Assembly (NCBI GenBank): GCA_965603355.1 | Contig: CBFDCQ010000001.1 | Coordinates: forward strand, 106,350 to 170,349 | Length of the DNA stretch: 64,000 nucleotides | Reading direction: 5' to 3' | DNA from: an uncultured bacterium | GTDB lineage: Bacteria; Hydrogenedentota; CAZGCA01; CBFDCQ01 | Shown: positions 1 through 64,000 of the stretch, one piece after another | How positions within the stretch are numbered: the stretch's first letter is position 1 | Layout of the letters: each line of letters starts with the position of its first letter | Program-made: the position numbers and the translations under genes | Notes under the pieces: generated by a model | What the model was told of the DNA's origin: nothing | Seen by the model: the letters and a program-made list of their open reading frames with translations, nothing else | The model's database searches: none

Positions 1-291
1 CTGGACGAAAAGCTGGAGTCCGCGGTCGGCGATCTCGTGGGATGGCTCGGGGACGACGTTGTCGGACGACTTAACACGTGCCTTGCGCTGCTGGGTAACG
101 GCAGAAGTGACGACAGGATCTCCGGCGTCAAGCTCGTCGTCAATCAGCTCGTTTCAGACCTGCAGGAACGCACGTCACCGTTTGGCAACAACGAAGAGGG
201 TCCACACACCGAGGAAGCGTCGCCGGAACCGGATTCGGCTGAAACGCGGGAGGAGCCTGAGCAAGAGGAGATTCCTCCGCCGGACCTCTAA
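1..291 (+). CDS. C-terminal fragment of a CDS that starts upstream of the window; acidic Glu/Pro-rich tail
   Basis: Frame 1 is open from nt 1 and in frame with ORF 37..291, stop at 289-291. No recognisable domain. Confidence 0.25.
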   Translation: MDEKLESAVGDLVGWLGDDVVGRLNTCLALLGNGRSDDRISGVKLVVNQLVSDLQERTSPFGNNEEGPHTEEASPEPDSAETREEPEQEEIPPPDL

Positions 292-306
292 TCGCCTCTT
301 CTATTC

Positions 307-1137
307 TCACCAGCGGAGATGGTTATCCTCTCCGACCAGTTCCTTGAACCGGCCCGTGACGATGAGCTCCTTGTTCTTCTTTCTTTCCGCGACCCTTTGC
401 CGCAACCTCTCGAGTTCACTTTCTATGGAGCTCATCTTCTCCGTGTATCCGTTGAGCTTCAAATCGAACAGTTCATTGAGGTTCGCCTTCAGCTTTGAAT
501 GCGCCTCCGTTCGTTTAGCTTCATCGTCGGCAGTTCTATACTGCCGTGCAAGGTCGCGGCTTTGGCTTTCGAGCTCAACCGCCCGTTGACGGTCCTTCTC
601 CGCGTAAGCGTACCGCTCCGGTGCGAAAGAATCCAACACATATGAGCCACGGCGGCCCACAACGGTCCTTCCATCGACCATCATGGCAGGTAGTTTGACC
701 ATCGAACGCTCAAGCAACTCGCGAGCGTTGTCCCGACTCTTCCGCATTTGCATATACGCCTGGGCAAGATTCTCGCCAGCATGTTCATGGACGACCTCTA
801 TCCTCCCGGTACGTTCGTTCATAAGTGCGCGGGCCTTCTCGAGAAGCTTGGCCAGTTCTTCGTCCATTGCTTCCGAGGTGATAACCAGACGGTTAAGCTC
901 TTTCCTCAAGTCAACGTCCGCCCCCTTCAAAAGCTTCAGTTCGGTTTCGAGATCGTCCAGGAGATCTTCGCCGTCAATAGTGATCTTCACCCTGCTGGTT
1001 TGTTTCACTTCGGGCACCTTCTCCTCCACAGCGGCGTAATAACGAGTTACCCCCATCTTGTCCTCGACGCCAATTGTCAGCCCTGAAACGGTGACCAGCA
1101 CTGTGGCGGCTTTCATCAATGCAGCAACACTAATCAT
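307..1137 (-). CDS. secreted coiled-coil hypothetical protein, last gene of the ECF sigma/anti-sigma operon
   Basis: 276-aa ORF with a hydrophobic N-terminal signal-like segment (MKAATVLVTVSGLTIGV) and long charged Glu/Lys/Arg-rich helices. It lies 22 nt downstream of the anti-sigma gene on the same strand. Confidence 0.55.
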   Translation of the reverse strand: MISVAALMKAATVLVTVSGLTIGVEDKMGVTRYYAAVEEKVPEVKQTSRVKITIDGEDLLDDLETELKLLKGADVDLRKELNRLVITSEAMDEELAKLLEKARALMNERTGRIEVVHEHAGENLAQAYMQMRKSRDNARELLERSMVKLPAMMVDGRTVVGRRGSYVLDSFAPERYAYAEKDRQRAVELESQSRDLARQYRTADDEAKRTEAHSKLKANLNELFDLKLNGYTEKMSSIESELERLRQRVAERKKNKELIVTGRFKELVGEDNHLRW

Positions 1138-1159
1138 GATTCGGTTCCTCCTCTCCTGG

Positions 1160-1810
1160 TTACTCCTGCTCTAAATCCAGCGCTAACTTGAAAACAGCGT
1201 TCTCCAGCCCATGCACGCGCCTATCAAAGACGGGCATCATCTCGCGTGCCATCTGCTGGTCCATATAGAAAGTGTTGGCCTCGAGGCTGGCCAGCCGTGC
1301 CTCGAGATCTGATGGTGCGCGCATCGGCCCGACGAGTCCGTCGCGTCCCTCGGAGAACACGACGGCATGTAAGGGGAGTCTCTCGTCAGTTTGCGGCGGA
1401 ACCGGAGGTTCCGCAACATACACCGGCGGCTCGTATGGAGGCGGTGATGAAGGTCGTCCTACAACATACACCTTGAACGCTACCGCAGCGAGCAGGACGA
1501 TACAGGAAACCACCGCTGCTATGCCGACGCGCGCACCATACCATCTGTTTCCCCACAGCGCACCTGCAGCTCGTCGACCGGAGTCCGTGACACCGACCTC
1601 GGCGGCCCGACGGATGGATTCTATCGTTCGAGCGGTCGGCGCGGGAACGTCGCGGTCTCCTGCGCGTTCAATCACGGCTCGAAACGCCTCGAACGTTTCC
1701 CGGCACGTCACGCATCGGTCGAGATGACGTTCAAGCTGTCGACGCGCTTCATCCGCCAGCTCGTCGTGCAGGTACAGTACGATCAGCTTATTGTATCTAC
1801 GACATCTCAA
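1160..1810 (-). CDS. zinc-finger (HxxxCxxC) transmembrane anti-sigma factor
   Basis: N-terminal 'HLDRCVTCRE' matches the zinc-binding anti-sigma domain motif. There is a single TM helix (IAAVVSCIVLLAAVAF) followed by a Pro-rich periplasmic part. Its start codon overlaps the stop of the upstream ECF sigma gene by 4 nt. Confidence 0.7.
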   Translation of the reverse strand: MRCRRYNKLIVLYLHDELADEARRQLERHLDRCVTCRETFEAFRAVIERAGDRDVPAPTARTIESIRRAAEVGVTDSGRRAAGALWGNRWYGARVGIAAVVSCIVLLAAVAFKVYVVGRPSSPPPYEPPVYVAEPPVPPQTDERLPLHAVVFSEGRDGLVGPMRAPSDLEARLASLEANTFYMDQQMAREMMPVFDRRVHGLENAVFKLALDLEQE

Positions 1811-2397
1811 TATGATTCCTCCTCACTCTTAAGTTCCGCCCGGAGCTTCTCGAGCGCGTAATGCATTCTGGCCAGGACGGTGCCGATAGGACGTCGCTGA
1901 ACCAGCGCTATCTCCTTGAAAGGCATACCGGCATACTCTCTGAGCACAAAAACCTCCCTTTGCGCTGCAGGCAAGGTCTCGATAGCCCTGTCGATCCAGT
2001 TCTGCTTCTCGCGGCTGACTGCGACGTTGCGAGGGCTCGGTTTGCTGTCCGGCAGGTCCAGCACCGGTTGTCTCGACTCAACGTCGTTGGAACTCATCGT
2101 CCCGATCCTCACAGGGTTGCCTCTGACCATCAACTCTCTCACTCTGTCACGTGCCAGGTTTCTGGCGATCTTGTAGAGCCACGCGCGGAACTTGCCTCTT
2201 GCACGGTACCTTGGCAACGCCGCGATGGCCCTTAGGAATGCCTCTTGGAACAGGTCTTCAACATCCTCGCGTGAGCCGACCATCGAGTACAGATACGAGA
2301 ATAGCCCTCGCTGATGACGCTCGAACAGCTTGTCAAACGCCGCAACATCTCCCGCGAGATAACTGGCGACTAAATTGTCGTCGTAATTGGGCTCCAT
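1807..2397 (-). CDS. RNA polymerase ECF-type sigma-70 family factor
   Basis: Sigma-70 region 2 (FDKLFERHQRGLFSYLYSMVGSREDVEDLFQEAFLRA) and region 4 (LPAAQREVFVLREYAGMPFKEIALVQRRPIGTVLARMHYALEKLR) are present. The 196-aa length is typical of ECF sigma factors. Confidence 0.9.
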   Translation of the reverse strand: MEPNYDDNLVASYLAGDVAAFDKLFERHQRGLFSYLYSMVGSREDVEDLFQEAFLRAIAALPRYRARGKFRAWLYKIARNLARDRVRELMVRGNPVRIGTMSSNDVESRQPVLDLPDSKPSPRNVAVSREKQNWIDRAIETLPAAQREVFVLREYAGMPFKEIALVQRRPIGTVLARMHYALEKLRAELKSEEESY

Positions 2398-2587
2398 ATC
2401 GCTGCTTTCTATACCTAACTAACGGCAAACTTCCGATTATATTGTATAACGCGGCGCAGTTTTTTCAAAGTCTATCGTAACCTCAGGGAGGGGCGACCTC
2501 AGAGGCGAGTGTCCCGCGGCGGACATTCCTCTCACAATTGACATCACGACCGGCCCGCTGCTAGACTCTTTCCAATGAAGGATGACG

Positions 2588-3388
2588 ATGAAAGTAGCTA
2601 GCGTAGAGTTCCAGAATTACACCCGGTCTGTCGCGGAAGCGCTCGACCGGATCGCAGCGGCGGCGACCATCGCCGTCCAGGGTAAGATCATACTCAAACC
2701 GAATGTGATCACCGACTCGCCGCCTCCCATCACCACGCCGGCGGCGTGTGTTGAGGCGGTCCTCGACTACTGTCGTGCAAACTCCGACGCTGAGGTCGTC
2801 ATCGCGGAAGGTTGTGGCGCGCTTGACACGCATGAGGCTTTCAAGAAGCTCGGCTACACCGATCTCGCACGACGCAAAGACGTCCAACTGATCGATCTCG
2901 ACGGCGAAGACACGGTCAAGTTGAAAAACCCCTCTCTGAAGTACCTCCCCGAATTCCATATGCCGCGATGTCTCACGGACGGGTTTCTCGTCTCAATACC
3001 GGTGCTCAAAGCCCATTCCATGTCGAAGGTGACGTTGACGCTGAAGAACATGGTTGGAATAGCGCCCGCCGAACACTATTGCGCGAGCTACTACAGGAAA
3101 TCGGCCCTGCACGGCAGAAACAACCGCGAGCTCCACCGGTACATCGTCGAGCTGAACCAGTACCGCAAACCCGACCTGACCGTGATGGACGCCACCGTCG
3201 GCATGGCGGAATCGCATCTTGGCGGCAAACGATGTAAACCGCCAGTGAACAAGATCCTTGCCGGCTTCGACCCCGTGGCTATAGACGCGGCCGGCACACA
3301 GCTTCTAGGTTTCGACTGGCGCAAGATAGACCACATCCGGCTTGCGAACGGGTTGTTGGGGACTGTCGAGGGACTTTCGGGCGGGTGA
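2588..3388 (+). CDS. DUF362 domain-containing protein
   Basis: The ORF track starts at 2582; the second ATG at 2588 (MKVASVEF...) sits 6 nt after AAGGA. The sequence resembles DUF362 family proteins (KPNV...D..P..TT....V.AV). A paralogue lies at 60065-61213. Confidence 0.65.
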   Translation: MKVASVEFQNYTRSVAEALDRIAAAATIAVQGKIILKPNVITDSPPPITTPAACVEAVLDYCRANSDAEVVIAEGCGALDTHEAFKKLGYTDLARRKDVQLIDLDGEDTVKLKNPSLKYLPEFHMPRCLTDGFLVSIPVLKAHSMSKVTLTLKNMVGIAPAEHYCASYYRKSALHGRNNRELHRYIVELNQYRKPDLTVMDATVGMAESHLGGKRCKPPVNKILAGFDPVAIDAAGTQLLGFDWRKIDHIRLANGLLGTVEGLSGG

Positions 3389-3400
3389 CAGGAGTGCCGC

Positions 3401-6400
3401 TTACCCTCCAACCGGCACGATCAACTCCACGGTGTTGTTCAATCCGTTTATCTCTTGAACTGCGTTGTCCGGATCGACGATCACCTTGAGGTGACACGTT
3501 CGGGCACGTTTCGGTGCCCAGATTATCGCGACATCTGCGATCTTCGGTTCCAGATCGTTCGGCGCGTCGAGCTTCTCTATGACCGCTTCGCCCAGACGTT
3601 GACCTCCCTCTTCAAGCACGACGCTCACGTTTTCGGCACCGGCAGAGCCAATGTTATGGACCGCGACGCGTACAGTAACGTTGTGCCCGGCGCGAGGCTC
3701 AAACGGCCGAACCTCCACATCGCCGTCGGTCACCGCCAGATCAGGCAGATTCTGAGGTGGAGGTTTACCTTTCTCGATCTGGGCAACCTGTATGAGGGTC
3801 ATCTCGCGACCTGTCAGTTCCACCTGAACGGGAGTGCCCCGTTCCTTGACCTCGACGACCTGTTCAGGGACCTCCTGATCGTGTTGGCCGTCACCGTCCC
3901 GGTCCGGTCCGACGCGCAACTGGTACTTGCCGGGCTCCAACCTCCACAGTTTCAGGTACACCTTTCTGCCAACCGGTTCAAAGTTGTACGCAAGCACTTT
4001 GAGCGACCGGCGCGTCGCGTTCGTGACCAGCGCGGCAAAGTCCCGTCTGGTTCCCGACCAGGTTACCGCATAGTATGGGTACTCCGCGCCCGAGCCGCAT
4101 CCGCCCGTGTACATCGACAGGAGATCGTCCACCCCGCGAACGTTCACGGAGTCCGTGAACTTAACCTCGCTCGTCAGCAGCGGGAAATTGTATTTCGTGC
4201 TGTTTATGGAATCCCGACAGGCCTGCACCAAGTGCGTCTTATCGCCCGTCAGGAGGAATCTCGTGTACGGGGCACCTCGCGCCGCCAGGTAATCATCAAA
4301 CGGTGTGACTCGCTTCAGCAAGCGGAGCTTGCACCCGAATCGGGCAAACCCGCTTTCGTCAAGCATCTTTGCCGCCCAGCCCGCAGTGCCTTCCGCCGCG
4401 TCCCCGGCCGGGTTTTGCCAGTGCCCCTGCGCGATTTCCAGCCCGGAGTCGATCGGATACAACAACTGCAGGTCGCCCGTCAAGTCGTACGTCGCGAGTA
4501 GCTGATCGTATAGTGGTGCTGCCGCGCCGGAGCCCCAGTTGTAATCGTCCGAGCGAAGACCGGCGCGGTGCCAACTGTCCGAGTACCCGCCGATCTCGTC
4601 TCGCGCGAAAGAGACCGCCGCCGGAACGACACCCTGTGGTTTACCTTTTTCGGTGCGCAGCGCGTCCTCCACCCATGCCTTCCCCCAGTCCTCAAACAGT
4701 CTAACCAGGGCCGGATTGTGGTTGTACCAACACAACCATCGTCCCGGCTCGGCGGCACGGGCGTTCATGGGGACATCGACCGCGCGCGGCCGTCCTTCAT
4801 CAACGTTCTTTGAAGAGAACCACGCGGACTTGAAATGTAGATGCCCGCGCTCGTTTACGCCTGTCCAGACGTCGCGCATGTGTCTCATCGTTTCCATACA
4901 GCGTTCGATGTAGAGCGGGTTGCCGTAGTCCACCGCGACCATAAGGGGCAGTGTGTTGCTCGTGAACCTTGCGCCGTGCTTAACGTCCCGTACGGTCGCG
5001 CAATAACCCTCCTCTACAGCGTCCGAAGCCCAGATCTGTTCCGCCAGCCTGCGTATGGCTCCGCGAGCGCCGTCGTCGTCCGCAACGAGCACGGCGATCA
5101 GCCACCAACGCAGCAACTCGCTGTCCTTCTCAAGCCCGCTGCCGAACTCGCCGTCTTGAGTCTGTGCATCACCAACCCAGTAGTCGATCACTTCCATGAC
5201 CCTGCGAAGCGCTTCCCTTTGAGCGGCCGCCCACGGCGGCGCGCCTCCCGCCTCCACGGAATAGGCCGTGGGATGCGCGATCTGCTTGCCTCGATACATC
5301 GCGAGCAAGTCAAAATCGGGATAATCGTCAGCGAGCATCCTCAAAACCTGGTCCGCCTCCCGACGCTGGTACCCACTATGCTGGTCACGCCACATCCAGT
5401 ACCATATTCTTCCGAGATACCATACGGCCTGATCGTACAGCGGATCCCGAGGATCAGCGGCTATCTGCGCCATGAGGTCCGCCGCTATCGTGAACCTCTG
5501 CCGAACCGATAAACCGGTCTGCTGCTCGGCATAACTCCATGCGCCGAGATCGTAGTAGTAGACGCCAAGCAGGTACTTCTGCACCAGATCGAACCGGTTG
5601 GCCAGTTGCGTTTCATACGATGCGGCATATTGCGTGAGCGACCGTGCAGCATCCCGTACGAGCGATTTGGCGTTGTTTGCGTCCAACCTTCCGCCAATCG
5701 CGAGCTTGCAGTACGCCCGAAGCGTTTCATCAGGTATGTATCCGAACTGTTTCATGGCCAACTCATACTGGCCGACGTCGAACAGCTTCTTGCCCCGCTC
5801 GTAAACCGGAAAACCAAGCGGCGCGTCCGAAACCAGCTTCCCTTCTTCCACCCTGAAAGGTTCGTACGCAGGTACCTTGAAAACGATGCCGTTAACTTCG
5901 ACACCTTCATCGCAGGTCACGCGGATCGTCGTGGAATTCGCCTTGACCTCCAGGGGAAATCGCAGTGTCCTGCGCGGCCGCCCGGGCAGAGCATCGACGA
6001 ATCTGCCGGATTTGGCCATGAGAACACCCTCGGCGTAGACGCGCACATCCATGCCTGCCCGGCGGCTTTCTCCCACGGTGACCTCCACGAAGTACGTGCC
6101 AGACGGAACGTCGGCGCGGAAGTCAACCTGGCGCGACCCAACAACCCCATCGCGACTCAACTCGTCGGCGGTGAGGTCGTTTCGGACCTCCACCTCTCTG
6201 TCCGGTGCCTGTGTCCAGCCGTACCGTTTCGTCGGATCGTAGAGGCTCTCCTTGGTTACCTTCGTGTATCCCTGCTTAAGAGTGCTGTTGACGTCGCCCA
6301 TGTCGTAACCGTAGTTGGTGGCTGCGTCAGCGCGTGAGATGTGAATGCATAATGCCGCTGCAAGAACAGAGGTTGTTGCACAAGCAACTGTGAGACTTGA

Positions 6401-6415
6401 CTGGAATAACCGCAT
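3401..6415 (-). CDS. large secreted multidomain protein: N-terminal beta-sandwich, (alpha/alpha)-toroid-like putative polysaccharide-active domain, C-terminal CARDB domain
   Basis: Probable start is MRLFQSS... at 6415, with GGAGGA 9 nt upstream, rather than the ORF-track start at 6463. A signal peptide is followed by a Trp/Tyr-rich helical core, and the C-terminus (HNVTVRVAVHNIGSAGAENVSVVLEE...TVELIVPV) looks like a CARDB domain. The catalytic assignment is inferential. Confidence 0.55.
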   Translation of the reverse strand: MRLFQSSLTVACATTSVLAAALCIHISRADAATNYGYDMGDVNSTLKQGYTKVTKESLYDPTKRYGWTQAPDREVEVRNDLTADELSRDGVVGSRQVDFRADVPSGTYFVEVTVGESRRAGMDVRVYAEGVLMAKSGRFVDALPGRPRRTLRFPLEVKANSTTIRVTCDEGVEVNGIVFKVPAYEPFRVEEGKLVSDAPLGFPVYERGKKLFDVGQYELAMKQFGYIPDETLRAYCKLAIGGRLDANNAKSLVRDAARSLTQYAASYETQLANRFDLVQKYLLGVYYYDLGAWSYAEQQTGLSVRQRFTIAADLMAQIAADPRDPLYDQAVWYLGRIWYWMWRDQHSGYQRREADQVLRMLADDYPDFDLLAMYRGKQIAHPTAYSVEAGGAPPWAAAQREALRRVMEVIDYWVGDAQTQDGEFGSGLEKDSELLRWWLIAVLVADDDGARGAIRRLAEQIWASDAVEEGYCATVRDVKHGARFTSNTLPLMVAVDYGNPLYIERCMETMRHMRDVWTGVNERGHLHFKSAWFSSKNVDEGRPRAVDVPMNARAAEPGRWLCWYNHNPALVRLFEDWGKAWVEDALRTEKGKPQGVVPAAVSFARDEIGGYSDSWHRAGLRSDDYNWGSGAAAPLYDQLLATYDLTGDLQLLYPIDSGLEIAQGHWQNPAGDAAEGTAGWAAKMLDESGFARFGCKLRLLKRVTPFDDYLAARGAPYTRFLLTGDKTHLVQACRDSINSTKYNFPLLTSEVKFTDSVNVRGVDDLLSMYTGGCGSGAEYPYYAVTWSGTRRDFAALVTNATRRSLKVLAYNFEPVGRKVYLKLWRLEPGKYQLRVGPDRDGDGQHDQEVPEQVVEVKERGTPVQVELTGREMTLIQVAQIEKGKPPPQNLPDLAVTDGDVEVRPFEPRAGHNVTVRVAVHNIGSAGAENVSVVLEEGGQRLGEAVIEKLDAPNDLEPKIADVAIIWAPKRARTCHLKVIVDPDNAVQEINGLNNTVELIVPVGG

Positions 6416-6600
6416 CTTTGGCCATCCTCCTCGAATTACGCCACCAATCGTGCTCTGGCCCACTCAGATCTTACCAGAATACCCGGCACATTGGCAACAG
6501 ATCGCGCCTAACGTACCGAAATCGCTATATTTGGGATGCAATTCAAACGGTTTTGTGCTAACGTACCGGAGAAAAGCGGCTCAACGGAGGTACTCGACTA

Positions 6601-8328
6601 TTGTTGCACCAGATTGACTGGTGGGTAATCGGAGCTTACTGCGCGCTTGCACTCGCCATAGGCGTCTACTTTTCCAAACGTGCGAGCAAGAATATAAGCG
6701 AATTCTTCATTGCCGGCAGGAACCTGCCGTGGTGGATCGCGGGCACATCGATAGTGGCCACGACGTTCGCGGTTGACACACCGCTGGCAGTATCCGGTCT
6801 CGTGCGAACGCAGGGAATTGCGGGCAACTGGCTGTGGTGGAACATACTCATGGGCAGTATGTTCGCGACCTTCTTCTACGCGCGGCTGTGGCGGCGCGCC
6901 AAGATACTCACCGACGTCGAACTCATCGAGCTGCGCTACGCCGGCAAACCGGCTTCGATACTGCGTGGCTCGCTTGCCCTTTACCGGTCCATACTGCTGA
7001 ACTGTATCACAATAGGCTGGGTTATGCAGGCTATGGTCAAGATCTCGGCGGCGTTTCTGCCGTGGTCGAAAGGTGTGCTCATACCGGTTGCGCTCGGATT
7101 GGTGCTTCTATACAGCGCGTTGAGCGGTTTCTGGGGCGTTGTGATGACCGACCTTGTGCAGTTCGTTATCGCGATGGTCGGTTCCATCACGCTGGCAGTG
7201 ATCGCGATGAACAATGTGGGAGGTGTCGCTGTCCTCAAGGAGAAACTGACTTCAGAAACACTGAGTTTCGCGCCGCAAGTTGGCGCAGGACAGTTGGCAC
7301 TGTTCACGTTCGTGGTGTATATAGGCGTCCAATGGTGGGCTACGGGAACTGCCGAGGGCGGCGGCTACATCGCACAGCGGTTATTCTCCACAAAGAACGA
7401 GCGTCACTCCGTCCTGGCAAGCCTCTGGTTCACTTTCGCGCATTACGCGCTGCGTCCATGGCCGTGGATCATCGTAGGGCTCGTATCGATGGTTAAGTTC
7501 GTCGATCTGCCCGCTGACCAGGCGGAAAGCGCCTATCCCATGATGCTCATGGAATTTCTGCCGGTAGGTCTGCGCGGGCTTACCATCGCCAGCCTGTTCG
7601 CGGCGTTCATGTCGACGATGGACACGCAGCTCAACTGGGGCGCGTCATACCTCATTAACGATTTCTACCGCCGGTTCATCAGGAAGAACGCCTCCGATCG
7701 GCACTACGTCCTGGTGTCGCGGATAGCCATGGTGGCAATCGCGATCGTTGGCGGTACCGTCGCTTACTTCACCACATCCATAGCGAACGCATGGCGGTTT
7801 CTGTTCACTCTGACCTCCGGCGTCGGACTGGTTCTCCTGCTGAGATGGTATTGGTGGCGGATAAACGCATGGTCGGAAATGTCGGCGCTCGTCGCGAGCG
7901 GCATTGTTGCGACGGTTCTTAACCTGTGGCCGCGATTCAGCGGGACAGATCTTTTTGCCATGCGGCTGCTCATCACGACTGCTGTATCCACCGTGGTCTG
8001 GGTGACCGTGACGTTCCTGACACCGCCGGTTCCAAGGGAACATCTGAAGAGCTTCTACCGCAGAGTGCGTCCCGGCGCGGGTTTCTGGGGCCCCATAAAG
8101 AGACTGCTGCCCGAAATACATGTCGAGAACCGCGGGTGGCGCGATTTTGGATGCTGGATCGGCGGGGTCGTATCCGTGTACAGCGCGATGTTTGGTATCG
8201 GCAAGCTTCTGCTCGGAGAACCTTGGCTGGGGACCGCGATGCTGATCGTGTCGGGCTTCACCGCGGCTATGGTACTTCGCACCGTCGCGCAAGGTGAATC
8301 GACAGAAACGCACGCCGACACGAAATGA
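6601..8328 (+). CDS. sodium:solute symporter family (SSF) transporter
   Basis: 575 aa with ~13 predicted TM helices and SSF-like motifs (FFIAGRNLPWWIAGTSIVATTF, GVQWWATGT). The TTG start at 6601 lies 10 nt after GGAGG. Confidence 0.8.
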   Translation: MLHQIDWWVIGAYCALALAIGVYFSKRASKNISEFFIAGRNLPWWIAGTSIVATTFAVDTPLAVSGLVRTQGIAGNWLWWNILMGSMFATFFYARLWRRAKILTDVELIELRYAGKPASILRGSLALYRSILLNCITIGWVMQAMVKISAAFLPWSKGVLIPVALGLVLLYSALSGFWGVVMTDLVQFVIAMVGSITLAVIAMNNVGGVAVLKEKLTSETLSFAPQVGAGQLALFTFVVYIGVQWWATGTAEGGGYIAQRLFSTKNERHSVLASLWFTFAHYALRPWPWIIVGLVSMVKFVDLPADQAESAYPMMLMEFLPVGLRGLTIASLFAAFMSTMDTQLNWGASYLINDFYRRFIRKNASDRHYVLVSRIAMVAIAIVGGTVAYFTTSIANAWRFLFTLTSGVGLVLLLRWYWWRINAWSEMSALVASGIVATVLNLWPRFSGTDLFAMRLLITTAVSTVVWVTVTFLTPPVPREHLKSFYRRVRPGAGFWGPIKRLLPEIHVENRGWRDFGCWIGGVVSVYSAMFGIGKLLLGEPWLGTAMLIVSGFTAAMVLRTVAQGESTETHADTK

Positions 8329-8395
8329 GAACCGGCGGAAGGGTAGGGGAGGGCACCATCCCGACCCGCGCCCAGAGGCTGCGGCCACATCCCAG

Positions 8396-8418
8396 GTAGG
8401 CCGGGCATCCTGCCCGGC
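8396..8418 (+). repeat. REP-like element: GTAG followed by a GC-rich palindrome (GTAGGCCGGGCATCCTGCCCGGC)
   Basis: Perfect 8-bp stem ccgggca/tgcccgg with a 3-nt loop directly after GTAG. Nearly identical to the minus-strand unit at 10811-10833. Confidence 0.6.
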
Positions 8419-8431
8419 ACACGCCGTCCCG

Positions 8432-8731
8432 CTACTCGGGCACCCAAATCTTCTTCGCCTCGATAATCTCAACCGTCGGCTTCAACGACAGCGGAATGCC
8501 CGATTCCGTGAAGAAGATCAGCCCTTTGTAACTAGTCAAGTACAGATACTTGGTGGAAATGAACCGGCTCGTCGCACAGACTACCAACGGCGTTTCAGAC
8601 CGGTCTATTATCGCTTCGAAACTGTTCGGCTCAACGCTGACGACAGCGCCCGACGCTTTGATAGCTTGCGCGAACGACTCATCATCTCCTCCCAAAGGAA
8701 TTCCCGCTCCAGGAACACCGAGAATACCCAT
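8432..8731 (-). CDS. hypothetical protein (99 aa)
   Basis: The second ATG (MGILGVPGAG...) lies 8 nt after AAGGAGG. No recognisable domain. Confidence 0.4.
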   Translation of the reverse strand: MGILGVPGAGIPLGGDDESFAQAIKASGAVVSVEPNSFEAIIDRSETPLVVCATSRFISTKYLYLTSYKGLIFFTESGIPLSLKPTVEIIEAKKIWVPE

Positions 8732-8756
8732 GCAGTGCACCTCCTTTCCGTTAGCT

Positions 8757-9341
8757 TCAGCCTGTCCGTCCTAGAATCTTTCCGATCGCCTCCGCGAGCT
8801 CTTCCGCTCTCTGCGACCCAATCATTATATGTCTGCCGGTTCCATAGTTCAACCGCACGCCGCGGTCACCGCTCACGTTATATGCTCTTCCTCCCCGGCC
8901 CCCCTTGATACCCCAACCACCGTACTCGCGGATCGGCCTGTACGTCAGCGCCGCAAAGCTCTCGAGGTCATCCAGCGGTATCCTCCGAAAAGAGAGGTGA
9001 AAAGGCACCAACCGGATGTACAGCCCGTCGGAACGCACTTCCGTTATCAGCTTACAGAAAGCGAAAAGGGCGATGATTCCTAAGTGGAAGAGAATGCAAA
9101 GCGTGCCGGTTACGGCAAGCCCGGTATCCGACATCGGTCTGTCACCCCACGTTTCGCCAAACACGAGCTGCTGGACCATACCCCAAACGAACAACCCGAC
9201 CGCAGCCAACACGGCAACCACAATGAGCGCCCATAACCAGCGCTGCGTGAACCGCTGCACTTCCCGGAAAACCACATCCCTCTCACCATTCATTCTCGGT
9301 CCTCCTTCGTCATTCCAATCTCGCAGTAATCCGGCCGACAA
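8757..9341 (-). CDS. membrane protein, bacterial PH-domain-like
   Basis: Two TM helices (LWALIVVAVLAAVGLFVWG, LCILFHLGIIALFAFC) are followed by a short soluble domain. Its start abuts the stop of the upstream gene at 9342, suggesting an operon. Confidence 0.5.
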   Translation of the reverse strand: MSAGLLRDWNDEGGPRMNGERDVVFREVQRFTQRWLWALIVVAVLAAVGLFVWGMVQQLVFGETWGDRPMSDTGLAVTGTLCILFHLGIIALFAFCKLITEVRSDGLYIRLVPFHLSFRRIPLDDLESFAALTYRPIREYGGWGIKGGRGGRAYNVSGDRGVRLNYGTGRHIMIGSQRAEELAEAIGKILGRTG

Positions 9342-10457
9342 TCAAATGCTACGCTTGTTTGCACGGTTGGATCTGGTATCGTCCCCTTGTTGCCCCTCGC
9401 GCTTGGCCTGCGCAGCAGGCTTCTGCAGCTGTCTTCGCTCCCGTCTATATTTGACGAGCCACCAAATCGCGGCTGTGGTAAGCATCCCTAACAAGCTTCG
9501 CTCAACCGCATTTGCCAGCAGGCGCGACGTCGAAGATTCGCGTCCTGAACCTAGGATCGTCAGATAAATGTAAACGGCAAGTGTGCAGACGAAGAACCCA
9601 GCCGCAAATATTGCGTTCCTCCATTCCTGAGCCCGGCGCAAGTTGTCTCTCACGCGTGCTACCTTCCGCGGACCAGACTCCGGCTCAGGCCGATCAGGAG
9701 TGAACCAAGCTGCGCTCGTCGCCCGATATCGGACGTAGGCAATGAGCCTGTCATAACCTCGCGTCGCAGATGGTATCTCGAGAGTAGTGCCATCCTTCGA
9801 GACCAACTCAGTCACCTCAGACGATTGAGCCCCATACTGGTCATATCTCCAGCTCTGACTCACACGCTGTAGCGCAGTCAAGACTACCTCGCGCTGTTTT
9901 CGACCGCGTTTGTGAATCAGTTTGTCGCCGCGTACGATGAAGGCGCCCCACGGCAGCGCTCGGAGTCCGAGTGGGAAACGTGCTTCACCCACGGCTTCCA
10001 CCTCTTTCGCCAGGGCTTCTTCAAGCTGGGTGAGTTTCTGCGTCAGCATTCCGTGCACAGGCGACTCCGCACGCAGGAGATAGGAGTATACTTTCAACCG
10101 TTTTCCCCAGGCGTCGCGCAGAATGATGACCTTCAACCCGCCTAGAAACCGTCGCACATCGTACTCCGCGATCTGATCCCACCGCATGGACCGGCTGCCC
10201 GACAAAGTGATGTAGCGAATCTCGTCATCGTTCCATAGATATACCCCATGTGCTCTCGCCAGAACGTAAATGCAAAGGCAGAGTACTGCCAGCGCCAGCA
10301 TCACACCTGGCAGGTGCTCGCTGATTTCTCCAGTTCGAATCTGCGTTAAAAAGAAACGTAATAAGGACAAATAGAGTACCAGGACACCGAAAGCATAGAT
10401 CCTGAAATTGAGCATCGGTTTCGCCACTCTTATCCGCTTTTCCGCGTTGCTACTCAT
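9342..10457 (-). CDS. hypothetical integral membrane protein
   Basis: 371 aa with N-terminal and C-terminal TM helices, a central soluble region and a basic C-terminal tail. No family recognised. Confidence 0.5.
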   Translation of the reverse strand: MSSNAEKRIRVAKPMLNFRIYAFGVLVLYLSLLRFFLTQIRTGEISEHLPGVMLALAVLCLCIYVLARAHGVYLWNDDEIRYITLSGSRSMRWDQIAEYDVRRFLGGLKVIILRDAWGKRLKVYSYLLRAESPVHGMLTQKLTQLEEALAKEVEAVGEARFPLGLRALPWGAFIVRGDKLIHKRGRKQREVVLTALQRVSQSWRYDQYGAQSSEVTELVSKDGTTLEIPSATRGYDRLIAYVRYRATSAAWFTPDRPEPESGPRKVARVRDNLRRAQEWRNAIFAAGFFVCTLAVYIYLTILGSGRESSTSRLLANAVERSLLGMLTTAAIWWLVKYRRERRQLQKPAAQAKREGQQGDDTRSNRANKRSI

Positions 10458-10613
10458 GCCCCACCTCGTGGCTTTCGTATTCGCCCCGCAGGGAAATGTT
10501 CCCTATACTCCTATAATAATACCACTATTCTGCGGAAAATATTCGAGAAATGGGCGGAATTCTCCTACGGGCCGATATTGGGAGGCGCTGTTCCAGCCAA
10601 CGCGCCCCACGAG

Positions 10614-10695
10614 CGTCATTCCCGCGAAGGCGGGAATCCAGGAGGAAGCAAAGGGTTCATCTACGGGCGTGGTTCCCCGCCTTCGCGGGGATGAC
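10614..10695. repeat. inverted-repeat pair of two 25-nt hairpin units (GTCATTCCCGCGAAGGCGGGAATCC and its near-identical reverse complement), MITE/BIME-like
   Basis: Arm 1 is 10614-10638 and arm 2 is 10671-10695 (GGTTCCCCGCCTTCGCGGGGATGAC). Each arm contains a cccgc/gcggg hairpin and the arms are ~32 nt apart. Confidence 0.6.
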
Positions 10696-10745
10696 GACAG
10701 GGGCGGTCGCCGTGGCGACCTGGGCTCCGTTCCGGAGTGACTATA

Positions 10746-10928
10746 TGGGCAGAGCAAGCCCTGCCCCTACATTGTTGTCCGTGGATTGGGCGTCTTGTCC
10801 GACAAAACCAAGGCGGGCAGGATGCCCGCCCTACATTTGGGCGTGGCATTTTGGCGCACGCTGAACACGAGACTCGGCCCTACGGAAGGCATTTCTGACC
10901 GGCACGGGCGGTTCGCGAACCGCCCCTA
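10746..10928 (-). repeat. cluster of three REP-like elements (GTAG + GC-rich palindrome), same orientation
   Basis: Units lie at 10746-10769, 10811-10833 and 10905-10928. On the minus strand each reads GTAGGG followed by an imperfect or perfect palindrome (gggcag..ctgccc, ggcgggca..tgcccgcc, gggcggttcg/cgaaccgccc). They sit in the 500-nt spacer downstream of the FG-GAP gene. Confidence 0.65.
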
Positions 10929-10955
10929 CACCGCACTGTTCGCGGCTCGTCCTTA

Positions 10956-13772
10956 TCAGCCCGGCTTTAGCGGGCTCCTCTTTGCAGCCCGCCGGGCACA
11001 TAATGCCAGAGTCGCCACAACGATAGCGGTAATCGTTCCCGCAAGGACAGGGTAACGGACGGCCAGTCCTACAAAAGCGACTGCCGGTTTCAGAACGAAG
11101 CGCACCGCTGCCCTGAGAGGCGCTCGGATCGACATGAACCGCGCAAGCGGCGGGCTATGCCTGTAGTACGCTCTGACGAGCGCACATCCTGCCCGATTCG
11201 TCAGCAGATACTTGTCCCTGAACTCGCGTAAGGCAGCTACCTCGTCAACCGAGGGCGTGCCGTACGCCGCGGTTGCTATGAAACAGGGCCCGCTGCTGCT
11301 GCCTCCACCGAGGCGCCGAGGAAGTGACGGTATGGAACCCGGGTTGAGCGGGTTCGTTCCCTGTGCGACCTCCGTTCCGTCTGAGTAACCGTCGTTGTCA
11401 GTATCACGGTCAAGCGGATCGGTACCGCAGACATTGACTTCCTGGCCGTCGGTAAGCCCGTCTCCGTCGGTATCCGGGTTGTCTCGGTCCGTCCCGATCA
11501 CCGCCTCCTCATTGTTGGTCAGACCATCATGGTCAGCATCGGGAGACTGGGTAGATAACAGGAGCGCCAGCAACCCGCCCTCTCTGCCGGCTGCAAGATC
11601 GGGGTATCCGTCCTCATCGAAATCCCCCGCAACGAAACTACGCAGGTTCGCTCCCACCTCGTAGGGGAAGGCCGCCTGAAACGTGCCGTCACCATTGCCA
11701 AACAGGATCGAGACACCCCCCCCACCATAATAGTACCAAGAAAACCAGTTTGTCACGGCCAAATCGCTATGACCGTCCTGGTCGAAATCCGCTATGATTA
11801 TGCCCTCAGGAGAAGTGCCCGCCGTGTAGCCGACCGCTTCCCCGAACGTGCCATCGCCGTTGCCGAGCAGCACAAGAACTTCGTTTCCGTAGTCGTTGGC
11901 AACCGCGAGGTCGGCATGCCCGTTGAGGTCGAAATCCCCGCTCGCGATGCCTTTGGGTCCTCCCCCTGCGGCATATGAAAGTGCCGGCTGGAACGTGCCG
12001 TCACCATCGGCCAGGAATATGGACACTTCGTCGCTCTCCGTGTTGGTCAACGCCAGGTCGGTGCGGCCGTCGCCATCAAAGTCGGCAACCGCCATGCCCA
12101 CGGGTCCCTCTCCCACGGCATATGAAACGGCGGACTGGAACGTTCCATCACCATTGCCGAGCAGCACAGAAACGATGCCTGCCTCCCAATGCTTCACCAG
12201 CAAATCCGCGTAACCGTTGCCATCGAAGTCGCCAGCCGTTATGCTTCCGGGTCCTTCTCCCACAGCATATGAGACTGCCGATTGAAAGGTCCCGTCACCG
12301 CTGCCCAGCAATATCGACACGTCGTCGCTGTCCCGGTTGGCTACAGCGAGGTCGGTGTGGCCGTCCCGGTCAAGGTCAGCGGTCGTCAAGCATAGGGGAT
12401 AATCACCAGCGGTGTAGTCTATGGCGGTCTGAAACGTACCGTCTCCGTGACCAAGCAGCACGGATACGCTGTCGTCGCCACCGTTGGCCGCGGCGAGATC
12501 AGTGTGGCCGTCCTCATCGAAATCGCCGACGGTGGCATCGGACAGGCGACGTTCTACACTCTGACTCAACGCCGCCTGGAAGGTGCTGTCACCGTTCCCG
12601 AACACTACTGAAACGCTCCCGTCCCAACCGTCCGAATCGTAGCTGCCCCACTCCGCCATGATGAGGTCCGGCTGGCCGTCGCGGTCAACGTCCTCCATCG
12701 CAAGGTGATACGGGTGCGTGCCGGACGCATAGCTCAAAGCTGTCCGGAATGTACCGTCACCGTTGCCTAGCAGTACCGTGACGGCGTCCCTGGACATGCT
12801 GCTCACCGCCAGGTCCACGTGCCCGTCGCCGTCACAGTCCCCGATCGTGATACGCGTTGGACGGAACCCCGTATCGTAATCCATCGCTGTCCCGAACGTG
12901 CCGGTGCCGTCGCCAAGCAGCACAGACACTGCGCCGCTTATCCCCCTGGTCACCGCGAGGTCAGTGTATCCGTCCTGGTTGAAATCCCATGACGCCAGGC
13001 TGCCAACGTACTCTCCGACGGGGTACTCGACCGCTTCCTGGAACGTCCCGTCACCGTTGCCGGACAGGACCCAAATGTCGCCAGCCTGAGTTTCCCAGTC
13101 TCCTTCGGCTACAACCATGTCGGTATGGCCGTTCCCGTCAAAGTCACCCGTGGCAATATCTTCAAAGTGCATGTGCGCGAGCCCTTCAAGCACTTCATAC
13201 TCCACCGCTTCCTGGAACGTACCATCACCGTTACCGAGACAAACCAAAACGCCCCAGTAGGCCGAGCTTGTCGCGAGGTCAATATGGCCGTCCTCGTCAA
13301 AGTCTCCTGTCAGAATGATGCCCGGGGAGAAGGCAGCATAATTGACCGCTGTCTGAAACGTACCGTCACCGTTGCCGAGCAGCACGGAAACGTCATTGCT
13401 CGTTATGTTCGTCACAGCCAGGTCCGTATGGCCGTCTTCATCGAAGTCCCCCGTCGCTATATGGTCCGGCACCGACCCGGCATCGCAGTTCCACGCTGTA
13501 AAGAACGTGCCGTCGCCCCGACCGAGCAAAACGGGAACGATGTTCCACTCTTGGTTAGTCACGATCACGTCGATAAGGCCGTCCTCATCGAAATCTCCCG
13601 TGGCCATACGGTGCGGCGAGAAGCCAAGCCAGTTGCCCACCCGACTGGGAAACAAGGGGTGTTGTGCGGCGGCTGTGGCTTGGAGGCCGACCACCACCGC
13701 GAGTGTGACGAATATCAAAACCGGGCTATGCAGTTTTCCACCAACTCCCCCTTCATCGTGCGCGTTTCTCAT
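10956..13772 (-). CDS. secreted FG-GAP/VCBS repeat protein: two 7-bladed beta-propellers, thrombospondin type-3-like Ca-binding repeats, C-terminal 'GPCFIATAAYG' box, TM helix and basic tail
   Basis: Fourteen repeats of '(T/A)GDFD(E/G)DGHTDLAV' with interleaved 'LLGNGDGTFQ'. TSP3-like 'DTDGDGLTDGQE / DTDNDGYSDGTE' repeats follow. The C-terminus has ...SSSGPCFIATAAYG... then a hydrophobic helix (VLAGTITAIVVATLALCA) and RRAAKRSPLKPG. The start is taken at MRNAHDE... (13772) ahead of a signal-like segment; the ORF-track start is 13838. Confidence 0.85.
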   Translation of the reverse strand: MRNAHDEGGVGGKLHSPVLIFVTLAVVVGLQATAAAQHPLFPSRVGNWLGFSPHRMATGDFDEDGLIDVIVTNQEWNIVPVLLGRGDGTFFTAWNCDAGSVPDHIATGDFDEDGHTDLAVTNITSNDVSVLLGNGDGTFQTAVNYAAFSPGIILTGDFDEDGHIDLATSSAYWGVLVCLGNGDGTFQEAVEYEVLEGLAHMHFEDIATGDFDGNGHTDMVVAEGDWETQAGDIWVLSGNGDGTFQEAVEYPVGEYVGSLASWDFNQDGYTDLAVTRGISGAVSVLLGDGTGTFGTAMDYDTGFRPTRITIGDCDGDGHVDLAVSSMSRDAVTVLLGNGDGTFRTALSYASGTHPYHLAMEDVDRDGQPDLIMAEWGSYDSDGWDGSVSVVFGNGDSTFQAALSQSVERRLSDATVGDFDEDGHTDLAAANGGDDSVSVLLGHGDGTFQTAIDYTAGDYPLCLTTADLDRDGHTDLAVANRDSDDVSILLGSGDGTFQSAVSYAVGEGPGSITAGDFDGNGYADLLVKHWEAGIVSVLLGNGDGTFQSAVSYAVGEGPVGMAVADFDGDGRTDLALTNTESDEVSIFLADGDGTFQPALSYAAGGGPKGIASGDFDLNGHADLAVANDYGNEVLVLLGNGDGTFGEAVGYTAGTSPEGIIIADFDQDGHSDLAVTNWFSWYYYGGGGVSILFGNGDGTFQAAFPYEVGANLRSFVAGDFDEDGYPDLAAGREGGLLALLLSTQSPDADHDGLTNNEEAVIGTDRDNPDTDGDGLTDGQEVNVCGTDPLDRDTDNDGYSDGTEVAQGTNPLNPGSIPSLPRRLGGGSSSGPCFIATAAYGTPSVDEVAALREFRDKYLLTNRAGCALVRAYYRHSPPLARFMSIRAPLRAAVRFVLKPAVAFVGLAVRYPVLAGTITAIVVATLALCARRAAKRSPLKPG

Positions 13773-13957
13773 TGTTCTTCCCTCCGTTATTGATATAACG
13801 ACCTTGCCCCTCTTGCCGAGCCGTACAGGCTCCCTCACACTCCTAATGACGTGAAAGCGGAATTACGATCAAACAGAATGCGTTTCTTCTTGGCCCTGCC
13901 GTGCCGGAAGCCCCCAGCCGCCGCAGCCTTACAAAGAGAACCACGGTCGCGTGCGCT

Positions 13958-16900
13958 CTAGTAGGACACCCCCAGGACCGGAGCTGTCGTCCATCCCCAC
14001 TTGATCAGTATCTTATCCGGCGGCAGGAGTGACGTGTTGCCTAGACCGTACCATGGGCCGAAATAGTCCGTATCGCCCACGCACCCATACTTCAGCTTGA
14101 AGTTCTTCACGTAACCGACTTCGCCGCAGATGTGCAGTTGCGTCTCCGGTCTGCCTTTAAGGATCATCATGTTTATCGACGCATCCGGCGCATCGATGTA
14201 GATATCGCAGTAATCCTCCCAATCCAGGTAGGCCTCCTCCCCGCAGGCCACAATCAGGTCACCGCCACTGTCAGTAACCTGAATCGTCAGCGTGTTCGTA
14301 TCCAAGTCGCGGTAGGCAACACAGCCGGGTTCGGTGTAAGTTACCTTTATGTCTCCGATATACTCCCTGTACGCCGCTCTCGTGCTGGCTGGCGACTCGC
14401 CTGCAACGGCACGCTCCCCGATATCGTCGTCGTCAAACGGTACGTCGAACGGCTTCGGTTTGAGCCCGACCGGCAGTTCGAGTTCTCCGAACCGCTCTTC
14501 GCCCTGCGCAGGGACGGAACGAATGTCCGGGTACTCCACTCCGAGCACAGGCGCGGTGGCAGCGCCCCGCTTTATCAGGATCTTCTTCGCCGGATCCTCA
14601 GCCGTGCTGCCCAGGCCGAAGTCCTCGCCGTAAGAGAGCGTGTTGCCTACGTACCCGTGCTTTAGTATGAAGTTCTTAACGTAACGGACCTGCCCGCAGA
14701 CATAGAGCTGTGTCTCCGGTCGCCCCTTGAGGTTGATCTTTTTGAGCGACGCATCGGGCGCGTCAATCACGATATCGCACCGATCGTTCCAGAAGAGAGC
14801 GGCCTCCTCCCTGGCGACCACGGTCAGGACTCCCGGCTCGTCGCCCCATACCGAGATGAGGAGCGTATCGGCCAAGTCGTCATAGCACGCGAAACAGGTC
14901 GGCTGGCTATAAACCACTTTAACGTCATTCACGAAGGCCTTGTATGCGCGACCCTCTGCCGGCAGCGCCTGGTTGACGTGAACTACGGTCGTCGCGCTGT
15001 CGGATCCCGTCGGACCAGATACAGTGAGCGTGACCGTGTAGTCGCCCGTGAAGTAGTAAGTATGCGCCGGGTTCTGCGTCGTGCTCTCGTACCCGTCACC
15101 GAAATCCCACGACCAACTCGTGATCATGCCCGTCGATTCGTCCGTGAAGTCTATGGCCAGCGGTCTGGTGCCGCCAGATACGCCGGCGCTTAACGCTGCA
15201 ACAGGCGATAGCAGCTCCACGTCACTGTACTCGTCGGCGCCGATATCGTACTCCGTGCCGGTGCCGTCCGCGCCAACACCCGGCACATCAACAGGACGCG
15301 GCTCGCCGTCCATATCGGTAGACGGCGCGCCATCGCCGGTGCCTGCATCAATGCACGGAGACGTGGCGCCGAGGTGGTAGTTGCCTGCTCCGGGGTCAAC
15401 GAATTGCGGGTCGCCGTCCAGATTGTCCTCGGCTTCAGCCAAGACTGCATTGAGCCCGTTCGGGCCCGTTGCATCGGTGATGGTCACAAGACCTTCATTG
15501 AAATACACCCCGTCCGGATTGTTGTAGAACAGGCAGTTCTTCACGATGGGATCCGACTCGTCGTCGTTCTCGTAAATCGCGTGGTTGTTGTTGTTCGCGA
15601 AAATGGTGTTGACGACCATCCCTTCACTGTCATGGAAAAGCACGCCTCCTGCGCGGTCGTCAGCGGAATTATCTACAAGCGTGCAGTTTGCGACTCTGAC
15701 GTCCGTTTGGAACTCAAAATTCAGTGCGCCGCCGTGGTATGAAGCATGATTCCCTACAATCAGACAGTTGGCGATGACCGTGGAGAAACCTTCGTGACAT
15801 TCGATCGCTCCCCCTTTACGACTCCGATTGTTCAAGAAGGTGCACCGGTCGACCTCAAGAAACGATTCATAAGAACTGATTCCGCTCCCCAAGGCGTCCG
15901 TCACGTTGTCCTCGAACAAGCTGTCACTTACGGACGCACTCCCTCCCCACACCTGGAACCCTCCTCCTTCGAACCCGAAGTTATCCCGGAACTGGCACTG
16001 GACAATAACTGCAGAGGATTGAACCACGGCTATGGCGCAGCCATATCGGCCTTGGTTTCCCGTGAACAGGCAATTCTCGATGGTGATACCCCAGGCGCCG
16101 CTGACGCACTTGATTCCACCGCCGCCCCAAGCTTGACTACTGTCCGCGTTGCCGCCGGTGATCGTGAAGCCGTCGATACCGACGTTATACAGGCCGTCGC
16201 AGACAATCACGTGAGGCGTAGCACCCTGCCCGTCCAACGTGGTCACATGCACATCCGGGTCGCGGTCCCGGAACAACGCGTCGCCCGTGGCCGGAAATCC
16301 TCCGTATAGCGCCATAGCGCTCTCCAGCATGACTGGGGAACCGATGTTGTACGTATCCGCCGCCACCCATACGTCCTTCCCCTGAGCTGAAGCCGACGCT
16401 ACTGCATTGTGGAGGCTGTGCAGCGCCGTGGCCCAGGAGTTCCCGGTCGTGTTGTCACCGTTCGGCGACACAAACACCGGGTCACGCAACTGCTGTACCG
16501 GATCGGTTCCGTTGTCGACCTCCTCTCTGTCGGTCCATCCGTCACCGTCCGTATCCACCTGCTGCGGGTCCGTGCCATGAACGTACTCCTCGCCGTTCGT
16601 GAGTAAGTCGCCGTCCGCATCCGCGTCGGCATCGTCCTCAAGCGGCAGGAGGTCGTTTGCCTGTTCCCACCAGTCCGGCATGCCGTCCTCGTCGGAATCG
16701 ACGAGTTCATCGAAGCCGATATCATAGCCTAGATGCACCGGCCGTTCCTCGCCGTCGAAATCGCCCGCCGGCGCATTTTCGCTCGTGCCCGCGTCAATGC
16801 ACGGCGAGGAGGCCTGCAAGTGGTAGCCACCCGCGTCAGAGTTCACGAATAGGGGATCGCCCTCGATGTTGCCTTCCGCTTCCGCCATAACCGCATTCAA

Positions 16901-18028
16901 ACCGCCAGGCCCTTCCGCGTTAAAGATGGTGTCCGACCCGTTATAGAAATAGACGCCGTCGGGATTACCGAAGAACAGGCAGTTCTTCACGGAAATGTCC
17001 TGTCCGGAGTCATTCTCAAAGATAGCGTGGCCATTGTTATTCACCAGGACCGTGTTGGCTATTGTAGCGTCGCAACTGTGGGCGAACACACCGCCTCCCT
17101 TGGGGGCGGAGTTGTCGACAATGGTGCAGTTCATGATTGTGATATTCGCTTCAAATCCCAGGCTTATACCGCCGCCATGATCGGTCGATGTATTCCCAAC
17201 AACCAGACAGTTGGTGATGTTGATCTCATTGCTCTGGTGAATATCCACCCCGCCGGAGCCGTATGAACCTCTGTTGTCAGTGAAAGTACAGTGATTAACG
17301 GTTATGGAGCAGTCGTACCCGCTGATACCTCCGCCGTCGCGCGCTGAGTTGCCATGGAACAGACAGTCAGTGACCGTAGCTTGGGCTCGGTGCAGTTTAA
17401 GCCCTCCACCTTCGCTGGCGCTGTTGTACCGAAACTCACATCCCGTGACAGTCGCGCTGGCGTTATCGACATTCACTCCGCCGCCAAAGCCACTTATCCT
17501 ATTGCCCTCAAGAACGCAGTCCACTATCGTGACATCCGAACTCCCGCCGACACAAGCAATCGCACCGCTGCCGGCATACCCAGGACCTCCCCCTATGCAG
17601 TCTGTAAGCGCGAGTCCGTCGATCCTCACACCGCTCACATTATCGCAGACAATCAGGTTGTCGGCGGCGCCCTGGCCGTCCAACCTCGTAGCATACTCGG
17701 AAGGATCCCGGTCATCGAATCCCGGGTTACCCGCCGACGGGAACCCGCCGTACACAGTGACACCACTCTGCATCGTTATTGCAGAACCGATACTGTAGTC
17801 ACCCGCCGCTATCCAGACATCCTCGCCCCCGGACGCGGCCTGCGTTACCGCGTCATGGATGCTGAGAAGGGCAGTGGCCCACGAATCACCCGTCGTGTTG
17901 TCCCCGGTCTGGGCCACGTACACCTGGGCATAGCACTCTCCCGCTAAGACGAGGCACAACGAAAGACAGAGGACATATAAAAGAGGCCGAAGGAAGCCTG
18001 AATGCCGTTGGTGTTTCATGATTTCCAT
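13958..18028 (-). CDS. giant secreted Pmp-like right-handed beta-helix protein: two duplicated beta-helix modules, TSP3 repeats, PKD domain, two tandem novel Cys-containing C-terminal domains
   Basis: Signal peptide (LLYVLCLSLCLVLAGECYA). There are many GGA[ILV]/GGGI and FxxN motifs (CTFTDNRGS, CLVVGNTST...), as in chlamydial polymorphic membrane protein repeats / PbH1. TSP3-like DTDGDGWTDREE repeats and a PKD-like segment (WDFGDGYESTTQNPAHTY) follow, then two ~138-aa homologous C-terminal domains. Confidence 0.85.
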   Translation of the reverse strand: MEIMKHQRHSGFLRPLLYVLCLSLCLVLAGECYAQVYVAQTGDNTTGDSWATALLSIHDAVTQAASGGEDVWIAAGDYSIGSAITMQSGVTVYGGFPSAGNPGFDDRDPSEYATRLDGQGAADNLIVCDNVSGVRIDGLALTDCIGGGPGYAGSGAIACVGGSSDVTIVDCVLEGNRISGFGGGVNVDNASATVTGCEFRYNSASEGGGLKLHRAQATVTDCLFHGNSARDGGGISGYDCSITVNHCTFTDNRGSYGSGGVDIHQSNEINITNCLVVGNTSTDHGGGISLGFEANITIMNCTIVDNSAPKGGGVFAHSCDATIANTVLVNNNGHAIFENDSGQDISVKNCLFFGNPDGVYFYNGSDTIFNAEGPGGLNAVMAEAEGNIEGDPLFVNSDAGGYHLQASSPCIDAGTSENAPAGDFDGEERPVHLGYDIGFDELVDSDEDGMPDWWEQANDLLPLEDDADADADGDLLTNGEEYVHGTDPQQVDTDGDGWTDREEVDNGTDPVQQLRDPVFVSPNGDNTTGNSWATALHSLHNAVASASAQGKDVWVAADTYNIGSPVMLESAMALYGGFPATGDALFRDRDPDVHVTTLDGQGATPHVIVCDGLYNVGIDGFTITGGNADSSQAWGGGGIKCVSGAWGITIENCLFTGNQGRYGCAIAVVQSSAVIVQCQFRDNFGFEGGGFQVWGGSASVSDSLFEDNVTDALGSGISSYESFLEVDRCTFLNNRSRKGGAIECHEGFSTVIANCLIVGNHASYHGGALNFEFQTDVRVANCTLVDNSADDRAGGVLFHDSEGMVVNTIFANNNNHAIYENDDESDPIVKNCLFYNNPDGVYFNEGLVTITDATGPNGLNAVLAEAEDNLDGDPQFVDPGAGNYHLGATSPCIDAGTGDGAPSTDMDGEPRPVDVPGVGADGTGTEYDIGADEYSDVELLSPVAALSAGVSGGTRPLAIDFTDESTGMITSWSWDFGDGYESTTQNPAHTYYFTGDYTVTLTVSGPTGSDSATTVVHVNQALPAEGRAYKAFVNDVKVVYSQPTCFACYDDLADTLLISVWGDEPGVLTVVAREEAALFWNDRCDIVIDAPDASLKKINLKGRPETQLYVCGQVRYVKNFILKHGYVGNTLSYGEDFGLGSTAEDPAKKILIKRGAATAPVLGVEYPDIRSVPAQGEERFGELELPVGLKPKPFDVPFDDDDIGERAVAGESPASTRAAYREYIGDIKVTYTEPGCVAYRDLDTNTLTIQVTDSGGDLIVACGEEAYLDWEDYCDIYIDAPDASINMMILKGRPETQLHICGEVGYVKNFKLKYGCVGDTDYFGPWYGLGNTSLLPPDKILIKWGWTTAPVLGVSY

Positions 18029-18504
18029 TTTCTGAACCTCCCTTCTTGCAGACCGCTCTCACCTGAATTGCCTTGCAGTTCTTCGAGATTGATGGAAGAT
18101 CGTCGAGTAACATACTCGACCGGTATGAACATGTTGACGTCTTTCGTATTCGGCGACGATGAACGGGGCTTCAGGAGGGTAGGGAGGATATGCTTGTCGG
18201 GCAGGACAATCCGCAACCGCAGAATGCCGTGGTTCATTGCCTCCCCCTCCATGCCTGTCGGCACGCGTAGAAGGTCCCAAGCACCATGCAGCCAGAATCT
18301 AAGCTCTAACGTGAATCTGTCACGATCTTGTGTGACAGCGATCTAAACACGCAGGCTCTCCCCGACGAGTATAGTGTAACCTAAATGTCGTGGGCAATCA
18401 ACAAGAAACTGCCCCGGAAACCTGAGTTCAAGTCGAACGGCGCACGCAGGTATTGCACAACTGCATTCTGGGGGGATCGTTTCTGACAAGACTCTATTAC
18501 TACG

Positions 18505-20034
18505 TCATCTAGCGGAGGTCTGCGGTGGCTGCGCGTCCGGCGACTGGAATTCGCCATTGCGATGCAGCTCCAACATGATGCCTACGACCTCAGGATCGAA
18601 CTGCTTACCGCTATTCCCGGTCAACTGAGCTTCTATCTCCGCATCGGTCAGGGCGCCGCGGTACGCCCTGTCAGAAGCCATAGCATCATAAGCGTCGGCG
18701 ACTATGATCGTGCGAATACTCATCGACAAAGTATCGGCTTCGATACCGTCAGGATAGCCTCTCCCGTCCTGCCGTTCATGATGATGCCTGATAATGGGTA
18801 TGGCCGGAGTCAGGAACGTCACCGGCGCCAGGACTTCACAGCCTGCTACAGGATGACGCCGCAGCATATCCCATTCTGCATCGTCCAGCGGACCGGGCTT
18901 GTTGAGCACAGTCTCCGGTATGGCGATCTTGCCGATATCATGAAGGGTCGCCGCCGTGCGCAGACAGTCCAGATCGTCGCTGCTCATGCCCAACATAGTC
19001 CCGATCCGCTCGCAGATGGCTGTAACGCGCTGCGAGTGACCGTGTGTGTAAGCGTCTTTCGCCTCAAGCGCAAGGACCAGCGACCGAATGGTCATCAGGT
19101 ATGCGTCCTGGAGGCTGGCAAACAGTCTCGCGTTGTCGAGAGATACCGCGGCCTGGTTGGCAAGAATGGACAGCGTTTTGAGGTCGCTTGCAGTGAACGG
19201 GCGACCGTTTCGTTTCCTGTTGATGTTGATGACACCAAGCACCTGCTTGGAACTCTTCACGGGAAGCGAGACACCCTCCTCGTCATGCGTCTCGATCGGG
19301 ACGGACACGAAGGATTTGTCCGGCAGATCGTTGGAGGCATCCTTGAACTGCGCGTCCTGCTCGACGTCCGCGATGAGCAGCGGCTTGCCCTCTTTGGCCA
19401 CCCATCCGGAAATCCCCTCGCCCAGTTTCACAACCGCTGCGCTTTTCACATCGTCCGGTATGCCTATTGACACGGCTATCCTGAGCGTATCGCCGTCCCG
19501 GTCGCGCAGCATGATCGAGCCTCGTGTAGCCCCGGCTTTTGCCAGAGCGGATTTCAGCACGAACTCGAGCAGCGATTTCTCTTCCCGAAGCGAGTTTATC
19601 GTCTCGCTGATCATGAACAGCTCGCCAAGCTCGCGCAGCCGCGCGTTCTCGTTGAGCAACCTCTTTCGCTCCAGAGCGCCGGCCACAGCAATTCGCACCT
19701 CAGCGATATCGAACGGTTTGAGAACGTAATCGAACGCACCTCCCCTCACAGCAGCGCGCGCCGTATCCAGGGTGGCGTTTCCCGTCATGACGACCGGGAT
19801 AATGTCGGGCAGAACTCGCATCGCCTCCCGGATCAGTTCGATACCGTTCATTCCGGGTAACCTTATGTCGGTAATCAGCAAGTCGAAGTGATGGTCGCGC
19901 ATCTTCTCCAGCGCACTATCCGCTTCGGCGGACGATTCGAGCGCGTATCCCTCATCGCTCAGTATATCCACCAGCAGTTCGAGCACCGCCGGCTCGTCGT
20001 CAACGACGATTATTCTCTCTCCGTTGGCCATCAT
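18505..20034 (-). CDS. response regulator with REC, GAF and HD-GYP domains (c-di-GMP phosphodiesterase type)
   Basis: The REC domain has the phosphoacceptor motif (IVVDDEP...DLLITDIRLPGMNG). A GAF-like middle region follows. The C-terminus has HDIGKIAIPE...RHHHERQDGRGYPDGI (HD-GYP signature). Confidence 0.9.
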   Translation of the reverse strand: MMANGERIIVVDDEPAVLELLVDILSDEGYALESSAEADSALEKMRDHHFDLLITDIRLPGMNGIELIREAMRVLPDIIPVVMTGNATLDTARAAVRGGAFDYVLKPFDIAEVRIAVAGALERKRLLNENARLRELGELFMISETINSLREEKSLLEFVLKSALAKAGATRGSIMLRDRDGDTLRIAVSIGIPDDVKSAAVVKLGEGISGWVAKEGKPLLIADVEQDAQFKDASNDLPDKSFVSVPIETHDEEGVSLPVKSSKQVLGVININRKRNGRPFTASDLKTLSILANQAAVSLDNARLFASLQDAYLMTIRSLVLALEAKDAYTHGHSQRVTAICERIGTMLGMSSDDLDCLRTAATLHDIGKIAIPETVLNKPGPLDDAEWDMLRRHPVAGCEVLAPVTFLTPAIPIIRHHHERQDGRGYPDGIEADTLSMSIRTIIVADAYDAMASDRAYRGALTDAEIEAQLTGNSGKQFDPEVVGIMLELHRNGEFQSPDAQPPQTSAR

Positions 20035-20055
20035 TTTCCTACTGCGCGGCAGATC

Positions 20056-21759
20056 CTACCCACCGTAGAATTCCTGCAGCGCTTTGACATACGCCTCGGC
20101 AACCCATTCCCGAAACCTAGGATCCTTTATCCGCTTACAGTCAGTTACATTGCCGAGGTTGACGATCTCCACCAGGACCTTGACGGGGATCTCGTTGTAT
20201 CGAATGACTGCCGGCACATAGATCCGCCTATCGCGTATGACGTAACCTCTCACAGCAGGATCTTTGTGCACCTTCAAGTTCTTGCTATCGAACGCCTTCC
20301 TAATCTCGTACGCAAAGTCGCGCGACAGCTTCTCGGAACGGTTTCTCTGCCCGCTGGAGAATTCGACGAATGGTTGCTCTCGCACCTCCCTGTATCGCCT
20401 GTATTGGGCATCATTCTTACCGTTCTTTCCGCTGCAGTAGTAAGCGCTCGGGACGTACACCATGAGACCGCGCAAGCTCGACCACAAGGAATCGGCGTGA
20501 AAACTCGTGAATACTATCTTTTCTTTCTCAACACCCTCCCGGCGAAGCTTTCGATAGAGCGAGTTGGCAAGATACCATCTGAGATTGGCGGAGACACTAG
20601 GATCGTTGTTGTAGTACGGCGGGTCCGTCAGTAGATACTCGTCCTTGTCCATCCTGAATCTCTGCGTATCAAACGCCTGATACTTGCTGCTCTTGTCGAC
20701 GATCGTGGTGAACACGCGAGCCTGGGTTTCCTTCTCGAGAAGCCTTTTCACCCGACACATGACATCGTACACGTAGTCGTCCTCGTGAATCCTCTGTGAT
20801 TTATTGCGAGTACCGGGATCCTGGCCTCCATGACCTGCATCCAGTATCACAGCGACCCCGACCAGGTCCTTTGCCGTATACACCGGCCGATGCTTCCTCG
20901 ATTCTTTCCTAAACTCCTCATATATGGCTCTTCTCGGGTCCGAAAGCGGCCTGTACCTCGCTGAAAGAAGGTCAACGGGAATCATGATCTCCGTTCCCAC
21001 GGGTATGTCCTGCGGGTCGCGTACACCGCTGCGTTTCACTATTTGCTCGGACGCCCAGACAACGTCTTTGCTGTCCACCATGTCGGTGAAGTGGGGGACT
21101 ACGTCGCCGTATATCGATTCGCCTTTCCTGAGCCTGTAGGTCGCGTGATCTCCCCTCAGGACAAGCTCTCCGTTGTCGGTAACCACGCGGCGCTTTTGAA
21201 CGAACGGCAGGAGCAGGAGCGACTGAGGGATCTTTATCTTCTGACCGCGTTGGATTGTGTCCCTTCTGAGTCCATTGTACCGCTTTACCTCTTTGAAGGC
21301 GGTTCCCTTGCCCGTGAACCATGTCGCGATCCGCCACAAAGTCTCGCGCCCCTGTCGTGGGCTCGCGTATGTCACTACGTGTGTCCAATGGTTGTCCGAC
21401 GGGGTGTCTTTAGGGAAAAGAGTACGTACTGACAGCAGTTTGTACTGGTCGCTCAGTTGCGCGTAGGGGACTCTGAGCTTGCTGCCCTGGAGGAAGTTGC
21501 GCCACAGATCCGGGCGGATCAGAAGCTCTTGTCCAAGGTCGTCGAAGCTCTGTCTACCGGTCTTCTCGGCCTCGACGTACACGTCTTTTCCACCGACTAT
21601 GCACGCCGTTGCGTACGAGCTGATGTTCTTTCTGATCTCAGGAGGTTTGGCGGCAATGGCGTTCGATGGGAGATACAGGTGTCCCGCGCTCAGCCCCGCG
21701 ACCAAACACAGCACGCCTATTCTGGACCTCCGGTGAGGAGGAAAAACATTTAGCTTCAT
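20056..21759 (-). CDS. N-acetylmuramoyl-L-alanine amidase (Amidase_3 family) with an N-terminal LysM-like segment
   Basis: Signal peptide, then the 'ILDAGHGGQDPG' Amidase_3 catalytic motif in the C-terminal half. A LysM-like stretch (ETLWRIATWFTGKG...GQKIKIP) is present. Confidence 0.8.
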   Translation of the reverse strand: MKLNVFPPHRRSRIGVLCLVAGLSAGHLYLPSNAIAAKPPEIRKNISSYATACIVGGKDVYVEAEKTGRQSFDDLGQELLIRPDLWRNFLQGSKLRVPYAQLSDQYKLLSVRTLFPKDTPSDNHWTHVVTYASPRQGRETLWRIATWFTGKGTAFKEVKRYNGLRRDTIQRGQKIKIPQSLLLLPFVQKRRVVTDNGELVLRGDHATYRLRKGESIYGDVVPHFTDMVDSKDVVWASEQIVKRSGVRDPQDIPVGTEIMIPVDLLSARYRPLSDPRRAIYEEFRKESRKHRPVYTAKDLVGVAVILDAGHGGQDPGTRNKSQRIHEDDYVYDVMCRVKRLLEKETQARVFTTIVDKSSKYQAFDTQRFRMDKDEYLLTDPPYYNNDPSVSANLRWYLANSLYRKLRREGVEKEKIVFTSFHADSLWSSLRGLMVYVPSAYYCSGKNGKNDAQYRRYREVREQPFVEFSSGQRNRSEKLSRDFAYEIRKAFDSKNLKVHKDPAVRGYVIRDRRIYVPAVIRYNEIPVKVLVEIVNLGNVTDCKRIKDPRFREWVAEAYVKALQEFYGG

Positions 21760-22019
21760 TGATAGTAGTGCAATCGTGAGTGGAACTTAGCTGGTAAGTA
21801 CCAGGCCCTCTCGATATCTACCGCTCTCATTACTTATTATACCTGATCCTAAGGTGTTAATTCAACCCGGAGCAGCCGGTCTCCATAGTAACAACGCACA
21901 TCTTGGACCGATTGGAGACGCAGAGATCACGTTTGACCTCGTTTTCTGATATAATTAGTGTCCGAGGTACATGGCAGATGCGGCAAACGATAATGCTGCC
22001 GGTGACAATAGGGGGCGCA

Positions 22020-22948
22020 TCATGAAAGACAGTGTCCAGAACAAGACGACGCCAGAGGTTGTCGAGGAGTTATGCAGGCAGGACTCTTACGGGCCGGTCT
22101 GGCACAAAACCAACCAGGATGTACCGATGCTGGCCGGGGACCTACTGGCCGAGATCGTTGAAGATCTCCGTGCCGTCCTGTTTCCGGGCTACTTCGGTTT
22201 TGCGGAGGTAACGCCTGAAACCATGCCCTATCATATCGGCGCAACGCTGGACAGGATCTTTCCGCGGCTTGTCGAACAGTTGCAACGCGGGATATGTTTT
22301 GCCACCGAAGCGTGCGAGCGCGAGAACCACGTAGCCTGCGAGAGTCGCGCCAGGGAGGTTGCAGCCTCGTTTATATCGAGCTTACCGCGGATCCGTCACC
22401 TGCTTTCGACGGACGTGCAATCGGCCTACGAGGGAGATCCCGCCGCAAAAGACCCGAGCGAAACCATACTGTGCTATCCCAGCATCAAGACACAGACGAA
22501 CTACCGCATCGCCCACGAGCTGTATCGATTGGGCGTACCGCTGATCCCGCGCATCATTACCGAACAGGCCCACTCAGAGACCGGTATCGACATTCATCCT
22601 GGCGCGGATATAGGCGAGCGGTTTTTCATAGATCACGGGACCGGCGTAGTCATCGGCGAGACCTGCGTGATCGGGCAGAACGTCCGTCTGTATCAAGGTG
22701 TCACCCTTGGAGCAAAAAGTCTTCCGCTGGATGAACACGGTAAACCCATAAAGGGTATCGCCAGGCACCCGATCGTGGAGGACGACGCGATCATTTACTC
22801 GGGCGCCACGATCCTCGGCCGGGTGACGATAGGCAAGGGGTCGGTTATTGGAGGTAACGTTTGGCTGACGCACAGCGTTCCGCCGGGCAGCCTGATCACG
22901 CAAAGCAGACCCTTCGAGGAACAGTTCGAGGCTGGGGCGGGCGTATGA
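22020..22948 (+). CDS. cysE: serine O-acetyltransferase
   Basis: Left-handed beta-helix hexapeptide repeats and the conserved core (IDIHPGADIGERFFIDHGTGVVIGETCVIGQNVRLYQGVTLG). The in-frame ATG at 22020 follows AGGGGG with 6-nt spacing; the ORF-track start at 21971 has an SD only 2 nt away. Confidence 0.85.
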
Positions 22949-23133
22949 TACCTGCCGTACGTCTGAAGGCGTGGATTATGAGCGGCGAAAGGCAATACCG
23001 CGCGAGTGCGTTTCGATATTCTCACACGCCAGAATGACATTGACAGAATCGGCCGTATCTGTAACCATAATGGGGCCGACGTTGGCTAACAGAGACCGGA
23101 GACTCAATAAAGCGAAACACGGGAGAAAGCTCC

Positions 23134-23979
23134 ATGTGGGATTACACTGACAAAGTCAAAGAGCATTTCAGCCACCCTCGAAACGTAGGGCTTATCGAGG
23201 AACCCGACGGTGTCGGTGAGGTCGGTTCATTGGCGTGCGGCGACGCCCTTAAGCTCACCTTCAAACTGGACGACGACGGCCGCATCGCCGACGTGAAGTT
23301 CCAGACGTTCGGGTGCGCGAGCGCCATCGCATCCTCCTCCGCCCTGACCGAGATCATCAAGGGTATGACCCTGGATGAGGCGGAAAAAGTTACCAACAAG
23401 GACATCGCCGAATACCTTGGAGGGCTGCCGGAACAGAAGATGCACTGCTCCGTAATGGGTCGCGAGGCGCTGGAAGCGGCCATCAGGAACTATCGCACCG
23501 GACAAACGGGAACACGTGAACTTGAGGGCAAGGTTGTTTGCACGTGTTTCGGTGTCACCGACAGTGAGATAGAACGGATCGTACGTGATAACAACCTGTC
23601 ATCGGTCGAGGACGTCACCAACTACTGCAAGGCCGGAGGCGGCTGTGGCGGGTGCAGGGAGGAAATCGCGAAGATTATCTCAGCCGTTCGAGGGGAACCT
23701 ATCGAGGTGGAACAACCTCAACCGCAGCCCAAGCGCATCACCAATATTCAGCGGATAAATCTGATCGAGGAGACGATCGAACGTGAGATTCGTCCACGAC
23801 TGCGCCAGGACGGCGGCGACATAGAGCTGGTGGACGTTGAGGGGAACCGCGTCCTGGTATCGTTCCGGAAAGCCTGCGCCCAGTGTCCCGCCGCCCCTTT
23901 CACGATGAAGGAGATCGTGGAAGCGCCGCTGCGCCAGTTCGTCTCGCAGGACATAGTCGTTGAGGAGGTAAAACCATGA
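23134..23979 (+). CDS. nifU: NifU (full-length: IscU-like scaffold + BFD-like [2Fe-2S] + C-terminal NifU/Nfu domain)
   Basis: N-terminus has MWDYTDKVKEHFSHPRNVG...GDALKL...CASAIASSSALTE...HCSVMG (IscU cysteines). A central CxxC...CxxC region follows, then the C-terminal ...CAQCPAAPFT motif. Confidence 0.9.
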   Translation: MWDYTDKVKEHFSHPRNVGLIEEPDGVGEVGSLACGDALKLTFKLDDDGRIADVKFQTFGCASAIASSSALTEIIKGMTLDEAEKVTNKDIAEYLGGLPEQKMHCSVMGREALEAAIRNYRTGQTGTRELEGKVVCTCFGVTDSEIERIVRDNNLSSVEDVTNYCKAGGGCGGCREEIAKIISAVRGEPIEVEQPQPQPKRITNIQRINLIEETIEREIRPRLRQDGGDIELVDVEGNRVLVSFRKACAQCPAAPFTMKEIVEAPLRQFVSQDIVVEEVKP

Positions 23980-25133
23980 GGAACGTTTACCTCGACAATA
24001 ACGCAACGACAATGGTGGCTCCCGAGGTCAGAGACGCCATGGCGCCGTTTTTCGAGGAACTATGGGGGAACCCTTCCAGCATCCATACGTTCGGCGGGCA
24101 AGTGAAACAGTACGTCGATGAAGCCCGCGCAGGTGTCGCGGCGTTGATCGGCGCCGACCCGTCGGAGATAGTCTTCACGGGTTGCGGCTCGGAAAGCGAC
24201 AACATGGCGCTGCGAGGCGCCGTGGAAGCCGCCGGAGGTTACCCTCACATTATCACTACCCGCGTCGAACATCCGGCCGTCATGACGGTATGCCGTTATC
24301 TCGGAGACCGCGGCTCCAAGCTCACGGAGCTGCGGGTGGATTCCGAAGGGCGGCTCGACCTCGACGAACTTCAAGACTCCATCGGTTCAGACACTGATAT
24401 AATAAGTATCATGTGGGCCAACAACGAGACAGGCGTGATCTTCCCTGTAGAAGAGATCGCCGAAATCGTCAAACAGGCCGGGTGCGTCATGCACACCGAC
24501 GCCGTGCAGATGGTCGGCAAGATGCCCGTTGACGTTAAGGAAACCTCGGTCGATTTGCTCTCTCTCTCTGGCCACAAACTTCATGCGCCCAAAGGGGTAG
24601 GGGCGCTTTACGTGCGAAAAGGAACGAAAGTGAATCCGCTGATCCTCGGCGGACACCAGGAGGGCGGCAAACGTGCCGGCACAGAGAATGTGCCTTATAT
24701 TGTGGGTCTGGGACGCGCCTGCGAGCTTGCGGCCGAGAACATGGAAGAGGAAAGGGTTCGCGTCAAGGCGATGCGCGACCGGCTGGAGGAGGGTATCCTC
24801 GCCAGCTGCCCGGACGTGCACGTCAACGGCGACCGCGACAACCGTCTGCCTAACACCCTGAACGTCGGGTTTGAGTTTATTGAGGGCGAAGCTATTCTCC
24901 TGATGCTCGACGAGGTTGGAATAGCCGCCTCGTCAGGTTCCGCCTGCACCTCCGGGTCCCTGGAGCCGTCGCACGTCATGCGGGCAATGGGTGTACCGTT
25001 CACGGCGGCGCACGGCTCGATCCGTTTCAGCCTGAGCAGGTACAACACGGATGATGACGTATCTCACACGCTGGAACATCTTCCGAGGATAGTGAACCGT
25101 CTGCGGGAACTGTCTCCGTTCGTGAAAGATTGA
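23976..25133 (+). CDS. nifS: cysteine desulfurase (class I, NifS/IscS-like)
   Basis: MRNVYLDNNATT...; PLP-lysine motif LSLSGHKLHAPKGVGALY; catalytic cysteine loop SSGSACTSGS. It overlaps the nifU stop by 4 nt. Confidence 0.9.
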   Translation: MRNVYLDNNATTMVAPEVRDAMAPFFEELWGNPSSIHTFGGQVKQYVDEARAGVAALIGADPSEIVFTGCGSESDNMALRGAVEAAGGYPHIITTRVEHPAVMTVCRYLGDRGSKLTELRVDSEGRLDLDELQDSIGSDTDIISIMWANNETGVIFPVEEIAEIVKQAGCVMHTDAVQMVGKMPVDVKETSVDLLSLSGHKLHAPKGVGALYVRKGTKVNPLILGGHQEGGKRAGTENVPYIVGLGRACELAAENMEEERVRVKAMRDRLEEGILASCPDVHVNGDRDNRLPNTLNVGFEFIEGEAILLMLDEVGIAASSGSACTSGSLEPSHVMRAMGVPFTAAHGSIRFSLSRYNTDDDVSHTLEHLPRIVNRLRELSPFVKD

Positions 25134-25143
25134 ACGCGCGCGT

Positions 25144-27594
25144 CTAGTCATCGTGGGGCGGCGACACGTCTACTCCGCCGCAACAAACGTTTGCCGCATC
25201 TGGTGCTGTGCAGCACGCACGGGAGTAGTCCGGCGATACTCGGCGCAGTCGTTCGACGACTTCCGGCAGGGCCCCGAGCACGTAATCTACATCTTCCTGA
25301 GTATTGTCTCGTCCCAGAGAGAATCGGATACTCGCGTGTGCCGTTGTAGGCGTGACGCCCATCGCGCGAAGAACGTGAGAAGGTTCGACCGAGCCGGACG
25401 TACATGCTGAACCGGTGGACACCGCGATACCTTTCATGTCCAGACCAATAAGAAGCGCTTCCCCCTCGGCACACTCGAAACTCATGTTGAGCATGTTAGG
25501 CAGCCGGCTCGCGACCGAACCGTTTGTCCGCACGAGATCGATCCGCTCCTTTATACCGACCTCAAGCCGATCCCGAAGCGCCGCGAGACGAGCCGACTCA
25601 GCAGCCGCATCGCTGCACGCAAGCTCGATCGCTCTGGCGAAACCGACTATCCCCGGCACGTTCTCCGTACCTGCGCGACGGTTCCGTTCCTGATACCCCC
25701 CGTGCAGCAATGGCGCGATCCGTGTGCCTTTCCTGCTGTACAGCGCGCCTACTCCTTTCGGACCATAGAGCTTGTGCGCCGATATAGTCAGCAGAGCCAC
25801 GTTGAGCCGGTTCACATCGACCGGCATCTTTCCAACAGCTTGGACGGCGTCCGTATGGAAGGCAATTCCTCTTTGCCTGGCGATATCAGCAAGATCATCA
25901 ATAGGTTGAACCGTGCCGGTCTCACTGTTTGCGAGCGTAACGGAAACCAGGGTCGTGTCCGGCGTGAGAGCTTCTCGCAAGCTTTCCGGATCGACCAGCC
26001 CGTCACCGTCAACCGGCAGATAACTTGACGAGAACTCTCTGTCTTCCAGTTCACGAAAGCAATTGAGTACCGAGTGATGTTCGATCTGGGACGTCACGAT
26101 GTGCCTGGCCCTCTTCTCGTATGCGCGGGCCGCACCCTTGACCGCCATATTGTTGCCCTCGGTTCCCCCGCTGGTGAAGTATATCTCCGTGGGATCGGCG
26201 CCGATGCAGTCTGCAACCGTGTTCCGCGCGTCCTCGACGGCCTTTCGCGCCTCCTGCCCGCAAGTATGTATGCTGGAAGCGTTGCCGAACGTGCCGGTGA
26301 AATACGGCAGCATCGCCTCCAGCACTTCTTCCCGGACGGGCGTCGTGGCTGCATGGTCCATGTACACTTTTCGCATTGTTTCTCTCCTACGTGTACAACC
26401 TATCGGGGCCGTGTCGGATTCCCCGGAGACGTAGGGGCGAGGCATGCCGCGCCCCGACAAAGCATCCATGGCTTGCGCGAGATCGTCGATCAAGTCTTCA
26501 GCGTCCTCGAGTCCCACCGAGAGTCGAACCAGCCTGTCGTTTATGCCGAGGCGGTCGCACTCTTCACGCGGATAACTCAGATGCGTCATACGCGCCGGCA
26601 ACGTTACGATGCTCTCAACGGCGCCCAGGCTCACCGCGAGCGACCAGAGCTTCACCTTTTGCAACACCCGTTTGGCAACATCTTCGTCACGCGCCAGGAA
26701 CGATACCATCGCGCCGCCGCCGGAAGCCTGTCTCGCGTGGATATCGTTATCCGGATGCGTATCGAGACCCGGGTACAACACCTGCTCCACGTCGGCTCGG
26801 TCGAGCAGCCACTCCGCGATCTGTCGCGCGCTCTCTTGCTGCACGTTCATCCTGGCTTTCAGTGTCTTCATCCCCCTCATGAGAAGCCAGCAATCGAAAG
26901 GGGAGGGGACGGCACCTACTGCGTTTTGACGAAAATGTATCTTCTTCGCCAACTTATCATCATTGACCACCGCTAATCCGGCAATGAGATCGCTGTGTCC
27001 CCCGAGGTACTTCGTAGCGCTGTGAATCACAATGTCCGCGCCGGCCTCCAGAGGCCGCTGAAGATAGGGCGACATGAACGTATTGTCCACCATAAGAAGG
27101 ATGTCCTTCTCGCGCGATATCGCCGACAACTCCCCCAAGTCGGTGATCTTCATCATCGGATTCGACGGGGTCTCGATCAGGATCGCGCGCGTCCTGTCGC
27201 TCAGCGCCGTCTCGACCGCCGCAATGTCCCCGGTATCCACCAGGCTGAACTCTATGCCGAAGCGCGGGAACAATCTGGTCAGGATCCTGTACGTGCCTCC
27301 GTACAACCCCTCGGTGGCTATGACATGGTCGCCGCTCTCCAACAACATCAAGCATGTTGAGATAGCCGCCATACCAGAGGAGAACGCGAATCCGCACTCG
27401 CCGCCCTCCAACAAGGCGATGTACTTCTCAAGCACGTCGCGTGTCGGATTGCCGGTGCGCGAGTAGTCGTATCCACCTTGCTGATCGGGGCTCGTGCGCT
27501 TGAACGTCGAGACCTGATATATCGGTGTACTCAGCGCCCCCGTATGCGGACACGTGCTACCGGGATGGTGTATTAGTCTCGTACCTATTCTCAT
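25144..27594 (-). CDS. in-frame fusion ORF: N-terminal Cys/Met-metabolism PLP enzyme (cystathionine beta-lyase / gamma-synthase family) + C-terminal cysteine desulfurase (IscS/NifS-like)
   Basis: Residues 1-~385 match the MetC/MetB family (YSRTGNPTRDVLEKYIALLEGGE, SATKYLGGHSD, RLSVGLEDAEDLIDDL). Residues ~407-816 are a complete class-I desulfurase (MRKVYMDHAATT..., SAHKLYGPKGVGALY, STGSACTSGS). An internal AGGAGAG-N5-ATG sits at the junction (~26376-26392) and +1 / +2 frame stops occur in the linker, so a 1-nt indel would resolve it into two genes. Confidence 0.7.
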   Translation of the reverse strand: MRIGTRLIHHPGSTCPHTGALSTPIYQVSTFKRTSPDQQGGYDYSRTGNPTRDVLEKYIALLEGGECGFAFSSGMAAISTCLMLLESGDHVIATEGLYGGTYRILTRLFPRFGIEFSLVDTGDIAAVETALSDRTRAILIETPSNPMMKITDLGELSAISREKDILLMVDNTFMSPYLQRPLEAGADIVIHSATKYLGGHSDLIAGLAVVNDDKLAKKIHFRQNAVGAVPSPFDCWLLMRGMKTLKARMNVQQESARQIAEWLLDRADVEQVLYPGLDTHPDNDIHARQASGGGAMVSFLARDEDVAKRVLQKVKLWSLAVSLGAVESIVTLPARMTHLSYPREECDRLGINDRLVRLSVGLEDAEDLIDDLAQAMDALSGRGMPRPYVSGESDTAPIGCTRRRETMRKVYMDHAATTPVREEVLEAMLPYFTGTFGNASSIHTCGQEARKAVEDARNTVADCIGADPTEIYFTSGGTEGNNMAVKGAARAYEKRARHIVTSQIEHHSVLNCFRELEDREFSSSYLPVDGDGLVDPESLREALTPDTTLVSVTLANSETGTVQPIDDLADIARQRGIAFHTDAVQAVGKMPVDVNRLNVALLTISAHKLYGPKGVGALYSRKGTRIAPLLHGGYQERNRRAGTENVPGIVGFARAIELACSDAAAESARLAALRDRLEVGIKERIDLVRTNGSVASRLPNMLNMSFECAEGEALLIGLDMKGIAVSTGSACTSGSVEPSHVLRAMGVTPTTAHASIRFSLGRDNTQEDVDYVLGALPEVVERLRRVSPDYSRACCTAPDAANVCCGGVDVSPPHDD

Positions 27595-27625
27595 TAACGG
27601 CCTCCACGATGTTCGTGCTAACCCG

Positions 27626-28555
27626 TTACCTTTGCTGGAACAGCCACGTCGAGAGGTATCTCTCGCCGGTGTCCGGCAAAATGACTACGATCATTGCTCC
27701 GGCATTTTCCGGGCGTTTGGCAACCTCCAGCGCCGCGTGTGCGGCCGCACCGGACGAAATCCCAACAAGAAGTCCTTCCTCCTTGGCGAGTCGGCGTGCC
27801 GCGTTACCCGCGTCCTCGTCCTTGACCTGTATCACCTCGTCAATCAGCTCCGGCCGCAACACGTCGGGGATGAACCCCGCTCCTATACCTTGAATCTTGT
27901 GCGGTCCAGGTTGTCCGCCGGATAGCACCGGCGACCCTTCCGGCTCAACCGCTATAGCCTTGAACTCCGGCTTCCTCGGCTTTATGGCCTCGGCGATACC
28001 GGTGACAGTTCCACCTGTGCCGACTCCCGCCACAAGGATGTCCACCTTGCCGTCGGTATCCCTCCATATCTCTTCAGCGGTCGTCTCACGATGTACGAGC
28101 GGATTAGCCGGATTCTTGAACTGCTGAGGCATGATCGCGTTCGGCGTTTCCTCGACGAGCTCCTCAGCTTTCCTCACTGCGCCGGGCATCCCCTCAGGTC
28201 CGGGAGTCAGGACGAGCTCAGCGCCAAGCACACGCAGAAGGTGTCTGCGTTCAACGCTCATCGTCTCGGGCATCGCCAGGATCAGCTTGTACCCCCGTGC
28301 GGCACAAACGAACGCCAACGCTATACCGGTGTTCCCGCTTGTGGGTTCTATGACCACCGTATCCTTCTTTATCGAACCTTCCTCTTCAGCCGCGTCTATC
28401 ATCGAGACACCTATCCTGTCCTTCACGCTGCCGAGCGGGTTGAACGATTCAAGCTTGGCCACTAACGGCGCCTCCAATCCTGCACTGAACCTGCTCAGCC
28501 GAACCAGGGGAGTGTTCCCTATTGTTTGCGTCACATCGTCGTATATTGTGCCCAT
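27626..28555 (-). CDS. cysK: cysteine synthase A (O-acetylserine sulfhydrylase)
   Basis: PLP-lysine motif '[11 protein letters not shown]', '[10 protein letters not shown]', glycine-rich loop '[10 protein letters not shown]'. 309 aa. Confidence 0.9.
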
Positions 28556-28583
28556 CGTCGCCTCCGTTTCACCGTTTCCACAG

Positions 28584-29030
28584 TCAGATGTAGTACATGC
28601 TCTGACCTACACCATCAAGCTTCTCCTGCTGTCGCTCAACCAAGTCCTGCAGTGTAGTCGACTCCAACACATCCCTCATCGCATTCCTGACATTCATCCA
28701 CACGTCGCGCGCCACGCACGACTTCTCCAACCGGCAGACTTCAGGGTCGTCCACGCAGTCCACCGGCGCCAGTGAACCGTCCAGCGCCGCGTGTATCTCG
28801 CTAAGCTTCATCTCGGACGGCGGTCGCGCCAACAGGTACCCGCCGTGCCGACCGCGCACGCCGAGCACAAGACCTCTCGCCTTGAGCGCCGCCACGAGAT
28901 GCTCCATATACTTCTCGGATACCTCTAATCGTCCGGCTATGTCGCGCAGGCGTAACTGACCGCGTCCGTGATTCAGCGCCAGTTCGAGCATTAACCTGAC
29001 GCCATAACGCACTTTAGTTGTGATCTTCAT
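28584..29030 (-). CDS. Rrf2 family transcriptional regulator (IscR-like, three-Cys cluster ligands)
   Basis: N-terminal wHTH ([13 protein letters not shown]...[28 protein letters not shown]) and a C-x6-C-x5-C motif ([14 protein letters not shown]). It is the first gene of the rrf2-cysK-fusion operon, with 28-nt and 31-nt spacers. Confidence 0.85.
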
Positions 29031-29053
29031 CCCGACAACCTTACGAAAACCCT

Positions 29054-29103
29054 AATCCCTACTAGCTTGGTAGGATTATAGCGCCTTTTTCCCACTTTGT
29101 CAA
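29054..29103 (-). promoter_or_regulatory. perfect consensus sigma-70 promoter (TTGACA-N17-TATAAT) with an overlapping palindromic operator, upstream of the rrf2 gene
   Basis: On the minus strand, TTGACA is at 29103-29098, a 17-nt spacer follows, and TATAAT is at 29080-29075. The inverted repeat AATCCCTAC-N7-GTAGGATT (29054-29077) overlaps the -10 and the predicted +1. AAGG is followed by ATG at 29030. Confidence 0.6.
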
Positions 29104-29237
29104 GCCGGCTCCTGTTTCGGCGGGGATGGAGCGGATCGATGACGGCCGTTGCGACCACATTAACGGAAATGTTGACCCACTGCGGTTATGAAAGCGGGTC
29201 GGCCCTGACTTCGCGAATCGCCGGCTGTTCGAGGTAA

Positions 29238-30473
29238 CTAGAAGGAGGATTCCAGAAGTGCCGATTCCGCTTGACGAATGATCTCATCCCACTGCAGACC
29301 TTGCTCTGTGGGGGCAACGGCGGACGTGCCGGTACGTATCGCAGCGGTTTCGGCAATGCAACGCTCGCAAACGTTACATGATTCCAACTTCGATCTCAGT
29401 CTCTTCTCAACAGTCTGCGCGCCTTTGGCGTCGGTGTTCGGCAGAAGAACGATGAACCCGTTCTCTCCGTAACGAGCGGCCGTATCGATCTCACGTATCT
29501 CGTGCCACATTACTTGTGTGCACTTCTCGCGTACCGGTGCTTCAACATCCTTCAAAGGAACTCTAGTGTCGTCGGGTGCGGGTTCCAGGCTGACAATGAG
29601 GCACGACACGGGCTCTGTAAACCGGCCCGCCCGCTTAGCTTCAACCCGGACGCGTTTCTGGAACTCATCGTAGCTGACGAAGTTGTCGTAACCGCGCCAG
29701 GCGTCCGGCACAGGTGGCGCCGGAGCGGCTGCCGTTGTGCGGACGGCACCCGCGGTGCGGACGGTCCCCGGTATACAGGTCTGCTTGATCCCTTTCTCGA
29801 CATCCTCAATCACGCGGCACGCTTCGGGTCCATAGCAGTACTTAAGGGTCCTGTCAGATATGTCAACCGAGATTATCGGGTGACGCCGCGCAGCTATAAT
29901 GCCGGCGATCCAGTAGCCAACGCTCGTTACGGCGAGCACGAACAAGAGTCTTATGCACCCCGTGATCATTCCAGCGTTCTTCGCGCCGAAATCGCCCAGC
30001 CTCTCGCACAACGCATTGACGAAACCGAAGGCGTTCATGCGCGGGCTGACCGCGTCTATGATCACGAATGCCGCCGATGTGATCGCCACGCTAACTGCCG
30101 TCTTGATCGCAAGCCGGTGCCTGTTCAGCAACTGCTGCCAGCGGGAAGGATACAGTCTGCGCCAGGCAATCTGTACCAGACTCTTGGTTACCTCAGAGAA
30201 TGCCTCTCGTTCGAGCCCCGCATTAACCTTTTCGGTCGCATCGGCGCGACGATGGAAATACGTGCCGGTAACCAGCAAAGGATGTGGTCGCGGTTTCTCG
30301 TCAACGGCAACGAAGCTGTAGGCGCCGTCTAGCTCTGAAGTGTATATCCGGAACTCCTCCAGGAGCGGGAGGTCACTGGTGTCCTCCTGCCTATACCTGA
30401 GCAGGGTGAGACGCCCATGGAGATTGTCCGGCAAGGTGAACGTTCTTAGCTGAGCCAATCTCTCTTCGCTCAC
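29238..30473 (-). CDS. membrane protein with a degenerate GGDEF (diguanylate-cyclase-like) C-terminal domain
   Basis: Central TM helices (AVSVAITSAAFVIIDAV, ITGCIRLLFVLAVTSVGYWIAGIIAA). The C-terminal domain has the GGDEF fold pattern but 'RYGENGF' replaces RYGGEEF, so it is probably catalytically inactive. Confidence 0.55.
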   Translation of the reverse strand: MSEERLAQLRTFTLPDNLHGRLTLLRYRQEDTSDLPLLEEFRIYTSELDGAYSFVAVDEKPRPHPLLVTGTYFHRRADATEKVNAGLEREAFSEVTKSLVQIAWRRLYPSRWQQLLNRHRLAIKTAVSVAITSAAFVIIDAVSPRMNAFGFVNALCERLGDFGAKNAGMITGCIRLLFVLAVTSVGYWIAGIIAARRHPIISVDISDRTLKYCYGPEACRVIEDVEKGIKQTCIPGTVRTAGAVRTTAAAPAPPVPDAWRGYDNFVSYDEFQKRVRVEAKRAGRFTEPVSCLIVSLEPAPDDTRVPLKDVEAPVREKCTQVMWHEIREIDTAARYGENGFIVLLPNTDAKGAQTVEKRLRSKLESCNVCERCIAETAAIRTGTSAVAPTEQGLQWDEIIRQAESALLESSF

Positions 30474-30628
30474 ATCCTACTCCCTTCGGTTCTTGTACAA
30501 GACTGGCAGCCGTGCTGGAGATTCCCCGAAATGTCCGCCGCCAGACAATGTACTAGCTCCGGCACGTGAATGTCAACCCCGTTCGGCCAAGGTTCACCGA
30601 CCGCCAGCCCCCGAGGAGCAGCGCAGTA

Positions 30629-31765
30629 TCAGAACCCCATCAACCCGCAGCACCGCGCGCAGATCGGGAACATGCCGTGCTCCCTGAGCGCGTTGCGGAA
30701 CCGCCAGTACGGCTCGCCGTGGAAGATCTCGAGGATGCTCTCCTCCTTGATGTTGCCGGCCACATAGTCCGGATAGTCGCGGCACGTTGCCACGTCGCCG
30801 TTGGGCATCACCTCGGCAACAAGCCAGGGCGCCACGCACTTGTCGTAACCGAAAAAATTCTGAGGTTCCACGTAGTAGCGGGGTATCTCCTCGATCTTCA
30901 GTTCCGGCAGGAACAGGTATGGAAAGCTGTACCGCTTCCCTCGGATCCTTCTAACGCTCTCCTGCACGGCGGCGACATCTATTCCGCCGACGGGAATAAG
31001 ATAACCCTTCCATGCTTTAGGCTCGCATCCCAGCACGCGTTGCATAATCTCGCAATGTCTCTGACCGATCTCCTCCGTCGTGAACCAGGAGTAGTACACG
31101 ATGACACAATCCGCCCCAAGCTCCTCAGCCACATCGAAGATCTTATCGAGCACGTGGGCGTTGTCCCTTGAAACCGTGGACAGGATCATAATGTAGGGTT
31201 TTCTCTTCTTCCGGTCCGCCCTGACCGTCTTCAGCCTTTCAATACTCCCGGCCAGCGCTTCGAAGCACCCGGGCATTCCGCGAATTTCGTCGTGGATCGC
31301 CGGCGGACCGTCCACCGACAGCATCAGCGCATCCCATCCCGTATCGACGATCTCCTCCGCGTGCTCCTCCAACCTCGTCGCGTTCGTGACAACCGCAACG
31401 TTGAAATCCTTCTCTTTCATGTAACCTACCAACGGCATCAGGTCCTTGTACAGAAAAGGTTCCCCTCCCCAGATGTAGATGAACGGCTTGATCCGGGCAA
31501 CATCGTCCACCATCCTGCGGTACACGTCCAGCGGAACCGTTTCCCGAATTACCTCGGTAGGTTTCCCGAAGTTGTACCCGCTTTCACCCCACTGTCCGCA
31601 CATCTTGCATCGTAGGTTGCAGGCGTTGGTGATCTTCATGCTGATCTGGCGCAGCTTAGCTTTCGAGCCATCGAAATCGCGATCGAAACGCGTGAAGAAC
31701 TTGCGTCTCGCAAGGTCCCGGATCGCCCGGTACAGAACGTCCGGTGTTGACGTCATCTTCCACAT
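30629..31765 (-). CDS. radical SAM / SPASM-domain protein
   Basis: CxxxCxxC (CNLRCKMC) cluster motif. The C-terminal Cys-rich SPASM/twitch region is (CVAPW...CRDYPDYVAGN...CARCCG). The start is taken at MWKMTSTP (31765); the ORF-track start at 31891 would overlap the upstream GT2 gene by 110 nt. Confidence 0.75.
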   Translation of the reverse strand: MWKMTSTPDVLYRAIRDLARRKFFTRFDRDFDGSKAKLRQISMKITNACNLRCKMCGQWGESGYNFGKPTEVIRETVPLDVYRRMVDDVARIKPFIYIWGGEPFLYKDLMPLVGYMKEKDFNVAVVTNATRLEEHAEEIVDTGWDALMLSVDGPPAIHDEIRGMPGCFEALAGSIERLKTVRADRKKRKPYIMILSTVSRDNAHVLDKIFDVAEELGADCVIVYYSWFTTEEIGQRHCEIMQRVLGCEPKAWKGYLIPVGGIDVAAVQESVRRIRGKRYSFPYLFLPELKIEEIPRYYVEPQNFFGYDKCVAPWLVAEVMPNGDVATCRDYPDYVAGNIKEESILEIFHGEPYWRFRNALREHGMFPICARCCGLMGF

Positions 31766-31781
31766 GAAACTCAACGGAATT

Positions 31782-33002
31782 CTACTGTACACGGCTATCC
31801 TCTTCCGGGGCAGGCGTTGTCCGCCTGTCACGCTCTGTTTTCTGTACTGCCACCACGCGCCCGTCGCCATCCAACCTGTATGTCGCATCACCCCACCTGA
31901 TGCTGCTCATGAACGCGGTTTTCACCAGACTGAACGCACCCATCAACTGCAACACCGGGGTCAGGACAAACCACCGAAGAACGCTCTGTCCGTCACGGCA
32001 GGTCAGTTTCAACGACGTGTGTGCACCCATTACAACAAGCGAGAAGCCCAGACATATGAACCCAAGAGGTCTAAGAGGTTCACAGAACAAACCCGCGACG
32101 ATCAGGGGTCCGGCCGCTAACATTAGAAGAGCGGTCGGAATGTGTGCGGCCAGTGCGGCAAACCAGAAGGGGCGGACGCAGAACTTGAGAAACAGAATCT
32201 GTCGCGTGAGCCACTCGACCACCTCGCGCACGGATGACACTGCGTTGTTCGACACCACCAGACACCGAGGATCGTAAACCACACTCATCCTCTTCCGACG
32301 CAACAGGTGCAACAGAGTCATATCGTCCACGACCGTCCGGCTCCATTCGTCCGCTACCCCCAATTTCTCAAATGTGCTCGATCGAATCGCCGTAGCGCCT
32401 CCCCACACGGCCCTCGTCGAAGTGCAGGACATAAACGCCCCCTGATACGCTACCACCATCGAGTGCAGCGTGCCCGCAAGAGTCCGACGAGCCGGGGTGA
32501 GCCAGCGAAAACCACTGGCGACCGAAACGTCGTCCGCAGTCAGAGAGCTCACCAGCATGGACAGCCATTCTCGAGGTGGGCGAATGTCCGCGTCGCAGAA
32601 CACAAACAGCTCGCTTCCGGAGTCCTGCGCAAGTCCTTTCAGAAGGTTATGGTTCTTCTGCCCGCACGACACCGCCGGACCGGCGACCACATGGCGACAA
32701 TGAGGGTGACGACGCACCACACGCTCGATTGCCCGGATGGCGGGATCCTCGTAGCTTTCAGATATGTATGTGACGGTGAAATTCTCGTACTCCTGGCACG
32801 CCACGGCTTCCAGGTTGTCCGCAAGCTCCGGGAACGCGCCCTTACAGGGCACGAACACACCCGCGCGCGCAGGACGCGCCGACCGCGCCGGCCGACTACG
32901 CTTCTCGAACAGCACGTGCACATAGAATAGATTTCGCAAACCGGGGACAATGTGCACGAGCGCGAGAACGAATGTTCCTATCAGAAAGTAGTGCCAGTAC
33001 AC
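31782..33002 (-). CDS. membrane-anchored family-2 glycosyltransferase (ceramide glucosyltransferase / GT21-like)
   Basis: N-terminal TM, then the GT-A motifs (VTYISESYEDP, FVFCDADIRPPREW; DAD). C-terminal TM helices are typical of ceramide glucosyltransferase / HpnI-like enzymes. Confidence 0.7.
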   Translation of the reverse strand: MYWHYFLIGTFVLALVHIVPGLRNLFYVHVLFEKRSRPARSARPARAGVFVPCKGAFPELADNLEAVACQEYENFTVTYISESYEDPAIRAIERVVRRHPHCRHVVAGPAVSCGQKNHNLLKGLAQDSGSELFVFCDADIRPPREWLSMLVSSLTADDVSVASGFRWLTPARRTLAGTLHSMVVAYQGAFMSCTSTRAVWGGATAIRSSTFEKLGVADEWSRTVVDDMTLLHLLRRKRMSVVYDPRCLVVSNNAVSSVREVVEWLTRQILFLKFCVRPFWFAALAAHIPTALLMLAAGPLIVAGLFCEPLRPLGFICLGFSLVVMGAHTSLKLTCRDGQSVLRWFVLTPVLQLMGAFSLVKTAFMSSIRWGDATYRLDGDGRVVAVQKTERDRRTTPAPEEDSRVQ

Positions 33003-33307
33003 GCTCCGCTCTCTTCCGAATTAACGCCGTTCTTGTCAGAAAGGCCTAATAACCCCCAAGAATCCGGTATCTCTTATAGCACACTTGAGATTAAGAAGTC
33101 GATAGGGTCACGTGCGAGGGTGCTCAAAACGCGTGCCCATGCAGCAGGGCGCAGCACGCACGCGAAACTGGACAGCACGAAAAGACTTAGACTAGACCGC
33201 AATCTTTATAGCGGCGGTTCAAGGCGGACAGGCAGGCTGACTAAGACAGATTTCAGTGTCACCCGCGCCCGTTGGCAGCCCCGCCCGCAGCGCTTCCGGC
33301 TACGCGG

Positions 33308-33523
33308 TCACCCACCGAGGCTCAGGACCGCGCACTTTCCCGTCAGCCGCTGAAACCAAGCGCAGTGTTCTCCAAGACAGTGGCCTGTAGCCGCCTCGGC
33401 AAAGTCCGCTCCTTCCTCCGTGAAGTCGGCGATATCTCCCTCCTGTTTCTGGACTTCCTTTTCGCTGCACAGGAGTAGTGCCCTTACTATGCTGAAGAAC
33501 GGACAGGCTTTGCTCGTTACCAT
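33308..33523 (-). CDS. small Cys-containing hypothetical protein (71 aa) with a strong Shine-Dalgarno site
   Basis: The minus-strand sequence reads GAAAGGAGGGGGTAGA-ATG, i.e. AAGGAGG then a 7-nt spacer. It has 5 Cys (CPFF, C19, CLGEHC, C64). It is the only well-initiated ORF in the 875-nt spacer between the GT2 and LtaS-like genes. Confidence 0.4.
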   Translation of the reverse strand: MVTSKACPFFSIVRALLLCSEKEVQKQEGDIADFTEEGADFAEAATGHCLGEHCAWFQRLTGKCAVLSLGG

Positions 33524-33878
33524 TCTACCCCCTCCTTTCGTGCCCGCGCCTATCCTTCCCCCACCATTCTACGCCCGAAACGCCTCTAATCGCAAGAAGA
33601 AAATGGCTCGGGAGTTTCCGTTCCGCCCGGTCCCCGCCGGTTTCCGCAAGAGGGCTGGACTTCCCGGCAGCGTTTTGCATGAAACCTGCCGATCTGATAT
33701 ACTCTGGTTGGTTTTGGCTAACTGAGACGGCACGACGCGCATGGAATGCCGCGATATCATGGGATCTTCGCTCTATAGTCGTTATTTCACACGCTCTGTA
33801 AGGGGATCGCCCGCATGAATCGGGCTGAGAATGTTGCATGCGTTGGACATGCCGAAACGGAGCGTCAGTGGCAACTGA

Positions 33879-35714
33879 GTGGATAGCGCAATGAAGCTGA
33901 AAAGACTTAGTGCAACCCTGTCCGTTGGGATAATCTTCGGTTTTGTGGTGGGCGGTATCGTTTCCTTTGACTTCGTCCGATCCAACCGCTATGTCCAGTA
34001 TGACATGCTCAGGTCGGTCTTTCTCAGCTTTCAGGAATCATTGAACAGATGGGTGTTGTGGTTCGTTGTTATCTCGGTTGTTCTGTCACTTCTCGCGCTC
34101 GTTGCAACGGTTGTAGCGAGACGTGTACTGAAATCGTTTCGCTCAGCTGCGGCTGGGATTGACGGCCAGGAATATCTGCTGAAATTTCATTTGGTCTGTC
34201 TCGTCTGCTCCATCTTCTTTTTCTGCGGCGGATGGGCGATCAATCATTACTGGCTGCCTTCCAGACTTCACCCCCTAAGTTTGTTGGGCGACGCGGGTAT
34301 CCTGCTTCTGACGATCCTGATGTGGCGGGCATTGCTGAAGGCAAACTGGGGGAATCTGATCCGGATTTTGAGGGGAACAGCGTCCATTCTGGCGGTTTCC
34401 GTACTCGTTCTAAACCTCTCGATAATGGTCGAAGGAAAGATGCACCGCCCAACCGGGCCCAACGTGATCCTGATAGTGGTAGACACTTTGAGGGCTGACC
34501 ATCTCAGTTGTTATGGATACAACAGAAACACCACACCCGTCATTGATGAGCTGTCAGAACAGTCGGTACTCTTCAGAAACGCCATTTCGTCCGCTCCATG
34601 GACCACCCCATCTGTAGTGACGACATTCACGTCGCAGTATCCGGCCGCGGTCGGCATTGAAGCGGAGCCGATAGTGTTGGGCAATGAGTTTCTGACCTTG
34701 GCAGAGATACTCAAGGGCGGCAACTATGACACTCAAGGCATAGTCTCTCATATCCTTGTCTCCTCCACCTTGGGGTTCGATCAAGGATTCAACTCCTACG
34801 ATGAGGAAAATGCAAGAGGAGAAGACCACATCTCTTCCCCATCCATCACAGAAAAGGCTATCTCCTATATAGAGAGGCGCGGGAACGACAAGTTCTTCCT
34901 GTTCCTGCATTACTTCGACCCGCACCATTCATACATCCTACATGAAGACTACGACTATTACCCGGACTATGACGGTGCGTTGTACAGCGGCCAGAACGTG
35001 GAAGAATTAAGGAAAAAGGCGCCGGACATGGCGGCCGATGATATTGAGTTTGTGAAGGCGTTATACGATTCCGAAATTGCATTTACAGACGGCTACATAG
35101 GAGTCCTCTTCAACAAGCTGAAGGATTTGGGGCTATATGATGACACGCTGATCGTCGTTACTGCCGATCACGGAGAAGAGTTCCTGGAGAGGGGAGATTA
35201 TTGGATCGGGCACGCCAGGAAACTCTATCAAGAACAGATTCACGTTCCCCTAATCATAAAGCCGGCGGGGGAACGCAGACAGGAAATCATGGAAGAATAT
35301 GTGAGTCTCATGGACTTGATGCCCACCATTGTCGATAGCGCGGACTTGACCATTCCTGCCAGCTACCAACACGAAGGGGAGACTCTCCGTATGGACGATG
35401 AGCGCCAGCCGAGAGACAGTGTAATAGTCAGCGACACGAAGAGTTTCTCCGATCTGCGGTCGCTGATATTGAACGGATGGAAGCTGATCTACGACGCAGA
35501 GACGGATTCAAGAGCACTCTATGATTTGAGAAAAGACCCGGCAGAATCCGGCAATGTCGCGATGGAGAACCGGGAGTTTCTGACGGAAATGGAGGCAATC
35601 CTGCGAGATTGGAACGACCACGTCAATTCGGGAAAATCACAGACGGACGCGCGGCTGCCCAAGTTCACGGAAGAACAGCTGGAGCGCCTGCGGGGATTAG
35701 GTTATGCCCAGTGA
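33879..35714 (+). CDS. membrane-anchored sulfatase-fold (alkaline-phosphatase superfamily) enzyme, LtaS / phosphoglycerol-transferase-like with a Thr nucleophile
   Basis: Five N-terminal TM helices precede an extracytoplasmic sulfatase-fold domain (NVILIVVDTLRADHLSCYGY...SSAPWTTPSVVT). The FGly motif C/S-x-P-x-R is replaced by W-T-T-P-S, i.e. Thr at the nucleophile position and no Arg. A metal-binding DHGE is present. Confidence 0.75.
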   Translation: MDSAMKLKRLSATLSVGIIFGFVVGGIVSFDFVRSNRYVQYDMLRSVFLSFQESLNRWVLWFVVISVVLSLLALVATVVARRVLKSFRSAAAGIDGQEYLLKFHLVCLVCSIFFFCGGWAINHYWLPSRLHPLSLLGDAGILLLTILMWRALLKANWGNLIRILRGTASILAVSVLVLNLSIMVEGKMHRPTGPNVILIVVDTLRADHLSCYGYNRNTTPVIDELSEQSVLFRNAISSAPWTTPSVVTTFTSQYPAAVGIEAEPIVLGNEFLTLAEILKGGNYDTQGIVSHILVSSTLGFDQGFNSYDEENARGEDHISSPSITEKAISYIERRGNDKFFLFLHYFDPHHSYILHEDYDYYPDYDGALYSGQNVEELRKKAPDMAADDIEFVKALYDSEIAFTDGYIGVLFNKLKDLGLYDDTLIVVTADHGEEFLERGDYWIGHARKLYQEQIHVPLIIKPAGERRQEIMEEYVSLMDLMPTIVDSADLTIPASYQHEGETLRMDDERQPRDSVIVSDTKSFSDLRSLILNGWKLIYDAETDSRALYDLRKDPAESGNVAMENREFLTEMEAILRDWNDHVNSGKSQTDARLPKFTEEQLERLRGLGYAQ

Positions 35715-35740
35715 GCGCGCGACCTCGATGAAACTTAAGC

Positions 35741-37132
35741 TCACAGATCAAACGTCTCGCCTCTATTGGGAACAGTAACGTCCTCGAATCCGCCGCCCCG
35801 CAGGTTGTCGGCGCACGCGAGACACTGGTCCTCGTCTCCATGCACGACGAAAACTCGCAACCTGGCCCCGTCAACACTCTGCGCATACGTGAGCAGGCCG
35901 TTCTTGTCGGCATGAGCGCTGTACCCGTTCATCACCCTGATCTCAGCGCGCACGTCGTGCTCTTCGCCCAGTATCCTAACGCGTTTGTGTTTTTCCACAA
36001 GACGTCTTCCCAACGTGTTCTCAGCCTGGTATCCCACTATCAGCATGGTATTCTTGGGATCGCCGATGTTGTTCTTCAGATGGTGCAATATTCTGCCTGC
36101 CTCGCACATGCCCGACGCCGAGATAATGATGCACGGCGTCTCTATATTGTTCAGGCATTTCGACTCCTCCACGTTAGCTATATACTGGAGTCTGCCGAAA
36201 CCGAACGGGTCCTTGTGGCCCCGGAGCATCTCAATCGCCTCCTCATCGTAACATTCGGGGTGCATTCGGAATATCTCCGTCGCGTTCGTGGAAAGAGGGC
36301 TATCAACGAAAATCGGTATCGCCGGAAGCTCGCCCTTGTCGAAGAGCCCGTGCAGTGAGTAGACGATATTCTGTGTTCTTCCAACACTGAACGCCGGGAT
36401 GATGATCTTTCCGCCACGGCTGATGGTCTGCGAAACCACCTCGTGCAGTTTGCCCTCCATGTCGACGATATCATCATGCAGCCGGTTGCCGTAAGTCGCC
36501 TCGGTTATGTAGACATCGGCATTCTTCACAACCGTGGGATCCTCGAGAATGGGCATGTTCTCACGACCAAGGTCGCCCGTAAACAGTATACGCAGCGTCC
36601 GGTCGCCCTCCGTCGCCTCTATGAGTACAACCGCCGATCCCAGAATATGTCCCGCATCGTAGAAAGTCGCTTTCACACCGTTTGTCACGAAGAAAGGTCT
36701 GCCGTACTTCAATCCGACGAAATTACCCAGCGACCGCTTCGCCTCCTCCATCGTATAGATCGGTTCGACAAGCGGTTCGCCCCGCTTCTTCTTGCGTTTG
36801 TTGAGAAACTCGGCATCTCGCTCCTGGATATGCGCGCTGTCCCGAAGCATGATGCTGCACAGATCGCACGTGGCCATGGTTGCATAGATGTTTCCCTCGT
36901 AGCCGTCAGCCACCAGACGCGGAATGATGCCGCTGTGATCGATATGCGCGTGTGAGAGTATCATCGCGTCCATCTTGCCCGGCTCGAACGGCAGGTTGCG
37001 GTTGATCTCGTTGGCAACCTTGCGTTTGCCCTGGTACATACCGCATTCCAGCAACACCCTCTTGTCGTTCACGTGCAGGATGTGCATCGACCCGGTCACC
37101 GTCCTCGCTGCACCCCAGAATGTGATCTTCAT
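35741..37132 (-). CDS. beta-CASP family MBL-fold ribonuclease (CPSF73 / RNase-J-like)
   Basis: MKITFWGAARTVTGS...; MBL motif LSHAHIDHSG; beta-CASP and RNA-specificity C-terminal region. 463 aa. Confidence 0.8.
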   Translation of the reverse strand: MKITFWGAARTVTGSMHILHVNDKRVLLECGMYQGKRKVANEINRNLPFEPGKMDAMILSHAHIDHSGIIPRLVADGYEGNIYATMATCDLCSIMLRDSAHIQERDAEFLNKRKKKRGEPLVEPIYTMEEAKRSLGNFVGLKYGRPFFVTNGVKATFYDAGHILGSAVVLIEATEGDRTLRILFTGDLGRENMPILEDPTVVKNADVYITEATYGNRLHDDIVDMEGKLHEVVSQTISRGGKIIIPAFSVGRTQNIVYSLHGLFDKGELPAIPIFVDSPLSTNATEIFRMHPECYDEEAIEMLRGHKDPFGFGRLQYIANVEESKCLNNIETPCIIISASGMCEAGRILHHLKNNIGDPKNTMLIVGYQAENTLGRRLVEKHKRVRILGEEHDVRAEIRVMNGYSAHADKNGLLTYAQSVDGARLRVFVVHGDEDQCLACADNLRGGGFEDVTVPNRGETFDL

Positions 37133-37366
37133 AGAGTTCTCCTTTGCCCTTGCCGACCTGGAACCCCGTCGTCCATTGCGTTAACGTGCCACAGGTTACA
37201 ACACTTCCGTCCGGTGAGTCAAATCAGCGTCTCGGAGGGCAGGGAATCTGCAGACCGGGGCCGGCAGCGTGGCCGCGGCGGCACAAATTGGCGGCCAAAA
37301 CGGCCTTGAGCATCCGTCGCAGCCGCGTACGAGAGTGCCCGCATCGCTCAAAAGCGACACAGCGGC

Positions 37367-37396
37367 TTGATATAAGGGTAACGGGAATGTTATAAT
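37367..37396 (+). promoter_or_regulatory. sigma-70-like promoter TTGATA-N18-TATAAT upstream of the fapA-like gene
   Basis: TTGATA is at 37367-37372 and TATAAT at 37391-37396, about 80 nt upstream of the ATG at 37476. Confidence 0.45.
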
Positions 37397-37475
37397 TCTT
37401 AGTGGGAGAAGTGCGCAAGGTGGCAATTGTGTGGTGCATTTTTGGCGTCCGTTCAGGTAAAGACAAACTCCGCCT

Positions 37476-39377
37476 ATGCAACTTCAAGTAAGCGAAGACG
37501 AGAACAAAGCCTTCGTGCTTGCCATACCGAAGGATTTTGGTGGCGGCCGAGAGGCGACTGTCCCGGATCTGAAGGCGGCTCTAAACGAGAAAGGAGTCGT
37601 GGTCGGATTCTGCGAGGATGCACTGCAGTTCCTGGCAAAGATCCTCGCGCAGGGCGAAGGTTACTCTGGCGACCCGATCCTGGCGGCCCGCAGCAGGCCT
37701 CCTGGACCCGGCCGGGACGGCAAACTCGTCCTGTTACCTCCCGAAGAGGTTGACCTTGGAGAAGGCAATCTCACGTGGCTCGTGTTCCCGGGTGAGAAAG
37801 TCGCCAAGATAATACCCCCATCTCCTGGCGAGCCCGGTGCGACCGTGTGCGGGAAGAAGATTGCGGGCAAACTGGGGAACAAGGCCCAGGTCAAGCTCGG
37901 CGCGGGCGTCGAGCTCGGCGCGGACGGCAACGATGTCGTCGCTAACGTTGCAGGATTCGCCAAATTTGACTGGAAAAGCATCTCCGTCCAGTCGCCCGTC
38001 ACAGTGTCCAAGAACAAGATGACCGCATACGTGGACGTGATCGTCCCGCAGAGAGTCATTGGCAATCTCGATGCTCAGGATTATCATAAGCTGCTGCGAG
38101 CTTCGGGTGTTGTCCACGGTATAGAAGAGCAATCCATCAAGAAGACGGTCAAGGAAGTCTGTGACACGGGCAAAGGCAAGAAGGGTGTTGTCGTGGCGAA
38201 AGGTACTCTGCCGAAGCCTGGAGATGATGCGAAGCTCGAGTATACGTTCAACCTGGATATAAAACCAGGCCTGCTGCTGCCGGACGGAAGCATGGATTAT
38301 AGAGAACGGAGTCTCATACAAAACGTGGCAGAAGGTCAGGATCTGGCCATCAAGACGCCCGCGACTCTCGGAACGCCTGGAACAACAGTCACCGGCGATC
38401 AACTCATTCCGCGTCCCGGTAAAGACTTCCAGCTCAAGGCGCTTGAAAACGTGGAGCTGTCTGAGGACGGACTGAGGCTCATCGCGAAGCGGGAGGGGAT
38501 GGCAGTACCGGATATGAAAGGCGGTGTGCGCGTAGTGTCAGAGTTTGTCGTTGGCGGAGATGTCGCCTACTCCACCGGTAACGTGCGCTGCAAAGGTAGC
38601 TTGAAGATTGAGGGATCCGTTCTGCCCGACTTCAGCGTTGAGTCTGAGCAGGACGTGTTGATCAACGGCGGACTCGATTCAGCTAACGTGAACGCCGGGG
38701 GCAACCTGATGGTCGGGCACGGTATACACGGGAGTGCCGGCACCGAGATTAACGCCGGCGGTGAGATACGCGCTGTCTTCATAGAGAACGCAACCGTCAA
38801 CGCGATGGGGGACATTGTCCTCGGACAAAGTCTACGGCACAGCCATGTGCGCGCGGCGGGGGCCGTAAAGCTCACGGAAAGAAAGGGGACTATAGTCGGA
38901 GGCAAGGTATTTGCGACTCGCGGCATTCTCGCCAACGAGGTCGGCTCGGAGGTCGGTACGCGAACGGAGCTGATCGTCGGAGTCGACACCGCAAAACTAA
39001 GCCAGATCGAGGGGCTCGAGAAGCAGATTGACGAGTGTGAGGAGAACTTGCGCCGGCTTGACACCCAGCTGGGCCCCGCCGCCCATGAATCAAGGAAAGC
39101 GGAATTACACGGCAGCAAGAGAACCTGGGTCGCGAAATTGCTTAAGGAGCGCGCTGAAATTGTGTCCGGACGAGATAAGATCCTGGAACAACGGGATGGG
39201 ATCGTCGCCGAAATGCAGTCTGACCTCAGCGCGAAGGTGAGGATACTCGGGACAGTGCACTCGGGAGTCGTCATCAGGATTGGCGAGGCAGAGTACTCGC
39301 TTGGAACCACTAAACGCAACGTCACATTCGTATACAGCGAGCAGGGCAGGGAAATCGTCTGCGTCGAAGAGGGCTGA
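37476..39377 (+). CDS. FapA family protein (DUF342, flagellar-assembly-protein-A-like)
   Basis: 633 aa with the characteristic Gly/Asn-rich beta-solenoid-like repeats (INGGLDSANVNAGGNLMVGHGIHGSAGTEINAGGEIRAVFIENATVNAMGDIVLG) and a C-terminal coiled-coil. Confidence 0.75.
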   Translation: MQLQVSEDENKAFVLAIPKDFGGGREATVPDLKAALNEKGVVVGFCEDALQFLAKILAQGEGYSGDPILAARSRPPGPGRDGKLVLLPPEEVDLGEGNLTWLVFPGEKVAKIIPPSPGEPGATVCGKKIAGKLGNKAQVKLGAGVELGADGNDVVANVAGFAKFDWKSISVQSPVTVSKNKMTAYVDVIVPQRVIGNLDAQDYHKLLRASGVVHGIEEQSIKKTVKEVCDTGKGKKGVVVAKGTLPKPGDDAKLEYTFNLDIKPGLLLPDGSMDYRERSLIQNVAEGQDLAIKTPATLGTPGTTVTGDQLIPRPGKDFQLKALENVELSEDGLRLIAKREGMAVPDMKGGVRVVSEFVVGGDVAYSTGNVRCKGSLKIEGSVLPDFSVESEQDVLINGGLDSANVNAGGNLMVGHGIHGSAGTEINAGGEIRAVFIENATVNAMGDIVLGQSLRHSHVRAAGAVKLTERKGTIVGGKVFATRGILANEVGSEVGTRTELIVGVDTAKLSQIEGLEKQIDECEENLRRLDTQLGPAAHESRKAELHGSKRTWVAKLLKERAEIVSGRDKILEQRDGIVAEMQSDLSAKVRILGTVHSGVVIRIGEAEYSLGTTKRNVTFVYSEQGREIVCVEEG

Positions 39378-39582
39378 CAGGTGACGCAGGCTGTGGTTGC
39401 GCGAACCGCGGATAGAACCTTTCTTCTCCCATCCTGGAACGACCGATCCCGCTGACATCTCAAACCGGGTGGCCGTCCCACAACAAGGCGTACCGCCCGG
39501 GCTGTCGACGCGGTCTCCCACACGCTGCGCGAGTTTCGTTCCGTCCATAACGCGCGGCCGCTCGATGCGCTCAACACTTAAG

Positions 39583-39611
39583 TTGACAAGCCGATCAAGC
39601 CTCCTTATAAT
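39583..39611 (+). promoter_or_regulatory. perfect consensus sigma-70 promoter TTGACA-N17-TATAAT followed by a ~160-nt structured leader
   Basis: TTGACA is at 39583-39588 and TATAAT at 39606-39611. An 8-bp stem gaacgcct/aggcgttc sits ~25 nt downstream. The next ORF begins at 39777. Confidence 0.5.
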
Positions 39612-39776
39612 ACTGCCTGCTGAACGCCTTGCGGATACGCTATGAGGCGTTCGTGCAGCCTGCGCGTGTCGAGTTCAGAGGTTGCAGGTATCCCGCGGTA
39701 GCGGTGGATCGTGGTTGGGGGTGGGTCCCGCAGTCCCTACTGGATCTCGTCTCCTGCTTAACGGGCGGTGGTTCAA

Positions 39777-40268
39777 ATGGCGGAAAAACACGTCGACGGA
39801 TTTGGGTGGCGTATTGCAAACGCCATTCTCTGGTACATGGTGCTCGCTGTCGGATTGTGCTCTCGCGAAGCCTACGAGTTGATTCGCCATTTCGCTCGCG
39901 TCAGCCGGTCTGAGGCCTGGGTGAACAACCCGTGGTTCTTGTCGATAGCCTTATCCTATGTCGTGGGACGATTCGTTCGCAACAAGGGCGTATCAAGCGG
40001 GCTGAATGCTGTCAACGCGCTGTACGAGGGAATAGGTTTCGGACTCATATCGTTCGTCGCGTTCTTGGCGTTTCCTATGGACTACCTCAGGGATCCTCTG
40101 CCTTCAGGCGCTCGCATACTGTATCTGGGTTATGCTCTGAAATTCGGTTGCTGGCTCTACCTTGCGGGTTGCCTAACGCGCTACCTTGTACTTGGCAACG
40201 ATAACGCTTTCTTCCGTGCACGGGCATGCCGGCGGCCGATGCCTGACTCCACGCGCGACGAGAGTTAA
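39777..40268 (+). CDS. hypothetical small integral membrane protein
   Basis: Three to four predicted TM helices. The start is taken at MAEKHVD (39777), 9 nt after the ORF-track start at 39768. No family recognised. Confidence 0.4.
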   Translation: MAEKHVDGFGWRIANAILWYMVLAVGLCSREAYELIRHFARVSRSEAWVNNPWFLSIALSYVVGRFVRNKGVSSGLNAVNALYEGIGFGLISFVAFLAFPMDYLRDPLPSGARILYLGYALKFGCWLYLAGCLTRYLVLGNDNAFFRARACRRPMPDSTRDES

Positions 40269-40489
40269 TCCATACAGCGACCTGTCCAAACGGAGCACGG
40301 CGCCGCAAGAGCAAAGCACATGAGCTACCTCCCCAACCGCGGTCCCGTGCGAACGAGCACGTGACCCACGCCGCGGCGTCCGATACACAACAGGTAATCT
40401 GCATTGACAAATCAGCTTGTGCTTGCCATACTGCGTGTGAGACGCCTCCAACCGGGCAAAGGTGGAAACCACAGGGTGAGATTCCTACC

Positions 40490-41218
40490 ATGGAGAAACT
40501 GAATTGCAGACCGCTATATGACGAACTCAAGGCGGTCGCCGTATCAGAAGGTATGACCTTGTTCGGTGTGGCGTCCCTTGAAGAGATTCGAGCGTCGTTC
40601 CACGAGACCATCGCGGGAATTGCGTCGCAGTTTGACAGGGCAATCTCCGTTGGCTATCGCCTGCCGGACGCCGTTGTGGAGGATATCGAGGACCGTCCGA
40701 CACTCCTGTACGCAAGGGCGTACAAGACGGCGAACTGGTTGCTGGATCAGACGGCCGCACGGCTGGCGGCGCACATCCATCGCGCTGGAGGTAACGCCGT
40801 GCCTGTTCCAGCATCCCAGATCATAGATTGGGAAACACAGCTAGGTCACCTGTCGCATAAATCGGTCGGCAGGGAGGCGGGTCACGGGTGGATAGGCAAG
40901 TCGGGATTGCTCGTGAACACAGTTCATGGCGCGCGGGTCCGTTATGCGACGGTGCTCACGGACGTGCCTCTGCCGCCGGACGCGCCCGGCAAAGGCGGCT
41001 GCGGTGAATGCCGCAACTGCATTGAGATGTGCCCGGCGGGGGCAATCAGCGAAAAAGGGTATGACAAGCAGAAATGTCTCGACAAACTCAAGGAATTCGT
41101 CTCAGTGAGAGGAATTGGACAGCATATTTGCGGCGTCTGCGTCAAGGCTTGCCCGACCGCAGCGTCAACTACGTTCTCGCGCTTGGATCCGAATGAACCG
41201 CGTTCTAGTACAGACTAA
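40490..41218 (+). CDS. epoxyqueuosine-reductase (QueG)-like 4Fe-4S dicluster protein
   Basis: Contains HGWIGKSGLLVN and two ferredoxin-type clusters (CGECRNCIEMCP, CGVCVKACP). The start is taken at MEKLNCRPLYDEL (40490); the ORF track starts at 40361. It is shorter than canonical QueG. Confidence 0.5.
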   Translation: MEKLNCRPLYDELKAVAVSEGMTLFGVASLEEIRASFHETIAGIASQFDRAISVGYRLPDAVVEDIEDRPTLLYARAYKTANWLLDQTAARLAAHIHRAGGNAVPVPASQIIDWETQLGHLSHKSVGREAGHGWIGKSGLLVNTVHGARVRYATVLTDVPLPPDAPGKGGCGECRNCIEMCPAGAISEKGYDKQKCLDKLKEFVSVRGIGQHICGVCVKACPTAASTTFSRLDPNEPRSSTD

Positions 41219-41257
41219 CAGACCGATTCGCTCCAAAACGCACCGAGGTGCCCGAGC

Positions 41258-43318
41258 ATGAAGAATGTCATGACTGTCTGCGGAAGGGTAGGGTGGGATA
41301 GGATTGACCGGGCGCTGGCGTCCGAGAACGACGCAAGCTGGATAGTCGTAAGGGAAATCGAGGACATACCGCCGCGAGGGTTGACAGACACCTTCGACCT
41401 GAGTCTGAGATCAGCAGCACAATACCGGTCCCCTCCGGAAACCCATCAGAAGTCCTCCCTCGAGGAAGCAGCAGACGTCGTAACCTCAATAGGCAGCGCG
41501 GAAATAGCTTTCGGGGTCAACTTGCGACTGCATCTACTGTATAAATGGTTCTCCTCCTGGTGGATACTGGAGCCGGCTCTGCGCGAGCACGTAGCGAACT
41601 TGATCGAATCGGTACGGCTTGCCCGCAGGATTCTGAGAACGGAGAGACCGGACAAGGTTTACGTTTTGGGCAAGGCTTCTCCCAGGACGTTCGCTTCCGA
41701 AACGGCGACGTTGCACCCCGAGGTTGTCGCTGCCGTTGCACGACAGGAACAAATCGATGTCGCGCGAATGAAACCTATGGCGAGAAGGATAAGAGTGCCA
41801 CTTACACTAACCCCTCCATCCGTCGTGCGTTTCTGTCTATGGACCGGTTCGAGGGCCAGACGCATCGTCTATAGTGCGAGCAAGTGGTTCAGGCTCGTCG
41901 GTCAGGATCGGGTATCGCACGGCACGATTGCCGTGATATCCGATCACGTGAACTGGCAGTCGATTCGTGAACTGCGCGCTTCGGTCGCCGGGAAGAGCGA
42001 TACCGTACTCGCCGGTGTGTTGAACGAGCTGGACGGTGAGTTGCCCAGCCGGGTACTACTGCTCGACTTTCTGAGTTTAGGGGGGCTCGGGTTACGTGCC
42101 GTTGCGGAGAAGACCGGGCGGTTCGCACAGATAGATTATAGGCCGCTGGAACTCTACGTCGGAAAACAGGTGCTCAAAGAGGTCTGGATGCACGCCCATC
42201 TGTTAAGGACAAAGTGGGACGCACTCGAAGATTCGCACGCGCTGCATGAGGCGGCTTCGTTCGACGGCGTGCGGTTGTGGGACGCCATGCGACCGAAGAT
42301 GGAGTCTTTCTTCCATTTCTTGTTACCGCTGGGCGTATACTATACGGACGCGATGGACTCGTTTATCCGCCGCCAGAAACCCGACCTGTTGTTGGTCGTC
42401 GATGAGCAGGGGATGTACGGACGCTGTTTTCTGGCGGCTGCGCAAGCTCACGGAATCGCCACTGTCGGCTTACAGCACGGTCTCGTATCGCAAGAGGACG
42501 CGCGGTATACGCACTCCGCCGGCATGGTGCCTGCCAATGGACGGTTTGTCGGTACGACTCTGTGTCCAATCCCGGACGCGACAGCAGTGTACGGCGAGCT
42601 CTACAAGCGCGTGCTCGTCGAGAAAGGAGGATACCCGCAGGACAGCGTCATCGTAACAGGCCAGCCGTCGTACGACTTCCTGCACAACATGAGAGACGAC
42701 GGCGCGAAAGTAAGAGTGTGCCGCCAACTTGGCATCGAACCGACTGAACGGATCGCGCTGTTGGTGACCCACCCGTACCGCGAGTCAAGAGATGGCCACA
42801 ATAGGCGGGTCCTCGAGATAACCTTTGAGGCAATACGCAATTCTTCTCGCAATAGGCTGGTTGTCAAACTCCACCAAGCGGAGGAACCGTCTCTGCATCG
42901 TCAGATAGCATCGGAGAAAGGCGTTATTCACAACGTTCTCATCGTCAAAGACGTACCTCTGTTCGACCTGCTGCGGGCGTGCGAGCTGGTCATAACGGCT
43001 CACCCCAGAGTTGTATTGGAGGCGGTGCTCTTCGGAAAACCAGTCATCACCGTGAATGTAGCGGAAGGCCGCCACGGGGCACCATACGCGGGAAGCGGCG
43101 CGGCCGTGAGTGTAAGAGACTCGGAAGAACTCGTCAAGGCAATCGAGGCCGTGTCGGCGGACGACGAGTTGCGGGCAAAGCTTCAGGAGGCGAGACGGAT
43201 ACTCCTCGCCGACTGTCTGCATCCCCTCGATGGGAGAGCGGCGCAGCGCGTGGCGGACCTGGCGGTCAGTATGACACGCGCGCGTCTCAATAAGACCGAT
43301 GGAGACCGATGCACGTAA
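41258..43318 (+). CDS. GT-B-fold capsule / teichoic-acid-type polysaccharide biosynthesis enzyme (KpsC/KpsS- or CDP-glycerol glycerophosphotransferase-like)
   Basis: 686 aa. The C-terminal Rossmann-like half ends with ...VITAHPRVVLEAVLFGKPVITVNV, typical of the GT-B nucleotide-binding domain. Family assignment is tentative. Confidence 0.45.
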   Translation: MKNVMTVCGRVGWDRIDRALASENDASWIVVREIEDIPPRGLTDTFDLSLRSAAQYRSPPETHQKSSLEEAADVVTSIGSAEIAFGVNLRLHLLYKWFSSWWILEPALREHVANLIESVRLARRILRTERPDKVYVLGKASPRTFASETATLHPEVVAAVARQEQIDVARMKPMARRIRVPLTLTPPSVVRFCLWTGSRARRIVYSASKWFRLVGQDRVSHGTIAVISDHVNWQSIRELRASVAGKSDTVLAGVLNELDGELPSRVLLLDFLSLGGLGLRAVAEKTGRFAQIDYRPLELYVGKQVLKEVWMHAHLLRTKWDALEDSHALHEAASFDGVRLWDAMRPKMESFFHFLLPLGVYYTDAMDSFIRRQKPDLLLVVDEQGMYGRCFLAAAQAHGIATVGLQHGLVSQEDARYTHSAGMVPANGRFVGTTLCPIPDATAVYGELYKRVLVEKGGYPQDSVIVTGQPSYDFLHNMRDDGAKVRVCRQLGIEPTERIALLVTHPYRESRDGHNRRVLEITFEAIRNSSRNRLVVKLHQAEEPSLHRQIASEKGVIHNVLIVKDVPLFDLLRACELVITAHPRVVLEAVLFGKPVITVNVAEGRHGAPYAGSGAAVSVRDSEELVKAIEAVSADDELRAKLQEARRILLADCLHPLDGRAAQRVADLAVSMTRARLNKTDGDRCT

Positions 43319-44223
43319 GCCTGAGACGGCACAATACGAGGGTTGTTGTGACCCTGGCAACGGTTATCGCACTTGCGGTTGCGGGGTCTCTGGCCTTCCG
43401 GAAGATGGACTTCTCTTTCGTGCGCGGGCTGAGCGCGAGAAGTCTCGTATATGTTGTACCGCTCTTTCTCGTTTACCAGATCGCGGCGGTACAAGCGCAT
43501 GCCTTGCTGATGCGCGATCTGGGGTACCGCGTGAGCCCGGGTCGCCTCGCGATCGATCTGTTCCGTGGCTACTGGCGGCAGATTGCGGGCGTGACGAGAA
43601 CCGGGGTTGCGGCCCGCGCGTCAGCGACGTCGGTTCTTTACTCAGTCGAGTTGGGGCTCGCGATCGCAATTGCATTGCCCGGGCTCCGCTACTTCCTTCC
43701 GGACTCAACGTTTGGAAGCGTGATCTGGCTCGCGGTCCTCGCCGTTTCGATAGTGGCCTTCAGCGTGCTGTTCCATTTGACGGGCAGAAAAGAGAGGCGG
43801 CTCCCGGGCCTTGGAAGGCGGCTCACCGGTTTTCTGGCCGATCTCCGCGACGGTATGCGAAAGACCACTGTCGCAACGTTTGCGGCGCTGGTAGGTTTAG
43901 TTCTCACAAAGCGCGTTGTGCTCGCGTGCGTCTCGTATCTGCTCCTCAAGGATTTCGGCAACGATCTGCCGTTTATGGAAGTGATATTCGTGCAATCGTC
44001 AGCTATCCTTGTTGGGTTTGCCTCGATGATCCCTCTGGGACTTGGCACTAGAGATGCAACTACAATCCTCCTCTACACGCATCTCGGCCTCCCGCCGGAA
44101 GTCTCAGCAGCAATGGCAGCGATGGAGAGATTGGTCTGGACGTTAGTCCCGTTTTGTCTGGGAATAGCATGCGCCGCCTTGAGCGCCGTATTCAGGAAAT
44201 TGTACGGGGACCGCGCCACATGA
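43309..44223 (+). CDS. lysylphosphatidylglycerol-synthase-TM-region / flippase-like membrane protein
   Basis: About 8 TM helices and Arg-rich loops, matching the LPG_synthase_TM-like architecture. It overlaps the upstream GT-B gene by 10 nt. Confidence 0.6.
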   Translation: MHVSLRRHNTRVVVTLATVIALAVAGSLAFRKMDFSFVRGLSARSLVYVVPLFLVYQIAAVQAHALLMRDLGYRVSPGRLAIDLFRGYWRQIAGVTRTGVAARASATSVLYSVELGLAIAIALPGLRYFLPDSTFGSVIWLAVLAVSIVAFSVLFHLTGRKERRLPGLGRRLTGFLADLRDGMRKTTVATFAALVGLVLTKRVVLACVSYLLLKDFGNDLPFMEVIFVQSSAILVGFASMIPLGLGTRDATTILLYTHLGLPPEVSAAMAAMERLVWTLVPFCLGIACAALSAVFRKLYGDRAT

Positions 44224-44524
44224 TTCCAAGATGGAATTGCGATTCCCGACTCAACAAACGATTCAGCACGTACGACAGAGTGTCAGGAAGCGCCATCCTC
44301 ACAAGCGCTCCAACCGATGTCTGCCGGCCGGCTGCCTGCGACTCTCTCACGCGGGCCGGCAGCAGCGCTTCTCGGCGCCCATTCCACGGACACTTAGTCC
44401 GCTGCTGCAGGGCGTCAATTAGTTGTTGACATTTCCGCGCACATTTAGTAGGATGATAGATGGACGCAATACATAGCATAGTGAGACAAAGATTGCGTGC
44501 TGTAAGGTAGATTAGGGGGCTAAA

Positions 44525-46084
44525 TTGAAAATGCGAGCGAGACGGTTCATTTCAGTGTGTTTGCTGTTGGTGTTGGCGGGCAGTGCGATAATGCCGGCCG
44601 CCATGGCGTGGGGCCCGAGGGCAAGCCGAGCGATATGTCTCTGCGCTCTTCAGGTTCTCAGACGCGACTTCCAGGATGTATTCAGGGGCAGGGAAGAGGA
44701 CTTGGTTGCCGGAGCCATGATCTCGGACCGGGATATGGCCAAGTACGCGTTGCAAGGAGGTCAGATCGAACCGTTCGAGCCAATCGTGCGCGAGATATCT
44801 TTGCTCAGGGAGGTGAACGAGCGCGGCATGACCGACTACCTCGTGTACCGGTTCGGTGTTCTCGCTAAGATGTCTTCCAACGTCGTGCAACCATACGGAG
44901 TCCCTCAGAATGAAGAGGAGAAAAAACTTAAAGCGCGACTCGACGCCGATATTGAGGAACACATTGGCAAGTTGAAGCTCGAGTACCGCCCCGAGGATCG
45001 AGAATCCATCTACTATCCCGCGCGGTATTTCGAAGAGCGACTGAGATTCATCAAGGATGACAAGTACTTCATCAAAGTGGAATACACGGATGGCGATGGA
45101 TACGGTGATTATGCCAAACGCGCCGTGGCCAAACATTTCGAAGACGCGGTCAATACCGTCGCTGACGTTGTGTACACGGTGTTAAGCGAACGGAAATACT
45201 CCGGCGAGACACCGCCCTCGCCCAGGGATGTCGCGCTTTATTACGTGGGGCAGGTAGAGTATTTCCTCAATAAATCCCATAACGAAGAAGCGGAAGAGTC
45301 TTACGCCATATTCACCGAGGTGAATCCGGGTCTTGCCTCGCCATACGAGGAGCTTGGCGATGCGTACTACCGCGCCGGCCAATACGAGCGTGCCATGAGA
45401 GAGTACAGGCGCGGACTCCGTATGAAAGGAAGTTGGCCCGAAGTTGAGGATAAGATCGTCAGATACTACACGCAGCAGGGTGCCATACTCATCTCTCAAA
45501 GGACGCGAGAGGGGCTCCAGCAGGCTCGACAGCTCTTTGAATTGGCGCTCGAAGTGTCTCCTGGAAACCCGATGGCCGTCAGCGGGCAAGAGAATGCCAA
45601 GGCGGAAATCCAGGCGATGGACGCAAGGCTCGAGAGGGACCGAGAGTTGCTTACCGGAGCCGACCGCCTGTTTGCAGAGGCGCAGAGAGCCCAGACTGGC
45701 CAGGATCTCGCTAAGGCGTTAGACCTGTACGAAAAAGGCATCGCCGTGTACAGCCTGGTATCCACCGAATTCGAAGATACGCGTGAGGCCGCGACTACCG
45801 GCGGCGAAGACTGTGCGATCGCAATCCGTAACATGTTTGCCAGCGCGCTGCTGGAAGTCCGGGACGTTATGAACAAAGCTTCCCAGGCCGAGCTTGACGG
45901 TAACTATGAGCAAGCTATAAGATTTTACGACCGCGTTCCTGGGACGGTGTCGGTCATTACTGAGAAGTATGCCGAGCAGTATAATGAGGCCCAGAAGTCA
46001 ATCCAGAGCGCTGAGATGAAGAAGACCAATGCTCAAGTCAGGATCGAGGAGCTGAAGACCGAGAAGCCAACCGCGCGCCCTTGA
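44525..46084 (+). CDS. secreted TPR-repeat protein
   Basis: Signal peptide (FISVCLLLVLAGSAIMPAAMA) and TPR-like helices (AYYRAGQYERAMREYRRGL..., ALDLYEKGIAVY...). The TTG start lies 5 nt after AGGGGG. Confidence 0.6.
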   Translation: MKMRARRFISVCLLLVLAGSAIMPAAMAWGPRASRAICLCALQVLRRDFQDVFRGREEDLVAGAMISDRDMAKYALQGGQIEPFEPIVREISLLREVNERGMTDYLVYRFGVLAKMSSNVVQPYGVPQNEEEKKLKARLDADIEEHIGKLKLEYRPEDRESIYYPARYFEERLRFIKDDKYFIKVEYTDGDGYGDYAKRAVAKHFEDAVNTVADVVYTVLSERKYSGETPPSPRDVALYYVGQVEYFLNKSHNEEAEESYAIFTEVNPGLASPYEELGDAYYRAGQYERAMREYRRGLRMKGSWPEVEDKIVRYYTQQGAILISQRTREGLQQARQLFELALEVSPGNPMAVSGQENAKAEIQAMDARLERDRELLTGADRLFAEAQRAQTGQDLAKALDLYEKGIAVYSLVSTEFEDTREAATTGGEDCAIAIRNMFASALLEVRDVMNKASQAELDGNYEQAIRFYDRVPGTVSVITEKYAEQYNEAQKSIQSAEMKKTNAQVRIEELKTEKPTARP

Positions 46085-46332
46085 GAGCGACACGAACGGA
46101 TTGAGCCGGAGCTCTCCTTCCTTTGGGTCCGCCTGATCAACGCGGAAATGTCATCTGCTTTCGCACCGGACTAGCTGGTGTAGAATCAGCCCGGCTGTTG
46201 CATAGCAGGCGCATCTCAAGACGCGAGCTAATAGACGTTGCGACTCAGGCTCGTTCTCCGGATAAGGATGCCTTCCCTCGTCAGCAGGCTTTCCGACAGG
46301 CTGCTGCCAGTTTGGCAATCGGACTAAACCAC

Positions 46333-46361
46333 TTGTCATTGTGGCAGAACTGTGGTACAAT
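46333..46361 (+). promoter_or_regulatory. sigma-70-like promoter TTGTCA-N17-TACAAT at the start of the long groES leader
   Basis: TTGTCA is at 46333-46338 and TACAAT at 46356-46361. It would give a ~430-nt leader before groES. Confidence 0.4.
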
Positions 46362-46612
46362 GAGCGCGTCGTCGGACGTTTCTGTGTTTCGCGCCGAAGC
46401 CAAACCCCTTTATCAGTCGGGTTTTGCGAGCGTCGCCGCTTTACCGCGTTCGACAGAGTGGCTACAGGCGCTACGCGGTGCATCGCGCTGAAGCGTTTGC
46501 CGAAACGGCGACAACCGCATTGTGCAATGAGACAGGCAAAGCCTGGACCTGGGCGATGGAACCCGTTTGTTCAAAGGGTATTACACAAGGGTACCGCCAA
46601 CATTGCGGCCGT

Positions 46613-46628
46613 TGGCACAAGGTTTGCA
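46613..46628 (+). promoter_or_regulatory. sigma-54 (-24/-12) promoter TGGCAC-N5-TTGCA, ~170 nt upstream of groES
   Basis: TGGCAC is at 46613-46618 and TTGCA at 46624-46628, an exact match to the TGGCAC-N5-TTGCW core consensus. No CIRCE (TTAGCACTC-N9-GAGTGCTAA) occurs in the leader. Confidence 0.5.
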
Positions 46629-46795
46629 GTAATAGAGTGGGATTTAGTGCGTCTGGTGCGTAACGTCGCGAGAAGCAGATCACGGTTAAAGGCTGAATAG
46701 TCTGCGTGAAAGGAGGCAGGAGCGACGATAGGAAACGATTGGAACCGAGCACAAGAAGTTGTGAGAAACAGAACAGGCGAAAGGAGTGGATGACA

Positions 46796-47083
46796 ATGAA
46801 GGTACGACCATTGGCTGATCGCATCCTCGTCAAGAGGGTCGAAGCGGAAGACACGGTGAAAGGCGGGATCATCATTCCCGACACCGCAAAAGAGAAGCCC
46901 CAGGAGGGCAAGGTCGTCGCTGTCGGTCCGGGCAGACTCGGCGAGGACGGCAAGCGTATGCCCATGGAGGTCAAGAAGGGCAACCGGATTCTCATGGGCA
47001 AGTACGCCGGTACTGAAGTGAAGATTAATGATGAAGAGCACCTTATTATGCGCGAGGATGACGTTCTTGCCGTAATAGAGTGA
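46796..47083 (+). CDS. groES: co-chaperonin GroES
   Basis: [46 protein letters not shown]... AAGGAG lies 9 nt upstream of the ATG at 46796. Confidence 0.95.
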
Positions 47084-47129
47084 CCGGATCGACGACTCGC
47101 ATCCGGCGAGAAGAAAGGAGTGATGAACG

Positions 47130-48764
47130 ATGGCAGCCAAACAGCTTGTTTTTCAGGAGGAGGCTCGAACGAAGATCCTCAGAGGGATGGAGCAGCTCAG
47201 CAGGGCGGTCAAGGTTACGCTTGGCCCCAAAGGCAGAAACGTCGTGCTCGACAAGAAGTGGGGCGCGCCGACTGTGACGAAGGACGGTGTCACTGTTGCC
47301 AAGGAGATAGAGCTGGAAGACCCGTATGAGAACATGGGCGCCCAGATGGTACGTCAGGTAGCCAGCAAGACGTCCGACGTGGCTGGCGACGGCACGACGA
47401 CCGCGACCGTGCTCGCGGAGGCGATATACAAGGAAGGGCTCAGAAGCGTCACGGCAGGATGCAACCCGATGGCGCTGAAACGTGGCGTGGACAGCGCCGT
47501 TGAGCTCGTCGTCGAAAAACTCGAGAAGATGAGCAAGAAGGTCAAGGACACCACGGAAATACGTCAGGTCGCCGGGATCGCCGCTAACGGCGACGACACC
47601 ATTGGCAAGAAGATAGCCGAGGCGATGGACAAAGTCGGCAAGGACGGGACGATCACCGTGGAAGAGGGCAAGACGATCGAGACCACGCTCGACATCGTGG
47701 AGGGGATGCAGTTCGACAAGGGGTACTTGTCTCCGTACTTTGTCACGAACGCGGAGAACATGGAAGCCCTTCTGGAGGATTGTTACATCCTCATCCATGA
47801 GAAGAAGATCTCGAATATGAAGGACTTGCTGCCGCTCCTCGAGCAGGTTGCCAAAGCGGGCAAGCCGCTGCTGGTTCTTGCGGAGGACGTCGAAGGTGAA
47901 GCGCTCGCTACTCTGGTAGTGAACAAGATTCGCGGCACGTTCCAGGCGGCGGCAGTGAAGGCGCCCGGATTTGGTGACAGGCGCAAGGCGATGCTCGAGG
48001 ACCTCGCCGTCCTAACCGGCGGCAGGGCTATTACCGAAGACCTCGGGATAAACATCGAGAACATAAAGATTCAGGATCTCGGTCGCGCAAAGCGCGTCGT
48101 CATCGGCAAGGATGACACGACGATCATCGAGGGCGCCGGAAGCACGAGCGCGATCAACGGTCGCGTCGCCCAGATACGTAAGCAGATCGAGGAGACCACG
48201 TCCGACTACGATCGCGAGAAACTGCAGGAGCGACTCGCGAAGCTCGTCGGCGGTGTCGCCGTGATCAACGTGGGCGCGGCCACGGAGGTCGAGATGAAAG
48301 AGAAGAAGGCGCGAGTCGAGGATGCTTTGCACGCTACGCGTGCCGCCGTTGAGGAAGGTATCGTCCCGGGCGGTGGTGTGGCTCTGCTCCGTTGTTCTAC
48401 GGCGCTTGACAAGACTGACCTTGAGGAAGATGAGCTTATCGGAGCTCAGATCGTCAAGAGAGCTCTCGAGGAGCCGGTACGACAGCTCGCTTACAACGCC
48501 GGTAAAGAAGGTTCCGTCGTGGTCGAGAAAGTCAAGGCCGAAAAAGGCTCTGTGGGCTACAACGTCGAGAGCGATAAGTACCAGGACATGATCAAGGCGG
48601 GAGTGGTCGATCCTGCTAAGGTCGCCAGAACCGCCTTGCAGAATGCTGCGAGCGTGGCTGGTCTCATGTTGACAACAGAAGCGCTCGTAACCGAAATACC
48701 GGAGAAAGATAAGCCTGCTGCTGCTCCGGCGGCACCGGGCGGTTACGGCGGCGACATGTACTGA
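47130..48764 (+). CDS. groEL: chaperonin GroEL
   Basis: 544 aa: [19 protein letters not shown]...[14 protein letters not shown]...GGYGGDMY, a canonical Cpn60 with a C-terminal GGM-like tail. Confidence 0.97.
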
Positions 48765-49050
48765 TGGCGCCAGCAGCGTAGTGTCATCAGCACACGCATA
48801 TGACAACACAAGGGCGCGTTTCGCCCGGAGAACTGCACGTGAGTGAGGTCTCCGGGCAAACCGCCTTGTTTATAGCGTCGCAAGGATCCCTGTCAGACTC
48901 ACGCTTCGCTGAGAGACAGGCCCGGAACGCAGATTCGAGCTGCGTACAATAATGCGACGAGTGGAAACGTTGTTCCTGATGTAACACGCACAGTGAGCCG
49001 GGCTCGCTTCGCGGACCTCGCAGGACTCGGGGTCTTGTAAGGGCTGAACG

Positions 49051-50004
49051 ATGATAAAGACCGAAAACCTCACCAAGTACTACGGTAGATTCCCGGCCAT
49101 CGAGAATGTCAGTTTCAGCGCTGAGAAGGGCGAGATTCTCGGATTTCTCGGACCGAACGCCGCCGGAAAAACGACGACAATGCGGATCCTGACCTGCTTT
49201 TTCCCGCCGACATCCGGCCAGGCGACGGTCGCTGGATATGATGTGTTCGCCGACTCGCTCGAGGTTCGCAGGCGGATAGGCTACCTGCCCGAGACCGTTC
49301 CCCTCTATTTGGAGATGGTCGCGTCCAGCTACCTCAGCTTCGTTGCTGAAGTGAAGGGCTTGAAGGGAAGCGAGCGAAAAGCGCAGGTTGGCAAGTTGAT
49401 CGAACAGTGCGGTCTCCAGGACGCCCAGCACAGGATCATCAAACATCTCTCCAAAGGTTACCGTCAGCGGATCGGGATCGCGCAGGCGCTGTTGCACGAT
49501 CCGGAAGTGCTGATCCTCGATGAGCCCACAATCGGGCTCGACCCCAAGCAGATCATTGAGATACGGCGGCTTATAAAAAGTCTCGGTGGTGAACGCACCG
49601 TCATTCTCAGCACCCACACCTTGCCCGAAGCCAGTATGGTATGCGAGCGCGTCGTGATCATCAACCGGGGACGGATCGTCGCGCAGGGGACCCCGGAGTC
49701 ATTGAACACGCAGCTCGAGAAATCCGCACGGGTGCAGATTCAAGTCGAAGGGCCGACGAGCTCTGTCCGGGAAGGTCTTGAGGAGGTTGCGGGTGTTACG
49801 GGTGTCACCGTTCAAGAAGAGGGCGATGGCCGACCCGGGTCTTTCCTCGTGGAATCGAGGCGAGACAAGGATGTGCGCAAAGAACTCGCAAGAATGGTAC
49901 ACGAGCGCGGATGGGGCCTCGTGGAGATGAAATCCGTCGGCATGAGCCTCGAAGACATATACATCAGAGTCCTGACTCGCGACGAGGAGGTTTCCGAGCG
50001 ATGA
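49051..50004 (+). CDS. ABC transporter ATP-binding protein (GldA-like, ABC-2 type)
   Basis: Walker A GPNAAGKTT, signature LSKGYRQRIGIAQAL, Walker B LILDEPT. Confidence 0.9.
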   Translation: MIKTENLTKYYGRFPAIENVSFSAEKGEILGFLGPNAAGKTTTMRILTCFFPPTSGQATVAGYDVFADSLEVRRRIGYLPETVPLYLEMVASSYLSFVAEVKGLKGSERKAQVGKLIEQCGLQDAQHRIIKHLSKGYRQRIGIAQALLHDPEVLILDEPTIGLDPKQIIEIRRLIKSLGGERTVILSTHTLPEASMVCERVVIINRGRIVAQGTPESLNTQLEKSARVQIQVEGPTSSVREGLEEVAGVTGVTVQEEGDGRPGSFLVESRRDKDVRKELARMVHERGWGLVEMKSVGMSLEDIYIRVLTRDEEVSER

Positions 50005-50771
50005 GTAATCTGTTCTCCATATATAAGCGCGAGCTGAAAGCGTACTTCGCGTCGCCGGTCGCTTACGTTGTGTTAGTTATTTTCCTGATCATCACCGGCT
50101 ACTTCTTCACGTCGGTAGTACAGGCTTTCGCCAAGTACTCGGTGACATCACAGTACAACCCTTACGGTGCGCCCGAGATGAATCTGACGGCGATTCTCGG
50201 CGACTATTTCTTTGGGAATATGACGGTATGGATACTGTTCGTGCTACCTCTATTATCAATGAGGCTGTTCAGCGAGGAAAAGCGACAGGGGACGATGGAG
50301 CTGCTGTTCACCTATCCGATTCGCGACTGGGAAACCGTGCTTGGGAAGTACTTCGCGTGCGTTACCGTCTTCGCGCTGATGTTGGTGATGAGTATGGTAA
50401 ACATGGCGATCCTTGAGAAGTACGGAGAGCTGGAATTTGGTCTTATCTTCAGCGCATATCTGGGGCTGTTTCTCATGGGGACGGCATTCCTCGCGACAGG
50501 CACGTTCATCTCCTCGCTCACCGAGAATCAGGTTGTTGCGGCCGTGGGAACATTCGGCACTTTGCTCCTGTTATGGGTATTGCACTACATGTCGGGCACC
50601 GTCCGACCCGGACTTGGCCGTTTCCTGGAGGAAGCATCCATTATCAGGCGCTACAGCGATTTCGGAAAGGGCATCATAATGATCGAGAACGTTTCATACT
50701 ACATATTGTTTGGAGCCTTCTTCCTCTTTCTGACGTTGAGAGCGCTTGAGTCGAAAAAGTGGAGGGGTTGA
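50001..50771 (+). CDS. ABC-2 family transporter permease (GldF-like)
   Basis: The start MSNLFSIYKREL at 50001 overlaps the ATPase stop (ATGA). Six TM helices. Confidence 0.8.
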   Translation: MSNLFSIYKRELKAYFASPVAYVVLVIFLIITGYFFTSVVQAFAKYSVTSQYNPYGAPEMNLTAILGDYFFGNMTVWILFVLPLLSMRLFSEEKRQGTMELLFTYPIRDWETVLGKYFACVTVFALMLVMSMVNMAILEKYGELEFGLIFSAYLGLFLMGTAFLATGTFISSLTENQVVAAVGTFGTLLLLWVLHYMSGTVRPGLGRFLEEASIIRRYSDFGKGIIMIENVSYYILFGAFFLFLTLRALESKKWRG

Positions 50772-50775
50772 ACCC

Positions 50776-52368
50776 ATGAAGGAGATGTCTCGCGCGGCGG
50801 GCATTGTTGGCCTGGCAGCACTTGTGGTTGGCGGCATCTTGTACGCTTTGCAGGCGCGGTTCGGCCCGGCTGTGATTGCCTTACTCGTAGCGGGAGCGGC
50901 GCTGGTATTGGTATTTGTCGTGCTCAACTTCGGCCTGGTGATAGCGGCGCTGAGGAAACGCTCGACCGTGTACGGTATTAACCTTGCCGTCGTTATCCTG
51001 GTGGTGTTGGCTATCCTGGTCTTCATCCAGCTCATAATCATGCATACCAAAGCGCTCAACCGTCGGTTCGATCTCACCGAAGCGAAGGTATACAGCCTTT
51101 CCGCTCAGACTATAAAGATTCTCCAATCGCTCGGACAGGACGTGAAAGTAACCGGATTCTACCGCGAGCAGAGTGACAAGAGTGAGATGGAAGATCTTCT
51201 GGAGAACTATAGCCGGTACTCACCGAGCTTCACCTACGAGCTTCTTGACCTTGACCGCTCGCCCATGAGGGCCCAAGAGCTCGATATAAAGAGTTACAAT
51301 ACGGCGGTTGTCCAGTGCAGCGACAAGAAGGAGGAGCTTAGCTTCGCCAGTCCAGAGGAGCAAAGCCTGACGAACGCCGTCATAAGGGTGACGCGCGAGG
51401 GCGAGAAAATTGTCTACTTCACTTCGGGTCACGGCGAGAGGAGCATTTCCGGCACGGGAGACGACGGCGCGGTAAACTTTAAGAACGCCATCGAAAAAGC
51501 GGCGTACAAGGTCAAGGAAATCGTTATAGCCAGAGAAAGAGGCGGGATCCCGGCGGAGTGCTCAGCTCTTGTTGTTGCCGGACCCAACGCGCAGTTTTTC
51601 CCCTTTGAGCTAGAGCAAATAGAGCGGTATGTGTTGGAAGGCGGTCGCGTGCTGATCATGCTCGATCCCGAGACGGCGCCCGGATTCGTGGCGTTTCTTG
51701 ATAAGTACGGAGTGATCGTCGGCAATGACTACGTCCTGGATGAGAACCCGGTGGGGCAGGCCCTGGGCATCAGCAGCTTCTTCGCGCCGCTCGTGACCGA
51801 GTACTCCGCAAAGCACGAGATAACAAGCGAATTCAATCTCGGTTGTGTCCTTCCTTTGGCGAGATCTGTCCAAGTGAAGGAGAATCTCGAAGGCGGTGTC
51901 CAAGGAGAATGGATTGCCCGTACAAGCGACATGAGCTGGGGCGAGACCAATCTCGCACTGCTCAAACGTGGCGTGCCGGCGACGTATAATCCCGGAAGCG
52001 ACGTGATGGGGCCCGTGCAGGTGGCTGTGGCAATGACCATAGACACAGGACCGTCCGGGGCAACCGGTACTTCAGAGGGGCAAGGCGACCAGCCACGGCA
52101 GGCGCGACTCGTCGCGATAGGGGATTCTGATATGGCCGGCAACCGGTACGGGGTGCCGGCAAGCACCAATTTCTTGCTTAACGCTATCGCCTGGCTCGTC
52201 GAGGAGGAAGACTTGATCTCCATTATGCCCAAAGAGAGAAAGAGTTCCCCTCTGATGCTCTCACAAAAAGGCTATAGAGTCCTGTTCCTCTTCCCCATTG
52301 TCCTCGTGCCCGGCAGTGTGATCCTGGCGGGCGGATTCGTGTACCTGACCAGGAGGAAGCATAGATGA
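50776..52368 (+). CDS. GldG-like ABC-transport auxiliary component
   Basis: N-terminal and C-terminal TM anchors flank a large periplasmic domain. The start is taken at MKEMSRAAG (50776), 4 nt after the permease stop. This architecture is typical of the Gldg family. Confidence 0.7.
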   Translation: MKEMSRAAGIVGLAALVVGGILYALQARFGPAVIALLVAGAALVLVFVVLNFGLVIAALRKRSTVYGINLAVVILVVLAILVFIQLIIMHTKALNRRFDLTEAKVYSLSAQTIKILQSLGQDVKVTGFYREQSDKSEMEDLLENYSRYSPSFTYELLDLDRSPMRAQELDIKSYNTAVVQCSDKKEELSFASPEEQSLTNAVIRVTREGEKIVYFTSGHGERSISGTGDDGAVNFKNAIEKAAYKVKEIVIARERGGIPAECSALVVAGPNAQFFPFELEQIERYVLEGGRVLIMLDPETAPGFVAFLDKYGVIVGNDYVLDENPVGQALGISSFFAPLVTEYSAKHEITSEFNLGCVLPLARSVQVKENLEGGVQGEWIARTSDMSWGETNLALLKRGVPATYNPGSDVMGPVQVAVAMTIDTGPSGATGTSEGQGDQPRQARLVAIGDSDMAGNRYGVPASTNFLLNAIAWLVEEEDLISIMPKERKSSPLMLSQKGYRVLFLFPIVLVPGSVILAGGFVYLTRRKHR

Positions 52369-54188
52369 ACCCCAAGCAGAACATTATCAAGACGTTGGTT
52401 CTGATCGTGATTCTGTGCGGGCTCGGCTTGTACTATCGCGTACACGTGCGAGAGGGAGGCAAAAGACGGCAGGAGGCTGAGGAAGAGGCGAAGAAGGTGT
52501 TTCAGATTGACAGAGACAAGGTCGGCGAATTTCGTCTCGCACGTGCAAACGAGGAGGAGATCGTCTGCAAGAAAACCGACGACAGATGGCTCATCGAGAA
52601 ACCGGTCCAGACTGACGCCGACCAGAACGCCGTCAACAGGGTTGTGAGCGAGTTCGTGGATGCGAAAAGGACTCGAACCGTCGAAGAGGCGCCGGACAAG
52701 CTCGTACCGTATGGGCTGGACAAACCTTCCCTGACACTTTCCGCCGTGGTCGAGGAGCGGGACGAGCCCGCGACGATTCTGTTCGGCGAAGAGAACCCCG
52801 GCAAGACCGCCTTTTACGCCAAGACGGCGGCCGAGGAGCCCGTATTCCTTGTCCAGTCGCACACGAAAAGGAGCTTGGATAAAGCGCTGTTCGACCTGCG
52901 AGATAAGAAGCTTGCGGACTTCCAGAAGGACGGCGTTCGGGCGTTACAACTCGAACGCGGCGAGTCAAAGGTCGATCTCGAGAAACGCGATGACGGAACG
53001 TGGATTATGACCGAGCCTCTGAAGACGAGGGCGGATGCCACCGAGATTGACAAGATAATAGACAAGGTACAGACGGGAAGGATCAAGGAGTTCGTCAACG
53101 AAGAGCCCGAGAATCTTGTACAGTACGGTCTGGATTCACCCGAGATCAAACTGACCCTGCTTGTCGATGACGACAGGGCGAGCAAGACCCTGCTCATAGG
53201 GAGGAAGAACGAAGATAAGGAAGGCTATTACGCCAAACGTGCTGAGCAGACGAACGTGTTTGTTCTCGAACAGGACGTCGTAGACGCTCTACCCGAGAAA
53301 GTCGAAATCCTGCGTGACCGCAGTCTGCTTGCCTTGAACACCGGCGACGTCCGCAAGTTGCAGTACGTTACGGAGGAAGAGGAATTCGTGCTGGCGACAA
53401 ACGACGAGGGCGCTTGGGAGCTCAAGAAGCCGGTTGAGGAGAAGGCGGACGATCTCCAGGTGAACGACCTCATTACGGATTTGAAGAACATCAACGCGAA
53501 TGAGCTTCTTGATGAGGAGAAAGAAGAGTTTGGGCTGACGAAGCCGCAGATAACCGCGAAGCTGTGGAAGAAAGCCGAGGAGGCGCCGATCGTCGTGACA
53601 ATTGGGACGACGGACGAGGAGAAGAACCTCGTGTATGCTCGAAACATGGACGGTCATCCGGTGGCGTTTGATATTGGTGAGCTTGCCAAGGTACGGAAGA
53701 CGCTGTTCGACTTTCGCGACAAGAAGCTCGTCTCGTTTAACCAGACTGACGTCCTGAGAATGGCTGTCCGGTGCGCCGAGCATGAACTCGTGGTCGTCCA
53801 GAAGGATGACAGGTGGGTGCCGGAGAAACCGGAGCAGTTCAAGATCGGCAACCAGGGCGACGTTGATGGTCTGGTCCGGGCGATAGCCTACGTGACGATG
53901 ACAGAGATCGTCGAGGAGGAAAAACCGGAAAACCTCGCCGACTACGGTTTGGACAAACCGCGAGCCGAGTTCTCGGTCCAGTTGACGGGCGAAGAGAGCG
54001 TCGGCCCCTTCCTAATAGGCGACTTCCGCGACAATGGTGTCTACGTCGTGACCGAGGGTAAACCGGGCGTATATCTTGTCGAGGAAATTCTCCTGGACGA
54101 TATGAGACGCACACTTGGCGCAATCCTCAACGAGAACCTGCCGCCCCTCCTCAAACCGCAGGAAGGGCAAGAGCCGGGACCCGAATAG
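52365..54188 (+). CDS. DUF4340 domain-containing protein (GldG-associated)
   Basis: N-terminal TM followed by repeated ~100-aa modules (RWLIEKP.., TWIMTEP.., AWELKKP.., RWVPEKP..). It overlaps the GldG-like stop by 4 nt. Confidence 0.65.
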   Translation: MNPKQNIIKTLVLIVILCGLGLYYRVHVREGGKRRQEAEEEAKKVFQIDRDKVGEFRLARANEEEIVCKKTDDRWLIEKPVQTDADQNAVNRVVSEFVDAKRTRTVEEAPDKLVPYGLDKPSLTLSAVVEERDEPATILFGEENPGKTAFYAKTAAEEPVFLVQSHTKRSLDKALFDLRDKKLADFQKDGVRALQLERGESKVDLEKRDDGTWIMTEPLKTRADATEIDKIIDKVQTGRIKEFVNEEPENLVQYGLDSPEIKLTLLVDDDRASKTLLIGRKNEDKEGYYAKRAEQTNVFVLEQDVVDALPEKVEILRDRSLLALNTGDVRKLQYVTEEEEFVLATNDEGAWELKKPVEEKADDLQVNDLITDLKNINANELLDEEKEEFGLTKPQITAKLWKKAEEAPIVVTIGTTDEEKNLVYARNMDGHPVAFDIGELAKVRKTLFDFRDKKLVSFNQTDVLRMAVRCAEHELVVVQKDDRWVPEKPEQFKIGNQGDVDGLVRAIAYVTMTEIVEEEKPENLADYGLDKPRAEFSVQLTGEESVGPFLIGDFRDNGVYVVTEGKPGVYLVEEILLDDMRRTLGAILNENLPPLLKPQEGQEPGPE

Positions 54189-54365
54189 CTCGCTGCCTGA
54201 GATTTGCTTACCATCCTGGCGTGGCACGGATTCCCACCTGTGTGACATCCCCGGAAGCCCACAGGACGAATCTTGTGCCACCAATAGTCCTGGTGGCGCA
54301 ACATTCCGCGGGCGGGAATCGAGCCTGAGAAACGGGACGTCCGAGCGATGACGGCGCACTCCCAC

Positions 54366-54393
54366 TTGACAAAACCGAGAGCTTCCGTATAAT
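54366..54393 (+). promoter_or_regulatory. sigma-70 promoter TTGACA-N16-TATAAT upstream of the UDPGP-family gene
   Basis: TTGACA is at 54366-54371 and TATAAT at 54388-54393, ~58 nt before the ATG at 54451. Confidence 0.5.
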
Positions 54394-54450
54394 GCTTCAC
54401 GTCGGGCAGGTTGAGGAATGATATCGCGGAACTAAGAGGCGGATACTCCT

Positions 54451-55878
54451 ATGACGGTCGATCCACGGGAAGAAGGCCGGCTGGTCGATGCCACGAAAGA
54501 AGCCGGGCAGGAACATATATTCCGCTGGTGGGACGAACTTGGTGAGAGCGATAGGGACGGGCTCTTGGCTCAGGTTAAGTCCATAGACTTCAAGCTGCTT
54601 AGCCGACTCGTCACCTCACTTCTTCATGACGAAGAACCCTCGCACTGTGAGGGGACGCTGGAGACCGCCGAGGTTATCCGAGTGCCGAGAACCGACGAGG
54701 AGCGACAGGCGGAGAAACGAGCCAGAGAGCGCGGCGAGGAACTGCTCGCAGAGGGTAAGGTATGCGCCGTGCTTGTGGCCGGCGGTCAAGCCACGAGAAT
54801 GGGCTGTGACGGCCCGAAAGGTGTCGTGCCGATAGGACCTATCAGCGGCAAGAGCTTCTTTGAACTTTACGCTGAGATTATTCGGGCAATCGAGCGGAGG
54901 TACGGCGCGGTCTTGCCGTGGTACATGATGACCAGCGTAACTAATGATGAGCAAACCAAACGGTTTTTCGAAGATCACGACTATTTCGGGATATTGCCCG
55001 CGAATGTCCGCTTTGTCATGCAGGACATGCTGCCGGCGGTCGATTTCTCGGGCAAGATCATCATGGACTCCAAGAGCCACATCTTCATGAGCCCGACGGG
55101 ACACGGCGCATCGCTGAGAATGCTTCACGACCGAGGCGCGATAGCTGACATGAAATCGCGCGGGCTTGAGCTCATCTACCACTTCCAGGTCGACAACCCG
55201 CTGATTGCGCTCGCCGACCCGGTCTTTTTAGGGTACCACGACCTGAACGGCGCCGAGATGTCGTCCAAGATGGTGGACAAGAACTCGCCGACCGAGGGGG
55301 TCGGAATAGCGTGCATCAAGGACGGCAAGAACGTCGTGATCGAGTACAGTGACCTCGACAAAAAGATGGCGAACGAACGAACGCCGGACGGACGGTTCCG
55401 GTTCTGGCCCGGGAACATCGCGCAGCACGTGATTAACGTGAGCTTCGTGGAGCGGATGAGACCGATCGCTGACACAATGCCGTTTCACGTGGCCAGAAAG
55501 AAAGTGCCCTACGTTAACGAGCGCGGCGAACGCTGCGTTCCCGACGAGGTGAACGGCGTGAAGTTCGAGAGCTTCGTATTTGACGCGCTTCCCTACGCAA
55601 AGAAGATCGTGCACATGGAAATCGTCCGTGAGAACGAGTACTGTCCGGTTAAGACCCTGAACGGACATGATTCGCCGGACGTCGCGAAGCAGTTTATGAG
55701 TAACGTGTGCGGACGCTGGCTTGAGTCAGCCGGAGTCAAGGTTCCAAGGAATGCCTCCGGCACCGTAACTGCGCGAATAGAGATAAACCCTCTATACGCG
55801 CTGGACGAGGAAGAGCTCGCTCGTAAGGTTGACCGGAATCTGGTTGTGGGCGATGAACTCTACCTTTCAGAGAACTAG
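54451..55878 (+). CDS. UDPGP-family UTP:sugar-1-phosphate uridylyltransferase (UDP-GlcNAc / UDP-sugar pyrophosphorylase-like)
   Basis: Nucleotide-binding loop LVAGGQATRMG and the conserved NDEQTKRFFEDH..., HGASL, FQVDNPL motifs of the eukaryote-type UDP-sugar pyrophosphorylase family. Confidence 0.75.
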   Translation: MTVDPREEGRLVDATKEAGQEHIFRWWDELGESDRDGLLAQVKSIDFKLLSRLVTSLLHDEEPSHCEGTLETAEVIRVPRTDEERQAEKRARERGEELLAEGKVCAVLVAGGQATRMGCDGPKGVVPIGPISGKSFFELYAEIIRAIERRYGAVLPWYMMTSVTNDEQTKRFFEDHDYFGILPANVRFVMQDMLPAVDFSGKIIMDSKSHIFMSPTGHGASLRMLHDRGAIADMKSRGLELIYHFQVDNPLIALADPVFLGYHDLNGAEMSSKMVDKNSPTEGVGIACIKDGKNVVIEYSDLDKKMANERTPDGRFRFWPGNIAQHVINVSFVERMRPIADTMPFHVARKKVPYVNERGERCVPDEVNGVKFESFVFDALPYAKKIVHMEIVRENEYCPVKTLNGHDSPDVAKQFMSNVCGRWLESAGVKVPRNASGTVTARIEINPLYALDEEELARKVDRNLVVGDELYLSEN

Positions 55879-55903
55879 AGCGGCACGGGAGAGAAAGACT
55901 GTG

Positions 55904-56185
55904 AGACTACATGGTAGTGAATCCAGGACGCATCTTACTAGACTATGGCATTTGGCGCTGGTTTTTGGTATCCTTGTCGGTGTTGTGGGTTGCCACAGTG
56001 CAGTCTATAACACGTATTCCGTCCCCGGCGAGACTGCCGGCGGTGGTTTGAGATACTACAATAACTCATTCCCCCGCGGCGAAAAGCCGGATCCGTGGGA
56101 GGGACAAGGTCAGGAATCGGTCGAACCTGAACGGGAAGAAGATGCCGAAAAAGAAGAAGCAACAGGTTCGTCAGCGACCCCGTAG
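55904..56185 (+). CDS. possible small lipoprotein (GTG start; lipobox VVGC), Gly- and acidic-rich
   Basis: n-region VRLHGSESRTHLTR, h-region LWHLALVFGILVGVVG, then Cys. GGGAGAG lies 8 nt upstream of the GTG. Its 3' end overlaps the next ORF out of frame. Confidence 0.3.
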   Translation, partial: RLHGSESRTHLTRLWHLALVFGILVGVVGCHSAVYNTYSVPGETAGGGLRYYNNSFPRGEKPDPWEGQGQESVEPEREEDAEKEEATGSSATP

Positions 56186-56576
56186 CGGACGCGCGGCGCC
56201 GGTAAGACCAACGGCAGCCGACCAACTGCCTACGGACGAGATTTTCGACGGGCTCAGAGACAGGAGCCTGGCGCGAAGCGCCGCCGTCAAGCGGCTGCTC
56301 GAGCTGGACTGTATAGATGTGCTTCAGTTTCTTGACCTGTCGTGGGTGCACACCGTGGCGAACACCGGTCGGCCGGAATTCATCGGCAAGAGGACGAATT
56401 TCGCTTTCGATATAAGCGAATTCTCACATGATGAAATAGTGCTTTTCAGAGACTGGCTCACCGGTGCTCTTCATGATGACGCCATTTCCGTGGAGCTCCT
56501 GCAGAGATTCGTCTCAGTCGCTGCAACCGCGTTGAGAATCTGGATTAGCGATAAACGGGTGGATTCTCTCGTATGA
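56142..56576 (+). CDS. hypothetical protein with a Lys/Arg-rich N-terminus
   Basis: 144-aa ORF with a helical, non-repetitive composition. It overlaps the candidate lipoprotein by 44 nt in another frame. No family recognised. Confidence 0.35.
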   Translation: MPKKKKQQVRQRPRSGRAAPVRPTAADQLPTDEIFDGLRDRSLARSAAVKRLLELDCIDVLQFLDLSWVHTVANTGRPEFIGKRTNFAFDISEFSHDEIVLFRDWLTGALHDDAISVELLQRFVSVAATALRIWISDKRVDSLV

Positions 56577-56734
56577 GGCGTATCGTCTCGGCTATTGGAC
56601 CTCCTGTTGACAGCGTATCAGCAATCGAAGGTAGGCTGGGCGTCTCGTCCAAGATGCGCTGAGGAGAACCCGCCGTCCCAACCTCCTCAAGGACGAGCCT
56701 TACCTTGCCTCTGCATTGTGCGTCGGTTTGAGGA

Positions 56735-57883
56735 GTGACTTCTTCGGTGAATCTTCGTCTTCTTCATCTCGCAGACCTTCACCTGGGAGCGAACTGCGCG
56801 TTTCTCGGCGAAAAGGCCGGGGAAAGGAAAAAGGATTTCGAGCGCGCGTTCGAGCGCGCCATGGACTTCGCCCGCGACGCGGCGAACGGCATTGATCTGG
56901 TGGTCATCGCAGGCGATCTGTTCGACTCGCACAGGCCGGAACCGAGGCTCGTGGAACTCGTGAGAAGAAAGTTCGCCGCGGTAAGAGAGGCCGGTGTATC
57001 CATTGTGCTTGCACCCGGCACGCACGATACGTCCTCATACAGGGACTGTGTGTACAGGGAGGAGAATCTGGGCGACATCCTCCTGTTGAGCGACGACAGC
57101 GACTGTCCCGTGAGTTTCGAGGTCGGCGACAAGACGGTTCACATATATGGCGCCGTCCGAGGTATCCACTGCCGCGACGTCCCGCTTGACAAAATGTCGC
57201 GCATCTCCGCCGATGGAGTCCACATAGGCGTTATGCACGCAGCGGTCCAACCAACCTCCGGCGTTGACTTCTCGGGGGGCGAGTTGGGCGTCACTTTGCC
57301 CGACCTCGCGAAAACGCGCCTGGATTATATTGCCCTGGGTCATTACCACAACTTCAAGCAGTACCCTGCCGACGGCGTCACGGCAGTCTATCCCGGAACG
57401 CTCGAGGGGAGATCATTCCGCGAGACGGGCGACAGGTATCTTGTCACCGTGACCTTTACTCCGGGAGGACCTGCTGTCGAGAAGACGCGTTTCAACGCAC
57501 GCACGATACGTCAGGAGACTATAGACCTCGACCGGACGCCGTGCTGCGACCAGTCGGAGTTGTGCAACAGAGTGGAAAGCGTCGCGGACAAGGACGCAAT
57601 CGTGGAATTCATCGTCCGCGGCGACGCCGAGTTTTCCTTCAGCACCGCCGCGATTGAGGAGATGTTTGCCGACAAGTTTTTCTATCTCAGGATAGTGGAC
57701 GAGACCCGGGTATACTGCGCGCGGTGGGTGAAACAGTTCCGGGATGAACGCACGGTGCGAGGCATATTTGTCCGCATACTCATCGAGAGAATCGACAACG
57801 CAAGCACGGACGAAGAGAAGAGGCTGCTGGACATGGCGCTCAGATTAGGGTTGACGGAGCTGGCGGGCGACGATGCGGATTGA
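56735..57883 (+). CDS. SbcD/Mre11-like calcineurin-type metallophosphoesterase nuclease
   Basis: LRLLHLADLHLG, VVIAGDLFD, GTHD, and the GHYH phosphoesterase motifs. 382 aa. Confidence 0.8.
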   Translation: MTSSVNLRLLHLADLHLGANCAFLGEKAGERKKDFERAFERAMDFARDAANGIDLVVIAGDLFDSHRPEPRLVELVRRKFAAVREAGVSIVLAPGTHDTSSYRDCVYREENLGDILLLSDDSDCPVSFEVGDKTVHIYGAVRGIHCRDVPLDKMSRISADGVHIGVMHAAVQPTSGVDFSGGELGVTLPDLAKTRLDYIALGHYHNFKQYPADGVTAVYPGTLEGRSFRETGDRYLVTVTFTPGGPAVEKTRFNARTIRQETIDLDRTPCCDQSELCNRVESVADKDAIVEFIVRGDAEFSFSTAAIEEMFADKFFYLRIVDETRVYCARWVKQFRDERTVRGIFVRILIERIDNASTDEEKRLLDMALRLGLTELAGDDAD

Positions 57884-60053
57884 GCGGATTAGAATAGACG
57901 CGTTCGGACTGTTCAGCCGCGGCGTCACGGCGGAGTTCGGGAAAGCTCCAATCGCGGTCGTCCTGGGCGACAATGAATCGGGTAAGACCACGATGATGGA
58001 GGCGATCGTCGCTACCATTTTCGGATTCTTGAACCCCCAGAACGAAGAAGCGCGGCGACCCTGGCAGGAACACGAACGCTATTCCTGCTCAATCACACTT
58101 CGGTTGAACGACTCATCGCTGATAGAAGTAGCCCGCAACTTCGATGATAACGCCGTTAGAATGCGCCGATTGACCGGCGAATCCGAGGAACTGATCTTCG
58201 CGGGCAAAGCAAGTCCCAGAAGCAGGTCCGCGGACGCGGACCGATACGCCGCGCTCCTCGAGGACATACTCGGACTTAGAGAGGTCACGGTGTTCATGGC
58301 GTCCGTTTTCGTCCGACAGGAACACCTGCAGACCGAGCTGAGCGAAGGCATGAGGCGGGCTGTGTCCGGCGCGGTTTCAACCGACTACGAGAAGGCGCGC
58401 GCAGCTCTCACGGAGAGGTTCTTCAAGCTCACAAAACACAATCCGTGGGGCAACCGGGACAAGAAGAACGACAGAAAGATCGAGGAGCTCCAGAAACAAC
58501 AGGCCGAGGTCACCGGAAAACTGGATGCGCTGGGCGAAGCGGAGCAAGGCATAGGGAGTCTTCTTGAACAAGATCAGCGTATGAAGGATGAGATTGAGCA
58601 GATTAAGCGCCAGGTGCAAGAGAATGAGCAGGCGTTGAGGAGCGTCGCGGAGTTCAATCGCCTGAACAATGACAAAGAGCGGGCGCGTGAACGGGAGACC
58701 ACGCTCAGACGCGAGCTCGAGAACGTGCGCGTGACGAGGGCGCGGATGGAAGAAATAACAACGGAACTGAAAGAGAAGTACCCGGATTTCGACAGCGCGG
58801 ATATGCCTTTTCAACAGCTGCTGGTGCGGGCCGCCGAACTCGAGGACGAGGAGGGACGACGCGAGCAGGCAGTCCGTGTTGAGCAAGGACGACTTGATAT
58901 GGCCCGGCAGAACGAACTCAAGAGCGCGGGGTTGGCTCTTGCTGTCTTCATGGCCCTTGTCGGCGGGGTGGTCGGTTTTGCAGTAACAGGTGTTCCGACG
59001 TGCCTGGCCGGAGTTCTCGTTGGCGGGGCGCTGGGTTACCTGCTGCCTCACCTCTTGCCGTCGCTGCCGGGGGGGAAAGCCGCCAAGGCGCAGGTTCGCG
59101 TGTCAACGTTCCGCGAGGAACTTCAGGGCATTTGTGAGCGAAGGGAGCGGGTTTTCCGGGAGATCGAAACGCTCTGCGGCACGACGGATGTTGCCGCCAT
59201 CTCCGTCCAGTTCGAAGAGTACCGGGCGCTCCAGAATCAACTCGACGCGGCAGAAAACCTCAGCAAGACGTTCCGGGCGGAGCAGGAGATGAAAGACGAC
59301 TACGACGCGGCGGTACAACAGCTCGTTGTCATAGAGAATCAGACCGACGGACTGCTCCGAACGGCAACGTCGCTGGGCCTGTTGAAGGACGACCCGCAAG
59401 ATGCGCTCATTCTCGAAACCAAACTCAGAAGCTCTTGCGAGGAAATGAGGGCGAACCTCGAGGAGAAAAGAGAGCGCGAGGTGGAAATGCAGGTGGAGAT
59501 CGCCCGGTTGAGCGGCGCGCAAGCGGACGATCGCCCGCTTCTGGAGGAACAGATCGAGGATATGGAGCGCGAACTAGTGCGGCTCGCCTTGAACCGCGAC
59601 GCCCTCAAGTGCGCGGTCGACGTCCTTTCGGAGGCGATAATAGAGTACCGTAAGGCTTACCTGCCGATGTTGGAGGCGGACATTACAGATCTGTTCTCGC
59701 GTATCGTGGGGGAGAAATACAGCCGGATACACTTTGACAGGACTCTCAAGCCGCAAGTGGACGCGCAGGAACGTTCGGACATCGAACCGGCGGCGCTCAG
59801 TGTTGGCACTCGCGATCAACTCTACCTGGCGATGCGGCTCGCCTTTGCAAGGCAGATATCGGGCGGCGAGACTCTGCCGCTGATTCTCGATGATCCCTTC
59901 ACGAACTTCGACGAGCGCAGGCTGGCTGCCGTTCACGAGATACTTAGGTCAGCGAGTGCGGATCAGCAGGTTATACTGTTCACGCACGACCGGCGTCTCT
60001 CGGGCTGGACCGATCTCGTAGTGGAACTCAACGAAGCCGGCTCTCAAATGTGA
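57873..60053 (+). CDS. SbcC/Rad50-like AAA ATPase with a central transmembrane hairpin (YhaN/SbcE-like)
   Basis: N-terminal Walker A GDNESGKTT. A long coiled coil is interrupted by two hydrophobic helices (LALAVFMALVGGVVGFAV, LAGVLVGGALGYLLPHLL). C-terminal signature and D-loop (QLYLAMRLAFARQISGGETLPLILDDPF). It overlaps the SbcD-like gene by 11 nt. Confidence 0.8.
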   Translation: MRIERIRIDAFGLFSRGVTAEFGKAPIAVVLGDNESGKTTMMEAIVATIFGFLNPQNEEARRPWQEHERYSCSITLRLNDSSLIEVARNFDDNAVRMRRLTGESEELIFAGKASPRSRSADADRYAALLEDILGLREVTVFMASVFVRQEHLQTELSEGMRRAVSGAVSTDYEKARAALTERFFKLTKHNPWGNRDKKNDRKIEELQKQQAEVTGKLDALGEAEQGIGSLLEQDQRMKDEIEQIKRQVQENEQALRSVAEFNRLNNDKERARERETTLRRELENVRVTRARMEEITTELKEKYPDFDSADMPFQQLLVRAAELEDEEGRREQAVRVEQGRLDMARQNELKSAGLALAVFMALVGGVVGFAVTGVPTCLAGVLVGGALGYLLPHLLPSLPGGKAAKAQVRVSTFREELQGICERRERVFREIETLCGTTDVAAISVQFEEYRALQNQLDAAENLSKTFRAEQEMKDDYDAAVQQLVVIENQTDGLLRTATSLGLLKDDPQDALILETKLRSSCEEMRANLEEKREREVEMQVEIARLSGAQADDRPLLEEQIEDMERELVRLALNRDALKCAVDVLSEAIIEYRKAYLPMLEADITDLFSRIVGEKYSRIHFDRTLKPQVDAQERSDIEPAALSVGTRDQLYLAMRLAFARQISGGETLPLILDDPFTNFDERRLAAVHEILRSASADQQVILFTHDRRLSGWTDLVVELNEAGSQM

Positions 60054-60064
60054 AGCACCGGCAT

Positions 60065-61213
60065 CTAGCGATTGAGCAGCCTCGCGAGCAAACCCGACTT
60101 CAATTTCATTGCCCCGCTGGGACACATTTCCTGGCAGCAGTAGCAGCGAATGCACTTGCTCTTGTCAATTAGGATCTTCGATCCAGCCAGCTTTATTGCC
60201 TTGGGAACTGCCGGACATGCCTCGACACACACCCCGCACAGCGTGCACAGCTTCTTGTCCGGAGCCGGCTTCGGGACAAGCGATTCCGTCAAACGTCTGG
60301 CCACTGACGGGGGAAACGGTCCAAACTGCGCTATTCGGTTGACGACCTGGAGCCTCTGGAAGTCCTCCACGAAAACGTTCTCGACCGGCTCGCCCAGAAC
60401 CTCTATATCATCCATCTCCTCGGCCATGTACCCGCTCTCGTAAGCCGCTCGCGTGGTCGGCACCGTTATCGGATCGATATTGACGACGCGGCACGCTACG
60501 ACGTCAACCGCCGGAAAGTCCCTGCCGGCGACTATGACGCCAACGTCCCTCGGAGTGCCGCCGCTGGGGCCGTTGCCCTCCATCGCGACGATTCCGTCCA
60601 TAACGGCGAGCGCGAGTTTGGGCCTGAGATACCTGTTGATGTCAAGCAGCACTTCTGCGAAATGCTCCCTGTCCGGGAACCTGCAATGGTGCTGCGCTTT
60701 AAGGAATCCCGGGACGCAGCCGAACTGGTTCTTCACTGCCCCGGTGAAGTATACCTGACCGTGGGTCTTGAGCTTGGGAAGGGAAATGATCTTGTCCGCC
60801 TCCACGGCGGCTCGTGAGAGAACCAGCTTCTTTGCGCGAAGTCCGGTTTCGTTCTCAACCTCGACGAGGCTGGCGGAGAAGTCCATTGTTTCCGCGCCCA
60901 ATTCCTCCGCCACAGCCCCGATCCCGGTGGCGCGCAACACCCTCTCACAACGCGCGATCCCGGGACTATCGCCGACCAGCGGTATCGCGCCGGCTTCCTT
61001 CACCAGCTTTATTACGGCGGCCACGAGCGACGGATGAGTGGTGATGGCTTTTCTCGGGGCGGCAGGGTGAAGCATGTTCGGCTTGATCAGAACCCGCTCA
61101 CCAGGGCGTACAACCGACGAGATGCCACCTAGCAGACGGACTGCTTCTCGGACAGCGTCCTCCACCTCATCTCGCTCATACCCGGAACACTTAACCAGCG
61201 AAACTTCCGCCAT
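60065..61213 (-). CDS. DUF362 domain protein fused to a C-terminal 4Fe-4S dicluster ferredoxin domain
   Basis: The start is taken at MAEVSLVKCSGYE (61213); the ORF-track start is 61330. The DUF362 core is followed by CTLCGVCVEACP ... CIRCYCCQEMCP. Confidence 0.7.
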   Translation of the reverse strand: MAEVSLVKCSGYERDEVEDAVREAVRLLGGISSVVRPGERVLIKPNMLHPAAPRKAITTHPSLVAAVIKLVKEAGAIPLVGDSPGIARCERVLRATGIGAVAEELGAETMDFSASLVEVENETGLRAKKLVLSRAAVEADKIISLPKLKTHGQVYFTGAVKNQFGCVPGFLKAQHHCRFPDREHFAEVLLDINRYLRPKLALAVMDGIVAMEGNGPSGGTPRDVGVIVAGRDFPAVDVVACRVVNIDPITVPTTRAAYESGYMAEEMDDIEVLGEPVENVFVEDFQRLQVVNRIAQFGPFPPSVARRLTESLVPKPAPDKKLCTLCGVCVEACPAVPKAIKLAGSKILIDKSKCIRCYCCQEMCPSGAMKLKSGLLARLLNR

Positions 61214-61403
61214 AATCAACCGCACCTCCCATGCAGGCGGTATGGTATCACACGAGCAACGGCAGGTCAACGGATTGCGCGTAAGAGCGAAGACAGTTGC
61301 CATTCCGTGACGCCCTCTGCCTGTTACCACATTTTCTTCTTGACTTTTGGGAACAGATTACATAGGATTTGGCTGCAAAATCTTGGCTTGGCGGCGTCAG
61401 TGT

Positions 61404-61479
<76 letters not shown>

Positions 61480-61536
61480 TTCTTACTCGTCCCTGCCTCG
61501 GGGAGGAACGGCACGGCATATCGCCTGTGTGTTTCC

Positions 61537-61566
61537 TTGACTTTGGCTAGACGCCTTTGTTATAAT
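61537..61566 (+). promoter_or_regulatory. sigma-70 promoter TTGACT-N18-TATAAT driving the downstream ABC operon
   Basis: TTGACT is at 61537-61542 and TATAAT at 61561-61566. GGAGGG lies 7 nt before the GTG start at 61634. Confidence 0.5.
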
Positions 61567-61633
61567 CGTACGTTATGCATGCTATAAACTTGGATCAACA
61601 GGAAGTGACTGTCTATTTGAGGAGGGCTACCAG

Positions 61634-62620
61634 GTGGCACCTGTTATTGAAACGAAAGACTTGACGAAGATCTATATCACCTTCTTCGGCACTCAACAGA
61701 TTCCCGCACTGGATAAGGTCGATCTTTCCGTAGAGCAGGGTGAAATATTCGGTTTCCTGGGCCCGAACGGGGCGGGAAAAACCACTGCAGTCAAGATCTT
61801 TCTCAGTCTGATATTTCCGACTTCGGGTGAAGTCCACATTCTGGGCCAGAACCCCGGATCACCCAAGGTTAAGAGGCAGATCGGCTACCTTCCCGAAGGT
61901 TCGTATTTCCCCGATTTCCTTCGCGGAGAAGAGGTGCTGAGATTCTACGGCCAACTATACGGCCTGCGGGGCAAGGACCTCCGAGATAGGATCACGGCAA
62001 CACTGGACCTCGTGGGATTGCAGGAGGCGCGTGGAATTCTCGTCAAGTACTACTCAAAGGGTATGCGCCAGCGCATAGGTCTTGCCCAGGCGCTGCTGAG
62101 TGATCCCGACATTCTTATCCTTGACGAACCTACTACGGGACTCGACCCTATCGCGCGAAGAGAGATCAGGGATATACTGATTAACCTTAAGGTCGAGCGT
62201 GGAAAAACGCTGTTCATCTGCTCGCACGAACTGCTTGAAGTCGAACTAATGTGTGACCGCGTGGCGATTCTCGACCGAGGCAAGGTCGTGAAGAGCGGAC
62301 GGCTCGACGAGATGGTCTATTCTGAACGCGATGTCGAAATAGTCGCTCAGGGCGTGGGCGAAAAGCTTGAGAACGAATTCCGCGGCGAGAGTCTCAATGT
62401 CTCCGAAGCGGGAAGAGGAAAACTGCGAATAGAAGTGCCCCGTGAAAAGGGTGTGTTTCAGGTTATTCACAGACTTGAGCAACAAGGCGCCGAGCTCGTC
62501 AGCATGTCCCCTCGCAAACAATCCCTCGAGGACATCTTTCTGCAGGCTGTGCGAGATAGCGCGGCGGCACGCGAGGCGGCTGCGAGCGCCGAATCTGCAA
62601 CCAACGAGAACGAAACTTAG
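61634..62620 (+). CDS. ABC transporter ATP-binding protein
   Basis: Walker A GPNGAGKTT, signature YSKGMRQRIGLAQAL, Walker B ILILDEPT. It has a C-terminal regulatory extension. Confidence 0.9.
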   Translation: MAPVIETKDLTKIYITFFGTQQIPALDKVDLSVEQGEIFGFLGPNGAGKTTAVKIFLSLIFPTSGEVHILGQNPGSPKVKRQIGYLPEGSYFPDFLRGEEVLRFYGQLYGLRGKDLRDRITATLDLVGLQEARGILVKYYSKGMRQRIGLAQALLSDPDILILDEPTTGLDPIARREIRDILINLKVERGKTLFICSHELLEVELMCDRVAILDRGKVVKSGRLDEMVYSERDVEIVAQGVGEKLENEFRGESLNVSEAGRGKLRIEVPREKGVFQVIHRLEQQGAELVSMSPRKQSLEDIFLQAVRDSAAAREAAASAESATNENET

Positions 62621-62638
62621 GTAAGGGGATTCCAGACT

Positions 62639-63421
62639 ATGAACTTCTTTTGGATAGCTGCAAATACGTACAGAGAAGGTATCAGAAAAAAGACCTTGAT
62701 AGGGTTTCTCATCGTCGCGCTGCTCGTGATAGGAGGGAGCACGTTCCTGACCGTGCTCTCGCCCGGCGAGGAGGTGAAGATGGTCAAGGACGTCTGCCTC
62801 GCGGCACTGAGCATGTTCGGGATGTTGATCGCTGTCTTCACGGCGGGATCAATGGTCCCGACTGAGCTCGAGAACAAGACGATTTACACTGTGCTGTCAA
62901 AACCGCTCCGGCGATTCGAGTATGTTATCGGCAAGTTCGTGGGAATCCAGTTCATACTGATCCTGAACCTGGGTTTGATGGGGCTTCTTTCACTCGTCAT
63001 CCTTTTTACGAGAGAACACATCATCTCCACGATCCTGATCAAATCAGTCCTTCTTACTTACCTTGAACTGATGGTCCTTTCCGCGCTCACGTTTGCGGTT
63101 TCGATGGTATCGTCATCGGCGGTTCTGCCGATAATCTCCGGCGCTTTCATCTACATCATCGGACATCTCGTGGAGTACCTGAAAGGATTGAGCAACCACG
63201 CCATGCAAGCAGGCCAGGCACTCATTGCCAGCGTGATCAAGCTGCTCTACTGGGTGCTGCCCGACCTGAACAAGTACAACATAAGAGATCAGCTTATCCA
63301 CCTGCAGCCTAACGACCCTCGCATAGGCATCATCATGTGGCAGCTTGTGCTGTACACGATCCTATGTGTCGCCGTTGGGATATGTATAGCCCACTTGTTG
63401 TTCAGACGAAAAGAGGTTTAA
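62639..63421 (+). CDS. ABC-2 type transporter permease
   Basis: Six TM helices. It starts 19 nt after the ATPase stop. Confidence 0.75.
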   Translation: MNFFWIAANTYREGIRKKTLIGFLIVALLVIGGSTFLTVLSPGEEVKMVKDVCLAALSMFGMLIAVFTAGSMVPTELENKTIYTVLSKPLRRFEYVIGKFVGIQFILILNLGLMGLLSLVILFTREHIISTILIKSVLLTYLELMVLSALTFAVSMVSSSAVLPIISGAFIYIIGHLVEYLKGLSNHAMQAGQALIASVIKLLYWVLPDLNKYNIRDQLIHLQPNDPRIGIIMWQLVLYTILCVAVGICIAHLLFRRKEV

Positions 63422-63437
63422 CCGGAAAGACAACTCT

Positions 63438-64000
63438 ATGAGCAACGAGACACGGACAACGAAACAGCGCGCGGAATCCGCAAGACTTTTCATACTGCTG
63501 GCCGTGTTGCTTTTTATCGTCGCCCGAATCGCGGTGCGACTCGACTACCTCGAAACCTCTTACAGCTTTTACGGATGGCTGCTGGCAAGAGCCACGGAAA
63601 CGGACGTCATCAAACCTGTGCTGTTAACTCCAGGAGAACAGGAGGCGACCGAGGAGAATGTATTCTTCGAGAAAGTGCGGACTTCTCTGAGCGAAAGGAC
63701 GGGTGGCCAACTGGTTTCCGAAGTGGAGGAGACTCACCTTTGGTCGCTGGTTTTGGCGGAGATGAAGCAGCCGACCCGATTGGAGTTCGAGAGGCTTGCC
63801 AGTGACGGGAAACTCAACCTTCCATACGGCGCGATAGACTGGTCGGAGGAATCCGTAGGCGCCCATCTTGGCAGCCTCATTCTCGGTTTCCGCAGCGCGG
63901 TTGCCGATCTCCTGTGGCTTAAAGTTGATGAGTACTGGCATCAGGGACGGATGGAGATGATGCTGCCGATGATGCAAACCGTGGTGACACTTGACCCGCA
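63438..64000 (+). CDS. hypothetical protein, 3'-truncated by the window edge
   Basis: The ATG at 63438 (MSNETRTTKQRAESARLFILLAVLLFIVARIA...) has an N-terminal TM. The frame is open to the end of the window. Confidence 0.4.
   Translation, partial: MSNETRTTKQRAESARLFILLAVLLFIVARIAVRLDYLETSYSFYGWLLARATETDVIKPVLLTPGEQEATEENVFFEKVRTSLSERTGGQLVSEVEETHLWSLVLAEMKQPTRLEFERLASDGKLNLPYGAIDWSEESVGAHLGSLILGFRSAVADLLWLKVDEYWHQGRMEMMLPMMQTVVTLDP

Follow-up and report, generated by a model that had tools for sequence, protein, structure and literature searches.

Positions 10,956 to 18,028 of the stretch analysed here (64,000 nt, which we call the window) hold two large neighboring genes, A and B, both of which appear to encode secreted proteins. 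The sequence-only reading had proposed that the two products form a co-secreted adhesin or S-layer-like complex. The question is whether A and B are such a dedicated pair or two proteins that are anchored separately, and what would hold each of them in place.

Gene calls and transcription signals

The two large open reading frames lie on the minus strand in the order A, then B, as had been read from the letters. The longest ORF of B runs from 10956 to 13838 (minus strand) and encodes 960 aa from a GTG, but the true start is most likely the ATG at 13772, judging from its ribosome-binding site and from the gene callers in four other assemblies, which chose the same ATG and a 938-aa product. With this start, B is 938 aa long and the spacer between A and B is 185 nt. 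The gap of 120 nt that was first given corresponds to the GTG ORF, which leaves 119–120 nt. A spacer of 185 nt is long for an operon.

18296–18397, minus strand: two sigma-70-like promoter matches 5' of A
13958–18028, minus strand: gene A, 1356 aa (ORF and translation, Pfam and NCBIfam matches)
13781–13785, minus strand: GGAGG ribosome-binding site of B, 8 nt 5' of the ATG at 13772–13770
10956–13772, minus strand: gene B, 938 aa (ATG start with ribosome-binding site, Pfam and NCBIfam matches)
10809–10833, minus strand: terminator-like hairpin 3' of B, with an 11-bp stem, 7 GC pairs and then a T-rich run

The hairpin after B is a strong one. We found no comparable terminator-like site in the 185-nt spacer, and the fold energy of the spacer is unremarkable (z = -0.5). 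From this terminator pattern, A and B may be co-transcribed. The promoter matches agree with the consensus at 9 of 12 positions each, which is weak evidence as these are consensus matches alone. In the clustered collection, 6 cluster members, on contigs of up to 183 kb, contain the A protein in identical form or with at least 90% identity.

Domains and anchors of the two proteins

Both proteins are large and modular and start with a hydrophobic, signal-peptide-like segment, which agrees with the original description. We judged the signal peptides by eye, and on that basis both proteins would be exported. In B, the signal peptide is followed by 14 FG-GAP blades (7+7) and then by three TSP3 repeats, and the protein closes with a CFI-box-CTERM domain that carries a transmembrane helix.

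13665–13772, minus strand: signal peptide of B, residues 1–36, ending in ...LQATAAA before Q (by eye; AF2 helix at residues 18–34)
11673–13625, minus strand: FG-GAP/VCBS propeller region of B, 14 blades, probably 7+7 (Pfam, motif scan, AF2, Foldseek)
11358–11540, minus strand: TSP3 linker of B, three repeats at residues 745, 767 and 790 (TSP3_bac, motif scan)
11079–11285, minus strand: CFI-box-CTERM domain of B, CFIATAAYG...LREFRDKYLLTN...YYRHSPP (NF041770; AF2 helices, pLDDT about 88–92)
10959–11078, minus strand: C-terminal hydrophobic helix of B, about residues 908–928, and basic tail RRAAKRSPLKPG (hydropathy, AF2)

The 14-blade double propeller that had been proposed for B held up. B matches FG-GAP_3 (PF13517, E=2e-90, 297.7 bits, 13 stretches) and FG-GAP (PF01839, 159.6 bits), and a motif scan found 14 DxDxDG blade motifs. 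The AF2 model has 14 blades with pLDDT >90, a dip in confidence at residues 403–407 and a break after blade 7. Foldseek matches this model to multi-propeller proteins, for example DDB1, SF3b130 and Elp2. With its calcium-motif blades and tandem propellers, B is like the FG-GAP/VCBS multi-propeller surface proteins that have integrin-alpha-type blades. Propellers of this type are typically ligand-binding scaffolds, and B may present its double seven-bladed propeller as one.

The anchoring route had been called unclear. For B we disagree: the anchor is recognisable from the sequence because the protein carries a CFI-box-CTERM domain and a predicted transmembrane helix. B matches NF041770 at 86.9 bits (cut-off 40) over profile positions 1–69 of 69, and the columns of the CFIATAAYG motif are invariant over 17 sequences (B and 16 homologues). 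Kyte-Doolittle hydropathy exceeds 1.6 at residues 901–909, and AF2 places a helix at residues 908–932, followed by RRAAKR. Over its last ~110 residues B shares with the family the CFIATAAYG box, LRxFRDxYLLTN, YYRxSPP, the hydrophobic helix and the basic tail, and it has no feature that sets it apart. The closest relatives that we found are short or partial proteins, some of them named Ca. Hydrogenedentes, Omnitrophota or Planctomycetaceae. GroEL, among the matches listed, shows at most 76% identity to Verrucomicrobiota and other PVC-group MAGs. The searchable literature holds no description of the function or mechanism of CFI-box-CTERM (processing, sorting partner). We believe that the conserved helical region, the transmembrane helix and the basic tail together would hold B in a membrane.

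A is built from a signal peptide, a first beta-helix unit, three TSP3 repeats, a second beta-helix unit, a PKD domain and tandem C-terminal domains, which we call the tail.

17927–18028, minus strand: signal peptide of A, residues 1–34, ending in ...LAGECYA before Q (basic n-region, hydrophobic core, AxA-like site)
16709–17926, minus strand: beta-helix unit 1 of A, PbH1 repeats and the first choice-of-anchor-Q segment (Beta_helix, NosD, NF041518)
16490–16708, minus strand: TSP3 linker of A, three DxDxDG-type repeats at residues 444, 468 and 492 (TSP3_bac, motif scan)
15224–16489, minus strand: beta-helix unit 2 of A, a DUF5123-like stretch and a choice-of-anchor-Q segment at residues 883–934 (Pfam, NCBIfam, unit alignment)
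14969–15223, minus strand: PKD domain of A (PKD_4, E=2.1e-15, residues 953–1018)
14531–14950, minus strand: tail domain 1 of A, ~140 aa, predicted short beta-solenoid, uncatalogued (55% identical to tail domain 2; AF2)
14381–14530, minus strand: acidic linker between the tail domains, predicted disordered (pLDDT <50 at tail residues 152–202)
13961–14380, minus strand: tail domain 2 of A, with the C-terminal end ...KILIKWGWTTAPVLGVSY, where conservation across the family is highest (invariant columns)

The signal-peptide core (Kyte-Doolittle >1.6 at residues 10–20) is the only hydrophobic segment of A in a hydropathy scan. A matches Beta_helix (PF13229, E=5.5e-34, 117.5 bits against a cut-off of 25.9, 4 stretches) and also NosD, and both of its halves match choice_anch_Q (NF041518, 63.3 bits against a cut-off of 25, 2 stretches). 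The two beta-helix units are 47% identical over 418 aa and each ends in a choice-of-anchor-Q domain. By these matches A is a generic PbH1 right-handed beta-helix protein, whose two units may be adhesin-like or may bind or modify polysaccharides. In NCBIfam naming, a choice-of-anchor domain marks proteins in which the C-terminal signal for sorting or anchoring differs by lineage. A resembles the secreted choice-of-anchor Q/PbH1 proteins in its right-handed beta-helix, but the anchor slot in A holds the uncatalogued cassette of PKD and tandem beta-solenoids rather than PEP-CTERM, LPXTG or a T9SS C-terminal domain (CTD). No NCBIfam model for PEP-CTERM, LPXTG or another short transmembrane-type sorting signal matched A.

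A had been read as a chlamydial Pmp-type protein, which would make it a type V autotransporter adhesin. Its passenger is a right-handed beta-helix, as in the chlamydial Pmps, and some FxxN motifs occur in both (11 in A); there are also weak matches to Chlam_PMP (32.2 bits, summed) and POMP_repeat (18 bits). However, no individual Pmp repeat is significant, A has only two GGA[ILV] motifs, neither an autotransporter beta-barrel (PF03797) nor a PMP middle domain matched in Pfam/NCBIfam at E<=0.01, and the C-terminus is modelled as a soluble beta-solenoid pair. The missing barrel refutes the autotransporter reading and, with the weak repeat matches, led us to rule it out; we give it next to no credence. 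The beta-helix itself stands, with strong Beta_helix and NosD matches. The same split applies to the profile searches that had been suggested as a check, which found Beta_helix, PKD, TSP3_bac and FG-GAP and lent no support to Pmp kinship.

The TSP3-like repeats described for both proteins are there, three motifs in each, and TSP3_bac (PF18884, cut-off 25) scores 36.9 bits in A and 60.1 bits in B. The strict pattern DxDxDGxxDxxE fits every motif except one of the three in A. We also confirmed the reported lack of an autotransporter barrel, LPXTG, RTX and a T9SS CTD: no such model in Pfam or NCBIfam matched A or B, including the RTX nonapeptide GGxGxD (PF00353, HemolysinCabind) in Pfam. T9SS CTD models of the TIGR04183/TIGR04131 type in NCBIfam did not match A, B or the isolated tail, even at E<=1.

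The tail of A and its relatives

The tandem duplication at the C-terminus of A was missed in the sequence-only reading and is the only uncatalogued element of the locus. We found no sequence relative of the tail in Pfam, NCBIfam or PDB, and no further copies of the tail or of the CFI-box within the 64-kb window. In an AF2 model built on a 16-sequence alignment, each copy is a short beta-solenoid with a pLDDT of about 80–93. We rejected an origin of the tail by degeneration of the PbH1 helix of A itself (hhalign probability 0.1%). Acidic runs occur at the equivalent inter-domain position in tail homologues, and in eight of ten tail paralogues the last residues are ...GVSY or ...GVAY.

A profile search with the tail gave 93 matches among 1.84 billion representatives, and the domain family spans about 70 cluster representatives of the 1.84 billion. 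Of the 93, about 15 are large and end in a PKD domain followed by the tandem tail. About 45 others are small and have one tail domain besides a signal peptide. In the small relatives the linker is acidic and the C-terminal helix is amphipathic and conserved. All full-length members of the family have signal-peptide-like N-termini. Among 185,579 GTDB species genomes, scanned by exact short peptide patterns, no tail relative was confirmed.

In one metagenome, ten contigs encode at least 11 other large secreted proteins that end in the PKD and tandem-tail cassette. Their passengers include Peptidase_C25, BNR_2, CotH with LTD, CarboxypepD_reg and SBBP, as well as an S8 subtilase (P0020, read from the sequence by eye). 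PKD stays together with the tail in all paralogues. The tails align over their full length in 45 of 45 pairs (median identity 58.5%), whereas the passenger parts align in just 18 of 45 pairs and over short stretches only. One protein, P0023, has the tandem domains directly after its signal peptide and not at the C-terminus.

When the ORFs of the window and of 15 loci were clustered all-vs-all, no recurrent neighbor emerged that could be a receptor or sorting enzyme. The sole recurrence was the orthologous synteny of L003, L004 and L094. The gene 3' of B has no similarity to the ~370-aa genes that lie 3' of the tail genes in L003 and L004.

Pairing of A and B and the role of the tail

For A and B to be a dedicated complex, the two-gene operon would encode partners that are secreted together, and in its refined form the tail of A would dock on the propeller of B while the CFI-box helix anchors both. 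The genes adjoin on one strand with a strong terminator-like site after B and none between them, both proteins have TSP3 linkers, FG-GAP propellers typically serve as scaffolds that bind ligands, and all assemblies of this population show the two genes side by side. These assemblies are nearly clonal, with 0–5 codon differences, so adjacency there has no evolutionary weight, and the pairing was seen in this one population only when we looked at neighborhood conservation. In 0 of 15 other genomic contexts does a tail gene have an FG-GAP or CFI-box neighbor. B has at least 8000 FG-GAP homologues in metagenomes, but the top matches among these at least 8000 include no full-length orthologue with FG-GAP, TSP3 and CFI-box-CTERM. 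In one assembly of this population, B is interrupted by a nonsense codon while A is intact. The linkers had been taken as a shared toolkit, and both proteins do have them, but such linkers are also found in many further secreted proteins of this lineage and are therefore not a signature of the pair. No SLH domain or known S-layer family matched A or B in Pfam/NCBIfam. The proposed adhesin or S-layer-like pair is thus left without comparative support; we consider it very improbable, and two envelope proteins that are anchored independently of each other fit the evidence better.

There are two other ways to explain the tail. It could target substrates as a carbohydrate- or polymer-binding module (CBM) or lectin, in which case various secreted enzymes would be carried to a single polymer in the environment and would not be anchored at the cell surface. 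We think this is unlikely. The substrates of the passengers are chemically unrelated (C25 and S8 proteases, CotH kinase, BNR, beta-helix and propeller proteins), which one would not usually expect of a CBM with one specific substrate; the very end of the tail (...GWTTAPVLGVSY) is strongly conserved; and the tail has no similarity to any Pfam CBM family. That one tail is shared by passengers with such different substrates points to a location that they have in common rather than to a shared substrate. Alternatively, PKD and the tail could be a true secretion signal for an outer-membrane translocon, possibly cleaved, as an analogue of the T9SS CTD in a lineage outside Bacteroidota. The cargo does resemble T9SS cargo (gingipain-type C25 peptidases, subtilases and adhesins), one population has many tail paralogues, and a C-terminal position with conserved last residues is what such a signal would look like. 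However, no T9SS CTD model matches and no T9SS or other translocon gene recurs beside the cargo genes, and the cassette of ~330 aa is far above the size of known signals. P0023, with its tandem domains at the N-terminus, argues against a strictly C-terminal secretion signal and not against a binding module. We regard a secretion signal as improbable.

The explanation that we lean towards, by a small measure, is that A and B are Sec-exported envelope proteins of one plan with different anchors, that they are not a dedicated pair, and that the tail is a localisation module. The common plan would be a passenger domain, a calcium-type TSP3 linker and a C-terminal anchoring module. By binding non-covalently, PKD and the tandem tail would direct their carriers to, or retain them at, a common extracytoplasmic site, which would be the cell surface or a scaffold that they share. 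We infer that the tail is most likely specific to this lineage and serves there in surface retention or sorting.

Such a module would have its functional counterparts in SLH domains, dockerins or T9SS CTDs. In each case, as with the tail of A, a single organism has many unrelated secreted enzymes that carry one conserved C-terminal module, and dockerins share with the tail an internal tandem duplicate. The resemblance is one of arrangement and presumed role, as there is no sequence or model match between the tail and any of the three. The folds also differ, since the T9SS CTD is a beta-sandwich and the dockerin an EF-hand pair, whereas the tail is predicted to be a short beta-solenoid.

A broader reading, which we offer tentatively and hold to be doubtful as it stands, is that the PKD and tandem beta-solenoid cassette is an unrecognised localisation system that tags a whole secretome to the surface or to an extracellular scaffold in a PVC- or Hydrogenedentes-like lineage. 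The tagged proteins would be gingipain- and subtilisin-type proteases and CotH, sialidase-like, beta-helix and propeller proteins. The co-occurring small secreted proteins with a single domain could then act as the scaffold or adaptor through stacking of beta-solenoids.

The pair itself is ordinary: environmental bacteria very commonly have large exoproteins in which a beta-helix or FG-GAP blades are combined with TSP3 linkers. The anchor of B is already catalogued, and the interest of the locus lies in the tail of A, a domain family of ~140 aa with a well-folded predicted structure that is missing from Pfam, NCBIfam and PDB. It appears to behave as a localisation tag common to the secreted proteases and adhesin-like proteins of the lineage. 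A definition of the tail would improve the annotation of these MAGs and delimit their candidate surface secretome. Together with the small single-domain proteins, the tail would offer a handle on how exoenzymes are positioned in a diderm lineage that has no recognised T9SS or PEP-CTERM signal on these proteins.

The two genes and their surroundings

The sequence-only reading, whose observations we found largely correct and whose interpretation was partly so, described two long ORFs on the same strand, and both are present.

13958-18028, minus strand: gene A, ORF of 1356 aa
10956-13838, minus strand: gene B, longest ORF, listed with a GTG start
10833-10809, minus strand: strong terminator-like hairpin downstream of B, an 11-bp stem followed by a T-run

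From its sequence context, the GTG is probably not the start used for gene B. Because an ATG at 13772 has GGAGG 8 nt upstream and was chosen by the gene callers in four independent assemblies, we take B to be 938 aa and the A-B spacer to be 185 nt, which replaces the 120 nt first reported. The spacer contains no terminator-like hairpin and does not fold with unusual stability (z = -0.5), and there are two weak sigma-70-like matches upstream of gene A. Co-transcription of A and B is plausible. Judged by eye, the N-terminus of each protein has the layout of a signal peptide: basic n-region, hydrophobic core, AxA-type site.

The motif TGTAGGGSSRG has three copies in the 170 nt downstream of gene B (10761-10930, minus strand) and is absent from the rest of the window, against a chance expectation of 0.21 copies. 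The first and second copies, at least, each open a GC-rich hairpin, and the middle copy is the terminator-like site after B; together the three are a possible REP-like intergenic repeat. Gene A is immediately preceded on its own strand, across a gap of 476 nt, by a gene for a response regulator that combines receiver, GAF and HD-GYP domains (18505-20034, minus strand; RpfG-type c-di-GMP phosphodiesterase) and could link c-di-GMP signalling to surface-protein expression. In an 816-aa ORF (25144-27594, minus strand) a PLP enzyme of Cys/Met metabolism is joined to a class-V aminotransferase. A nearly identical contig (99.986%; 2 mismatches over 13.9 kb) has a stop codon at the window's Ser and hence two genes (L096:2441-4891); the stop is a polymorphism or else an error of sequencing. 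Among the matches listed, Verrucomicrobiota and other PVC-group MAGs reach no more than 76% identity to the GroEL of the window.

Passengers and the anchor of protein B

Protein A matches Beta_helix (E = 5.5e-34, four stretches), NosD, DUF5123, TSP3_bac and PKD in Pfam, and choice-of-anchor Q twice in NCBIfam (63.3 bits). It is internally duplicated, residues ~35-440 against ~515-935 (47% identity over 418 aa), with three TSP3-type repeats linking the halves. The chlamydial-Pmp label given to it earlier is not justified, because GGA[ILV] occurs just twice, Chlam_PMP and POMP_repeat score weakly with single repeats never significant, and Pfam and NCBIfam searches found no autotransporter barrel. 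One JGI contig, Ga0111031_1000321, stops within gene A at window position 16158.

The description of B as a 14-blade FG-GAP protein held up: FG-GAP_3 matches at E = 2e-90, there are 14 DxDxDG blade motifs, and AlphaFold2 models 14 blades over residues 50-700 (pLDDT >90). A confidence dip at 403-407 fits two seven-bladed propellers, and Foldseek pairs the model with DDB1, SF3b130, Elp2 and other multi-propeller proteins. The propeller has at least 8000 homologues, with no full-length orthologue of B among the matches listed. Three TSP3 repeats follow the propeller region.

The last ~110 residues of B match the entire CFI-box-CTERM profile (NCBIfam NF041770; 86.9 bits, cut-off 40). In an alignment of B with 16 relatives the CFIATAAYG box, LRxFRDxYLLTN and YYRxSPP are invariant or almost so; beyond them B has a hydrophobic helix and then a basic tail, and AlphaFold2 predicts helices for the CFI-box-CTERM region (pLDDT about 90). 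On these grounds B has a recognisable, already catalogued anchoring device, contrary to the earlier view that its anchoring route is unclear. The mechanism of CFI-box-CTERM is undescribed in the searchable literature. B's nearest CFI-box relatives are annotated as Ca. Hydrogenedentes. A third large protein of the window (3401-6463, minus strand; 1020-aa ORF, called elsewhere as 1004 aa) probably starts with a signal peptide and has a CARDB domain at its C-terminus, with no NCBIfam match, no CFI-box and none of the C-terminal domains of A described below. In one assembly of the window's population, the near-clonal set holding this pair, gene B is interrupted by the nonsense codon E360* (L105:5686-8502, corresponding to window 10956-13772) beside an intact gene A that differs by one residue; this could mean that the bacterium can do without B, or that the assembly is wrong there.

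The tail of protein A

After its PKD domain, A carries two ~140-aa domains, 55% identical to each other and joined by an acidic linker, that run to the final residue (...KILIKWGWTTAPVLGVSY). Neither Pfam nor NCBIfam matched this tail at a threshold as loose as E <= 1, and its sequence has no relative in the PDB. We rejected kinship with A's own PbH1 helix after a comparison showed no relationship.

A word-indexed search of 5.8 billion proteins gave 15 relatives, all metagenomic, and a pattern scan of GTDB species representatives confirmed none. A profile search of 1.84 billion representatives gave 93 matches. Some 24 of them touch the profile at its PKD edge and no further; in some 15, all large proteins, the tandem tail lies at the C-terminus behind a PKD domain. 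Another 45 or so are small (150-250 aa), with one domain after a signal peptide; in many of these an acidic stretch comes next, and then a conserved amphipathic helix at the C-terminus (for example ...SPGDKVAIFQSLLLNAE). This small secreted family, with one beta-solenoid domain of the tail type (L091:9850-10740 and P0032-P0079), includes a gene 5.5 kb from a large tail protein on the same contig, and its members could serve the tail as partners or scaffolds.

A metagenome scan found 11 loci, 10 of them from the single metagenome Ga0114922, which encodes 11 or more different large tail proteins (693-2126 aa) and twice has them as back-to-back gene pairs. Homologues of the tail gene that are broken over two reading frames (L002:3-1699, L003:3-1602) reflect frameshifts or faulty assembly of repeat-rich genes. 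The passengers bear no relation to one another and include Peptidase_C25 with propeptide (twice), BNR_2 (twice), CotH with LTD, CarboxypepD_reg repeats and SBBP propellers and, from representative sequences read by eye, an S8 subtilase, more beta-helix proteins and others. The tails align over the full ~335 aa in 45 of 45 pairs (median identity 58.5%), the passengers only over short stretches in 18 of 45. Eight of ten tail proteins end in ...GVSY or ...GVAY, and N-termini of the full-length ones are signal-peptide-like.

Pairing and role

It is possible that A and B form a complex, as the co-secretion proposed earlier would have it, but the neighbourhoods of tail genes do not bear this out. 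Downstream neighbours elsewhere are TPR-GroES-GroEL, an L-PSP gene, an FGE-sulfatase/PA14/BNR protein or a second tail protein; an FG-GAP or CFI-box gene was never found there, nor was any recurrent neighbour family. A adjoins B in all assemblies of the window's population, an adjacency without evolutionary weight because these differ by only 0-5 codons. The TSP3 repeats, three in each protein, were rightly seen as a shared modular toolkit; since many other tail proteins also have them, they are a general building block of this uncultivated lineage's exoproteins rather than a signature of the pair. The order TPR, GroES, GroEL, GldA/F/G-like ABC transporter (ABC_tran, ABC2_membrane, ABC_transp_aux/DUF7088) and DUF4340 is common to window 44525-54188 and L001:3543-13253; a tail-carrying beta-helix gene is directly upstream of it in L001, and gene A is ~26 kb away in the window.

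The pair itself is ordinary. Our best reading is of two envelope proteins that follow one plan (passenger, TSP3 linker, anchor module) and would be anchored independently of one another, neighbours by happenstance and perhaps sharing a transcript.

As for the tail, a CBM-like targeting module is possible; that passengers whose substrates have no chemical kinship carry one conserved cassette speaks for a common location, not a common substrate. The tail could also be a true secretion signal, but in one relative, P0023, the tandem domains directly follow the signal peptide and precede a long C-terminal extension, and this, with the stand-alone small proteins, speaks against a pure C-terminal signal and argues for an autonomous binding domain. 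Because the cassette points to a shared location, we favour a non-covalent surface-retention or sorting role. The tail would then work like SLH domains, dockerins or T9SS CTDs, although it has no sequence or profile match to any of them. The only novel item is this uncatalogued cassette of PKD and predicted tandem beta-solenoids, a modular C-terminal domain for which we infer a function in localisation.

Follow-up and report, generated by a model that had tools for sequence, protein, structure and literature searches.

Here, we analyzed a 64-kb stretch of DNA (hereafter the window), which carries on its minus strand a gene for a 1356-aa protein ending in two tandem copies, A and B, of a domain of about 140 aa. 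From the N-terminus to the C-terminus, the protein is ordered as signal peptide, beta-helix 1, TSP3-like acidic linker, beta-helix 2, PKD, A, acidic linker, and B. The features are as follows.

13958..18028, minus strand: whole gene, 1356 aa plus stop (ORF list and translation)
17927..18028, minus strand: Sec-type signal peptide, residues 1-34 (...LVLAGECYA/QV; cleavage site placed by eye)
16709..17926, minus strand: parallel beta-helix unit 1 (cargo), about residues 35-440 (PF13229 Beta_helix, NosD, Chlam_PMP)
16487..16708, minus strand: Asp-rich TSP3_bac linker, about residues 441-514 (PF18884, 36.9 bits, residues 492-510)
15194..16486, minus strand: parallel beta-helix unit 2 with choice-of-anchor Q, about residues 515-945 (NF041518)
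14975..15172, minus strand: PKD domain, residues 953-1018 (PF18911 PKD_4, E=2.1e-15)
14525..14950, minus strand: domain A, residues 1027-1168, A type (PTCFACY..., ends ...GVEYPD; HMM envelope)
14378..14524, minus strand: acidic inter-domain linker, 49 residues (1169-1217), with a semi-conserved LKPKPF motif (read from the sequence)
13961..14377, minus strand: domain B, residues 1218-1356, B type, protein end ...GWTTAPVLGVSY-stop (HMM envelope)

Architecture of the 1356-aa protein

The signal peptide has its hydrophobic maximum (KD 2.09) over residues 12-30. The beta-helical passenger that follows consists of two paralogous units (47% identity over 421 aa, E=1.5e-129); Beta_helix matches the N-terminal part of the protein with E=5.5e-34, and PMP repeats are recognized in the passenger by PF02415 (32.2 bits, cut-off 20.6) and by TIGR01376 (18.0 bits, cut-off 15). 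The first-pass annotation had called the protein Pmp-like, and this holds for the N-terminal part, where Chlam_PMP and Beta_helix match, but not for the protein as a whole: no autotransporter beta-barrel model of Pfam or NCBIfam matches it. Chlamydial Pmp autotransporters likewise have PMP-type parallel beta-helix repeats in the N-terminal passenger, whereas they carry an autotransporter beta-barrel and the 1356-aa protein has PKD and the tandem pair at its C-terminus. The choice_anch_Q model NF041518 matches the beta-helix part in two stretches, the best being residues 883-934, with 63.3 bits against a cut-off of 25; please note that this match belongs to the cargo part of the protein and not to the tandem domains. 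For residues 1167-1218, which span the acidic linker between A and B, a net charge of about -6 was calculated. Residues 1001-1356 contain no hydrophobic helix (maximum 19-residue hydropathy KD 0.97), the protein ending in ...KWGWTTAPVLGVSY, and neither the short sorting-tag models of NCBIfam nor, in the Pfam scan, Dockerin_1 (PF00404) match the protein.

The first-pass annotation had placed a paralogous pair at 13961..14947, which corresponds exactly to residues 1028-1356, and had described its duplication as visible at the nucleotide level. BLASTP aligns the two copies with 80/145 identical residues (55%), 2 gaps, and E=8e-50, and BLASTN with 69% identity over 264 nt and E=1e-27; these scores are far beyond chance, and the duplication is therefore real. 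The core motif quoted at that time is present in both copies. The Cys pairs, which had also been described as conserved, are so within the tandem type, C19 and C57 being kept in 21 of 22 such copies, but not in the small homologues described below, where they occur in 6/38 and 11/38. Cysteines other than those at domain positions 19 and 57 are variable across the family, and conserved Cys pairs are no family-wide feature.

Beta-helix unit 2 was used as the query in a search for relatives with other C-termini. The two closest relatives without the tandem cassette (49% and 43% identity, 99% of the query) carry Dockerin_1 at the end; among further relatives, three have a terminal Dockerin_1 and one a terminal FlgD_ig. 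Known docking or sorting modules thus sit on the same kind of cargo in the slot of the cassette, i.e., the cassette is positionally equivalent to a dockerin.

Predicted fold and distribution of the domain

At E<=10, nothing in Pfam-A or NCBIfam matches copy A or copy B. When 60 aligned family members were each compared with Pfam, only scattered single-member chance matches appeared, with no CBM, Por_Secre_tail, or CTD model among them, and the profile searched against all PDB sequences gave at best E=0.3, which is noise. With the 60-sequence alignment as input, AlphaFold2 modeled domain B with a pLDDT of 97.5 and a pTM of 0.91, all five models having at least 96.6; the domain is accordingly predicted, very confidently, to be a compact all-beta fold. 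This pLDDT and the lack of a hydrophobic helix argue for a folded domain rather than a peptide tag. Foldseek returned no match at E<0.01 either from PDB with two models (best E about 1, TM<=0.37) or from BFVD with the better model, no solved CBM or lectin fold or sequence family matches the domain, and no OMP fold was matched by Foldseek. The top Foldseek neighbors, insignificant at E>=0.9, are beta-solenoids (TPS domains, ice-binding proteins, and CARP). Literature searches found no description of the domain. As far as these tools tell, it belongs to no described family and has no detected fold relative; the early impression of an unrecognized domain is borne out, since a known CBM or T9SS/Por CTD, looked for by both model and fold searches, was not found. 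The domains are acidic (pI about 4.3-5.2). D58 and a GDTxxYG loop are nearly invariant in the family, and one may speculate that they could hold a metal.

The family was searched for in three ways: a word-indexed search of 5.8 billion proteins yielded only 7 fragments, HMMER run exhaustively with the profile over 1.84 billion representatives matched 67 proteins, and 185,579 GTDB species-representative genomes scanned with family patterns contained no relative. These few matches indicate a rare family, essentially confined to metagenomes and MAGs; its known extent is limited to these 67 representatives, from uncultured organisms only. A candidate member of 4269 aa (P0062) was rejected: its approximately 20 weak matches, to about positions 30-65 of the domain, lie in Ig-like repeats (Big_13/Big_3_2), and each of them is insignificant and compositional.

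Two kinds of proteins were matched: about 15 large ones that have the A+B pair and about 45 small, secreted single-domain ones from PVC-type bacteria. The large ones are 591-1409 aa long, one of them (P0008) being identical to the 1356-aa protein, and all complete members have a signal peptide. In their N-terminal parts they show no relationship to one another: CotH kinase with LTD (lamin-tail), Beta_helix/PMP, Peptidase_S8 (subtilase), Peptidase_C25, Peptidase_M10 (matrixin), SBBP beta-propellers, CarboxypepD_reg repeats, and BNR repeats. With one exception, they share the same ending, i.e., TSP3 in some, PKD, A, an acidic linker of 28-66 residues, B, and the stop codon with 0 residues after B; PKD precedes the tandem pair in other cargos as well, as seen in the complete members with a C-terminal cassette that were scanned. 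The searches thus answered positively the question of whether other cargo proteins end in this domain, with at least 12 unrelated architectures having the PKD-A-linker-B end. The exception is P0014, in which A+B directly follows the signal peptide and precedes another region of 370 residues. In the small proteins (about 145-254 aa), a signal peptide is followed by a single domain and a tail of 30-80 residues, in many cases with a conserved amphipathic helix at its end; some are annotated as coming from Lentisphaeria and Omnitrophica MAGs, where small paralogues also occur as adjacent gene pairs.

Mean identity is 59% among A copies, 63% among B copies, and 49.5% between A and B (45-55% within the same protein). 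The nearest neighbor of every A copy is the A of another protein, and that of every B copy is likewise another B. This pattern across cargos implies that the pair is ancient, arose once, and then moved as a unit, the A and B copies each being orthologous from cargo to cargo and each remaining under a constraint of its own. Of the 12 loci recovered by scanning metagenomes, 11 belong to a single sample, and these 11 contigs hold 12 tail-bearing genes, often adjacent to one another. GroEL of the window is closest (73-76%) to sequences of Verrucomicrobiota, Lentisphaerota, and Omnitrophota, and our best guess of the host is a deeply branching, PVC-type bacterium. Judging from the sequences, the cassette was attached as a unit to many unrelated Sec-exported proteins in this uncultured, probably PVC-type lineage.

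Gene neighborhoods of cassettes and free-standing paralogues

The gene immediately downstream (10956..13838) encodes FG-GAP repeats, TSP3 repeats, and an NCBIfam CFI-box-CTERM end, i.e., it is built in the same way but ends in another C-terminal module. The other neighbors scanned in the window, namely a GAF/HD response regulator, an amidase with LysM, NifU/NifS, a sodium:solute symporter, DUF6141, and a 371-aa ORF of no assigned family (9342..10457), form no sorting system. PorK/L/M/N, Sov, and PorU/V were not found among the scanned ORFs of the window, and the window contains neither a second domain copy or small paralogue elsewhere nor a dedicated partner gene. A putative synteny of the 371-aa ORF with a 370-aa gene of L001 was discarded, the two having no similarity. 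All-vs-all BLAST of the ORFs from 15 loci and the window recovered no recurrent partner, only cargo genes and syntenic orthologous contigs; the early suggestion of a dedicated sorting gene next to the tail-bearing genes therefore failed, as none recurs.

The free-standing paralogues have a different kind of neighborhood. One of them, P0082, is conserved in the cassette lineage, where about 5.6 kb separate it from a cassette gene; it has a long acidic tail with a conserved terminal amphipathic helix (...KVAIFQSLLLNAE). The same-strand genes after it encode Glyco_trans_1_2, an ABC exporter, GT2, a GT2-Sulfotransfer_3 fusion, and GT4, and its orthologue in a related species has the upstream gene in common. 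PF13469 takes in carbohydrate sulfotransferases such as NodH (PMC11625862). Three other lineages have comparable neighborhoods: one small paralogue is found with a TMEM260-like GT-C/TPR protein and GT4, and another with PS_pyruv_trans and GT4; in an Omnitrophica MAG, two small paralogues lie side by side, with two sulfotransferase-like genes and MBOAT after them. Overall, glycan genes accompany the free-standing paralogues in four of six informative, independent contexts and are absent from the other two.

Putative function of the cassette

We tentatively favor, at a little less than an even chance, a model in which the cassette docks non-covalently and independently of the cargo, and thereby keeps secreted proteins on the surface or matrix of the producer. 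PKD would be the spacer and A+B the working part of the C-terminal cassette; after export, A+B would bind to some component of the envelope or matrix of the producer itself, and enzymes and adhesins would thereby remain at the cell surface. The most plausible ligand would be a surface glycan from the GT/sulfotransferase loci beside the free-standing paralogues, or that paralogue itself. Several observations speak for docking: the cargo-independence of a pair found on about 15 large proteins with unrelated N-terminal parts, the multiple cassette genes within one metagenome, the movement of the cassette as a unit, and its nature as a folded domain rather than a tag. The cassette also takes the slot of Dockerin_1 or FlgD_ig in the cargo relatives, on a cargo with choice-of-anchor Q and next to a cargo-TSP3-CFI-box-CTERM gene, and its free-standing paralogues lie beside glycan genes in the four contexts given above. 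The presence of the domain in the N-terminal region of P0014 and in about 45 small proteins fits a binding module. Against docking, no partner gene is recurrent next to the tail-bearing genes and none is in the window, two of the six small-protein contexts are without glycan genes, and glycosyltransferases are common genes anyway. Since the domains are acidic, electrostatics does not speak for a sulfated polyanion as the ligand unless cations form a bridge. We infer surface retention, such a ligand, and a joint action of A and B.

A cohesin-dockerin-like surface display built from a new fold, in which the cassette docks onto the free-standing paralogue held in a self-made glycan layer, is rather improbable. 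The A+B pair on at least 12 kinds of secreted enzymes would then dock onto a paralogue held, through its acidic tail and terminal amphipathic helix, in a layer that is possibly sulfated, and the acidic DY-rich linkers could be sites of further modification or of Ca2+. The cassette resembles dockerin type I in several respects, i.e., both are cargo-independent, located at the extreme C-terminus of signal-peptide proteins, internally duplicated, present on many unrelated enzymes in one organism, and found at the same position in the closest cargo relatives. However, a dockerin consists of two 22-residue Ca-binding helix-loop segments, whereas the cassette consists of 140-aa all-beta units without a PF00404 match, and a cohesin-like partner, which is part of dockerin systems, was not identified for the cassette.

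The C-terminal position of the pair would also be expected of a secretion signal, read by a dedicated outer-membrane translocon in the way a T9SS CTD is and maybe removed later. In 14 of 15 large proteins, the cassette forms the very end of the chain, with a conserved ...LGVSY, PKD or Ig domains precede it as in many T9SS cargos, and the cargos themselves (C25 gingipain-family peptidase, subtilase, and beta-helix adhesins) resemble T9SS cargo sets; the T9SS CTD (Por_Secre_tail, TIGR04183/PF18962) is likewise a folded beta-rich C-terminal module on proteases and adhesins. We nevertheless regard a secretion signal as unlikely. Por_Secre_tail and T9SS CTD models have no match even at E<=10, and Foldseek matches no solved CTD; there are two copies of 140 aa, each twice as long as a CTD, instead of one Ig-like domain of 70-100 aa. 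The T9SS CTD is obligatorily C-terminal and belongs to Bacteroidota, whereas the new domain is N-terminal in P0014, is followed by 30-80 residues in the small proteins, and occurs in a PVC-like lineage, which disfavors a pure C-terminal secretion signal, one of the roles proposed in the first-pass annotation. T9SS is not known from PVC bacteria. No translocon-like gene is recurrent nearby, and the last residue of the cassette is variable (Y, E, N, P, H, Q). The ...LGVSY end was considered separately as an outer-membrane beta-signal and rejected, its terminal residue being variable and the domain acidic and soluble-like. A polymorphic toxin was rejected as well, since a constant C-terminus with a variable N-terminus is the reverse of toxin systems.

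It is also unlikely, in our opinion, that the pair is a lectin or CBM that binds an external polymer (marine polysaccharide, detritus, or prey surface) and thereby puts enzymes on the substrate rather than on the producer. Enzyme, PKD, and all-beta modules form a layout that marine polymer degraders typically have, CBMs often come in tandem copies for avidity, and the small homologues lie near glycan-related genes. Most of the cargos, however, do not act on carbohydrates, being proteases of three clans, CotH kinase, or propellers, which makes a single shared external substrate hard to name, and neither Pfam CBM models nor solved CBM folds match. The neighboring glycan genes are biosynthetic, i.e., GTs, sulfotransferases, MBOAT, and the ABC exporter, and this points to a self-made glycan. 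More doubtful still appears a self-assembly, in which the domains would polymerize or heterodimerize among themselves and with the free-standing paralogues, so that the cargo proteins become part of a protein layer or fiber at the surface: the adjacent small-paralogue gene pairs in Omnitrophica and Lentisphaeria MAGs do mirror A+B, the cassette lineage keeps P0082 near a cassette gene, and beta-solenoids are the nearest folds, but all of these fold similarities are insignificant and the small paralogue is absent from the window.

The docking module that we tentatively favor has its counterpart in the logic of SLH domains, which are repeated non-covalent anchors on diverse exoproteins with a ligand from a glycan-modification locus. 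SLH binds a pyruvylated secondary cell-wall polymer, and one small paralogue of the new family lies near PS_pyruv_trans; however, SLH domains are helical, come in triplets, and belong to monoderm or atypical diderm envelopes, whereas the cassette has no sequence similarity to them and its link to glycans comes from gene neighborhood only. The CFI-box-CTERM, PEP-CTERM, and LPXTG tags likewise follow a TSP3 or spacer region and so take the same slot, but they consist of a short motif and a transmembrane helix, and the cassette consists of two folded 140-aa domains without a hydrophobic helix. The proposed role would thus realize in a new way an idea that is known already, namely a C-terminal module for anchoring or docking that is shared by many proteins.

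In sediments, PVC-type bacteria are major degraders of polymers, and to our knowledge it is poorly known how exoenzymes are retained on diderm surfaces outside Bacteroidota and Proteobacteria. The cassette is a candidate for a new retention module, with a confident predicted fold, a defined cargo set, and a free-standing paralogue linked to glycan loci. A new Pfam/NCBIfam model is justified and would flag surface-displayed proteins in metagenomes, and the cassette could supply a new docking pair for protein display.

Cargo of the cassette protein and other large proteins of the window

The cargo carried in front of the PKD-A-linker-B cassette is internally duplicated, and the window has two further genes for large proteins:

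15194..17926, minus strand: two beta-helix units of the cassette protein
10956..13838, minus strand: CFI-box-CTERM gene, 960 aa, adjoining the cassette gene
3401..6463, minus strand: CARDB protein gene, 1020 aa

The two beta-helix units (residues 35-445 vs 515-945) share 47% identity across 421 aa (E=1.5e-129), and each of them is closed by a choice-of-anchor-Q-like segment. The 960-aa protein has 12 FG-GAP/VCBS repeats together with TSP3 repeats, and its C-terminal end reads ...GPCFIATAAYGT followed by hydrophobic helices, a region matched by CFI-box-CTERM at 86.9 bits (NCBIfam); it is a second large surface protein, encoded beside the cassette gene, with a different C-terminal module. The 1020-aa protein, with a galactose-binding-like domain in its N-terminal part, is probably another large secreted protein. 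Its C-terminal beta-domain is CARDB, again a different module.

Other window genes and host affiliation

25144..27594, minus strand: fused PLP-enzyme ORF, 816 aa
37476..39377, plus strand: gene of the flagellar assembly protein A family, 633 aa; domains: FapA_N and FapA beta-solenoid

In the fused ORF, residues 5-376 form a Cys/Met-metabolism PLP enzyme (PF01053) and residues 410-772 a class-V aminotransferase/NifS-like domain; the ORF adjoins a PALP cysteine-synthase-like gene, and NifU/NifS genes are nearby at 23134..25133. Judged by its GroEL sequence, the genome of the window appears to fall among PVC-type phyla.

Linker composition and split cassette genes

The acidic linkers between domains A and B of four family proteins (P0016, P0019, P0020, and P0021) contain Asp/Glu runs alternating with Tyr, e.g., ...DYDYDYDYEYDGDEDED...; in the linker of the window protein, DDDD is present and the DY run is absent. 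Sulfotransfer_3 enzymes are encoded at loci of the small secreted single-domain paralogues. Tyrosine sulfation of the linker, or Ca2+ binding by it, is conceivable.

On two metagenome contigs the cassette gene lies in two reading frames, broken just inside domain A, representing either assembly frameshifts or pseudogenes:

L001, 138..1599: split cassette gene
L003, 107..1280: split cassette gene

Position and pairing of the domain

Among family members, only P0014 (746 aa, JGI metagenome) has the A+B pair directly behind the signal peptide; about 370 residues follow, for which no match was found in Pfam or NCBIfam. Because the pair comes right after the signal peptide in this protein, it is not obligatorily C-terminal. 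Small single-domain homologues also occur as two neighbouring paralogous genes, at a pair of loci (Omnitrophica MAG/Lentisphaeria MAG):

L107, 169..768 and 898..1527
L108, 3..200 and 502..1068

Two small paralogue genes side by side are the counterpart of domains A and B in the cassette.

Follow-up and report, generated by a model that had tools for sequence, protein, structure and literature searches.

Organization of the locus

The window (the whole 64,000-nt stretch of DNA that we analyzed) carries on its minus strand a gene for an Rrf2-family regulator, cysK, and a single open reading frame (ORF) that starts with ATG at position 27594, runs down to position 25144, and encodes 816 amino acids. 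The parts of this ORF and the surrounding features are listed in Table 1. A cysE-nifU-nifS cluster converges on these genes from the plus strand, and its nifS ends 10 nt from the stop codon of the ORF, where an earlier note on this DNA had placed it. NifU_proper scored 364 bits in this cluster (cutoff, 273), and NifS scored 602 bits (cutoff, 531). The Rrf2 regulator could be assigned at the superfamily level only, with NCBIfam scores of 127.6 bits for CymR (cutoff, 195) and 103.7 bits for IscR (cutoff, 207.55). The promoter-like site upstream of it likely drives the entire rrf2-cysK-lyase-desulfurase operon, judging from its match to the consensus.

Table 1. Positions of genes and sequence features discussed in the text
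Feature	Position in window	Strand	Remarks
Sigma-70-type promoter-like site, TTGACA-17-TATAAT	29075..29103	-	12/12 consensus; upstream of the Rrf2 gene
Rrf2-family regulator, CymR/IscR-like, 148 aa	28584..29030	-	Pfam Rrf2, E = 8e-38
cysK, O-acetylserine sulfhydrylase (cysteine synthase A), 309 aa	27626..28555	-	TIGR01139, 462.6 bits > 350.95
Cystathionine gamma-lyase/MccB-like PLP enzyme	26458..27594	-	Codons 1 to 379; complete product in all other assemblies
Codon 380	26455..26457	-	TCG (Ser) in window; TAG in 14/14 other assemblies with aligned coverage
Second private base	26449	-	Coding strand C in window, A in 15/15 others
GC-rich palindrome	26431..26458		Begins just 5' of the lyase stop codon; both private bases in its coding-strand 5' arm
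Spacer of the split form, 78 nt	26377..26454	-	Read in window as linker residues 381 to 406; no in-frame stop
Shine-Dalgarno-like AGGAGAG	26382..26388	-	5 nt 5' of the desulfurase ATG; same in all other assemblies
Second NifS-type cysteine desulfurase, 410 aa from M407	25144..26376 (stop included)	-	TIGR03402, 550.7 bits > 530.75
Convergent cysE-nifU-nifS	21971..25133	+	Serine acetyltransferase 21971 to 22948, NifU 23134 to 23979, NifS 23976 to 25133

Two complete enzyme domains in one ORF

The earlier note had proposed that the ORF joins two complete PLP-dependent domains, and Pfam bore this out, with both matches near full profile length. Cys_Met_Meta_PP covers residues 5 to 376 (E = 1e-144; profile positions 2 to 380 of 381), and Aminotran_5 covers residues 410 to 772 (E = 8e-92; profile positions 1 to 371 of 371). 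On the coding strand, the junction between them reads ...GCC ATG GAT GCT TTG TCG GGG CGC GGC ATG CCT ... CGT AGG AGA GAA ACA ATG CGA AAA. The in-frame AGGAGAG-N5-ATG described in the note lies at 26388 to 26374, and its ATG (26376 to 26374) is M407 of the ORF. Stops in the other two frames, likewise predicted to fall inside the linker, were found as TAG at 26402 to 26400 and TAG at 26389 to 26387. The linker also contains four 4-nt homopolymer runs.

The first domain aligns end to end with the 377-residue PDB chain 7d7o_A (residues 1 to 376 on 1 to 376), and its K195 lies in SATK (motif HSATKYLGGHSD, read from the translation), an S-x-T-K motif that we take to mark the PLP lysine in the PF01053 family. 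The best NCBIfam model was NF005810 (bifunctional cystathionine gamma-lyase/homocysteine desulfhydrase) at 520.1 bits, and every score against the other NCBIfam equivalogs was likewise under its cutoff. Because 520 bits is short of the 594-bit cutoff of NF005810, we assign no specific reaction (gamma-lyase, beta-lyase, or gamma-synthase) and refer to this half as the lyase. It is preceded by cysK and by the gene for an Rrf2/CymR-like regulator, and the MccB/YrhB enzymes of Firmicutes likewise belong to a cysteine regulon under CymR-CysK control; CymR and CysK form a cysteine-sensing repressor complex in Bacillus subtilis as well as Staphylococcus aureus (PMC2869319). Unlike the hosts of MccB/YrhB, the host here belongs to an uncultivated non-Firmicute lineage, and we saw no MccA-type partner gene adjoining the lyase. 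By GroEL, the closest named match of this lineage is a Verrucomicrobiae MAG, with Hydrogenedentota and Abyssubacteria next at about 78%. The stand-alone length of about 377 to 400 amino acids is not found in the window, where the ORF runs 437 codons further.

The second domain retains the PLP lysine and the catalytic loop SACTSG of NifS-type (class I) desulfurases (TIGR03402; IscS/NFS1 structures such as 1p3w). Its PLP lysine, K202 (K608 of the fusion), and its catalytic cysteine, C325 (C731), occupy invariant columns in alignment A2. All homologues start at the residue that aligns with M407. This desulfurase is a paralogue of the nifU-linked NifS encoded 10 nt away, with 52% identity. Its C-terminal tail of 25 to 30 residues, with two CC pairs, was seen in no species but this one and its sister species.

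Other assemblies of the species encode two separate proteins

To compare the window with its own species, we used 15 independent metagenome assemblies, which share 99.6 to 100% identity with it and align without gaps. All of them have TAG at codon 380, and their gene calls give a lyase of 379 aa and, from M407, a desulfurase of 410 aa; the fused architecture occurred in 0 of the 15. One of them, contig L098, begins at codon 380 itself and also reads TAG. The junction in the 15 distinct assemblies is TTG TAG GGGCGAGGCATGCCTCGCCCC TAC, and the combination TCG...CGC occurs in the window alone. The lyase consequently ends ...AMDAL before a stop at codon 380, two residues short of the end after ...DALSG that the earlier note had expected. 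The 379-aa lyase was called at every locus that covers the full gene (L081 to L089 and L091 to L096).

Two look-ups by product gave the same picture. Identical CysK proteins led to 20 contigs, and each of these that reaches the junction encodes a 379-aa lyase followed by a 410- or 405-aa desulfurase; this search is unbiased with respect to the junction, which it covered in nine assemblies. A look-up by the 410-aa desulfurase found exactly this product called on 17 contigs, a count biased to split loci, as a fused locus would not give that product. The 17 calls from M407 agree with the suggestion in the note that the internal Shine-Dalgarno sequence and ATG are those of a separate gene; they are simply the desulfurase gene's own ribosome-binding site and start codon. 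On record, the 816-aa product stands on one contig, and the 379-aa and 410-aa products stand on 11 contigs each. An exact scan of JGI metagenome contigs with a degenerate junction pattern gave no match, in a collection that evidently lacks the JGI contig L082.

Two private substitutions in one arm of a palindrome

The difference at codon 380 comes down to position 26456, where the plus strand has G in the window and T in 14 of 14 others. The second private base, at 26449, lies 7 nt 3' of it, in what is noncoding spacer in the split form. Both changes are A to C on the coding strand (ORF nucleotides 1139 and 1146). Contigs L082 (12,930 nt) and L083 (10,735 nt) match the window everywhere except at these two positions, with 0 gaps. 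Over the 60,471 positions covered by at least three other assemblies, the window has three private bases: 26449, 26456, and 62074, the last being a synonymous C/T difference. Because the closest relative, sister species L126, keeps TAG and A at the two variable positions, the state in the window is derived. With regard to programmed read-through of TAG or its decoding as pyrrolysine, TAG ends 8 of the 35 long ORFs within the window, which speaks for an ordinary stop codon.

In all other assemblies the palindrome is a perfect 28-mer, GTAGGGGCGAGGCATGCCTCGCCCCTAC, predicted to fold in RNA into a 12-bp hairpin with a CAUG loop. The two private changes break this symmetry, leaving the window version 89% complementary, and they raise the minimum free energy from -40.9 to -32.8 kcal/mol (z-score, -2.1 in other assemblies versus +0.8 in the window). 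The 22-nt core is the same in L126, and the next-longest perfect palindrome in the window is 20 nt. We considered the palindrome as a REP-like repeat or ectopic template and rejected this, as it is present in the window in a single copy at up to 3 mismatches. We infer a role for the hairpin at the RNA level. The placement of two changes in one arm indicates a process tied to the hairpin, be it cellular or a matter of sequencing, more than random point mutation.

Related species keep the genes apart

Comparison of orthologous loci also spoke against the suggestion in the earlier note of a genuine fusion: besides the stop in 15 of 15 conspecific assemblies, the lyase and desulfurase genes are separate in all four related species (L126, L127, L129, and L131). 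In order of falling desulfurase identity (85, 84, 74, and 72%), the lyase genes of these relatives end in TAG, TAG, TAG, and TGA, and their spacers measure 77, 60, 64, and 13 nt. The lyase product is 378 to 381 aa long across these species and the other assemblies. In L126, the spacer carries a frame-breaking 1-nt indel and two in-frame TAG codons, and the 57 nt outside the palindrome core align with ours at 12 mismatches and 1 gap. Mismatches between species within the two genes are dominated by third codon positions (28/16/84 and 32/29/127 at the first, second, and third positions). We found no sign of coding constraint in the linker, in which strong conservation is limited to the 22-nt core of the palindrome.

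The locus is an ordinary operon of four presumably cotranscribed genes, for an Rrf2/CymR-like regulator, CysK, the MccB-like lyase, and a second NifS-type desulfurase. This rrf2-cysK-lyase-nifS2 arrangement is conserved in five species, and an intercistronic GC hairpin is present in the two closest. Together with cysE-nifU-nifS, the operon would provide cysteine and then convert it to persulfide for Fe-S cluster assembly.

Searches for the same architecture

No protein combining a lyase with Aminotran_5 was present among the best 120 matches from 5.8 billion clustered proteins, nor, in an exhaustive search, among the best 150 from 1.84 billion representative proteins, top-match lists that could miss very distant fusions with both halves only about 30% identical. 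The long two-stretch matches listed were lyase-lyase tandems or proteins joining a lyase to a class-I/II aminotransferase. Word-index matches of about 760 aa that carried both PF01053 and PF00266 proved on rescanning to be lyase-lyase tandems with only weak cross-family matches. Adjacency of lyase and desulfurase was found in 0 of 80 related GTDB loci, a collection from which the source species is absent. Sixteen GTDB loci had matches of 2.2 to 2.5 kb, and BLASTP of their ORFs resolved them into lyase-lyase or desulfurase-desulfurase pairs.

Natural fusions of Cys/Met-metabolism PLP enzymes do exist, as lyase-lyase proteins of about 760 aa and as a 781-aa lyase plus class-I/II aminotransferase, in several clusters, so the lyase fold does tolerate being joined to another PLP domain. 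None of these includes an Aminotran_5 desulfurase and, unlike the one-contig 816-aa ORF, they recur on many contigs.

Origin of the fused ORF

We conclude, with a probability of about 0.92, that the fused ORF, a derived form confined to this contig, is a stop-loss allele that one strain really carries or else an error in the consensus at the hairpin-forming palindrome, and neither an evolved bifunctional enzyme nor a frameshift. In the state typical of the species, the lyase ends at TAG-380, and the 78-nt spacer opens with the strong GC hairpin and closes with the Shine-Dalgarno sequence and ATG of the desulfurase. On the one contig, a change of TAG to TCG, accompanied by an A-to-C change 7 nt downstream in the same palindrome arm, lets the ORF run through 816 codons. 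Stop loss leads to the merger because both genes happen to lie in one frame, with no in-frame stop between them in the spacer. Chance has a part in this: spacers of 78 nt shuffled at the same composition lacked an in-frame stop in 45% of cases, and one adjacent pair in three is in a common frame, which gives about 15% of gene pairs of this kind that a single stop loss would merge. One stop-codon change could thus fuse roughly one in seven pairs of neighboring genes that have the same orientation and a short, GC-rich spacer. The ORF resembles stop-loss read-through chimeras in its one altered stop-codon base, in-frame neighbors, stop-free spacer, and retained internal ribosome-binding site and start, but, unlike plain chimeras of this kind, it has a further substitution, and both fall in one arm of a palindrome that is conserved.

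Two other origins have little to recommend them. An evolved bifunctional enzyme, with channeling of its new cysteine into the formation of persulfide, is very improbable: the two activities follow each other in sulfur flow, five related species have the genes side by side in the same orientation, and both domains are complete, but the architecture is absent from 15 of 15 assemblies, four relatives, 80 GTDB loci, and the top matches of two protein searches. Moreover, the linker evolves in the manner of noncoding DNA: in the sister species, an indel breaks its frame and in-frame stops interrupt it. It still contains the hairpin and the ribosome-binding site. As for the proposal in the note that a 1-nt assembly indel merged two genes lying in different frames, the merger stands and the indel does not. 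The 4-nt homopolymer runs of the linker and the TAG that either alternative frame meets before the ATG would suit an indel, but its likelihood is practically nil, given that every junction-spanning locus aligned to the window with 0 gaps, the change is a TAG-to-TCG substitution, and the split-form gene starts are already in a common frame (8180 - 6962 = 1218 = 3 x 406).

We put at about even the odds that the two bases are a sequencing, consensus, or assembly error, in which the source truly reads TAG...CGA and A was twice miscalled as C (T as G on the plus strand) at the entry to the strong GC-rich hairpin. Both private bases fall in a single arm of a palindrome that, if perfect, would be the window's longest, 28 of 64,000 nt, a placement with a random probability of about 4e-4. 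The clustering as such we rejected as proof of error, because clustered private variants are common in the population: 72 neighboring pairs occur among 166 variable sites, and tracts private to one assembly are frequent. That three low-coverage contigs of other assemblies end within 3 nt of the palindrome edge suggests a site that is hard to sequence or assemble, although the 15 other assemblies, several at 3 to 8x coverage, read it correctly. Inverted repeats and GGC motifs trigger sequence-specific errors on Illumina instruments, and A to C is cited in the introduction of the same study among the commonest miscalls (PMC3141275). A GGC inside the palindrome matches this context, and the sequence-specific-error model is plausible for the two bases, but such miscalls copy the preceding one or two bases (PMC3141275), which predicts C at neither site. 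Selection should act against a stop loss that lengthens a normally tetrameric enzyme by 437 residues, and such a loss would be unlikely as a dominant allele. Against an error, the window also has at least one private single-nucleotide difference of ordinary appearance, the synonymous one at 62074.

A real private stop-loss allele, in which one strain carries TCG...CGC through a single multibase mutation or a very short imported tract, seems to us somewhat short of an even bet. The population is rich in strain-level microdiversity and in short tracts of clustered variants, and the window is a genuine distinct genotype, because it has a variant cluster at 16277 to 16287 in common with one other assembly. 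Both halves are intact with their catalytic residues, and the 78-nt spacer is open in frame. Were the allele real, it would encode an 816-aa lyase-linker-desulfurase protein, and the weakened hairpin with the intact Shine-Dalgarno sequence and ATG would still yield some free desulfurase. Against it, the state was found on one contig only, with 0 of 15 other assemblies sharing it; it is derived relative to the sister species and probably deleterious. Hairpin-templated mutation normally raises the symmetry of a palindrome. The changes in the window lower it, opposite to that usual direction.

Implications for annotation

This contig should not be used to annotate, or to pass on, a "bifunctional" enzyme of 816 aa, as the species encodes two ordinary enzymes. 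More generally, single-genome fusions that keep an internal ribosome-binding site should be compared with sibling assemblies before channeling hypotheses are built on them. There is a slight chance that the TCG allele is real in one strain and offers a natural experiment, in which the lyase, a producer of cysteine, is tethered by an unstructured linker of 27 residues to a desulfurase that consumes cysteine and is also made in free form. An active chimera would then be the first fusion of a lyase to NifS, and would show a bifunctional enzyme just as it arises, through one stop-codon change. The chimera already bridges two unrelated families in one protein cluster at 90% identity. Separately, MAFFT placed lyase homologues onto the desulfurase half in alignment A3, a misalignment that arises because both are fold-type-I PLP enzymes.

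An open reading frame merged in one assembly

The minus-strand ORF translates to 816 aa and holds two complete pyridoxal phosphate (PLP) enzyme domains, Cys_Met_Meta_PP (the lyase, residues 5 to 376) and Aminotran_5 (the desulfurase, nifS2, residues 410 to 772), as the earlier note had read from the sequence. Its in-frame internal Shine-Dalgarno (SD) motif and ATG, and its stop codons in the other frames of the linker, were also found in place. On the coding strand, the junction reads ...ATG GAT GCT TTG TCG GGG CGC GGC ATG CCT CGC CCC TAC ... CGT AGG AGA GAA ACA ATG CGA AAA, and the internal start, M407, falls on residue 1 of NifS/IscS homologues when these are aligned. Some database desulfurase homologues carry N-terminal extensions, which show no kinship to one another and look like over-called starts.

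Features of the locus and of the window, in window coordinates
Feature	Position	Strand	Remark
816-aa ORF	27594-25144	-	
Internal SD motif, AGGAGAG	26388-26382	-	then 5 nt, then in-frame ATG at 26376 (M407)
TAG, other frame of linker	26402-26400	-	
TAG, other frame of linker	26389-26387	-	
28-nt palindrome	26431-26458		GTAGGGGCGAGGCATGCCTCGCCCCTAC in all other assemblies
20-nt palindrome	10906-10925		GGGCGGTTCGCGAACCGCCC, perfect, GC-rich; ~30 nt past the 3' end of the gene for the 960-aa FG-GAP/TSP3 protein; terminator-like, without obvious T tract
nifS2 C-terminal tail (P0402)	25144-25230	-	two Cys-Cys pairs, SRACCTAPDAANVCCGGVDVSPPHDD
cysK	27626-28555	-	
Putative sigma-70 promoter, perfect consensus	29075-29103	-	TTGACA, 17 nt, TATAAT (12/12); ~45 nt upstream of Rrf2/CymR-like gene

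The CysK protein encoded upstream of the lyase recurs residue for residue on 20 contigs of independent metagenome assemblies (ENA ERZ250734xx, JGI 3300007900, Logan SRR26215688). Nine of the 10 contigs listed reach the junction, and in all nine two genes are called, one for a PF01053 protein of 379 aa, the other for a PF00266 protein of 410 aa (405 aa in one case). The 410-aa product from M407 was found on 17 contigs, with six assemblies beyond the CysK set. The 816-aa product is known from one contig only (180,366 nt) and the 379-aa and 410-aa products from 11 contigs apiece; a separate look-up for contigs encoding the fused product found none.

The junction sequence is uniform across 15 distinct assemblies, and the alignments that cross it are free of gaps. 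Ungapped comparison revealed C in the window and A in all others at ORF nt 1139 (26456) and 1146 (26449), codon 380 being TCG in the window and TAG elsewhere. Two same-species contigs, L082 (12,930 nt) and L083 (10,735 nt), match the window exactly except at these bases. Given gap-free alignments and a private base in codon 380, the merge reflects a stop-codon substitution; the earlier proposal of two genes merged by a 1-nt indel was therefore right about the genes and wrong about the mechanism. In the split form the two start codons lie 1,218 nt apart (3 x 406), the genes already share a frame, and none of the 26 spacer codons is an in-frame stop. This open spacer is unremarkable, since 45% of shuffled spacers of equal composition are open in frame and the chance that two genes share a frame is one in three.

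We tiled the remaining window with three more look-ups and piled all matching contigs onto it, which gave 60,471 positions a coverage of three or more other assemblies (median, 6). Among these positions, the window stands alone at three bases only, 26449, 26456, and 62074, the last a synonymous C/T change. Variation among assemblies of the species was strongly clustered (72 neighbouring pairs among 166 variable sites), as examined at 26640-27250 and 16277-16850 against L088, L115, and others; the L088 lyase gene has 13 differences inside ~120 nt. This pattern suggests short recombination tracts or strain mixing in assemblies.

Split genes in related species and a hairpin conserved in the closest

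Using the 410-aa desulfurase as the query, we found orthologues in four related species at 85% (L126), 84% (L127), 74% (L129), and 72% (L131) identity. All four contigs keep the Rrf2-PALP(cysK)-lyase-desulfurase order, always with lyase and desulfurase as two genes; the lyase stops are TAG, TAG, TAG, and TGA, and the spacers 77, 60, 64, and 13 nt, respectively. The comparison of orthologous loci named in the earlier note thus gave split genes in four of four species and, together with the TAG at codon 380 in 15 other assemblies, leaves a genuine lyase-desulfurase fusion unsupported. Whether the two bases are an error or a real allele, the species as a whole does not have the fusion.

In L126, the closest species, the lyase ends ...AMDAL-TAG as in the split form, and the 22-nt palindrome core is identical. 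Both variable positions are A, so the C/C state of the window is derived. Between L082 and L126, the lyase genes are 88.8% identical (mismatches at codon positions 1/2/3, 28/16/84) and the desulfurase genes 82.3% (32/29/127). The spacer comparison revealed a 1-nt indel, two in-frame TAGs, and strong conservation only in the palindrome core, where all 21 nt agree; the other 57 nt hold 12 mismatches and the gap. On this sequence comparison, the linker is non-coding DNA carrying a conserved hairpin, not a protein linker. The L127 spacer has a different hairpin, CGGGCA-TCT-TGCCCG.

Long matches of the full-length query among 5.8 billion clustered proteins were considered as fusions, and on rescanning proved to be lyase-lyase tandems. 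When 1.84 billion 50%-identity representatives were searched exhaustively with HMMER, no lyase-NifS fusion stood among the top 150. These were single-domain proteins, a pair of lyase-lyase tandems (P0121, P0141), one extended desulfurase (P0122), and one protein joining a lyase to a class I/II aminotransferase (P0200). A lyase-NifS fusion with at least 35% identity in each half would be expected to score above them; more distant ones could have been missed. Lyase-desulfurase adjacency was absent from 80 related loci of GTDB species representatives. Lyase-lyase tandems of ~755-800 aa (P0005-P0014, P0121, P0141) and 781-aa lyase-aminotransferase proteins (P0200, P0040, P0042) each recur in several clusters and sources and, unlike the 816-aa ORF, look like genuine fusions of the fold. 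As a warning, the chimera already bridges two unrelated families in one 90%-identity cluster, that of P0272, whose 13 members mix 379-aa lyases with 410-aa desulfurases and whose representative is a desulfurase. Beyond this warning, the analysis yields a correction of the fusion reading and a conserved rrf2-cysK-lyase-nifS2 operon with an intercistronic hairpin.

Consensus error or private allele

In all other assemblies, the lyase stop codon sits within a perfect 28-nt palindrome, predicted to fold as RNA into a 12-bp G+C-rich hairpin with a CAUG loop; it would exceed every other perfect palindrome in the window, of which the longest has 20 nt. Its coding-strand 5' arm holds both window-private bases, each of which breaks one pair, and the minimum free energy (MFE) of the 108-nt junction segment is -40.9 kcal/mol in the other assemblies (z-score, -2.1) versus -32.8 kcal/mol in the window (z-score, +0.8). 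Three low-coverage contigs of independent assemblies (L090, L098, L099) stop no more than 3 nt from the palindrome's outer edge (window equivalent, 26455-26461), a site at which assembly or sequencing seems to break off.

We give a probability of about 50% to a consensus error at the two bases. The hairpin that takes both changes is the strongest in the window, and contigs of other assemblies break there. Inverted repeats and GGC motifs are known to provoke Illumina sequence-specific errors, and the introduction of the paper on these errors names A-to-C as one of the most frequent miscalls (PMC3141275). An allele that adds 437 residues to a tetrameric enzyme would also be unlikely to be dominant. 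However, the dephasing model predicts a copied preceding base rather than C, and 15 other assemblies read the site cleanly. Short variant clusters private to one assembly are moreover abundant in this population, and the window has other genuine-looking strain variants. A real stop-loss allele private to one strain is a serious contender, at somewhat under even odds. Were it real, ribosomes would run through the spacer into the desulfurase frame, yielding the 816-aa chimera, while, with the SD and ATG intact and the hairpin weakened, some desulfurase translation could still start independently.

Gene content and surroundings

Over its full length, the lyase aligns with PDB 7d7o_A, a bifunctional cystathionine gamma-lyase/homocysteine desulfhydrase of 377 aa, and it has its PLP lysine (K195) within SATK; because its score with the best NCBIfam model, NF005810, is below the cutoff (520 versus 594), we assign it no precise reaction. 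The desulfurase scores above the NifS equivalog cutoff (550.7 versus 530.75), keeps the PLP lysine and catalytic cysteine, and is 52% identical to the nifU-linked NifS. CysK scores above its cutoff; the Rrf2 regulator is closest to CymR and IscR, both below cutoff. In Firmicutes, the genes for cysteine formation are repressed by CymR acting together with CysK (PMC2869319), and the conversion of methionine to cysteine uses MccB as its cystathionine gamma-lyase (PMC2566862). From gene content and these roles, the locus most likely couples, at the operon level, the supply of cysteine (by CysE, CysK, and the lyase) to its desulfuration and to the loading of an Fe-S scaffold (by NifU and the two NifS). 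A full consensus promoter before an autoregulator-type gene, as found here, is unusual.

The Rrf2-cysK-lyase-nifS2 operon is kept in five species (L081-L131; window equivalent, 21971-29030). Convergent nifS-nifU-cysE is present in three of the four related contigs, hence four of five species; on the L126 contig the sequence runs out within the gene at the nifU position, and L131 has a 1,403-aa PQQ/methyltransferase/malectin protein instead. In the window, the plus-strand nifS does end at 25133, 10 nt from the ORF stop codon at 25144, as noted earlier, which leaves no room for terminators between the convergent genes. A terminator scan of 24900-29400 gave a single site, which lies within cysK on the plus strand, and nothing close to the 10-nt gap. 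The two-Cys-Cys tail of nifS2, which might be a persulfide-relay or metal-binding tail, is shared by the sister species (SRRCCTVPGGANVCCEE) and absent in orthologues at 84% identity or less.

Farther out, regions 3401-18028 and 30629-35714 encode giant secreted proteins (CARDB, 1,020 aa; FG-GAP/TSP3, 960 aa; beta-helix/PKD, 1,356 aa) and a sulfatase near a radical-SAM/SPASM enzyme, a sequence content that suggests an uncultivated anaerobic polysaccharide degrader. By GroEL, a Verrucomicrobiae MAG is the nearest named relative, followed by Hydrogenedentota and Abyssubacteria at ~78%.

Follow-up and report, generated by a model that had tools for sequence, protein, structure and literature searches.

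A conserved pair of membrane glycosyltransferase and radical SAM genes that probably makes a modified sugar head group

A gene for a membrane glycosyltransferase (GT) and a gene for a radical SAM enzyme (rSAM) form a conserved unit, kept side by side across many bacteria and archaea. The pair probably makes a modified sugar head group. We came upon it in a 64,000-nucleotide stretch of DNA from an uncultured bacterium (the window). The account we favor, to which we give an even chance, is that the GT21-like glycosyltransferase would glycosylate a membrane lipid or a lipid-linked acceptor, after which the rSAM would remodel the sugar by radical chemistry. Two further genes share the locus, one for a 71-residue Cys-containing protein and one for a divergently transcribed sulfatase-fold protein. 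An initial annotation had read all four as a single cluster, and we found the four ORFs where it had placed them, correcting two start codons. The features are as follows.

29238..30473, minus strand: membrane protein with a partial GGDEF domain (Pfam GGDEF)
30629..31792, minus strand, with a GTG start at 31792 (30629..31891 as first given): rSAM gene, 387 aa
31782..33002, minus strand: GT2 (GT21/HpnI-like) gene, 406 aa
33003..33878: spacer from the GT2 gene to the sulfatase-fold gene, 876 nt
33003..33307, minus strand: spacer from the small ORF to the GT21 gene, 305 nt
33308..33523, minus strand: gene for the 71-aa Cys protein (strong Shine-Dalgarno sequence (SD), codon usage)
33524..33878, no strand: divergent control region (consensus promoter scan, conservation)
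33879..35714, plus strand: sulfatase-fold gene, probable start ATG 33891, giving 607 aa like P0001

The case for a unit begins with how often the two genes meet. Of 80 species-level loci, 57 have a GT2-superfamily gene no more than 500 nt from the rSAM gene (27/46 bacterial and 30/34 archaeal). This is far above chance expectation, and in 51 of the 57 both genes are on the same strand. Pfam censuses of the ±2 neighbors place GT2-type families at the top (20/144 bacterial, 28/123 archaeal), with every other family at seven or fewer. In the window, and again in the related locus L090, the GT21 stop and the rSAM start overlap by 11 nt; the GT21–rSAM pair forms a translationally coupled core. An adjacent GT2 is missing from 23 of the 80 loci, six of which end at a contig edge, and in some loci a GT1 glycosyltransferase takes its place (L031, by Pfam, and L044, whose enzyme clusters with that of L031). 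The initial annotation had remarked that the two genes are adjacent; what it had not recognized was that the adjacency marks a conserved functional unit. The full four-gene order, by comparison, is shared with just two other loci, those of the close relatives L090 and L091. Beyond them, it is the GT–rSAM pair that persists.

What might the glycosyltransferase do? It matches the Pfam model Glyco_transf_21 (PF13506) at 47 bits (cut-off 21.7) and carries the conserved motifs PxKG, QKNHNL, DxD (as FCDAD), VVDD, and RQ. Hydrophobic segments are found at the N terminus (one, residues 1–25) and toward the C terminus (several, residues 279–331). Its best NCBIfam match is HpnI (TIGR03472), aligned over the full length but at 85.3 bits where 310 are required, too low for an HpnI orthologue. 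Judged by these sequence features, it is a membrane glycosyltransferase of the GT2 superfamily, GT21/HpnI-like. Being membrane-embedded and having a lipid glycosyltransferase, HpnI, as its nearest curated family, it would seem to have a lipid as its acceptor.

The rSAM is less easily placed. Pfam recognizes its Radical_SAM domain (PF04055; 69.6 bits, cut-off 29.5) and a SPASM domain (46.6 bits, cut-off 21.5), and the GTG start was set by some 120 homologues of 378 to 398 aa, one of which has 387 aa and is 99% identical. CNLRCxxC, GGEPF, and five C-terminal cysteines (C319, C337, C378, C381, and C382) are invariant among its homologues, with CNLRCKMC unchanged across 32 of them. Those five cysteines compare with a SPASM class pattern of seven, which bind two auxiliary 4Fe-4S clusters, and the C-terminal region aligns with the one-cluster twitch domain of BtrN; from its sequence, we describe this domain as SPASM/twitch-like. 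GTDB species genomes yielded 170 relatives, with family members seen in Bathyarchaeia, Thermoplasmata, and many bacteria, and identity between members runs at 45 to 60% across the two domains of life. Against NCBIfam, no family comes near its cut-off (the best reaches 103 bits of 380), and our search of the literature and the family databases turned up neither a curated family nor a paper for this rSAM family. The AlphaFold2 model (pLDDT 86) finds its nearest PDB folds at TM scores of just 0.5 to 0.6 and 14 to 18% identity, and its structural neighbors include the sugar-acting enzymes BlsE and DesII as well as the twitch region of BtrN.

The closest parallels to the proposed chemistry come from lipids. 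In the HpnI/HpnJ system (with HpnK), bacteriohopanetetrol glucosamine is converted to a cyclitol ether, the sugar being remodeled by a radical SAM enzyme (PMC13459092). The likeness lies in the order of events, in which a lipid alcohol first receives a hexosamine through an HpnI-type membrane GT2 before a radical SAM enzyme acts, and in HpnI being the top-scoring curated family for the window GT, aligned from end to end. The differences lie with the second enzyme and the lipid. HpnJ carries a B12-binding domain and belongs to a different class from the window rSAM; nor does it appear in that enzyme's top 25 NCBIfam matches. No hopanoid or sphingolipid gene was noticed among the ORFs scanned, which were part of those in the 64-kb window, and the rSAM family also occurs in archaea, which are not known to make hopanoids.

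Archaea offer a parallel of their own. In the scheme for Cds (Saci_1489) of Sulfolobus, a lipid alcohol becomes a glucosyl-lipid, and a radical SAM enzyme contracts the sugar ring to give an ether-linked cyclopentyl head group, calditol; the scheme also postulates an 'unknown phosphatase' (PMC13459092, PMC9385802). We propose the same scheme for the pair, which is found in 30 of the 34 archaeal loci, on a comparison with Cds by description only. Cds homologues have been reported from Crenarchaeota, Korarchaeota, and Marsarchaeota (PMC9385802), whereas members of the window's family come from Bathyarchaeia, Thermoplasmata, and many bacteria. For the glycosyltransferase there is a further parallel in the Pgt enzymes of Agrobacterium and Mesorhizobium, processive glycosyl-diacylglycerol synthases whose acceptor is diacylglycerol or ceramide (PMC3972451). 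Pgt is assigned to GT21, the family whose Pfam model the window GT also passes; no radical SAM partner is known for Pgt.

The most serious competitor to this reading takes the chemistry off the membrane. The rSAM would alter a soluble nucleotide sugar (by epimerization, dehydration, or decarboxylation, as in DesII and BlsE), and the GT2 would place the unusual sugar on a polysaccharide, a protein glycan, or a lipid, yielding an envelope glycan. We consider this unlikely. The rSAM stays 45 to 60% identical across domains while the subfamily of its partner changes, from GT21-like enzymes of about 400 aa to GT2 enzymes of 300 aa and archaeal ones of 247 aa. Constancy in the rSAM alongside variety in the GT2 would suit a lipid-bound sugar no better than a small substrate common to all, a nucleotide sugar for instance. 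The best structural matches include BlsE and DesII, and for the small GT2 partners the highest scores come from polysaccharide and glycan families such as HpsE, TuaG, and EpsD, although all lie far below cut-off. In the window's own lineage, a gene for a degenerate GGDEF protein follows the pair. It starts 155 nt downstream of the rSAM gene on the same strand, its Pfam match of 36.5 bits covers only profile positions 64 to 153, and it is found after the rSAM gene in L090 and L091 and is absent from that position in L007 and L092; its membership of the unit is doubtful. Against a nucleotide-sugar route stands the bacterial partner itself, most often an HpnI/GT21-like lipid glycosyltransferase. 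The ±2 Pfam censuses showed no recurrent genes for nucleotide-sugar synthesis, flippases, or polymerases, and lipid head-group enzymes of the PAP2_3 type sit beside some pairs, in four Bathyarchaeia loci as a protein resembling phosphoinositol-dihydroceramide synthase.

The small Cys protein invites a quite different idea. A short peptide next to an rSAM with a SPASM domain has the logic of a RiPP, as the initial annotation had suggested, and with the GT2 it recalls the mycofactocin clusters (peptide, rSAM/SPASM, and GT2, that is MftA, MftC, and MftF). The 71-aa protein would then be a precursor, cross-linked or oxidized by the rSAM and glycosylated by the GT2. The ORF has good credentials. 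An SD, AAAGGAGGGGG, stands 5 nt 5' of its ATG, its codon usage is gene-like in its own frame only, and its orthologues are of equal length and 93% identical in L090 and 85% in L091. Changes among these relatives are biased to third positions, and the SD and the promoter-like boxes are conserved. In L091, its 85% identity exceeds that of the GT21 (70%) and of the sulfatase-fold protein (62%), and of its conserved cysteines (C7, C19, C49, C53, and C64) some fall in the conserved C-terminal half. The claim that the ORF is well initiated thus stood up, but homologues proved to be limited to the closest relatives: it looks like a real but lineage-restricted gene.

That restriction weighs heavily on the precursor idea, which we rate as very improbable. 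The protein occurs in the window/L009, L090, and L091 only. It is missing from L007, L008, and L092, the next-closest loci in which GT21 and rSAM are kept, and was not found in any other locus compared. A phmmer search run exhaustively over 1.84 billion representatives returned its own cluster and repeat artefacts and nothing else, and Pfam, NCBIfam, and PADLOC gave no match. Across lineages, no small-ORF family travels with the pair; the recurrent neighbor of the rSAM, in bacteria and archaea, is a glycosyltransferase. The mycofactocin resemblance is faint as well, with MftC at 60.6 bits (cut-off 265) and MftF at 18.9 bits (cut-off 280) in NCBIfam, no genes for MftB, MftD, or MftE in the neighborhood, no C-terminal GVY in the peptide, and, in the window's case, a peptide that is not conserved along with the GT–rSAM pair. 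The rSAM model shows no RRE-like domain, only an N-terminal extension of two helices (residues 7–39) before the core. We had tried the rSAM as a maturase of sactipeptides, ranthipeptides, or SCIFF and set the assignment aside for the lack of a co-conserved peptide and of an RRE domain; the PapB, StsB, and GggB models reach 53 to 54 bits against NCBIfam cut-offs of 340 to 650. Going by its modeled structure, the rSAM hardly resembles a peptide maturase, and the 71-aa protein is not its general substrate.

The DNA on one side of the small ORF sets it apart from the pair. In the 305-nt spacer, a G+C-rich hairpin resembling a terminator (about 33130–33164) is followed by TTTT, a block containing TATAAG, and the SD and GTG of the GT21 gene. 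Column identity across the spacer is 84% in the window, L090, and L091, and base pairs of the hairpin stem show compensatory changes, a weak signal from three sequences only. On the other side, a consensus scan of the control region picks out a promoter-like site facing the small ORF (33595..33566, minus strand) and another facing the sulfatase-fold gene (33674..33703, plus strand, with a TG-extended TATACT), their –35 boxes about 80 nt apart. Both sets of boxes are kept in L090 and L091 while the remainder of the region diverges, and they may act as promoters. Divergent transcription from this shared region means that the sulfatase-fold gene may be co-regulated.

The sulfatase-fold protein matches Pfam Sulfatase at 174 bits, with an additional SGSH_C match, and has five predicted hydrophobic segments; its AlphaFold2 model (pLDDT 89) has five long N-terminal helices (residues 2–188). 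The initial annotation had seen a Thr where sulfatases carry the C/S-x-P-x-R motif, and alignments with homologues and PDB entries bear this out. The window motif is WTTPS, and its Thr242 aligns to the catalytic Cys of C-x-P-x-R in solved sulfatases, leaving no formylglycine (FGly) motif. All 120 of 120 homologues carry W-T-x-P-[SA]-hydrophobic, and D202, T242, D430, and H431 are invariant among 36 homologues. An S1 formylglycine sulfatase, which the fold and the Pfam match would suit, was rejected on this motif, T-x-P-[SA]-hydrophobic replacing C/S-x-P/A-x-R. With Thr rather than Cys or Ser-x-P-x-R at the nucleophile position, it is not an FGly sulfatase needing the rSAM as its anSME, just as had been argued from WTTPS.

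Could the rSAM nevertheless be a maturase of its neighbor? An anSME-like enzyme might oxidize the Thr (or a Ser), leaving a keto or aldehyde residue to stand in for formylglycine. Here, as with anSME, a sulfatase-fold gene sits next to one for an rSAM whose C-terminal domain is SPASM-like, anSME is among the structural and sequence neighbors of the rSAM, and the x-P-S portion of the sulfatase motif is kept. In the window, in L003, and in 6 of 46 bacterial species loci, a sulfatase-fold gene of the Thr/Ser type, without the Cys, is found no more than about 3 kb from the rSAM; the flanks from 3 to 10 kb contained none. We find the idea barely credible all the same. About 70 of the 80 rSAM family members, including all 34 archaeal loci, have no sulfatase-fold neighbor, and the window's sulfatase subfamily is widespread without such an rSAM in its vicinity. 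The partner motif is W-T-T-P-S-V (T-x-P-S-V where anSME substrates have C/S-x-P-x-R), the best NCBIfam matches, all far below cut-off, include no anSME model, only five C-terminal cysteines are conserved, and the conserved partner is a glycosyltransferase. LtaS, EptA, and NPP are Thr-nucleophile enzymes of the alkaline phosphatase superfamily that are active with the residue unmodified.

Those enzymes lead to the last alternative, which the initial annotation had put forward as the logic of lipoteichoic acid synthesis: the GT21 would make a glycolipid anchor, and the five-TM Thr enzyme would add polyol-phosphate or phosphoethanolamine, taken from a phospholipid, outside the membrane. Much of the architecture agrees with LtaS, EptA (MCR), and BcsG, namely a five-TM N-terminal domain, a probably extracytoplasmic alkaline-phosphatase-superfamily domain, the Thr nucleophile, and an Asp/Thr/Asp/His set at the metal site. 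The arrangement and its divergent promoter-like boxes are common to three related genomes, and alkaline-phosphatase-superfamily genes recur near rSAM–GT pairs in other lineages; in Delta proteobacterium NaphS2, genes for an alkaline phosphatase and a sulfotransferase lie beside the pair. However, the assignment to an LtaS or EptA type did not survive comparison. In NCBIfam, LtaS (NF053595) scores 23.2 bits against a cut-off of 970, and the best EptA/MCR score, 42.2 bits against 561, comes from the stretches around the metal and nucleophile motifs alone. Arylsulfatase, by comparison, reaches 142 bits. All of the top 50 Foldseek matches in the PDB are S1 sulfatases, phosphonate monoester hydrolases (PMHs), or choline sulfatases, with no LtaS, EptA, or MCR structure among them, and the catalytic domain, SGSH_C-like C-terminal subdomain included, groups with arylsulfatases and PMHs. 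As far as sequence and model can tell, the protein is a Thr variant of the S1-sulfatase/PMH branch, not LtaS or EptA, and probably an extracytoplasmic phosphoryl-transfer enzyme.

Nor does the gene keep company with the pair. Neither a GT21 nor an rSAM gene lies near its orthologues of 53% and 47% identity, and in the next-closest GT21–rSAM loci, the nearest outgroup, no sulfatase-fold gene is present and an M28 peptidase gene occupies its position. Its history is discordant too, at 62% identity against 88 to 94% for the flanking genes. A lipoteichoic-acid-like pathway is therefore improbable on our reckoning, and the sulfatase-fold gene is a local addition confined to close relatives, not a core component.

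We return, then, to a pair that would remodel a lipid-bound sugar, for which there is precedent (PMC13459092, PMC9385802). Genes for lipid head-group or phosphoryl enzymes turn up repeatedly next to it (PAP2_3, those of NaphS2, and the Thr/Ser-type sulfatase-fold genes), which speaks for this reading. At the cytoplasmic face, the membrane-embedded GT would take a hexose from a nucleotide sugar and attach it to a membrane lipid or lipid-linked acceptor. Using a 5'-deoxyadenosyl radical and at least one auxiliary Fe-S cluster, the rSAM would abstract a hydrogen from that transferred sugar, so that both enzymes would act on one and the same sugar. In the window's lineage, the five-TM Thr-nucleophile enzyme would most likely carry out phosphoryl transfer or hydrolysis on the outer face of the membrane. 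The logic would be that of HpnI/HpnJ in making the hopanoid cyclitol ether and of the glucosyltransferase and Cds in making calditol, and the outcome for the many bacteria and archaea that keep the pair may be an oxidized sugar, an epimerized one, or, through ring contraction, a carbocyclic head group.

All four open reading frames of the neighbourhood described in the initial annotation appear in the ORF list at the positions claimed for them, two of them with corrected starts. That observation is confirmed; the interpretation attached to it, a RiPP-like and/or lipoteichoic acid (LTA)-like logic, was borne out in part, surviving for the nucleophile of one enzyme and finding no support for either pathway. 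The features are as follows.

30629..31891, minus strand: rSAM ORF, a radical SAM/SPASM-type enzyme gene (Pfam Radical_SAM 69.6 bits, SPASM 46.6 bits)
31782..33002, minus strand: GT21, its membrane GT2-superfamily partner (Pfam Glyco_transf_21 47 bits, cut-off 21.7)
33003..33878: spacer between GT21 and the sulfatase-fold gene, 876 nt
33130-33164, minus strand: G+C-rich hairpin followed by TTTT, within the 305 nt that separate the small ORF from GT21
33308..33523, minus strand: small Cys-containing ORF, 71 aa, with AAAGGAGGGGG 5 nt ahead of its ATG
33879..35714, plus strand: sulfatase-fold ORF (Pfam Sulfatase domain 174 bits)

About 120 rSAM homologues are 378-398 aa long, and database protein P0121, 99% identical to the window's, has 387 aa; the true rSAM start is therefore the GTG at 31792. 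From there the gene overlaps the GT21 stop by 11 nt, an overlap also annotated in the related loci L009 and L090. The sulfatase-fold gene probably starts at ATG 33891, giving a protein of 607 aa like database protein P0001; an exact look-up from the GTG start found no match because the recorded gene begins at this downstream ATG. Across the whole window at gathering threshold, Rfam returned only a tRNA (61404-61476, plus strand, 71.5 bits), and a permissive scan of 32900-33950 matched nothing, so the long spacer holds no known riboswitch or sRNA. Two other window genes deserve a mention. A single 816-aa ORF (25144-27594, minus strand) joins a Cys/Met-metabolism PLP enzyme to a cysteine desulfurase-like class-V aminotransferase; its counterparts in L090 are two separate genes of 379 and 380 aa, and the window ORF is either a gene fusion or the result of a lost stop codon. 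Convergent with the sulfatase-fold gene lies a beta-CASP metallo-beta-lactamase RNase (35741-37132, minus strand), below cut-off for both the NCBIfam 'type VII CRISPR-associated Cas14' model (427 bits, cut-off 800) and aCPSF1 (308), and with no match in PADLOC.

The part of the neighbourhood that travels is the rSAM and its glycosyltransferase. With each GTDB species represented by one genome, a scan for the rSAM gave relatives in 170 species, spread over both domains of life. We took the best 80 of these as a species-level locus set (46 bacterial, 34 archaeal), called and clustered the ORFs of all loci, and located family members with HMMs. Among these best 80, the bacterial carriers include Eremiobacterota/Xenobia, Moduliflexus, Gemmatimonadota, Acidobacteriota, Spirochaetia, Poribacteria, KSB1, Aminicenantes, Fidelibacterota and the cultured Delta proteobacterium NaphS2; the archaeal carriers, at 43-48% identity, are mostly Bathyarchaeia, with single loci from Thermoplasmata and Nanoarchaeia. 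The family is tightly conserved: in a 32-member alignment, identity to the window protein is 49-82%, and CNLRCxxC, GGEPF and five C-terminal cysteines are invariant. At 57 of the 80 loci (27/46 bacterial, 30/34 archaeal) the rSAM has a GT2-superfamily gene no more than 500 nt away, on the same strand in 51 of the 57. The bacterial partner is mostly GT21-like and about 400 aa long, at times a GT2 of about 300 aa; the archaeal one, a GT2 of about 247 aa, immediately follows the rSAM. A Pfam census of the two neighbours on either side found GT2-type families to be the commonest by far (20/144 bacterial, 28/123 archaeal), every other family reaching at most 7. This recurrent adjacency makes GT21 followed by rSAM the conserved unit in the window, a pair that is both conserved and translationally coupled. 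In archaea unrelated housekeeping genes surround it, so that the two genes behave as a self-contained module.

Some loci depart from this pattern. Two without a GT2 carry a GT1 (L031, by Pfam, and L044, whose gene clusters with that of L031). At L010 and L016-L019, from Xenobia and rumen lineages, there is no adjacent GT2, and a TPR protein and an MTAP-like PNP_UDP_1 phosphorylase precede the rSAM (for example L017:7357-8064); the phosphorylase possibly salvages 5'-deoxyadenosine. In seven Bathyarchaeia loci (L059, L060, L068, L076, L077, L086 and L088) the archaeal GT2 is followed closely by a small conserved ORF of about 78 aa (for example L059:12103-12339), which encodes two zinc-ribbon-like Cys pairs (CPAC ... 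CKNPTC) and is unrelated to the window's 71-aa protein.

What might such a pair do? Against the curated NCBIfam families the rSAM scores far below every cut-off; its best match, a tungsten-cofactor maturase model, reaches 103 bits where 380 are required. Foldseek against the PDB with the AF2 model (pLDDT 86) returned SkfB, BlsE, SuiB, DesII, PqqE, CteB, anSME, viperin and MoaA, all with a TM score of about 0.5-0.6 and an identity of 12-20%, and in a profile search residues 319-384 aligned with the twitch region of BtrN. These matches put the enzyme in the SPASM/twitch clade without a close solved relative; sugar-acting rSAMs are as close to it as peptide-acting ones. Its five conserved C-terminal cysteines suggest one auxiliary cluster, possibly more. 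A role in defence was considered and rejected, PADLOC having given only generic viperin-core similarity.

GT21, the partner of the rSAM, carries a single hydrophobic segment at the N-terminus and several at the C-terminus. Its best curated match is HpnI, the hopanoid glucosamine transferase, which aligns over the full length at 85 bits against a cut-off of 310; the NaphS2 partner likewise matches HpnI below cut-off. The family conserves PxKG, QKNHNL, DxD, VVDD and RQ motifs, and several homologues are named ceramide glucosyltransferase in JGI annotations. We take Agrobacterium Pgt to be another GT21 member. It glycosylates diacylglycerol or ceramide (PMC3972451). By analogy, the HpnI match, the ceramide-glucosyltransferase names and the Pgt precedent point to a lipid alcohol as the acceptor. 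GT21 would then transfer a hexose to an acceptor that is a membrane lipid or lipid-linked, after which the rSAM would abstract a hydrogen from the added sugar and remodel it. The logic of a glycosyltransferase followed by a radical sugar remodeller is already known from two precedents, HpnI/HpnJ and the glucosyltransferase/Cds route to calditol (PMC13459092, PMC9385802). We entertain, tentatively and at less than even odds, the idea that the pair is an unrecognised pathway of many bacterial phyla, Bathyarchaeia and Thermoplasmata in which the rSAM remodels the glycosyl head group of a membrane lipid into, for instance, a calditol-like carbocyclic, ether-linked or epimerised form. Its main rival has the rSAM acting on a nucleotide sugar before transfer, which would explain why the rSAM is strongly conserved and the glycosyltransferase subfamily varies. 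Of lipid context for the pair there is also a weak hint by analogy: in two unrelated lineages (L001:9801-14084 and L036:1-8628) it adjoins very large BcrAD_BadFG + DUF2229 proteins, which we take to resemble the plasmalogen synthase PlsA.

The small ORF had invited another reading, in which the rSAM modifies a small Cys peptide as in a RiPP pathway. L090 and L091, the close relatives with the full four-gene arrangement, both have a 71-aa gene at the same position, its products 93% and 85% identical to the window's (88% and 70% for GT21). Substitutions among the three show third-codon-position bias, the Shine-Dalgarno sequence and promoter-like boxes are kept, and codon usage is gene-like in the ORF's own frame only. 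On these grounds the small ORF looks like a real gene for a protein with five conserved cysteines. All three genomes keep the hairpin that separates the small ORF from GT21, and two of its stem pairs have changed in a compensatory way. The hairpin is terminator- or attenuator-like; together with its TTTT it weakly suggests, from three sequences, that the small ORF is transcribed apart from GT21. The 305-nt spacer keeps 84% identity over its whole length, a degree of conservation similar to that of the coding small ORF. When 1.84 billion representatives were searched exhaustively with phmmer, the protein matched only its own cluster and three repeat-protein artefacts. The gene is absent from L007, L008 and L092, the next-closest GT21-rSAM loci (rSAM 81-82% identical), and beyond the closest relatives no copy was found in the remaining loci compared, nor any small-ORF family travelling with the pair across lineages. 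In the AF2 model only two helices (residues 7-39) precede the rSAM core, so the enzyme has no RRE-type peptide-binding domain. With a peptide confined to the closest relatives, no such domain and a glycosyltransferase as partner, the RiPP reading is not supported, though for this lineage it keeps a low probability.

The sulfatase-fold protein was proposed to be an LtaS-like enzyme with threonine at its nucleophile position. The threonine (WTTPS) holds: W-T-x-P-[SA]-hydrophobic occurs in 120 of 120 homologues examined, and alignments to solved sulfatases put Thr on the catalytic Cys of C-x-P-x-R, a hydrophobic residue replacing the Arg. The LtaS-like type is not supported. NCBIfam scores the protein at 142 bits for arylsulfatase, 42 for EptA and 23 for LtaS; its best PDB sequence matches are 4upl, 4upi and 7oz8, and the best 50 Foldseek matches are all sulfatases or phosphonate monoester hydrolases (PMHs). 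Sequence and predicted structure place the catalytic domain and C-terminal subdomain with arylsulfatases, choline sulfatases and PMHs. Across 36 homologues D202, T242, D430 and H431 do not vary. An Asp/nucleophile/Asp/His metal set is described for the PMH/EfAS branch (PMC12421950); the window protein shares it, but has Thr in place of the FGly-forming Cys. EfAS, a Mn-dependent arylsulfatase, was rejected as a precedent for a non-Cys nucleophile, as it uses Cys/FGly. Five long N-terminal helices, predicted to span the membrane, and a basic N-terminus point to an outward-facing catalytic domain. The 5-TM Thr-type family, with more than 3,000 database matches, forms a branch of the arylsulfatase/PMH lineage that is unstudied and seems to have changed its nucleophile.

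Is this gene linked to the pair? In favour, the whole arrangement is retained in L090 and L091, including conserved back-to-back promoter-like boxes, and other Cys-less sulfatase-fold subfamilies are encoded no further than about 3 kb from the rSAM at L003, L022, L027, L031, L032, L042 and L050 (motifs T-H/M-P-S-Y, T-L-P-A-H and S-A-P-S-H), with none in the 3-10 kb flanks. A PAP2_3 membrane protein sits directly upstream of the pair in four Bathyarchaeia (L062, L073, L074 and L084; for example L073:8887-9849), its best NCBIfam match being phosphoinositol dihydroceramide synthase (82 bits against 480). In NaphS2 (L052:8826-15640), a sulfotransferase, rSAM, GT21, a classical alkaline phosphatase and a YibE/F membrane protein follow one another on one strand, an order that hints at a sulfated product. 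Against a link, orthologues at 53% and 47% identity have neither GT21 nor rSAM nearby, and in L007, L008 and L092 an M28 peptidase gene occupies the position. The gene is also discordant: the window copy is 62% identical to those of L090 and L091, against 78-94% for flanking genes (compared with L090), and the latter two (L090:5391-7283, L091:5350-7248) are closer to each other, at 74%. Its GC is lower (0.524 over 34-36 kb; GC3 0.63 against about 0.70). The discordance suggests allele replacement or the fast evolution of a surface-exposed protein. We conclude that the sulfatase-fold gene is a lineage-specific neighbour, possibly co-regulated, and not a core component; a phosphatase as obligatory third component was likewise downgraded, only GT2 families being frequent in the Pfam neighbour censuses. 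LTA-like logic, which joined the glycosyltransferase to an LtaS-like enzyme, is disfavoured by those unlinked orthologues and the arylsulfatase/PMH-branch catalytic domain. The proximity of Cys-less subfamilies would also fit an rSAM that turns the Thr of sulfatase-fold proteins encoded nearby into a keto analogue of formylglycine by oxidation, an idea we consider highly improbable. All three readings, RiPP, LTA-like and Thr maturation, rank below the lipid-head-group and nucleotide-sugar ones.

Five loci share a second recurrent arrangement on one strand: a gene for a cytoplasmic-looking 438-aa Thr-type sulfatase-fold protein (P-T-H/M-P-S-Y), a SnoaL-like gene and the rSAM (L003:6192-9167, L022:8007-11161, L027:514-3619, L031:7998-11158 and L032:7379-11170). 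The larger clusters around it contain GT1, short-chain dehydrogenases, methyltransferases, an MFS_2 transporter and alpha/beta hydrolases, with AMP-binding and PP-binding genes at L003, and look like natural-product or glycolipid gene clusters.

To our knowledge, only two radical SAM enzymes that reshape a lipid head group have been described, HpnJ and Cds, and the mechanism is understood for neither. Our literature search for a lipid system combining an rSAM and a glycosyltransferase found only a general review of lipid-modifying rSAM enzymes (Tes, Mss, Gms, GrsA/B, Gmm, Cds, HpnH/J/P/R, Jaw5 and the ladderane enzymes), and no paper on this rSAM family. What gives the locus its value is an uncharacterised rSAM-GT module that is widespread and spans both domains, along with the Thr-type sulfatase-fold branch, and NaphS2, as a cultured carrier, is a candidate experimental system. 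If the lipid-head-group reading is true, the pair would be the genetic basis of head-group chemistry with which these organisms have so far not been credited; and should the product be a stable modified glycolipid, it could bear on how environmental lipid biomarkers from the Bathyarchaeia, Acidobacteriota, Gemmatimonadota and Eremiobacterota of peat, sediment and gut are interpreted.
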